A stretch of DNA of 24,000 bases from Solidesulfovibrio magneticus str. Maddingley MBC34 (GCA_000307955.1 ALAO01000066.1:3935-27934); one strand, 5' to 3'; numbered from the stretch's first letter, positions 1 through 24,000 are shown. Translations and numbers: made by a program. The notes: a model not told the origin generated them from the letters alone.

Positions 1-189
1 GTCGAGGACCTGCCTCGCCCCGCCAAACGCGGCGGCATTGCCGTGCTTGCGCCCCACGGTGCGGGCCACGGCCACCACCGCTCCGGGATGGGCGGCGGCC
101 ACGGAGTCCCGAAACGCGCCCAAGGCGGCCATGGCCCCGGGATGCCGGGAGCCGTGGGCGGCCAGGATGATGCCGCAGGGCTCGGTCAC
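1..189 (-). CDS. CbiK/CbiX-family (class II chelatase-like) protein, N-terminal fragment running off the window
   Basis: Not listed in the ORF track. GTG at 189-187 overlaps the ftsX stop as GTGA. My minus-strand translation is [50 protein letters not shown]..., which resembles the N-terminal strand plus 'HGS' motif of sirohydrochlorin cobaltochelatases. Identified by eye only. Confidence 0.4.
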   Translation of the reverse strand, partial: MTEPCGIILAAHGSRHPGAMAALGAFRDSVAAAHPGAVVAVARTVGRKHGNAAAFGGARQVLD

Positions 190-1058
190 GGGCGCGACTC
201 CATGGCGGCGGCCACACCGGCCAGGGCGGAGACGGCCGTGGGCGCGGCAATAAGCGCAAACCACAGCCAGCCCGGCGGCGCGGCCAGGGACAGCCACAAG
301 GGCGCGGCAGCGAGTTGTCCGGCCACGGCCGACCAGAGAAAGGCCAGGGCCGTGGCGGCCAGGCCCGCGCCCACGAAACCCATGGCCGCCGCGCCGGCCA
401 CCAGGGGCAGGGCGATGACCGACTCGGCCGCGCCGACCAGGCGCATGATCTCGAATTCCTCGCGCCGGCGCAGCAAGGTCAGGCGTACGGTGTTGCCGAC
501 CACGAGCCCGACCAGCAGCGCCAGAATGGCCCCCAGCGGCAGCACGGCCTGGGAGCCGAGCAGGCCCAGGGAGCGGGCGGCGTCGATGGCGGCCGGGTTG
601 TAGCGCACCTCGGCCACGCCATCCACGGCGGTCAGGCGCTCCAGGGTCTGCCTGGCGAACGCGTCGTCGTGCTCCGGCGGGGCAAAGCCCAGCAGCAGGG
701 TGTAGGGCAGGGGATTGACCGCCCCGGGCAGCAGCGGTTCGGCCGCGCCGCCAAGGCTGCCGCGCATGACGGCCATGGCCGCCTCGGGGGAAAACGCCTT
801 GGCCTCGATGACCCCGGGCAGGGCGCGCATCCAGTCCATCTGCCGGGCGGTGAGCGCCGCGTCGACCCCGGGCTTCCAGTAGACCTGAAAGCGCAGCACG
901 CCCTGTCCCTTGGCCAGAGCGCCGTCCAGGCCGACCTGGGCCAGGGCGAGCAGGCCGCACAAAAACACCGTGGCGAAAACGCCCAGGATGACGCTTAGTG
1001 ACATGGACGGCCGGCGAAACAGATCGGCCAGGCCGGAGAGGATGAGCCGCGCCGTCAT
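186..1058 (-). CDS. ftsX: FtsX-like ABC permease (cell-division FtsEX type)
   Basis: 290-aa ORF. It has an N-terminal TM helix, a periplasmic loop domain, then three C-terminal TM helices (..[16 protein letters not shown].. FtsX box). Its start overlaps the ftsE stop by 4 nt (ATGA at 1055-1058). Confidence 0.8.
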
Positions 1059-1750
1059 GGGGCCTCCTCCGGGCCGGCGGCCGCGTCGGGGACGGTTGCG
1101 GCATCGGGCGCGGCGCGCTCCAGGCGGATGATCCGGGCGTCGGGGGCGGCGGCCACCAGGGCCTGGTTGTGGGTGGCCATGAGGATGGCCGTGCCGTGGG
1201 CGCTGAACTGGCGCAGGATGTCGAGCAGGCGCAGGGACAGGTCCCAGTCGAGGTTGCCGGTGGGCTCGTCGGCCAGCATGAGCCGGGGGCCGGCCACCAC
1301 GGCCCGGGCGATGGCCACCCGCTGCTGTTCGCCGCCGGCCAGCTCGGCGCAGGGCCGGTTGGCCAGCTCCGTCAGGCGCAGGGCGGTCAGGGCCGAGCGC
1401 ACCCGGCGTTCGATGCGGGCGGCGGGGGTGCCGCGCACCACCAGCGGCAGGGCCACGTTGTCGGCCACGCTGCGCTCGGGCAGGATTTTGAAATCCTGAA
1501 ACACCATGGCCACGTCACGGCGCAGCTGGTGCAGTTTGGAGAGGCGCAGCGCGGCCAGATCGTGGCCGGCGGCCACGGCCCGGCCCTCCTGGAGCGGCAA
1601 CGAGCCGTGCAGGATGCGCAGCAAGGTGGACTTGCCCGCGCCGGACGGGCCGGTCAGGAAGGCAAAGCCGCCCTTTTCCAGGGAAAAGGTCAGATCGCGC
1701 AATACCTCGCGCCGGCCGAAGCAGTGGCGCAGCCCCGCAACTTCGATCAT
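1055..1750 (-). CDS. ftsE: FtsE-like ABC ATPase
   Basis: 231 aa. Walker [10 protein letters not shown], signature [14 protein letters not shown], Walker [14 protein letters not shown]-loop ATH. ATGA overlaps with recN upstream and ftsX downstream. Confidence 0.9.
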
Positions 1751-3375
1751 GCCGGCGTGTCTCCGTTCTCCAGCAGCCGCCGGGCCATTTCCGCGCCGGC
1801 CTCGCCGCCGCCGGCCATGCGGGCCAGTTCGGCGGCCACGCCGTCGGCGTCCAGGCGCAGGCAGCGGGTGACGGTCTGGCCGTCCTCAACGGTTTTTTGC
1901 ACCTGGAAATGCCGGTCGGCCAGGCTGGCCAGCTGGGGCCAGTGGCTGATGAGGAGGATCTGCGAGGTGGCGGCGAGTTTCTTGACGTGGGCACCGACGC
2001 TGGAGAGCGTCAGCCCGCCGATGCCGGCATCGATCTCGTCGAAAATAAGCGTCGGCCCACCGGGCTCGGCCGAAAGCGACATGAGCGCCAACAGGAAGCG
2101 CGAGAGTTCGCCGCCCGAGGCGATCTTGTCCAGGGGCTGGGGCGGCTGGCCGGGGTTGGGCCGCCACAGCACGCGCGCCCGGTTTTCGGTGAGCGGTTCG
2201 CCGTCGCAGGCCACGGGCGTGTAGGCAGTTACCGGCGCGAAATCGAAAATGACCCGCACGTCCTTGGAAAAGCCCAGCCCGCGCAGGATGTCTTCCAGGG
2301 CGGCGGACAGCCGGGCGGCGGCCTCGCGCCGGGCCGCGCCCAGGGCGGCCAGGGCCTCGCTTAGGGCGGCCATACCGGCGGCCTCGTCCCGGGCCAGCTG
2401 TTTGCGTTTCAGGCCGCAGTCGTCGAGAAAATCGAGGTTTTCCTTGATGTCGCGGCCCAGGTCCACGATCTCGGCCAGAGAACGCTTGAGCTTTCGCCGC
2501 AGGGTGGCCAGCTCGAACAGGCGCTTTTCGATGCCCTCGCCGTCGTCGTCGGCCGTCTTGGCCGGCCGGCGGCGCAGGCGCACGGCCAGATCCTTGAGCA
2601 GGTGGCGAAAGGCGGCCACGGCCTCGGCGTCGGCGGAAAACTCCTCGTGGATTTCCCCGGCGTGGAGCAACTCGCGGTGCAGGTCGGCCAGGGCGTCGAG
2701 GACCGGCGGCTGGCGCTCGATGCACTCCAGGGAACGGGTGAGCGCCTGGGCGGCCTTGCGCGACTCGGCCAGGGCGGCCTTTCGGGCCACGAGCTCGTCC
2801 TCTTCGCCGGGCAGGGGATTCACCTTGGCGATCTCGGCGTGCTGGAATTCCAGGAACTGGCGTTTTTCTTCCAGGCCGGCGGCTTTGGCGTCGAGGTCGC
2901 GGATGGTGGCGGCCACCTCGCCCAGTTCCCGGGCCAGGCGGTTTTTTTCGGTCAGCAGCGCCGGATCGGGCAGGAAGCCGTCGAGAAGGGCGGCCTGGAA
3001 GGCGGGCTGCAAGAGCCGCCCCTGGCCGTGCTGGGAGACGTGGAGCAATAGCTTGGGGCGCAGGGCGGCCAAGGTCTCGCGGGAGGCCAGGGCGTCGCCC
3101 ACGTAGACGCGGCTGCGGCCGGTTTCGGCCACGAGCTCCCGGCGCAGGATGAGTTCCTCGTCGCCCAGCACAAACAGCGCCTCGACCACGGCCTTGTCCC
3201 GGCCGGCCCGGACGAGGTCGGTGTGCATTTTTTCCCCGGTGAGGAAATTGACGGCCGAGATGATGAAGCTTTTGCCGGCCCCGGTCTCGCCGGACAGGAC
3301 GTTGAGGCCCGGGCCGAATTCCAGCTCCAGGTCGTCGATGAGCGCCAGGTTCTTGATGCGAAGGACTTCGATCAT
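1747..3375 (-). CDS. recN: DNA repair protein RecN (SMC-like ATPase)
   Basis: The in-frame Met at 3375 gives MIEVLRIKNLALIDDLELEFGPGLNVLSGETGAGKSFII (RecN N-terminus with Walker A). A long coiled-coil follows, then C-terminal ASGGELSRFLLAL and LIFDEIDAGIGG motifs. The 805-aa track ORF over-extends upstream into the permease gene. Confidence 0.9.
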   Translation of the reverse strand: MIEVLRIKNLALIDDLELEFGPGLNVLSGETGAGKSFIISAVNFLTGEKMHTDLVRAGRDKAVVEALFVLGDEELILRRELVAETGRSRVYVGDALASRETLAALRPKLLLHVSQHGQGRLLQPAFQAALLDGFLPDPALLTEKNRLARELGEVAATIRDLDAKAAGLEEKRQFLEFQHAEIAKVNPLPGEEDELVARKAALAESRKAAQALTRSLECIERQPPVLDALADLHRELLHAGEIHEEFSADAEAVAAFRHLLKDLAVRLRRRPAKTADDDGEGIEKRLFELATLRRKLKRSLAEIVDLGRDIKENLDFLDDCGLKRKQLARDEAAGMAALSEALAALGAARREAAARLSAALEDILRGLGFSKDVRVIFDFAPVTAYTPVACDGEPLTENRARVLWRPNPGQPPQPLDKIASGGELSRFLLALMSLSAEPGGPTLIFDEIDAGIGGLTLSSVGAHVKKLAATSQILLISHWPQLASLADRHFQVQKTVEDGQTVTRCLRLDADGVAAELARMAGGGEAGAEMARRLLENGDTPA

Positions 3376-3386
3376 GGTGGTATGGC

Positions 3387-4229
3387 CTATTGCCGCAGCC
3401 TCGGGTCCAGGATGTCGCGCAGGCTTTCGCCGATGAGGTTGTAGCCGAGCACGGTGATAAGGATGGCCAGCCCCGGGAAAATGGACAGCCAGGGGGCCAC
3501 TTCCAGCACTTCCTTGCCTTCCATGAGCATGTTGCCCCAGCTCGGCGTCGGCGGCAGCACGCCCAGGCCCAAAAAGCTCAGGGACGATTCGGTGAGGATG
3601 GCCCCGGCCACGCCAAGCGTGGCCGAAACCAGCACCGGCGCGGCGGCGTTGGGCAGGATGTGGTAAAAAAGGATGCCCGGCGCGCCCATGCCCGACACCC
3701 GGGCGGCCAGGACGAAATCGCGGGAGCGCAGGGCCAGGGTCTCGGCCCGCACCAGCCGGGTGACGCCCATCCAGGAGGTCAACCCGATGACGATCATGAT
3801 GTTGGTCAGCGAGGGCGTAAGAAAGGCGATGACGGCCAGGATCAGGAAAAACGAGGGAAAGCACAGCATGACGTCCACGCCGCGCATGATGGCCTCGTCG
3901 ATGAGGCCGCCGAAATAGCCCGAGCACAGGCCGAGAAACAGGCCGATGGCCACGGAGATGCCTACCGCCACGAACCCCACCCACAGCGACACCCGGCCGC
4001 CGTAGAGCAGGCGCGAAAACACGTCGCGCCCCAGCGCATCGGCGCCCAGCAGATGCGCGCCGCCGGGCGGGGCAAGGATGGCGTCTACATTGATGGCCAG
4101 CGGATCGTAGGGGGCCAGCCAGGGAGCCAGCAGCGCGGCCAGGGAGACCGCGCCGACAAGGCACAGGCCCACGGCCAGCAGGCCGTGGGCCGGCAGCACG
4201 CGCCGTAGCCAGCGGGCGGGATTAAGCAT
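3387..4229 (-). CDS. Opp/Dpp/Nik-type ABC transporter permease (DppC/OppC family)
   Basis: 280 aa. N-terminal motif LLAPWLAPYDP....LLGADALGRDVFSRLLYGGRVSL, and multi-TM BPD-transporter core with the EAA-like loop. 8-nt overlap with the upstream permease. 11-nt gap to recN. Confidence 0.85.
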   Translation of the reverse strand: MLNPARWLRRVLPAHGLLAVGLCLVGAVSLAALLAPWLAPYDPLAINVDAILAPPGGAHLLGADALGRDVFSRLLYGGRVSLWVGFVAVGISVAIGLFLGLCSGYFGGLIDEAIMRGVDVMLCFPSFFLILAVIAFLTPSLTNIMIVIGLTSWMGVTRLVRAETLALRSRDFVLAARVSGMGAPGILFYHILPNAAAPVLVSATLGVAGAILTESSLSFLGLGVLPPTPSWGNMLMEGKEVLEVAPWLSIFPGLAILITVLGYNLIGESLRDILDPRLRQ

Positions 4230-5232
4230 CGCCCTTGCCTCCCAGGCGGATGCGAGGATCGGCCAGGGCGTAGCCGGCGTCGGCCAGCAGGTTGCCGGCC
4301 AGGGTCAGCACCGCGCCAAGGACCAGATTGCCCATGATGAGCGGATAGTCCCGGGCCATGACCGACTGGTAGAAAAGCTGTCCCAGGCCCGGCAGGGCGA
4401 AGATGGACTCGATGATGACCGAGCCGCCGATAAGCCCGGGCACGGACAGGCCCAGGATGGTGATGACCGGCAGCAGGGCGTTTCGCAGGGCGTGCTTGTA
4501 GATGACCGAAAATTCCGACAGCCCCTTGGCCCGGGCGGTCAGGATATAATCCTGGCGCAGCACTTCGAGCATGGCCGAGCGCATGAAGCGCGACATGCCG
4601 GCGAGCGACCCGAAGGTGTAGATGAAAATGGGCAGAGCCAGATGCCGGGCCAGGTCTAGGAGTTTGTCCCAAGGCCCCAGGCGGGCGTAGTCCATGGAGG
4701 TGAGGCCCGAGATGGGCAGCCAGCCCAGGTGGATGCCGAAATAGAGCATGAGCAGCAAGGCCAGCCAGAAGCCGGGCATGGCGAAGCCGATGAAGACGAA
4801 GACCGTGGCGGCGCGATCGAACAGGCCGCCTTGTCGTCTGGCCGAGGTGACGCCGATGGGGATGGCCACGGCGAGCGTGAGGATCAGGGAGACGAGGTTC
4901 ATGGAAATGGTCAGCGGCAGGCGCTCCTTGATGCGGTCCCAGACGGGCCGCCGGTCGCCGGAGAGCGAGTTGCCGAAGTCGAGGCGGGCGAGTTTGCCGA
5001 GCCAGTCGAAGTATTGGACAGTAAGCGGCCGGTCGAGGCCGTACAGCGCCTGGAGCCGGGCGCGGGTTTCGGCGGTGGCGAGAGGGTTGAGCGTGGTCTC
5101 CATGTCGGTGGGCGAGCCTGGGGCGAGGTGGATGACGGCGAAGCTCACGCAGGTGATGCCGAGGAACACGACGGCGACCCAGAGTGTTTTGAGCAGGAGA
5201 CGTTTGGCCAATGCGAGCACGGTTAGGGGCAC
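4222..5232 (-). CDS. Opp/Dpp/Nik-type ABC transporter permease (DppB/OppB family)
   Basis: 336 aa, GTG start at 5232. N-terminal FAVIHLAPGSP and ..QYFDWLGKLARLDFGNSL.. are typical of DppB/OppB. C-terminal ..LLADAGYALADPRIR. Confidence 0.85.
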   Translation of the reverse strand: MPLTVLALAKRLLLKTLWVAVVFLGITCVSFAVIHLAPGSPTDMETTLNPLATAETRARLQALYGLDRPLTVQYFDWLGKLARLDFGNSLSGDRRPVWDRIKERLPLTISMNLVSLILTLAVAIPIGVTSARRQGGLFDRAATVFVFIGFAMPGFWLALLLMLYFGIHLGWLPISGLTSMDYARLGPWDKLLDLARHLALPIFIYTFGSLAGMSRFMRSAMLEVLRQDYILTARAKGLSEFSVIYKHALRNALLPVITILGLSVPGLIGGSVIIESIFALPGLGQLFYQSVMARDYPLIMGNLVLGAVLTLAGNLLADAGYALADPRIRLGGKGDA

Positions 5233-5336
5233 TCCTTGGGGGCGTATCGGCAGTCGCCGGCCCAGGAGGTATGTACGAGAAACGGGGCTTGTTGGAAAGG
5301 GCGGTCAAAAAAAGCGGCGCGGGCCGAAATTTTCGA

Positions 5337-5364
5337 TTGACTTTTTTCGGGGCCCGCGTAGAAA
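5337..5364 (+). promoter_or_regulatory. Candidate sigma70-type promoter for tRNA-Ala (TTGACT-N16-TAGAAA)
   Basis: TTGACT at 5337-5342, a 16-nt spacer, and TAGAAA at 5359-5364, 13 nt upstream of the mature tRNA 5' end. Motif match only. Confidence 0.3.
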
Positions 5365-5377
5365 CGGACCTCGCTGC

Positions 5378-5453
<76 letters not shown>

Positions 5454-5459
5454 CGAAGC

Positions 5460-5527
5460 ATGCCAAGGGGTTACCGAGAAATCGGTGACCCCTTTTTCTT
5501 TGGCCCCGTGCCAACTCACCGCCAACG
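5460..5527 (+). repeat. att-like ~65-nt direct repeat unit, copy 1 (intact; contains the tRNA terminator)
   Basis: atgccaaggggttaccgagaaatcggtgacccctttttctttggccccgtgccaactcaccgccaacg. It shares its left half with copy 2 and its right half with copy 3. The core ccgagaaatcg (5474-5484) is invariant in copies 1-3. Confidence 0.75.
5467..5501 (+). terminator. Rho-independent terminator of tRNA-Ala
   Basis: 11-bp stem GGGGTTACCGA / TCGGTGACCCC closed by a GAAA tetraloop, followed by TTTTTCTTT. Confidence 0.8.
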
Positions 5528-5586
5528 CTCCCGTTGGCGCTAACAGCCTCGTCCCCGGCCGGCTGACTCATCTCCTTCCCCGCCCC

Positions 5587-5680
5587 GGGGGCGACCTCTT
5601 GAAAATTTTCAACAGGTTACCTGGAAAAAATTCCAGCAGTCCCCCAAATTTCCTGTCTCGATTTGGACGTTTGGACATTT
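5587..5680 (+). repeat. Palindrome / poly-C / TTGGAC-TTTGGAC module, copy set 1
   Basis: ggggcgacctcTTGAAAATTTTCAA (perfect 14-bp palindrome 5599-5612). CTGGAAaaaaTTCCAG (5621-5636) followed by C5. atTTGGACgTTTGGACattt (5661-5680). Confidence 0.6.
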
Positions 5681-5735
5681 CCGATGCGTTGGCGGCGAAT
5701 GTCCTGGATGCCTTTAAAATGTGAGGCACAGCAAA

Positions 5736-6398
5736 ATGCCAAGAATTTGTGTAATTTTTGATCTGGACGGTACGCTTGTAGACAGCGAGGGGCTTTGTAA
5801 TCAAGCATTCATTGATTTGATCCCGCCATTAACTGAAACGGTAGATTCATTGACAAAACGGTATCGCGGCAAAAAATTAGCCCAGATTCTTGCCGATCTT
5901 GAGGAGCGATATTGTCTAGATTTGCCAGATGAATTTGTAGTACGCTACCGGCAGCGTGTCGCTGAACTTTTTTCTCGGGAGTTGAAGCCTATCCCCGGCG
6001 TTCTCGATATGCTCGAACGCACGGACTTTCCTAAATGTATTGCTTCTAGCGGGCCACTTTTGAAAATTCATCAGGCGCTGCAGGTTAGTGGTCTCGCGTC
6101 TTATTTTAACAATAATATCTTCAGTTCCTATGAGATCAACTCCTGGAAGCCAGAACCAGACTTGTTTCTGTTTGCTGCTAAGGCGATGGGGTTCATGCCT
6201 CGTCAATGTGTGGTTGTTGAAGATAGTGAAATTGGAATTGAGGCAGCCAAGGCGGCGGAAATGAAATCACTCTACTATGTTCCAAATGCTAATGTTCGCC
6301 CGTGGGGAAATGGTGATACAGTTATGTTTGGCGATATGTTGCAACTGCCGCAATTGCTCGCAGCGATGAATGCCAATGGGTTACCGAGAAATCGATAA
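5736..6398 (+). CDS. HAD-IA family phosphatase (YieH / beta-phosphoglucomutase-like)
   Basis: The ATG at 5736 (GAGG 9 nt upstream) gives MPRICVIFDLDGTLVDSE (motif I DxDGT). Other motifs are ..ASSGP.. (motif II), ..WKPEPDLF.. (motif III Lys) and VVVEDSEIG (motif IV). It is collinear by eye with E. coli YieH. Low G+C. The last 9 codons (..NANGLPRNR*) are encoded by repeat copy 2. Confidence 0.85.
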   Translation: MPRICVIFDLDGTLVDSEGLCNQAFIDLIPPLTETVDSLTKRYRGKKLAQILADLEERYCLDLPDEFVVRYRQRVAELFSRELKPIPGVLDMLERTDFPKCIASSGPLLKIHQALQVSGLASYFNNNIFSSYEINSWKPEPDLFLFAAKAMGFMPRQCVVVEDSEIGIEAAKAAEMKSLYYVPNANVRPWGNGDTVMFGDMLQLPQLLAAMNANGLPRNR

Positions 6399-6434
6399 TC
6401 TATTTCTTTGCCGAAGCGTCAACGCGCGCCAACA
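6370..6434 (+). repeat. att-like direct repeat unit, copy 2
   Basis: atgccaatgggttaccgagaaatcgataatctatttctttgccgaagcgtcaacgcgcgccaaca. The left arm matches copy 1 (one mismatch over ~25 nt). The right hairpin arm is replaced. The distal part (caacgcgcgccaaca) matches copy 3. Confidence 0.75.
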
Positions 6435-6469
6435 GGTTTTGCCGTATTATCGCAAAATGGAGATGTAAT

Positions 6470-6783
6470 ATGTATTATGAAATGAGGACCTATCAATTCG
6501 GCTGGGTAAGCTTGATGAATACATTAAGCATTTTGAGACAGTCGGACTTCCTATTCTTTCCAAATACTCGAAGCTGATAGGCTACTGGTATACGGATGTT
6601 GGCGAATTGAATCAGCTTATTCATATTTGGGCGTATGAAAGCCTCGATGAACGAGCCCTGAAACGCGCTGCCTTATACGAAGACAAAAACTGGCAGCAGG
6701 AATTTTTACCAAAGGCCATGTCCATGTTGGAACGGCAAGAGAATAAGATCATGCGTGCCGTTTCTTTTTCACCGATCAAATAA
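6470..6783 (+). pseudogene. NIPSNAP-family protein gene disrupted by a single-base frameshift
   Basis: Hand translation. Frame A from ATG 6470 (GGAG at 6459-6462) gives MYYEMRTYQFG.. and then stops at 6572-6574. Frame B from 6505 gives GKLDEYIKHFETVGLPILSKYSKLIGYWYTDVGELNQLIHIWAYESLDERALKRAALYEDKNWQQEFLPKAMSMLERQENKIMRAVSFSPIK*, with TAA at 6781-6783. Joined, the two frames reproduce the NIPSNAP pattern (M.YE.RTY....GKL.EY...F......). The span is 314 nt (3n-1), so one base is missing near 6500-6505. It is absent from the supplied ORF track. Confidence 0.7.
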
Positions 6784-6790
6784 AGAACTG

Positions 6791-6846
6791 CTTGCCGAGA
6801 AATCGGTGACCCCTTTTTCTTTACGGGGCCGCCAACGCGCGCCAAC
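6791..6846 (+). repeat. att-like direct repeat unit, copy 3
   Basis: cttgccgagaaatcggtgacccctttttctttacggggccgccaacgcgcgccaac. The right hairpin arm and T-tract are identical to copy 1 over 29 nt (gccgagaaatcggtgacccctttttcttt). The left arm is replaced. Confidence 0.75.
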
Positions 6847-6920
6847 ACGAGGTTGTGGCGGGTAAGTGCCAGGGCAGAACCATTTCCCAGCCCACCTGTT
6901 AGACCAAGAAACTATTCCCC

Positions 6921-6956
6921 GGTCGCTTGAATTTTTTTCAAGAGGTCGCCCCCCCC
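6921..6956 (+). repeat. Palindrome / poly-C module, copy 2 (inverted relative to 5587-5612)
   Basis: ggtcgCTTGAAtttttTTCAAGaggtcgCCCCCCCC. The reverse complement of 6931-6956 reads gggggggcgacctcttgaaaaaaat, versus ggggcgacctcttgaaaatttt at 5587-5608. Confidence 0.6.
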
Positions 6957-7026
6957 TTCCGCCTCTTTCGCTCCTGCCAAAAATATTTCCCTTATTTTAC
7001 GCATAGTTGTATAAGAAAAGAAACCA

Positions 7027-7082
7027 CGGTCGCTTGTGGGATTTTCAAGCGATCCCCCCCCCCATTTTGGACATTTGGACTT
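7027..7082 (+). repeat. Palindrome / poly-C / TTGGAC-TTTGGAC module, copy 3
   Basis: ggtcgCTTGtgggattttCAAGcgatCCCCCCCCCattTTGGACaTTTGGACtttt. It is a direct repeat of 6921-6956 (104-nt spacing) and of the 5621-5680 arrangement. Confidence 0.6.
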
Positions 7083-7150
7083 TTCGGGGGCATCCTTGAA
7101 AAAAATCTGGCCCGTTTCCTGCTGACGGCAATCTTGGCTGACCCTGATGC

Positions 7151-7236
7151 AGGGAAAGCCGCAGAAACTGCCCTATGGAGTCGCAGGGGCTGTGATTTTA
7201 CTAGGGGCGGTTGGTCTTCCTGGTCCTGCCCCGTGT
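7151..7236 (+). repeat. ~85-nt direct repeat, copy A
   Basis: agggaaagccgcagaaactgccctatggagtcgcaggggctgtgattttactaggggcggttggtcttcctggtcctgccccgtg. It aligns by eye with 7415-7498 at roughly 70 percent identity. Confidence 0.55.
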
Positions 7237-7414
7237 CGCCCATTGGGCCAAATGTCACTCCATGCGCCGGCAAGTTTGATGTAATATTCTAAATTTACAT
7301 GATTTACTTGTCAGTGACAAAGGTGACTTTGCAAATAAGGGCGCTGAGAAATCCCAGGTGAAGACCACTGCCCCGTTCCTCGTCGCCGGCATCGACTTTG
7401 ACTGATCTAGCCCA

Positions 7415-7498
7415 AGGGAATGGCGCAGGAACTGGCCTATTGAGTCATAGGGCCACGATTTCTACCCGGCCCCATTGGCCTTCCCGGTCCTGCCCCGT
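7415..7498 (+). repeat. ~85-nt direct repeat, copy B
   Basis: agggaatggcgcaggaactggcctattgagtcatagggccacgatttctacccggccccattggccttcccggtcctgccccgt. It is collinear with copy A, 264 nt downstream. Confidence 0.55.
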
Positions 7499-7600
7499 CC
7501 TCGTCCCCGGAGCCGCCCCGGGCACCCCCTGGAAACGCGCGGTAGGACCCCTTCCTGGGACGTTCCCCTGGGCCTGGGGGATTGGTTCCCCCGGTCCTGG
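7490..7600 (+). repeat. Third, most decayed copy of the ISL3-remnant-related sequence
   Basis: 7525-7590 (ccccctggaaacgcgcggtaggaccccttcctgggacgttcccctgggcctgggggattggttccc) aligns by eye with 19215-19290 (cccctggccccgggattcgcgcggcacacccccgtcctgggatttttgcctggcccgcccggggctgggttccc). Confidence 0.3.
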
Positions 7601-7739
7601 TCCCGCTCCAGGGTCGACCCCCTAGGATGAAAGCCCGATTTCCCTTGGGCTTGGGCCATCGTCAGGAATTGCGCATAAATTTCTCAGCGAACTTACTGAG
7701 ATTTTTCCCGCCTGCCTGAATCCATCTCAAAGATAGCAC

Positions 7740-7768
7740 TAGACAGCGCTGGGCCGCGAGCCTATAAT
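7740..7768 (+). promoter_or_regulatory. Candidate sigma70 promoter TAGACA-N17-TATAAT
   Basis: TAGACA at 7740-7745, an exact 17-nt spacer, and consensus TATAAT at 7763-7768. It lies in a non-coding stretch just downstream of a small hairpin plus T5 (7687-7712). Confidence 0.4.
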
Positions 7769-7815
7769 GTTAGTCGTATCCCTAGTGAAGGTTGTGAGCA
7801 ACCCTAGCGGAGGCG

Positions 7816-7838
7816 ATGCCAATGGGTGAATCAATCGT
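7816..7838 (+). repeat. Partial fourth copy of the att-like repeat left arm
   Basis: atgccaatgggt is identical to 6370-6381. The following ..a..atcg loosely matches ttaccgagaaatcg. Confidence 0.45.
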
Positions 7839-7985
7839 CGGAGAGTCTTCCTCGCAGTAGAGCACTTGAAGGCCAGTAAGTAATATAACTTGGCAAGCTG
7901 CATGTGTAGCAAACACAAGCTCTACGTTCATAGTCGAGGCGCAATCGTCAACCCATAAGTCTTTTTTCAGCAGCATAAATTTACT

Positions 7986-8020
7986 GGCCCCGGCTTGTGC
8001 AGTCGGGGCCTTTCTTTGTT
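7986..8020 (+). terminator. Rho-independent terminator
   Basis: Stem ggccccggct / agtcggggcc (10 bp including one G-U), loop tgtgc, then tttctttgtt. Confidence 0.65.
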
Positions 8021-8040
8021 GCGTTGGGTGGGCTGAAGGA

Positions 8041-8280
8041 ATGCTTGGTTCGCTCTCGGATGAACTTGTGGACACTTCGGGTACGTCGGTCTCGCAGGAT
8101 CGCAAGACGCTCCGTTGCGTCAAGAAAAGTTTTAATTCCGGCGGTTATGCGCAATTTTGGCGGCAATCAGCTCTGAAATCGAGTTCAAGAGCCGCGCCGG
8201 CCATGGTCAGCCCGGGGGTATCCCGTGTCCCCGGCGGCACGCTTCCCCTGGTCCCTGGGATTCGCGCGGCAGGGGGCCTC
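8041..8280 (+). mobile_element. Decayed ISL3-family transposase N-terminal remnant (copy A)
   Basis: 8208-8276 (cagcccgggggtatcccgtgtccccggcggcacgcttcccctggtccctgggattcgcgcggcaggggg) is ~80 percent identical by eye to 19177-19246, including an exact 15-mer gggattcgcgcggca. The upstream translation MLGSLSDELVDTSGTSV loosely parallels ILGLSDPWFVADVVLDTAGGRV of copy B. Confidence 0.4.
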
Positions 8281-8650
8281 TCTAGCTGTTGTTGGGTCCC
8301 TCTTGCCTAGCGTTTCTTAGGATGATTTGCTATCGGTCTGCAGTCGTATTTGGGCAGGAGCGCACCATTTTCTTCCGACTGTTTTCTTATAGAATCTCCG
8401 GAGAAAATTTGTTTTTAGTGCATATTGCCTTGTGGCTGATTATCGGAGCAGTGTCTGTAGGGGTGTCTGTACAATGTCGCTCCCACGAAAAGAGAGCCAG
8501 GACTTATGGCCTGTGATACATTGCTGTCTATGCGTTTATTGCGGTGGGCTGATCGTTTGAAGTGGTGCAGTCATGGATGGGAGCGCTTTTTGGGAGCGCG
8601 TCGCAGGGTGATGCTGCTTACTCGCAGTGTAAAACAACGGAGGATCTGTT

Positions 8651-9460
8651 GTGGAAACGCTTCAAGATTCTGGGGTTGAAAACTTTGACAGCTGTTTGGC
8701 TGATCGAGTGCTTGAGCAAATACCGACGCCGGTTATGGCTGTAAACAACAACTTTGAAATTATTTTTATGAATGGGGCGGGTCGGGATATCCTGGGTGTC
8801 TCGTTTGAAGCCATAAAAGGGAAGCACTGTTACGAGATGCTCCGTTCCATTCATTGCGGCACGCCTGAATGTTGTATGCGCAAGGCAATGGATAATGGAA
8901 GATCGTTTGTAGCCCGCAATGAATTGTCGATCGATGGCCGTAAGATTCCTATCGAGTACTCGGCGACGCCGCTGAAAGATGACGCCGGAAATATTGTCGG
9001 TGGCCTCGAATACATTCTCGACATTACGGAACGGGTCCAGGCGGAGAAGAAACTTCGAGAGCAAAGCCGGACCATCCAGGAAATATCCACCCCGGCGATC
9101 AGCCTCTGGGAAGGGATTGTTGTGCTGCCCGTGGTCGGCGTCGTGGATTCGATCCGGGCCAAGCAGATGATGAGCGCCATGTTGGCCAAGATCAAGGAAA
9201 CTTCCGCTAAGATCATCATCTTGGACATTCAGGGTGTGGCCGCCGTCGACACGGCCGTTGCCAACCATTTGATAAAGATTACCAAGGCGACAAAGCTCAT
9301 GGGCTGTCGTTGCATTATCTCCGGCATCTCCCCGGCGGTGGCCGAAGCCATTGTGCAGCTTGGCATCGATCTTGGCACGATTGCGACGAACTCCACCTTG
9401 AAAGATGCGCTAAGTGATGCATTCGCCATGTTGCAGTTCGATGTGAAAAAAATCAAATGA
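8651..9460 (+). CDS. RsbR-like stressosome sensor: N-terminal Cys-rich PAS domain plus C-terminal STAS domain
   Basis: 269 aa, GTG start at 8651 with GGAGGA 7 nt upstream. PAS region: PVMAVNNNFEIIFMNGAGRDILG...GKHCYEMLRSIHCGTPECCMRKAM...LEYILDITERV. The linker plus STAS region (EISTPAISLWEGIVVLPVVGVVDSIRAKQMM....IIILDIQGVAAVDTAVANHLIKITKATKLMGCRCIISGISPAVAEAIVQLGIDL) is collinear with Bacillus RsbRA C-terminal domains. Confidence 0.85.
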   Translation: METLQDSGVENFDSCLADRVLEQIPTPVMAVNNNFEIIFMNGAGRDILGVSFEAIKGKHCYEMLRSIHCGTPECCMRKAMDNGRSFVARNELSIDGRKIPIEYSATPLKDDAGNIVGGLEYILDITERVQAEKKLREQSRTIQEISTPAISLWEGIVVLPVVGVVDSIRAKQMMSAMLAKIKETSAKIIILDIQGVAAVDTAVANHLIKITKATKLMGCRCIISGISPAVAEAIVQLGIDLGTIATNSTLKDALSDAFAMLQFDVKKIK

Positions 9461-9531
9461 GTGACGGTGCCACTGGGGTCTTGAGTGGACAATAAAACAT
9501 CTCCTGTGTCCTGCCGTGACAGGCTAAGCAT

Positions 9532-10005
9532 ATGAAGCAACCCCAAGGGCGTCGCACGAGCAGTGCCCTCTACACGATCGATGGCGTCTTGATTGCCCCT
9601 GTTCCGGTGGACTGCGATGATTCCAGTTTGCATCGCCTCAAGGGCAACATTCTGGACACGGTCCATGGCGGTTCTTGTCGCAGTGTGCTGCTCGACGTTT
9701 CCGGACTCGAATGGATGGACCTGTCCATGTACGCCGCCCTGGTCGAGACCGTGCGCCTCGTGGGGCTGCTTGGCGCCCGTTGCGTTTTCACCGGGTTCCA
9801 GCCTGGTGTCGTCTCCGCCTTGATCGACATGGATATTACAGGCGATGCCCTGGAATGCGTGGCCACGATGGAAGAAGGTCTGGCGCTCTTGCGTGGAGAC
9901 CGGCTGGCCCGTGAAGCTGGCGATGACGACCAGAGCGAAGCGCTGGAGAATTTGGATGATGACGCGGCGGAGCTGCCCCAGGGGAGTGCCGGTGTCCAGT
10001 CCTGA
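9532..10005 (+). CDS. RsbS-like single-STAS stressosome scaffold protein with an acidic C-terminal tail
   Basis: 157 aa. ..IDGVLIAPVPVDCDDSSLHRLKGNILDTVHGGSCRSVLLDVSGLEWMDLSMYAALVETVRLVGLLGARCVFTGFQPGVVSALIDMDI.. matches the RsbS pattern (DxS-type phospho-acceptor region, GIQP-like motif). Confidence 0.8.
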   Translation: MKQPQGRRTSSALYTIDGVLIAPVPVDCDDSSLHRLKGNILDTVHGGSCRSVLLDVSGLEWMDLSMYAALVETVRLVGLLGARCVFTGFQPGVVSALIDMDITGDALECVATMEEGLALLRGDRLAREAGDDDQSEALENLDDDAAELPQGSAGVQS

Positions 10006-10405
10006 TCTCCTGCCGGAACAGCGCCTTGATCTTCTGGAGTCGGCCGATAATGCCCTCGCTATCAGCGTTGCGCGGCATTTCGCCCGGGAGATGGGCTTTG
10101 ACGACTCGCAGGAATTTCTCATCGCCACGGCCGTGTCGGAACTGGCCACCAACATTTTGCGCTATGCCGGCAAGGGGCAGATGACCTTCCGGGTCGTTGA
10201 GGCCGGGGGGCGCTTGGGTATGGAAGTGGTGGCGATAGACGGCGGCCCGGGGATCGCGGACATCGAAAAAGCCATGGCGGATCACTACAGCACCGGCGAC
10301 AGCCTGGGACTTGGACTGCCCAGCGTGCGGAGGATCATGGACAGTTTTCAAGTCGAATCACGCCCTGGGCTGACCATCTGCGTTGGGCGGAAGTGGAGGG
10401 AGTAA
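9992..10405 (+). CDS. RsbT-like serine protein kinase (HATPase_c_2 / anti-sigma-factor-type)
   Basis: The preferred start is GTG 9992 (AGGGGA 7 nt upstream), overlapping the rsbS end by 14 nt. In-frame alternatives are 9986 and 9955. Motifs are ..ARHFAREMGFDDSQEFLIATAVSELATNILRYAGKG (N box), AIDGGPGI (G1) and GLGLGLPSVRR (G2). At 137 aa it is similar in size to B. subtilis RsbT. Confidence 0.8.
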   Translation: MSSPDLLPEQRLDLLESADNALAISVARHFAREMGFDDSQEFLIATAVSELATNILRYAGKGQMTFRVVEAGGRLGMEVVAIDGGPGIADIEKAMADHYSTGDSLGLGLPSVRRIMDSFQVESRPGLTICVGRKWRE

Positions 10406-10408
10406 GTC

Positions 10409-10999
10409 ATGCCCAGAGCGGACTGTTGCTGTCTTGTCCGAGGGCTGCCCGATGAATATCCGGCCTGCGGCGATGTTGGCGTCCTCGTTGTCGATACGGA
10501 GGCGGCATTTGTCGCGCTGGTCGATGTGCTGGGCCATGGCCGTGAGGCCGACGCCCTGGCAACGGAAATAGCCGCTTTCTTGCGGGACAAGTCAGGCGGG
10601 GAACTGCCTGAGGTCATGCAGGCGCTTCATGAGCATCTCAAGGGCTCACGGGGAGCTGTCGCGTTTCTGGGACGTCTTGATTTGCCGACGGGGCTGTTTG
10701 CATATGTCGGCATCGGGAATATCAGCGCCAAGGTCTTTGGGCCTCAGCCCGCGCTCCGGTTGGGCTCCAGGGATGGCATCGTCGGGTATATGATGGGCAC
10801 GCCCAAACTGCAGTCCGTACGCATTGCCCCGAGGGACATCGTGCTGCTTTGTTCCGATGGCATCCGCGACAATTTCGATCCCCTGGAGTTCCCCGGGATC
10901 TTCCGGGGCGAAGCCTCGGACATCGCCGAGACGGTGCTCCAGACCCTGGCCAAGGGTAACGACGACGCGTCCTGCCTTGTCCTGAGGTACCTTCGATGA
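10409..10999 (+). CDS. RsbX-like small PP2C/SpoIIE-type feedback phosphatase
   Basis: 196 aa. CGDVGVLVVD....ALVDVLGHGREA (the RsbX-like GD...D.LGHG motif), LLCSDGIRDN, NDDASCLVL. It starts 3 nt after the rsbT stop and ends in an ATGA overlap with the next gene. Confidence 0.75.
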   Translation: MPRADCCCLVRGLPDEYPACGDVGVLVVDTEAAFVALVDVLGHGREADALATEIAAFLRDKSGGELPEVMQALHEHLKGSRGAVAFLGRLDLPTGLFAYVGIGNISAKVFGPQPALRLGSRDGIVGYMMGTPKLQSVRIAPRDIVLLCSDGIRDNFDPLEFPGIFRGEASDIAETVLQTLAKGNDDASCLVLRYLR

Positions 11000-13900
11000 C
11001 GCACCACCTGGGGAGTTTCGCCATTGACGCGGTCGAAACCTTTAACGCTTCCCGCAAGAAAATCTTGCGTCTGGCCCAGGCGTTGGGCTTTGACGCCATC
11101 GACGCCGGTCGGCTGGCTTCGATTTTTTCAGAGATCACCCGGCCCCATTCCGGCGGAGGCAGTGTCCGCGTCGCCCTGTCCTTGGTGGTGGAGAGCCAGG
11201 GCACGGTCCTGGCCTTGCGTTTCCCCCATCCCCTGAGCGGACCCTCCCAGGCGCTGCTCTCCCGGTTTTTCGACGCCTTGGAGCCGATGCCGTCCGAAGG
11301 GGGGCTGGCCGGATTCGAGGCGCGCAAGCGTCTTCCGCCGACCGGCCTGGCCCTGACGGAACCGTTTCTGGACGAGCTGCGTGAACTCCTGTCCACCCCG
11401 TCCCGCGAAGAGTTGCTCCTGGCGCTGAAGCACAAAAACGCCGCCCTGGAACGGGAAGTGGCTGAAAGACGCCTGGCCGAGGAAGCGCTTCGCCGCAGCG
11501 AATCGCGCATACAGGCCGTCCTGGAAGGGACGCCGGACGCCTTGCTCATGGTCGATGCCGACGGCACGATGACGTACGCCAACAGCCAGGCGGAGAAGAC
11601 CTTCGGCTACGGGCGACAGGAATTGCTTGGACAACCCATTGCCATGCTCGTGCCCGAGGCGCAGCGTCCCGGCCATGATGCGCGGGTGCGCCATTTTTTT
11701 GCCGAGGACCGGACGCGAGAAATGGGCATGGCCGCCAACCTGTATGCCCGGACCAAGGACGGGCGGCGGATCGCCATCGACCTCAAGCTCTCCCCGCTGC
11801 ATACCGAAACCGGCCGGCAGGTCATCGCCTCCATTCGGGACATTACCGAGCAGAAGCAGGCCCTGGAATCGATCCGCCAATTGTCGCTTGTGGTGGAGCA
11901 AAGCCCGGCCTCGGTCGTCATCACGGATCGGGCCGGCCGCATCGAATACGTCAACCCGGCGTTTACCCTCGCCACCGGCTATGCCCGCGAAGAAGTGTTG
12001 GGGAGAAACCCCCGGATTCTCAAATCCGGTCAGACGCCCAGCGAGGTCCATGAGGCCTTGTGGAGCACGATCACCGCCGGCAACATCTGGCGCGGCCTGC
12101 TCATCAACCGCCGTAAGGGGGGCGAGAATTTCTGGGAACAGACGGCCATCGCGCCCATCAGCAATCTTGATGGCGTTGTCAGTCATTTCGTGGCCATCAA
12201 GGAAGATATCACGGATCGCATCCGCTACGAGGAAGAGATCAAGCGCCAGCGGACCCTGCTGGATACCCTCATTAACGCCCTGCCCCTGGTGATTTACGCC
12301 AAGGACGCCAACGGGGCGTACCAGGTCGTCAACGACTCGTTGGCCGCCCTGGTCGGCCTGCCTCGTGAGGCTGTGGTCGGGCGTACGGCCTATGACGTGT
12401 TCCCCAAGGCCACGGCCGACGCGATCCACCAGGCCGATGCCCTGGCCCTGAAGTCGGAACAGCCCACCTACGCCGAGGACTGGCGGACCTATCCGGATGG
12501 ACGTCGGGCGATTTTTCATATGACGCGGGTCCCGCTTCGCAACGAAATCGGGCAGGCCATCGGCCTTGTCGGGGCCTTTCTCGACGTCACGGAAAGCAAG
12601 GAAGCCGAAATGGCCATCCGCTGCGCCCAGGCGGAAATGACCCAGATTTTCAATTCCGCAGCTGGCGGGATGCGGGTGATCGACCGGGACGGGACCGTGG
12701 TCAAGGTCAACGACGCCTTTGTCGCCATGACCGGATACTCCCGGGAAACAGTCGTCGGCAAGCGCTGCCATGAGTATTTCGGCAGCCAGGATTGCCACAG
12801 CCGGGCCTGTCCGCTGGCGCGGATTCTTGACGGCAAGGAGCGGCTGGAATTGACGGTGCCCAAAAAGCGCAAGGACGGGACCACCATTTATTGCGACGTC
12901 GGCGTGACCAGGCATCTGTCGCCGGACGGGGAACTCCTCGGCATCATCGAGGACTTCCGAGACGTCACGGCCCGGGTCGAAGCCCAGCGGCGGATACACG
13001 AAAGTGAAGTCAAATACCGGGAGCTGGTCGAACGGGCCAAGAGCATCATCCTGAAACTCGACCTAGACGGAAACATCACCTTTTTTAACGAGTACGCCCA
13101 GGCGTTCTTTGGTTTTGGCGCGCAGGAGATTCTCGGGCGTCCCATCGTCGGCACAATCGTGCCCGAGTCGGAAAGCGGCGGACGCGACCTGCGCCAGATG
13201 ATCCGGGCCATCATCTGCGATCCCGTGGCCTACGAGAGAAACGAGAACGAGAACGTCTGCAAGGACGGCAGCCGCGTCTGGATCAGCTGGACGAATCAGA
13301 TTTCCCTGGACGAAGCCACCGGCGAGCCGTGCGGTCTGCTGTGCATCGGGCTGGACGCCACGGAACGGAAAAAGGCCCAGGACGCCTTGGGCGACGCCAT
13401 GGAGGTGATCTCCGGCAGCATCCGCTACGCCAGCCGTATCCAGCGGGCCATTTTGCCTCAGCCCGAAGACTTCGAGGCGCTGTTCGCCCGCCATTTTGTC
13501 GTCTGGTCCCCCCGGGACGTGGTTGGCGGCGACATCTATTGGCACGCCAAATGGGGCGAGGGGCATGTGTTTGTTCTGGGCGACTGCACCGGACACGGCG
13601 TGCCCGGCGCGTTTATGACGTTGATTGCCGCGGGCGCCCTGTCCCGGGCCATCGGGGAGGTCGCGCCGGGGCGAGCGGGGCAGCTCATGCAACGCGCCCA
13701 TCAGATCATCCAGACCAGTCTCAATCAGCATCTTGACGGCGGCGAATCCGATGACGGCATGGAGCTTGGCATGTGCTATGTCGCGCCCGACCGCCAGAGC
13801 ATGCTGTTCGTTGGCGCGCGGTTCCCATTGTTTCTTGAGGCTGATGGCGACATCATCGAAATCAAGTCGGACAAAAAGGGAATCGGCTACCGGGGCATTG

Positions 13901-14163
13901 CCTATGATCAGGAATATCATGAGCATCTGGTCCCGCTGCGCCCTGGGCTGCGGCTGTATTTGGTCAGCGACGGCCTGTTTGACCAGGTCGGGGGCGAGCG
14001 GCGGCGGGGATTTGGCAAGAACCGCTTCAAGGACTGCCTCAGAGCCATTGCCGGCGAGCCCTTTGACCAGCACGGCGCACGCCTGTTCGCCGCCTTGCAG
14101 GCCTTCCAGGGCGACGAGATTCGGCGGGATGACGTATCCATCATGGGTTTGGAGTGTTGCTGA
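10996..14163 (+). CDS. 1055-aa multi-PAS PP2C (SpoIIE-family) serine phosphatase; RsbU/SiaA-equivalent
   Basis: N-terminal ~135-aa domain of unclear type, then a coiled-coil, then five PAS units by eye (from about aa 165). PAS2 is of the GRNPRILKSGQ..W.G...NRRK.G..FW type. PAS4 has GKRCHEYFGSQDCHSRACP. The C-terminal PP2C carries RYASRIQRAILP, VGGDIYW, VLGDCTGHGVPGAFM, DDGMELG, LVSDGLFDQ and RRDDVSIMGLE. Confidence 0.85.
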   Translation: MTHHLGSFAIDAVETFNASRKKILRLAQALGFDAIDAGRLASIFSEITRPHSGGGSVRVALSLVVESQGTVLALRFPHPLSGPSQALLSRFFDALEPMPSEGGLAGFEARKRLPPTGLALTEPFLDELRELLSTPSREELLLALKHKNAALEREVAERRLAEEALRRSESRIQAVLEGTPDALLMVDADGTMTYANSQAEKTFGYGRQELLGQPIAMLVPEAQRPGHDARVRHFFAEDRTREMGMAANLYARTKDGRRIAIDLKLSPLHTETGRQVIASIRDITEQKQALESIRQLSLVVEQSPASVVITDRAGRIEYVNPAFTLATGYAREEVLGRNPRILKSGQTPSEVHEALWSTITAGNIWRGLLINRRKGGENFWEQTAIAPISNLDGVVSHFVAIKEDITDRIRYEEEIKRQRTLLDTLINALPLVIYAKDANGAYQVVNDSLAALVGLPREAVVGRTAYDVFPKATADAIHQADALALKSEQPTYAEDWRTYPDGRRAIFHMTRVPLRNEIGQAIGLVGAFLDVTESKEAEMAIRCAQAEMTQIFNSAAGGMRVIDRDGTVVKVNDAFVAMTGYSRETVVGKRCHEYFGSQDCHSRACPLARILDGKERLELTVPKKRKDGTTIYCDVGVTRHLSPDGELLGIIEDFRDVTARVEAQRRIHESEVKYRELVERAKSIILKLDLDGNITFFNEYAQAFFGFGAQEILGRPIVGTIVPESESGGRDLRQMIRAIICDPVAYERNENENVCKDGSRVWISWTNQISLDEATGEPCGLLCIGLDATERKKAQDALGDAMEVISGSIRYASRIQRAILPQPEDFEALFARHFVVWSPRDVVGGDIYWHAKWGEGHVFVLGDCTGHGVPGAFMTLIAAGALSRAIGEVAPGRAGQLMQRAHQIIQTSLNQHLDGGESDDGMELGMCYVAPDRQSMLFVGARFPLFLEADGDIIEIKSDKKGIGYRGIAYDQEYHEHLVPLRPGLRLYLVSDGLFDQVGGERRRGFGKNRFKDCLRAIAGEPFDQHGARLFAALQAFQGDEIRRDDVSIMGLECC

Positions 14164-14258
14164 CGGCGGCTTGAGGAATAGAGGAGAGCGCATTCGATTT
14201 TGCTTCAGCAGCGGAGCCAGCCCAAGATGGCCAATATATCAGGTCGTGAGGAGGAACG

Positions 14259-14804
14259 ATGCTCGCGGAAAATATGCTTCAATTCAGAAATCAGCTTCAA
14301 GCGCACAACATATCTTTTTGCTACAGCGGCTTCATGACAGAAGATCTTCTGGTCGGCATTGGGAATACCATACGCAAGAAGCTTGAGATGTCTGAGCTGG
14401 ACAAGAAGCGGTGCAAGACTGTTTTCTCCGTTTTTGTCGAGCAAATGCAAAATGTCATTCGCTACTCTTCGGAACGTGAAACGCATACCGACAATACCGA
14501 TCTGAGCTTCGGCATCGTCGCTGTCGGCGAGGATGCCGGCCGCGTATTTGTCACCTGCAGCAATGTGGTCGACAACGCCAGCGCCTGCAGCCTCAAGAGC
14601 GTGTTGGGCAAGATAAAGTCCTTGGACAAGGATGGGCTGAAAGCTCTCTGGAAGGAAACGCTGAAAGGCGATTCGCCAGAAGGCAGCAAAGGCGCTGGCG
14701 TAGGGTTTATTGATATCGCCAGAAAAGCAGATGGCGGAATAGAGTATGATTTTGCGCCCATTGATGGCGGGCGCTCCTTTTTTACCATCAAAGCTTTTAT
14801 CTAG
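14259..14804 (+). CDS. SiaB-family protein kinase-like (HATPase-like partner-switch kinase)
   Basis: 181 aa, GAGGAGGA SD. ..ISFCYSGFMTEDLL.....VFVEQMQNVIRYS....IVAVGEDAGRVFVTCSNVV....LKALWKETLKG...SKGAGVGFIDIARKA....GRSFFTIKAFI is collinear, from memory, with P. aeruginosa SiaB (..GAGLGLIDIARKS..). Confidence 0.75.
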   Translation: MLAENMLQFRNQLQAHNISFCYSGFMTEDLLVGIGNTIRKKLEMSELDKKRCKTVFSVFVEQMQNVIRYSSERETHTDNTDLSFGIVAVGEDAGRVFVTCSNVVDNASACSLKSVLGKIKSLDKDGLKALWKETLKGDSPEGSKGAGVGFIDIARKADGGIEYDFAPIDGGRSFFTIKAFI

Positions 14805-14821
14805 AGGGATAGGTTGTACCT

Positions 14822-15202
14822 ATGAGCATCTTGCGTATCGAGTCCACACAGAGAACCCCTGAAGTGATTTTTGATTTTGCTAACAACGTTTTTCATCTTC
14901 GGGGAGAATCCTATCCGGAAGATGTCAAGGAATTTTACGGCCAGCCCATAGGACGCCTTGAGGGGCACTTGGAGGGCCTGACGAACGCCGAGATCCGTTT
15001 TACCTTCGAATTTGTGTATTTCAACAGCAGCACAGCGAAAATACTCATGAATCTTTTTGACATGCTCGAAGAGACAGCGGCGAGAGGCAATACGGTCCTC
15101 GTCGTCTGGGCTTATGAAAAAGATGACGACAACATGGAAGAGCTGGGCGAGGAATTCGGCGAAGAATTGAGCCGGGCAACATTCAGTATGCTTGCAGTGT
15201 AA
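14822..15202 (+). CDS. SiaC-like DUF1987 regulatory phosphoprotein
   Basis: 126 aa. MSILRIESTQRTPEVIFDFANNVFHLRGESYPEDVKEFYGQPI.....FEFVYFNSSTAKILMNLFDMLEE....VVWAYEKDDDNMEELGEEFGEEL matches the DUF1987/SiaC pattern (T..TP.V.FD...G.L.I.G.S.PEN...FY.P...W......L.Y.NTSS.K). The acceptor position aligns to Ser69 (15026-15028). Confidence 0.8.
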   Translation: MSILRIESTQRTPEVIFDFANNVFHLRGESYPEDVKEFYGQPIGRLEGHLEGLTNAEIRFTFEFVYFNSSTAKILMNLFDMLEETAARGNTVLVVWAYEKDDDNMEELGEEFGEELSRATFSMLAV

Positions 15203-15206
15203 AGAC

Positions 15207-17270
15207 ATGAGCTTCGACGCCTACCAGACAGAGAATAGCGTTATTGCGCGTGGTGAAGCCGTCCTGAAAGACCCGGCGTCTGCGGACATCGCCTCGGAAT
15301 ATGAGAGTTTGCTGTCGAGCTACAGGAAACTACTGAAGATTACGGACCGATTGGTCCGAATGAGCGATCGATTTGAAGAGCGGCTTAAAGTCGCCAACAT
15401 CACGATTCAGAAGCAGCAGCTGGAACTCGAAAAAGCCAACGCGCAATTGGCGGAATACGCCAATCATCTGGAAGACAAGGTCAAGGAGCGCACCAAGGAG
15501 CTTGTCGCGGCCCAGGCAAAACTTGAGCGCCTTGTCCGCCTCGGCATCGCCTTGTCCATGGAGCGCCGGCATGCCCGGTTCATGGAAATGATTGTGGATG
15601 GCCAGAGGGAGCTGGCCAATGCCGACGGCGGTATTCTTTTTTCCCGCGGCGAGGACGGCAACCTGGCCTGTGAAATCCTCCGTTTCGACAGTCTTGCGTT
15701 GCGTCAGGGCGGCCTGTCAGGGCAAAGCGCGCCCGCGATGCTGGTCGCCGTGCGGGATGCCGCCGGCCGGCCTTGCTATCACAACCCCATCGCCCATGCG
15801 CTGCTGACGGAAAGAACGATCAATATCCCGGATATCTACAGCTCCACCGACTTTGATTTCAGCGACCTGTTCACCTTTGACCAGCGCCATGCCTACCGAA
15901 CCCAGTCTTTTCTGGCCGTGCCGCTCAAGCCCCGGCAAGGCGAGGTCATGGGGGTCCTGGTGCTGCTCAATGCCCATGCAGGCGATGACGGGCGAGTGGA
16001 TGCCTTCAGCGAGGAAGCCCAGCGATTTATCGAGGTCTTGGCCTCCCAGGCTGCCGTCGCCCAGGACAACCAAAACCTTTTGGACACCCAGGCCAAGCTT
16101 CTTGACGCCATCATCAAGGTGATCGCCGGGGCTATTGATACGAAATCTCCCTACACCGGCGGGCACTGCGCCAGGGTCCCGGTCATCGGGGCCATGTTGG
16201 CCAAAAGCGCCTGCGAATGTCGCGACGGGACGTTTGCCGATTTTGATTTAAATGAAAGTGAATGGCACGAATTTCATCTCGCCTGCTGGTTGCATGATTG
16301 CGGAAAAGTGACAACACCAGAGCATATCGTTGACAAGGCAACCAAGCTTGAGACGGTATATAATAGAATTCATGAGATACGCATGCGTTTTGAAGTATTG
16401 CTTCGCGATGCCAAGATAGAATGTCTCGAAGCAATGCGCGACAAGAGTCAAGATGCAAATGCGAAGGAGGTGTTCGACCAGAAGGTGCAAGCCTTGTGCG
16501 ATGATTTTTCTTTCGTCGCCGCCTGCAATGTCGGGGGCGAATTTATGAGTAACGATAAAATCGAACGCTTGCAAAACATTGCCCAAAGGAAATGGCTGCG
16601 GCATTTTGATGATCGAATTGGTCTGTCCCAAGCCGAACTGCAGCGTTGTCCCCCGACGCAAGACACGGTGTTGCCGGTTGTCGAGCACCTTTTGGCCGAC
16701 AAGGCCGAGCATCTTTTTATGCGTCCCAAGAATGTCGGACTGCTCTTCGATCCAACAAATCATGGGATAAGCATGGACATCCCAAAACATCTGTACAATA
16801 TTGGAGAGCTTTACAACCTCAAGATTCCCCGTGGGACTCTAACCAGGGAAGAGTATTTCAAAATAAAAGAGCATACCATCTATACGATGATCATGCTCCA
16901 GCAGCTTCCTTTTCCGAAGGAGCTCGGGCGAGTGGCGCAAATCGCCGCAGCCCACCACGAGACTGTGGCTGGAACAGGATATCCTCGTGGGCTTGATGTA
17001 AAAGATCTGCCGGTGCAGTCCAGAATTCTGGCCATTTCCGATATTTTTGAAGCCCTGACCGCTTCGGACCGGCCTTATAAAAAAGCTAAAACACTTAACG
17101 AAGCAATTAAGATCATGAGTGTGATGAGGAATGAACAACATATTGACGCCGATCTTTTTGATCTATTTTTGACAACCGGCGTGTATAAGTGCTTCGCTGA
17201 GAAATATCTCCGTCCTGAGCAAATTGATGCGGTCAATATTGAATTATATCTCTCAAGAAGCATTGCTTGA
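15207..17270 (+). CDS. N-terminal helical domain - GAF - HD-GYP c-di-GMP phosphodiesterase (HD-GYP split by a large insertion)
   Basis: Start chosen at ATG 15207 (MSFDAY..), 4 nt after the siaC-like stop, matching the MGFDAY.. start of the neighbouring kinase. The track start at 15192 is a TTG. The GAF region is ..ADGGILFSRGEDG...SFLAVPLKPRQGEVMGVLVLLNA... HD-GYP motifs are SPYTGGHCARV, WLHDCGK (HD at 16293-16298), AAAHHETVAGTGYPRGL (HHE 16953-16961; GYP 16977-16985) and ISDIFEALTASDRPYKKA. Confidence 0.85.
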   Translation: MSFDAYQTENSVIARGEAVLKDPASADIASEYESLLSSYRKLLKITDRLVRMSDRFEERLKVANITIQKQQLELEKANAQLAEYANHLEDKVKERTKELVAAQAKLERLVRLGIALSMERRHARFMEMIVDGQRELANADGGILFSRGEDGNLACEILRFDSLALRQGGLSGQSAPAMLVAVRDAAGRPCYHNPIAHALLTERTINIPDIYSSTDFDFSDLFTFDQRHAYRTQSFLAVPLKPRQGEVMGVLVLLNAHAGDDGRVDAFSEEAQRFIEVLASQAAVAQDNQNLLDTQAKLLDAIIKVIAGAIDTKSPYTGGHCARVPVIGAMLAKSACECRDGTFADFDLNESEWHEFHLACWLHDCGKVTTPEHIVDKATKLETVYNRIHEIRMRFEVLLRDAKIECLEAMRDKSQDANAKEVFDQKVQALCDDFSFVAACNVGGEFMSNDKIERLQNIAQRKWLRHFDDRIGLSQAELQRCPPTQDTVLPVVEHLLADKAEHLFMRPKNVGLLFDPTNHGISMDIPKHLYNIGELYNLKIPRGTLTREEYFKIKEHTIYTMIMLQQLPFPKELGRVAQIAAAHHETVAGTGYPRGLDVKDLPVQSRILAISDIFEALTASDRPYKKAKTLNEAIKIMSVMRNEQHIDADLFDLFLTTGVYKCFAEKYLRPEQIDAVNIELYLSRSIA

Positions 17271-17323
17271 AAGAATAAGTGCATGGTCGAGCGGCCTGTC
17301 GGCTAGGACTGGAGGCAAGTCCG

Positions 17324-18643
17324 TTATTGGTGCTGTTCGTAAATGGGTAAACTGATCGTCACGGCGGTCCCTTCTTCTTCGGAAGAGGCGACGTCGATGG
17401 TTCCGCCCTGGGCCTTGGTCATGAGCCAGGCGCTATACGTCCCAAGCCCCGTTCCCCTGGATTTCCCGTGTGTTGCGTATTTCTTGAAAAAAGTGGAAAG
17501 GACATGATTCGGCAGCGGGGCCTTGTTCCTGATGCATAGCGAAGCCATTTGTTCGTTTTGTATGGTTATGGAGATGCACTCTGCCGGCAGCGCCGCCTCG
17601 ACGGCATTTTTCAGAAGATTCATCACAATATTATAGCATAGTATGTTGTTGCCGTTGACATATAGCCTTGCCGCTGTGTCCGGAGTGTTGCCTTCATGGG
17701 AAAAGGCGATGTTTGCCACGTCTTTTCCAAAAGAGAATTGTATATCCGCTATGACTCGTTTGGTGATTGCGACAATGTCAACAGGCGCTGGTAAAAATTG
17801 GTAGCTGCCGCGCTCCATTTGAAACATGTCGCGGGAGAGATCAATCTGTCGCAGCATGTCTTCCCCGGCGTTGCTTATATAGGAGAGGTACCGCTCCTGG
17901 TCTTGTGAGAGATTTCCTCCTTCGAAAATAAGGGGCGGCAAATTGATGATGGCATTGAGGGGGCCTCTTAGGTCATGTTGCATGATTCGTATGACGTCTT
18001 CCCGCAGTTGTTCCAATTCTTTTCGATGGGAAATGTCGTAAATACTCCAGAGAAAGCCTGATTTATGGTTTTGCGGGTTCAAAAGCTTTCCCGAAAGGCT
18101 CGCCCAGAAGTGGCCATTGTCGGCTGTGCGAAGCTGGCATTCAATGTTGACAATGCCTTGCCCATTCGGTGTTGGGAGTTTGTTGTTTGAGAGGAAGCAG
18201 CAGTCGTCCGAAGACAAGACGAATGCATCAAGCTTGTTGTTGCGCAGCATATGGGCTTCGCATCCAAGCATTTTTAATAATGTATCGTTGTGTCTATAGA
18301 CAAGGCCGTCGCAGTTGACAAGCGCTACACCGACTGTGCTGTTGTTGAAGATTGTTTCAAACTCAAGTATTTTTTCCTCAAGCAACTTCTCTCTTAATTG
18401 AAGGTCGCGATTTGAAGCGTCAAGGCATTCCTTTTGTTGTTTTATTGTCGTATTCGCTTCTTTTATGGCCGAGCCCATCTTATCGCTAATGCGAACAAGG
18501 CGTTGCATGGCGGAAAATATTTTTTCATATTCATTGCAAAGCGTGGTATACTCCAGAGCAAGGTCTGGCACTTCTGTCCGGTTTGCTATGCTCTTGGCAT
18601 GGGTGATAATTTCCTTTTCGTGCCGGTATGCATCAAAGCCCAT
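17324..18643 (-). CDS. Soluble sensor histidine kinase: shared N-terminal helical domain - PAS - DHp - HATPase_c
   Basis: 439 aa, GAGGTG SD. The N-terminus is paralogous to the HD-GYP protein. PAS: FNNSTVGVALVNCDG.....WSIYDISHRKELE. H-box: IMQHDLRGPLNAI. N box: NLLKNAVEA. G boxes: HGKSRGTGLGTYSA. No TM segments. No response regulator lies in the window. Confidence 0.85.
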   Translation of the reverse strand: MGFDAYRHEKEIITHAKSIANRTEVPDLALEYTTLCNEYEKIFSAMQRLVRISDKMGSAIKEANTTIKQQKECLDASNRDLQLREKLLEEKILEFETIFNNSTVGVALVNCDGLVYRHNDTLLKMLGCEAHMLRNNKLDAFVLSSDDCCFLSNNKLPTPNGQGIVNIECQLRTADNGHFWASLSGKLLNPQNHKSGFLWSIYDISHRKELEQLREDVIRIMQHDLRGPLNAIINLPPLIFEGGNLSQDQERYLSYISNAGEDMLRQIDLSRDMFQMERGSYQFLPAPVDIVAITKRVIADIQFSFGKDVANIAFSHEGNTPDTAARLYVNGNNILCYNIVMNLLKNAVEAALPAECISITIQNEQMASLCIRNKAPLPNHVLSTFFKKYATHGKSRGTGLGTYSAWLMTKAQGGTIDVASSEEEGTAVTISLPIYEQHQ

Positions 18644-19043
18644 CGTGTTTCACCTCATGATATCTTAACACTTCACCCCTGCGTGAGTGCATATTGTTTC
18701 TCGTCCAATTACGATGCCCCTGTTTGAGTGCCGACAAAACAGCGAACAGTCGTTCATGGGGTGTAGTGTCTGGCATTGGTAAATCGGACAGGTGGTGCTT
18801 TCTGGCGCTTGTTTCTGGAGCCGAGACCTAGCAGTGATCAGGCAAGGGCGATGGCTTTAGATTCGTCCAGTTCTGACCTTTGGTCAAGGGCGTTTTACTG
18901 AAGCGGCATCTGTTAACGCATAGGCTTTGCCGCCGGCTGCGGAGGGGGGGGCAGGCAGTGAATCGATGAATGGCTCGCGACCCAGGTCCTTCCGACTTTT
19001 CCGTGGGTAGGTGACCGGATATGGTCCGTCCCGGAGGGTGACC

Positions 19044-19340
19044 ATGAAGGACACGGACCTTTATTCTCGGATTCTGGGGCTGAGCGACCCGTGGTTTGTT
19101 GCCGATGTCGTGTTGGACACGGCGGGAGGCCGGGTGGACGTCCATGTTGATCATGCTGCCGGTGTCCGCGCCGTGGCAGACCCGGGGCTGCCCCTTGTCC
19201 CGGGCGGCATCCCTCCCCTGGCCCCGGGATTCGCGCGGCACACCCCCGTCCTGGGATTTTTGCCTGGCCCGCCCGGGGCTGGGTTCCCTTGGCTCGCTCT
19301 CGCCCAGGAATGGGGCCGTCCGGGGAAATGCACATTTTAA
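19044..19340 (+). pseudogene. ISL3-family transposase, N-terminal remnant (copy B), frameshifted and truncated
   Basis: ATG 19044 (GGAGGG SD) gives MKDTDLYSRILGLSDPWFVADVVLDTAGGRVDVHVDHAAGVR.., the characteristic ISL3 transposase N-terminus (..DT.LY..ILGL..PW.V..V.LD.....V.V.V.H....). The expected CPxCG zinc-finger and DDE regions are missing or out of frame, and the ORF ends after 98 codons. Confidence 0.55.
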
Positions 19341-19416
19341 AATATCGTTGCGTGGTGGAAATACCTGGGTGGCGCAGAATTACTTTACGGACGAAAGATT
19401 CGAGAATCGAAAATCT

Positions 19417-20433
19417 TCAACATATCTTGATGACAACTTTTCCCTTGGAATGCCCCTGAGCGAGGTACGAAAGGGCATCATTTGCCTGCTCGAATGGAAA
19501 CACCTTATCGATCACTGGCTGGATGCGCTCCGCTTCGAGGAGTTTGCCGATTTCAGCAAGTTGAGCGCCCTCGGGACGCATGAAGAGAAATTGGTAGGTG
19601 ACCTCTTGCTTTCTCGCAAGCCGCATAATCTTGCGGCTCATCATGCTGAAGACGAACGCCAGGAAGAAGTTCAGTCGTCGAGCACGAGCAAACGCTGCGT
19701 CCAGCGGCCCGACGAGAGAGACGATCAGGCCTCCCGGCTTGAGGATGCCGATGGATTTTTCAATCGCGTCGCCCCTGACGGTGCCTAGCACCGCGTCGTA
19801 GCCGCGCAGCACTTCCTCGAATTCTTGCTTCTTGTAGTCGACAACCTCGTCCGCGCCAAGGCGACGTACCAGTTCGACGTTGCCCGTGCTGGTGGTCGTT
19901 CCCACGACGGCGCCGAGGTGCTTTGCCAACTGGATCGCAAACGTGCCAATGCCGCCGGACCCTGCCGGGATGAACACTTTCTGACCGGCCTTGAGATTGG
20001 CACGTTCCTTCAGCGCTTGCCACGAGGTGAGTCCGACCATCGGGATCGATGCGGCTTGCACGAAGTCCAGATTTTTCGGCTTCAGCGCGGCAAAGCTCTC
20101 GGGCACTACCGCGAATTCCGCGATCGCACCCGTACCCAGGTCGAAGAGGTTGGCGAAGACGGCATCGCCTGGCTTGAAGCGCGTCACGTGACTGCCGATT
20201 TTTGTGACCACACCGGCCAGATCGCTTCCCAGGGTGGCGGGAAGCTGGAAATGGAGAATTGGCTTGAACTTCCCCGTCGGTATCATGTTGTCGATCGGGT
20301 TCACGCCGGCAGCGTGGACTTGCACCAGCAATTCGTTGGCCTTCAGCGCAGGCTGGGGAATGTTGGCGAACCCGATGTCGGGCGACTGGCCATAGCGTTT
20401 GAAGGTGAGTGCTTTCATTGTTGGAGTTTTCAT
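19417..20433 (-). CDS. MDR-superfamily NAD(P)H-dependent oxidoreductase (zeta-crystallin / quinone-reductase-like)
   Basis: 338 aa. ..ELLVQVHAAGVNPID.., ..GSDLAGVVTKIGSHVTRFKPGDAVF.., the cofactor-binding loop VFIPAGSGGIGTFAIQLAKHLGA, and a C-terminal ..GHSKGKVVIKI. There are no structural-zinc Cys ligands. Confidence 0.85.
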   Translation of the reverse strand: MKTPTMKALTFKRYGQSPDIGFANIPQPALKANELLVQVHAAGVNPIDNMIPTGKFKPILHFQLPATLGSDLAGVVTKIGSHVTRFKPGDAVFANLFDLGTGAIAEFAVVPESFAALKPKNLDFVQAASIPMVGLTSWQALKERANLKAGQKVFIPAGSGGIGTFAIQLAKHLGAVVGTTTSTGNVELVRRLGADEVVDYKKQEFEEVLRGYDAVLGTVRGDAIEKSIGILKPGGLIVSLVGPLDAAFARARRLNFFLAFVFSMMSRKIMRLARKQEVTYQFLFMRPEGAQLAEIGKLLEAERIQPVIDKVFPFEQANDALSYLAQGHSKGKVVIKIC

Positions 20434-20585
20434 CTATGGCCTTTCGTTGTTATGCGGTTTTATAGTGTGCATCCCCTGTTGGCCGCCGCCACGGGGGATT
20501 TTCAAGGTGCCGCCAGTGCAAATCTGCCGTCCCGGAGTGCCGCGTCAATTATAAGTATGGAAAAAGGATCTGTTTGTGGCACGCC

Positions 20586-21926
20586 CTAAGCAAAACACTT
20601 GCCGAAATCTTTGAACAACTGTATCGGGCCTTTGACGCGGATTCTTCTGAAGATGATTTCCTTTATTATTGACGTTTCCTTGTGAAGCACTCGCAACCAG
20701 GTTTTCGCATCCGCGTTCACCCGTACGTCCGGGATTCCTGCGTGCCCTCGTTGCACGCTAATTGTTTTGTCCTTGATGATCACTGTCGCCTCGCTCTGCT
20801 CGATTCCACTGAATGAAAAATGATACGTCGCAGCAAGTCCTGCCGAGCTGTGTCGCTGGAAGGCACGCGGCATGGATTCGAGAAAGGCGGTTACGGACGG
20901 CACCCTGATGCCGTTGCCCACCTGCTTTACCTGTTTATGCGGAAACGTCCGCAGAACATGGCTTTCGTCATCGGAGCCGGGGAGGACGTAGACCGTCTCG
21001 GTCTTTTGTTGGAGCGGCTTCACCACCTCCTCGATGAATTGCTTCTTGTCCGCAAGATACTGCGGGATCACCTCGTCGCCCGCAGGGCAGACGGCCATGC
21101 AATAGACCGACTTGTAGCACGGCCTGCAGGCGAGGCTTTGCCATTGCGAAACCGTTTCGGCATCGCTGACCCGGCCCCTGTACTCGACGGCGCTTTTACT
21201 GTCCGCGATATTTTCAACCCAATCCGTGAACCCGCCTATCAGTTCCCTATAGGTATGCGTCAGGCAGTTTACGGCGTTGAACACCCCGTCACGACCAATG
21301 GCTCCCGTTGGACACGCAGCCGCGCAGAGCTTGCAATCAAGACAAGGGTTATAATTGAGAGGGCTGCTGTATTCGTCTACCTCGGCATCGATAAGTACGG
21401 TATTGAGCAAAACAAAACTTCCAAACACTGGGTGAATGACGTTGCGGTGCAGTCCCATCATCCCGAGTCCGGCGGCAACGGCCACGGGTTTGTGCGACAC
21501 CACATGCATCTTCCCCAGCCACCGGTCCGTTTCCATGGGAAACCCGACCGCCGGCGTCACGGCGCGGATGCCTTTACGCTCAAGAGCCGATGCCAATGCT
21601 TGGGCGGTGTGGTTCAGCCGCTCCTCTGTTTGCTGCAGTTCGAGACTGGCGATGGAGCGGGCAGGGCTCCTCAGGTTCTCCCGGTTGATCCGTTTCACAA
21701 AACTGACGAGGGTCTTCGTCCAGGGGAACAGCGCGAGAATGTCCTCCTTCTCCTTGGCGAGCGAAGGCCGGTCGATTTCGACAATGCCGACATCGTCCGC
21801 GCCGCAGGCAAGGCACATCTCGCGCAGATCAGAGGCGTTCAATCTGGGAATGGGGGCCTGAACCGGGTTTGCGGCCTTTCGCTCCTGATAGCGTTTTACG
21901 GTCGGATGATCGTTCTGATTGGACAT
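20586..21926 (-). CDS. QueG/reductive-dehalogenase-like 4Fe-4S domain protein fused to a C-terminal SCP2 sterol-carrier-like domain
   Basis: Start chosen at ATG 21926 (GGAGA SD; MSNQNDHPTVKRY..); the track ORF begins 20 codons earlier. Ferredoxin-type motifs are CLDCKLCAAACP and C....CMAVCP. The C-terminal ~100 aa (..ATYHFSFSG...ATVIIKDKTISVQRGHAG.PDVRVNADAKTWLRVLHKE......RRIRVKGPIQLFKDFGKCF) look like an SCP2 fold. Confidence 0.65.
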   Translation of the reverse strand: MSNQNDHPTVKRYQERKAANPVQAPIPRLNASDLREMCLACGADDVGIVEIDRPSLAKEKEDILALFPWTKTLVSFVKRINRENLRSPARSIASLELQQTEERLNHTAQALASALERKGIRAVTPAVGFPMETDRWLGKMHVVSHKPVAVAAGLGMMGLHRNVIHPVFGSFVLLNTVLIDAEVDEYSSPLNYNPCLDCKLCAAACPTGAIGRDGVFNAVNCLTHTYRELIGGFTDWVENIADSKSAVEYRGRVSDAETVSQWQSLACRPCYKSVYCMAVCPAGDEVIPQYLADKKQFIEEVVKPLQQKTETVYVLPGSDDESHVLRTFPHKQVKQVGNGIRVPSVTAFLESMPRAFQRHSSAGLAATYHFSFSGIEQSEATVIIKDKTISVQRGHAGIPDVRVNADAKTWLRVLHKETSIIKEIIFRRIRVKGPIQLFKDFGKCFA

Positions 21927-22026
21927 GGCTTCTCCCCTGTGGCGGAATGGAAAGGAGGACGCGTGGCGCCGTCCGCTGCGGCAATCCACTCCCCGACGAT
22001 CAGGACGAAAGAGAACGGTTAAGCCC

Positions 22027-24000
22027 CTAATCCTTTCCTGGGCGGCGTACTCGAAAAATCATCGCATAGAGGGCTGGGGTAAAAAGCAAGGTCAGTACTG
22101 TCGCCACAAGCAGTCCGCCCATGATGGCCACGGCCATGGGACCCCAGAAGACGTTGCGCGTCAGGGGGATCATGGCCAGGATGGCCGCCAGCGCCGTCAG
22201 CACCACGGGGCGTGTCCGCCGAATGGTGGCGTCAATGACGGCTTCCCAGGCCGGATGCCCCTCCTGCCTGTCGAGCGTAATCTGGTCCACGAGGATGACG
22301 CTGTTGCGCATGATCATGCCGGCAAGCGCCAGGACACCGAGCAAGGCGACAAATCCGAAGGGTTGGCGGAAGACCAAGAGTGCCCCAACCGCGCCGATCA
22401 AGCCCAAGGGGGCCGTGGCCAGGACAAGGAAGAGGCTCGGGAAGCTTTGCAACTGGAACATCAACAACAACAGCATGATGCCGGTCATCAGCGGGAGGAG
22501 GACGACAATGGAGCGATTGGCCTTGGCGCTTTCCTCCTGGGCTCCGCCGATTTCGATCCGGTAGTCGGGCGGCAAGGCTTTTTCGAGGGGTTTGAGCTTG
22601 GGAAGAATTTCCATGGTGACATCCGGAGCTTGTACCCCCGCGATGACCTCCGCCCGCGCCGTGATGGTCAGGTCGCGGCTTTGCCGCCAGAGGATAGGTT
22701 CCTCGTAGACGTACTGGATCTTAGCGACCTGGGAGAGCTGGATGGGCTGTCCGTTGCGGGCGCTGATCGTCAGATCGGCCAGCAGTTCCGGCTGCAACCG
22801 TTCCTCGGGGACGGCCCGGGCCACGACGTTGACCAGTTCGATGCCGTCGCGGACCTGGGTGATGGTGACGCCGGAAAGCAGCATCTGGAGCGCTTCGGCG
22901 ATGTCCTGGGGGGTCAGTCCAAGAACCCTGGTCCGATCCTGGTCCACCACCAGCCGGATCGCCCTGGCCTGTTCGTTCCAATCCAGGTTGACGTCGTAGG
23001 TCTTCTTGTTCTCACGCATGATCTCGCGGACTTGATAGGCGATTTCCCGCACCTTGAGCGCGTCGGGGCCGATAATCCGGAATTGGACCGGGAATCCGAC
23101 CGGCGGCCCAAGCGCCAATATCGTCAAACGCACCCTGGCCTGGGGCAGGCCGCCTTGGGCAACGAAGGCGTCAATGCGGGCTTTCACCCGATCCCGGGCC
23201 GCGGCGTCGGCCGTGTTCAGGACGACGATGCCGTAGCTCGTCTTCGGCAATTCCGGGGCCATGGCCAGAAACCAGCGCGGCGCGCCCGAGCCGATGTAGC
23301 TCGTGAAGGTTTTGATCTCGGCATCGGTTCGCAGGAATGATTCCATCGTTTCCACGGCCTGGGCCGTGGTCTTAAAGGCTGACCCTTCCGGTAAGCGGAC
23401 TTCGACCAGCAGCTCCGGGCGGGAGGAAGATGGAAAGAACTGTCGCGACACGAACGCGGAACCGACAATTGCCAGACCGAAGAGCAAAATCGTCGCGATG
23501 ACAACGGTCTTGCCGTGCTCCACACACCACATGACCATGCGCCGAAGCCAGCGGTAGACCGGTGTTTCATAAAGGGCATGGGCGTCATGATGCCCTGCCT
23601 TGTGAAAGTCCGGCAGCAGTTTGTAGCCAAGGTACGGGGTGAAAACCACGGCCACGAACCAAGAAACCACCAGGGCGATCATCACGACCCAGAAGATGCC
23701 GCCCGCGTATTCGCCGGAGACGGATTTGGCCAGGCCGACGGGCAGAAAACCCGCTGCCGTCACCAACGTGCCGGTCAACATGGGAAAGGCCGTGGCATTC
23801 CAGGCAAAGGTCGCCGCCTTGATCCGATCGAATCCCTGCTCCATTTTCACCACCATCATCTCCACGGAAATGATGGCGTCGTCCACCAGGAGGCCCAGGG
23901 CAATGATGAGCGCGCCAAGGGAGATCCGTTCCAGGCTCATGCCGAGCGCGTTCATGATCACCATGACCATGGCCAGCACCAGCGGCACGGCCAGGGCCAC
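22027..24000 (-). CDS. RND efflux transporter inner-membrane permease (AcrB/HAE1-like), C-terminal ~657 aa; 5' part lies beyond the window
   Basis: The ORF is open to the window edge. It shows typical RND TM/porter alternation, ..LGALIIALGLLVDDAIISVEMMV.., ..GIMLLLLMFQLQSF.., ..GMIMRNSVILVD.., ..VAIMGGLLVATVLTLLFTPALY... Confidence 0.9.
   Translation of the reverse strand: MALAVPLVLAMVMVIMNALGMSLERISLGALIIALGLLVDDAIISVEMMVVKMEQGFDRIKAATFAWNATAFPMLTGTLVTAAGFLPVGLAKSVSGEYAGGIFWVVMIALVVSWFVAVVFTPYLGYKLLPDFHKAGHHDAHALYETPVYRWLRRMVMWCVEHGKTVVIATILLFGLAIVGSAFVSRQFFPSSSRPELLVEVRLPEGSAFKTTAQAVETMESFLRTDAEIKTFTSYIGSGAPRWFLAMAPELPKTSYGIVVLNTADAAARDRVKARIDAFVAQGGLPQARVRLTILALGPPVGFPVQFRIIGPDALKVREIAYQVREIMRENKKTYDVNLDWNEQARAIRLVVDQDRTRVLGLTPQDIAEALQMLLSGVTITQVRDGIELVNVVARAVPEERLQPELLADLTISARNGQPIQLSQVAKIQYVYEEPILWRQSRDLTITARAEVIAGVQAPDVTMEILPKLKPLEKALPPDYRIEIGGAQEESAKANRSIVVLLPLMTGIMLLLLMFQLQSFPSLFLVLATAPLGLIGAVGALLVFRQPFGFVALLGVLALAGMIMRNSVILVDQITLDRQEGHPAWEAVIDATIRRTRPVVLTALAAILAMIPLTRNVFWGPMAVAIMGGLLVATVLTLLFTPALYAMIFRVRRPGKD

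Follow-up and report, generated by a model that had tools for sequence, protein, structure and literature searches.

The closest described relatives of the locus analyzed here are the stressosome pathway of Bacillus subtilis, the SiaABCD system of Pseudomonas aeruginosa, the RsbRSTX-D1/D2 system of Vibrio vulnificus, and the MtR/MtS/MtT/MtX-MtG set of Moorella thermoacetica. For P. aeruginosa, the contacts of SiaC on the K77-Q86 motif of SiaD are known crystallographically (PMC8457831). An interaction between RsbT and D1 of V. vulnificus was not detected (PMC9237108), a warning that stable binding of RsbT to outputs of this kind cannot be assumed. The RsbT-like kinase of M. thermoacetica, as cited in PMC7647112, acts directly on a diguanylate cyclase. 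Literature searches on SiaC/DUF1987 in connection with a stressosome or an HD-GYP protein returned nothing relevant, and no description of a stressosome-SiaB/SiaC-HD-GYP architecture was found in the literature searched, in agreement with the first-pass annotation of the locus, whose author knew of no described example.

The window, a stretch of 24,000 nucleotides from a MAG of the sulfate reducer Solidesulfovibrio magneticus, contains eight co-directional genes at positions 8651 to 17270 and a convergent histidine kinase gene at 17324 to 18643. Open reading frames, junctions, and domains of this array agree with the first-pass annotation, with E values and a conservation among genomes that greatly exceed what chance would give. 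The genes are tightly packed. rsbS ends at 10005 and overlaps by 14 nt with rsbT, which starts with GTG at 9992, 5 nt behind the Shine-Dalgarno sequence AGGGGAG (9980 to 9986). The stop of rsbT at 10405 is separated by 3 nt from the rsbX ATG at 10409, and rsbX shares an ATGA with the gene of a large PP2C at 10996 to 10999. Between the siaB stop at 14804 and the siaC start at 14822 lie 17 nt, and between the siaC stop at 15202 and the ATG of the HD-GYP gene at 15207 lie 4 nt. A TTG at 15192 was ruled out as the start of the HD-GYP gene because all orthologues begin with MSFD. The 95-nt gap between the PP2C gene and siaB (14164 to 14258) contains GGAGGA in front of the siaB ATG, and no terminator-like site was found in it. 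The claimed absence of an RsbV/RsbW/sigma tier holds for the window: no further STAS or HATPase_c_2 gene occurs among its open reading frames of at least 50 aa, and no sigma-factor domain was found among the flanking open reading frames scanned. Pfam and NCBIfam profile searches, on which the domain assignments are based, support the family names first given by motif, with SiaB above the family cutoff, SiaC above the Pfam cutoff, and the domains of RsbR, RsbS, RsbT, and RsbX matched.

The first four genes, all on the forward strand, encode a set of proteins that is, by sequence, a putative minimal stressosome module. In stressosomes, RsbR and RsbS form a large pseudo-icosahedral particle in which RsbT is sequestered. 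The RsbR-like sensor/co-antagonist (8651 to 9460; 269 aa) has the layout of RsbR proteins, in which a variable N-terminal sensor precedes a STAS domain with phosphorylatable Thr/Ser; here the sensor is a PAS domain (PAS_4, 6.8e-19) with a cysteine cluster of C60, C69, C74, and C75, followed by a STAS domain (9.1e-15). An alignment of 10 orthologues shows that the motifs VDT and SGISP of the STAS domain are kept; we take these to be the positions equivalent to T171 and T205 of B. subtilis RsbRA. The RsbS-like single-STAS scaffold (9532 to 10005; 157 aa; STAS, 3.7e-07) ends in an acidic tail and has RsbS proteins as its best solved relatives, first that of V. vulnificus (7o0i_a; E = 2.3e-15) and then those of Listeria and Bacillus. 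The column of the canonical phospho-acceptor serine at the start of helix 3 (Ser59 in B. subtilis; IDS in Bacillus and Listeria) is occupied by Leu64, with Ser65 adjacent. The same column holds a glycine in V. vulnificus RsbS, and the RsbS of Desulfovibrio inopinatus shows Arg-Val at this and the next position, with Ser or Thr at neither. As the canonical serine is missing, the release step may differ from that of the Bacillus type. The RsbT-like serine kinase (9992 to 10405; 137 aa; HATPase_c_2, 3.3e-11) is a small protein with intact ATP-binding boxes; the N box ELATN, the G1 box DGGPGI, and the G2 box GLGLGL are invariant in 4 orthologues. The RsbX-like feedback phosphatase (10409 to 10999; 196 aa; SpoIIE, 4e-12) is a single-domain PP2C whose gene belongs to the module, with the metal motifs DVLGHG at residue 39, SDG at 149, and DDAS at 185. 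In all related loci, rsbX directly follows rsbT.

The fifth gene encodes a PP2C of 1,055 aa, which the first-pass annotation had called RsbU/SiaA-like. The SiaA part of this name suits the catalytic domain, and the RsbU part does not suit the N terminus. The catalytic domain (13396 to 14163, forward strand; SpoIIE, 9.6e-18) contains the motifs DCTGHG at 863, SDG at 991, and DDVS at 1045, and residues 792 to 1051 align with positions 398 to 654 of the SiaA model NF038263 with 210.6 bits; the whole-protein cutoff of 700 is missed because the N-terminal architecture differs from that of SiaA. Upstream lie a coiled-coil linker and five PAS stretches (11401 to 13395, forward strand; TIGR00229, 1.3e-104), the fourth of which contains C-x9-C-x4-C at aa 591 to 605 (nt 12766 to 12810). 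The number of PAS domains differs among orthologues, with total lengths of 671, 797, 913, and 1,055 aa. The N-terminal domain (10996 to 11400, forward strand) matches no Pfam family, and searches with 4 orthologues gave no match to RsbU_N even at an E value of ≤10. Instead of the RsbT-binding four-helix structure of RsbU_N, the AF2 model (pLDDT of 77 and TM of about 0.46, built on a two-sequence alignment) shows an α/β GHKL-like fold, and an RsbU-like N terminus is therefore rejected. In a Foldseek comparison with the PDB, the best 14 matches are all SpoIIAB, RsbW, or UsfX (E values of 5e-5 to 1.6e-2). A conserved Arg49 replaces the asparagine of the N box, and the G boxes are missing. As modeled, the N terminus is a degenerate RsbW/SpoIIAB-like pseudokinase fold, which shows no significant similarity to RsbT in sequence (hhalign probability of 1.7%). 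The domain lies directly behind rsbX in 16/16 loci examined, whatever output comes next. Searched on its own, it directly follows rsbX in 12/12 metagenome loci, where its fusion partners are PP2C, hybrid kinase, or cyclase outputs, and likewise in D. inopinatus and the metagenome contigs L002 and L003. Among the 86 SiaC loci listed, it is seen only in stressosome-linked PP2Cs, and stand-alone SiaA-like PP2Cs lack it. It is the proposed receiver of the stressosome signal.

The predicted fold is that of anti-sigma kinases that bind STAS proteins, which bears on how the signal might be received. With the same wiring, the pseudokinase could mimic RsbT and bind the STAS domains of RsbS/RsbR; the stressosome would then hold the PP2C on or silent and free it once RsbT phosphorylates the scaffold, with no activation by free RsbT. 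Such a coupling is possible but on balance unlikely. The undetected RsbT-D1 interaction of V. vulnificus (PMC9237108) is in its favor. So are the closest folds, which all belong to anti-sigma kinases solved with their STAS antagonists (SpoIIAB-SpoIIAA, RsbW-RsbV, and UsfX-RsfB), and the membership of RsbT itself in this fold family. GHKL anti-sigma kinases are dimers, however, and an RsbT-pseudokinase heterodimer is therefore equally plausible.

The next two genes encode the kinase and phosphoprotein of a second partner switch. The SiaB-family protein kinase (14259 to 14804, forward strand; 181 aa), whose sequence is that of B193_0758 from S. magneticus Maddingley MBC34 (100% identity), reaches 189.6 bits against a cutoff of 85 with the family model NF038262 and matches DUF6272 at 3.8e-41. 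The SiaC-family (DUF1987) phosphoprotein (14822 to 15202, forward strand; 126 aa) matches PF09345 at 4.4e-38, with 130 bits against a cutoff of 24.5. With the equivalog models, the kinase scores 101 bits (cutoff, 225) and the phosphoprotein scores 89.6 bits (cutoff, 150), and both are therefore family members rather than orthologues of the P. aeruginosa proteins. The phosphoprotein matches structures of P. aeruginosa SiaC (6KKO and 7E6G; E = 3.5e-16), with the predicted phosphorylation site Ser69 opposite Thr68. Read against PMC8457831, the SiaD-contact residues Q10, Y31, Y66, N68, S70, M76, D80, L108, and E111 are kept.

The linkage of rsb and sia genes is found again in D. inopinatus and in seven or more metagenome contigs (L001 to L003 and L092 to L096), so that the adjacency is not a one-off. 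D. inopinatus (L001) and contig L002 have the same eight-gene array. Contigs L003, L093, L094, and L095 show the permuted order siaB-siaC-HD-GYP(-HK)-rsbRSTX-PP2C, and in L092 and L096, rsbRSTX-PP2C-siaB-siaC is followed by a class III cyclase in place of the HD-GYP protein. The linkage is thus kept through gene rearrangement and output swapping. Among the matches listed in a survey of 80 species-representative genome loci, a set outside which D. inopinatus falls and whose frequencies are rough, 9/80 loci carry SiaB/SiaC followed by GAF-HD-GYP with their own sensor PP2C and no rsb genes. As this combination is common without a stressosome, the rare feature is the stressosome input. The same 9 loci are compatible with two independent neighboring systems, in which RsbRSTX would serve another, unlinked output and the PAS-PP2C/SiaB/SiaC/HD-GYP set would be a self-contained Sia-type pathway sensing through its own PAS domains only. 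Such independence would also suit what lies between the PP2C gene and siaB, a 95-nt gap and a fall in GC content from 0.63 to 0.50. It is nevertheless highly improbable given the ATGA overlap of rsbX with the PP2C gene, the occurrence of the N-terminal domain only with rsbRSTX in the 16 loci examined, and a linkage that outlasts the permutation of gene order.

Two proteins of the proposed pathway carry a module with which SiaC may interact. The HD-GYP protein starts with an N-terminal helical stalk module (15207 to 15476, forward strand), and the PAS-HisKA-HATPase_c histidine kinase (17324 to 18643, reverse strand; 439 aa) has the same module in its first ∼90 aa (nt 18374 to 18643; HMM, 9e-37). 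These helical N termini of ∼90 aa share 35% identity (E = 8e-17), and AF2 predicts a single long helix for aa 28 to 140 of the HD-GYP protein (pLDDT of 86). The predicted SiaC-binding motif R48-L-V-R-M-S53-D54-R-F-E57 (nt 15348 to 15377) aligns with K77-V-A-R80-I81-S82-D83-R84-Y85-Q86 of SiaD, and the stalk core corresponds position by position to the SiaC-contact motif. In a direct PDB profile search, the match of the module to SiaD is weak (E = 0.32) and is lost with a shorter profile. The kinase contains the corresponding RLVRISD at nt 18473 to 18502. Among the matches listed, 74 proteins contain the module (30 cyclases, 23 GGDEF proteins, 13 GAF-HD-GYP proteins, and 8 kinases), with Asp54 invariant and Ser53 kept in no fewer than 90%, and in 62/80 of the listed genomes, the module is found on the gene adjoining SiaB/SiaC. 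The listed loci with no match to the module HMM mostly encode a SiaD-like GGDEF protein with one or two copies of (R/K)xxR(I/L)SD, a pattern rare elsewhere (13 of 1,970 other open reading frames). RLVR(M/I)SD thus corresponds to the stalk motif at which SiaC binds SiaD in P. aeruginosa and is probably a docking site. Since the kinase shares this module with the HD-GYP protein, it is probably a second SiaC target. Its orthologue is co-directional and directly follows the HD-GYP gene in L003, L093, and L094; no response regulator is adjacent to the S. magneticus kinase gene.

SiaD combines a SiaC-binding stalk with the GGDEF domain of a diguanylate cyclase, whereas the adjoining enzyme here retains the stalk motif in front of GAF and HD-GYP phosphodiesterase domains (15477 to 17270, forward strand; GAF, 6.7e-13; HD_5, 5.5e-45). 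Its metal and signature motifs HD (363 to 364), HHE (583 to 585), and GYP (591 to 593), described as intact from the outset, are all present and conserved in 13 orthologues among the matches listed. Among solved structures, the closest to this enzyme is 4mcw, a c-di-GMP-active HD-GYP protein (E = 2.8e-27 over two stretches). Both points argue against a terminal enzyme that, in an otherwise real cascade, would be inhibited by SiaC, would act on another cyclic dinucleotide such as 3′3′-cGAMP, or would chiefly serve as a receptor under GAF control, leaving the kinase as the true output. We regard such a function as distinctly improbable; it would be in keeping with the second-best solved relative, the cGAMP-specific 5z7c (E = 3.8e-19), an insertion of ∼170 aa after the HD motif within the catalytic domain, the single SiaC motif compared to two in SiaD, and the cAMP/cGMP-type cyclases that form the output of sister systems. 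Most likely, the cluster controls a c-di-GMP-degrading enzyme and a sensor kinase.

From gene order, domain identities, the N-domain fold, motif homology, and co-occurrence statistics, we consider it likely that the cluster forms one signaling cascade of two partner-switch modules, running from the stressosome over the PAS-PP2C and SiaB/SiaC to the HD-GYP protein and the kinase. None of the in silico checks set by the first-pass annotation (family assignment, conservation of the rsb-sia adjacency, and a prior description) contradicted its reading. The tightly packed and overlapping genes, the family thresholds passed, and the conserved phosphorylation site all count for a single cascade, as do the association of the PP2C N-terminal domain with the stressosome and of the stalk module with SiaB/SiaC and the retention of the SiaD contacts in SiaC. 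The two-sequence basis of the N-domain model, its insignificant similarity to RsbT, the weak profile match of the stalk to SiaD, the undetected RsbT-D1 interaction of V. vulnificus, the RsbS protein with no canonical serine, the insertion in the HD-GYP domain, and a kinase gene that is convergent here and missing in L001, L002, and L095 count against it.

For this cascade, we infer what binds what, each transfer of phosphate, the substrate on which the HD-GYP domain acts, and whether a given step activates or inhibits. In the first tier, the minimal stressosome would sense a signal via the Cys-rich PAS domain of RsbR, and RsbX would return the complex to its starting state. The signal would then enter the PP2C through the pseudokinase domain, in the place held by RsbU_N in Bacillus, and the five PAS domains could bring additional inputs. 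In the third tier, the SiaB-family kinase would phosphorylate Ser69 of SiaC, and the SiaA-like PP2C domain would take the phosphate off. Unphosphorylated SiaC would finally bind RLVR(M/I)SD on the stalk helix of the dimeric GAF-HD-GYP enzyme and of the PAS histidine kinase and alter their activity, by analogy with SiaD an activation leading to lower c-di-GMP and a phosphorelay output. Two docking pieces, the PP2C N-terminal domain and the stalk module, would thus probably connect the tiers.

Compared with the RsbR/S/T/X-RsbU-RsbV/RsbW-SigB pathway of B. subtilis, the locus shares a sensor-STAS protein (RsbR), a STAS protein (RsbS), a HATPase_c_2 kinase (RsbT), a single PP2C (RsbX), and a downstream PP2C that would feed a kinase/phosphoprotein switch. 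In contrast to B. subtilis, rsbX directly follows rsbT, the PP2C carries an RsbW-like pseudokinase and five PAS domains in place of RsbU_N, the second switch is SiaB/SiaC (DUF6272/DUF1987) instead of RsbW/RsbV, and the outputs are enzymes, with no sigma factor. With SiaABCD of P. aeruginosa (6KKO and 7E6G; PMC8457831 and PMC7647112), it has in common the SiaA-like catalytic domain, the SiaB-family kinase, a SiaC protein with Ser69 at the position of Thr68, and the stalk motif (R/K)xxR(I/M)SD, for which SiaC contact is known in SiaD. Instead of a membrane/HAMP SiaA, the input would come from the stressosome and cytoplasmic PAS domains, and the predicted GAF-HD-GYP output, with one motif copy in place of two, would degrade the c-di-GMP that SiaD makes; a histidine kinase is added. 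The RsbRSTX-D1/D2 system of V. vulnificus (PMC9237108 and PMC10014275) likewise has rsbX directly after rsbT, a downstream protein with no RsbU_N, and a predicted final effect on c-di-GMP degradation; its sensor is a heme globin rather than PAS, and its intermediate tier is a His-Asp phosphorelay rather than a Ser/Thr partner switch. Locus L098 shows this V. vulnificus-type layout, with an N-domain hybrid kinase followed by REC-HD-GYP. In M. thermoacetica, the stressosome likewise has no sigma factor as its target but governs a c-di-GMP enzyme, and the locus described here differs by two predicted extra tiers (PP2C and SiaB/SiaC) and by a predicted phosphodiesterase as the enzyme. HsbR/HsbA-HsbD and BgrU/W/V-BgrR similarly employ a small phosphorylatable protein that binds and modulates a c-di-GMP enzyme, as predicted here, but rely on canonical STAS proteins, act on GGDEF targets, and have no stressosome input. 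To these systems, the S. magneticus locus adds a predicted pseudokinase at the N terminus of the PP2C, a putative SiaC docking motif on the outputs, and a histidine kinase as the probable second output.

The Solidesulfovibrio magneticus str. Maddingley MBC34 MAG from which the window derives carries eight co-directional open reading frames (8651 to 17270) in the order rsbR, rsbS, rsbT, rsbX, a gene for a 1055-aa PAS-PP2C protein, siaB, siaC and an HD-GYP gene, followed by a convergent histidine kinase gene (17324 to 18643). These gene positions, as well as the five gene junctions described in the first-pass annotation, are borne out. The rsbT gene starts at GTG 9992 with a strong Shine-Dalgarno sequence in front, leading to a 14-nt overlap with rsbS, and the HD-GYP gene is assigned to ATG 15207 because MSFD begins every orthologue. 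Profile searches show the RsbR-like product as a PAS-STAS protein, the RsbX-like product as a single PP2C and the 1055-aa protein as five PAS domains followed by PP2C. The RsbS-like product is a STAS protein with RsbS proteins as its best solved relatives, and the RsbT-like product is a HATPase_c_2 protein with intact ATP boxes. The SiaB-family kinase and the SiaC-family protein exceed the NCBIfam and Pfam cut-offs, respectively, the GAF-HD-GYP protein contains the HD, HHE and GYP motifs, and the convergent product is a PAS-HisKA-HATPase kinase. All of these products had been named correctly from the sequence, apart from the RsbU/SiaA-like label of the 1055-aa protein, which holds for the catalytic domain, a match to the SiaA model, and not for the N terminus, where RsbU_N is missing. 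The sequence of the SiaB-like product matches B193_0758 at 100% identity; an exact-sequence look-up with SiaC found no identical record. As proposed earlier, no RsbV/RsbW-like genes were found among the window ORFs. The cluster is flanked by housekeeping genes (ftsEX, recN, HAD phosphatase, Zn-ADH, and acrB), with no sigma factor among the flanking ORFs scanned and no response regulator among the ORFs neighboring the kinase.

The GC content changes stepwise along the window. The ftsX-recN segment (186 to 4164) shows a value of 0.70 and the region from 6001 to 7000 one of 0.46, followed by 0.51 for rsbR, 0.61 to 0.63 from rsbS through the PP2C gene and, below this block, 0.48 to 0.53 from siaB through the kinase gene. 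The lower GC content of the siaB-to-kinase block hints at a mosaic origin. Overall, the steps suggest that the cluster is mosaic or was assembled horizontally, or that the MAG is chimeric at the left end of the window. The ∼3 kb upstream of rsbR (5462 to 8650) are AT-richer and contain only the HAD phosphatase gene (5721 to 6398) and small ORFs with no family match (6927 to 7292, 7782 to 8123, and 8041 to 8310). The 527 nt in front of rsbR (8124 to 8650) are free of gene calls and probably contain a promoter; a promoter and terminator scan gave counts at or close to the shuffle expectation.

The adjacency of the rsb and sia genes, on which the first-pass annotation built its cascade, is kept in relatives, as found by look-ups of SiaB relatives and by a later scan. 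Identical eight-gene arrays occur in Desulfovibrio inopinatus (L001) and on a metagenome contig (L002), with differing numbers of PAS domains in the PP2C. A third locus (L003) is permuted to siaB-siaC-GAF-HD-GYP-HK-rsbR-S-T-X-PP2C. The later scan shows such sets again, with the kinase in L093 and L094 and without it in L095, and the kinase is missing from some related loci. Two further loci (L092 and L096) contain rsbRSTX-PP2C-siaB-siaC, behind which a class III nucleotidyl cyclase takes the place of the HD-GYP protein. The persistence of the linkage despite reordering and output swapping argues for function and against accident.

A SiaC alignment, run against species-representative genomes, gave at least 215 confirmed relatives, and the best 80 loci, which exclude D. 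inopinatus, provide approximate frequencies: SiaB lies upstream of SiaC in almost all of them, a SiaA-type PP2C lies near SiaC in most, and a GAF-HD-GYP protein follows SiaB/SiaC without rsb genes in 9. These nine loci belong to Magnetococcales and to one MAG each of Desulfovibrionaceae, Rhodospirillaceae, and Gammaproteobacteria. None of the best 80 loci contains RsbR/S/T/X within 10 kb. The combination of SiaB/SiaC with HD-GYP, of which the literature search found no description, is thus a recurrent arrangement, and its occurrence without rsb genes indicates that the stressosome input is a rare addition. Three loci encode giant SiaA-type PP2C proteins of 1,900 to 2,400 aa upstream of SiaB/SiaC-cyclase sets (L004:2734-10035, L006:3254-9067, and L027:3241-9435), with several SBP_bac_3 periplasmic-binding-protein domains, dCache, and many PAS domains.

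The N terminus of the 1055-aa PP2C (10996 to 11400) forms a domain of its own. RsbU_N was ruled out by Pfam searches of four orthologues (no match at E ≤ 10), and the first ∼135 residues match no Pfam family. The AF2 model, built from a two-sequence alignment (pLDDT 77), shows the order β-α-α-β-β-α-β-β, and its top 14 Foldseek matches in the PDB are the anti-sigma kinases SpoIIAB, RsbW, or UsfX (E values of 5e-5 to 1.6e-2, probability 1.0). A conserved arginine replaces the N-box asparagine and the G boxes are missing, and therefore the domain is classified as a pseudokinase. The sequence profile gave only noise against the PDB, and hhalign against the RsbT alignment aligned solely the expected helix pair without significance (probability 1.7%), so that the fold assignment is taken from Foldseek alone. 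A word-indexed protein search gave one match. In an exhaustive search of representatives of 1.84 billion proteins, the domain is rare (51 representatives at E ≤ 1e-3) and always N terminal; of 37 proteins, 23 have it fused to a HisKA kinase, 6 to PP2C, 2 to a cyclase, 1 to GGDEF, and 1 to HD-GYP. Among all SiaC loci, it is confined to the stressosome-linked PP2Cs.

A metagenome scan with a 7-sequence subset, used because the 24-sequence alignment was too diverse, found the gene for this domain directly after rsbX in 12 of 12 loci, with rsbT, rsbS, and rsbR preceding it in the 11 with enough contig. One of these loci has the domain fused directly to a class III cyclase (L088:3390-4655; 421 aa), and a fusion to a T2SSF-like segment is an oddity of L091 (L091:7995-8774; 259 aa); both genes adjoin rsbX on its downstream side. 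Most stressosome clusters outside the Firmicutes contain no RsbU_N domain downstream, and the coupling of the RSTX-linked outputs, most of which lack RsbU_N, is an open problem (PMC9237108). The position of the pseudokinase domain behind rsbX at every locus examined makes it a concrete candidate receiver of the stressosome signal. Its candidate partners are RsbT, for whose Vibrio counterpart an interaction with the output protein was not detected (VvRsbT-VvD1) (PMC9237108), and the STAS domains of RsbS/RsbR, which would correspond to the partners of its structural relatives. The literature search found no description of a pseudokinase receiver.

The output side of the cluster is marked by a helical stalk module. 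The HD-GYP protein has its first ∼94 residues in common with the convergent kinase (35% identity; E value of 8e-17). This module matches no Pfam family and also heads enzymes adjoining SiaB/SiaC in other loci, with 74 such proteins comprising 30 class III cyclases, 23 GGDEF proteins, 13 GAF-HD-GYP proteins, and 8 histidine kinases. A word-indexed protein search with the module gave truncated fragments only. The AF2 model (pLDDT 86) consists of a short helix followed by a single helix from residue 28 to 140. The module profile weakly matches the SiaD stalk of Pseudomonas aeruginosa in the PDB (7e6g_A; E value of 0.32), a match that is lost with a narrow 48-column motif profile. The SiaD sequence was obtained via an orthologue. 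In a register that was compared manually with the contacts in the literature, R48-L-V-R51-M52-S53-D54-R55-F56-E57 of the window aligns onto K77-V-A-R80-I81-S82-D83-R84-Y85-Q86 of SiaD. These SiaD residues contact SiaC in the crystal structure, with S82 and Q86 hydrogen bonded to the phosphorylation site Thr68 (PMC8457831). Asp54 is invariant and Ser53 is at least 90% conserved among the 74 proteins. In most loci with no HMM match to the module, a SiaD-like GGDEF protein carries (R/K)xxR(I/L)SD once or twice, paired copies lying 32 residues apart, compared to a background of 13 in ∼1,970 other ORFs. The window SiaC retains the SiaD-contact residues Q10, Y31, Y66, N68, S70, M76, D80, L108, and E111, with Ser69 at the position of Thr68.

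At the level of sequence, this predicted docking motif supports the SiaC-to-HD-GYP step that the first-pass annotation had proposed, and the shared module makes the convergent kinase a likely second SiaC target. Two stalk-module outputs beside one SiaB/SiaC pair are also found in L022 and L027, which supports multi-output SiaC switches. Around single pairs, two or three outputs were noted in L022:10378-13598, L027:2146-3081 plus 10384-11412, and L034, combining a cyclase with a kinase or HD-GYP with a cyclase. At the stalk/GAF junction of the HD-GYP protein (15522 to 15569; residues 106 to 121), a second, degenerate motif start, KLERLVRLGIALS, is shared by all HD-GYP orthologues but contains no Ser-Asp pair; it may be left over from a second SiaC site. 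The catalytic domain of the same protein is split by a ∼170-aa insertion that lies past the HD motif and ahead of the next conserved histidine (16300 to 16840; residues ∼380 to 545) and is probably common to all 13 GAF-HD-GYP proteins beside SiaB/SiaC, given their similar lengths.

In the mechanism judged most likely, for which gene content, folds, motifs, and co-occurrence form the established part, a signal would enter at RsbR, and possibly also at the PP2C via its five PAS domains, leading to activity or release of RsbT. This step would engage the pseudokinase domain and activate the SiaA-like PP2C, which would remove the phosphate from Ser69 of SiaC against the opposing SiaB-like kinase. 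Free SiaC would then dock on the stalk motifs of the GAF-HD-GYP dimer and the kinase dimer and alter their activity, with RsbX and SiaB resetting the two switches. Every binding and phosphotransfer step, the substrate specificity, and the sign of each effect are drawn by analogy from RsbU of Bacillus subtilis and SiaABCD of P. aeruginosa. The signal itself may be reflected in two cysteine clusters, HCYEMLRSIHCGTPECC in the PAS domain of RsbR (8828 to 8875; residues 60 to 75) and RCHEYFGSQDCHSRAC in the fourth PAS domain of the PP2C (12766 to 12810; residues 591 to 605). They may form a metal, Fe-S, or redox-sensing site, and in an anaerobe such PAS domains would suggest the cue sensed by the cascade. 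In RsbS, D63-L64-S65 (9718 to 9726) places leucine in the phosphoserine column and serine next to it; this column shows IDS in Bacillus and Listeria, glycine in Vibrio vulnificus, and Arg-Val in D. inopinatus. The phospho-release step may therefore differ in this clade.

To our knowledge, SiaC is so far known only as an activator of diguanylate cyclases, and the literature search found neither HD-GYP, cyclase, or kinase targets of SiaC nor a combination of a stressosome with SiaABCD, although other papers may mention the architecture. Within that search, this way of chaining two partner switches is undescribed, and in it second-messenger breakdown would be controlled via SiaB/SiaC and not via a sigma factor, widening the known repertoire of both systems. 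The pseudokinase domain may be a general receiver for stressosomes without an RsbU_N partner, with PP2C, hybrid kinase, and cyclase outputs; it is a testable candidate for signal transfer in these clusters and, if confirmed, would answer the coupling question for Vibrio-type stressosomes. Likewise, GGDEF, HD-GYP, class III cyclase, and histidine kinase proteins may share a general receptor for SiaC in the form of the (R/K)xxR(I/L/M)SD stalk helix. This would place four unrelated enzyme classes under one phospho-switch, and a docking motif common to cyclases, phosphodiesterases, and kinases would allow SiaC targets to be predicted from sequence. That both are portable plugs of general use, with one SiaC serving two outputs here, is a tentative proposal with slightly less than an even chance of being right.

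Non-sigma outputs of stressosomes are known from Moorella (a cyclase), Vibrio (a two-component system), and Methylomicrobium, for which a PP2C type is noted (PMC9237108). One of the 12 metagenome loci, L098, encodes an RsbR-type protein (L098:4644-6398) whose N-terminal sensor, an [FeFe]-hydrogenase large-subunit-like domain with 4Fe-4S ferredoxin motifs, is fused to STAS, which looks like an unusual type of stressosome sensor. Behind it come RsbS/T/X, a pseudokinase-hybrid kinase, and REC-HD-GYP. The order of the hybrid kinase and REC-HD-GYP resembles the D1/D2 layout of V. vulnificus.
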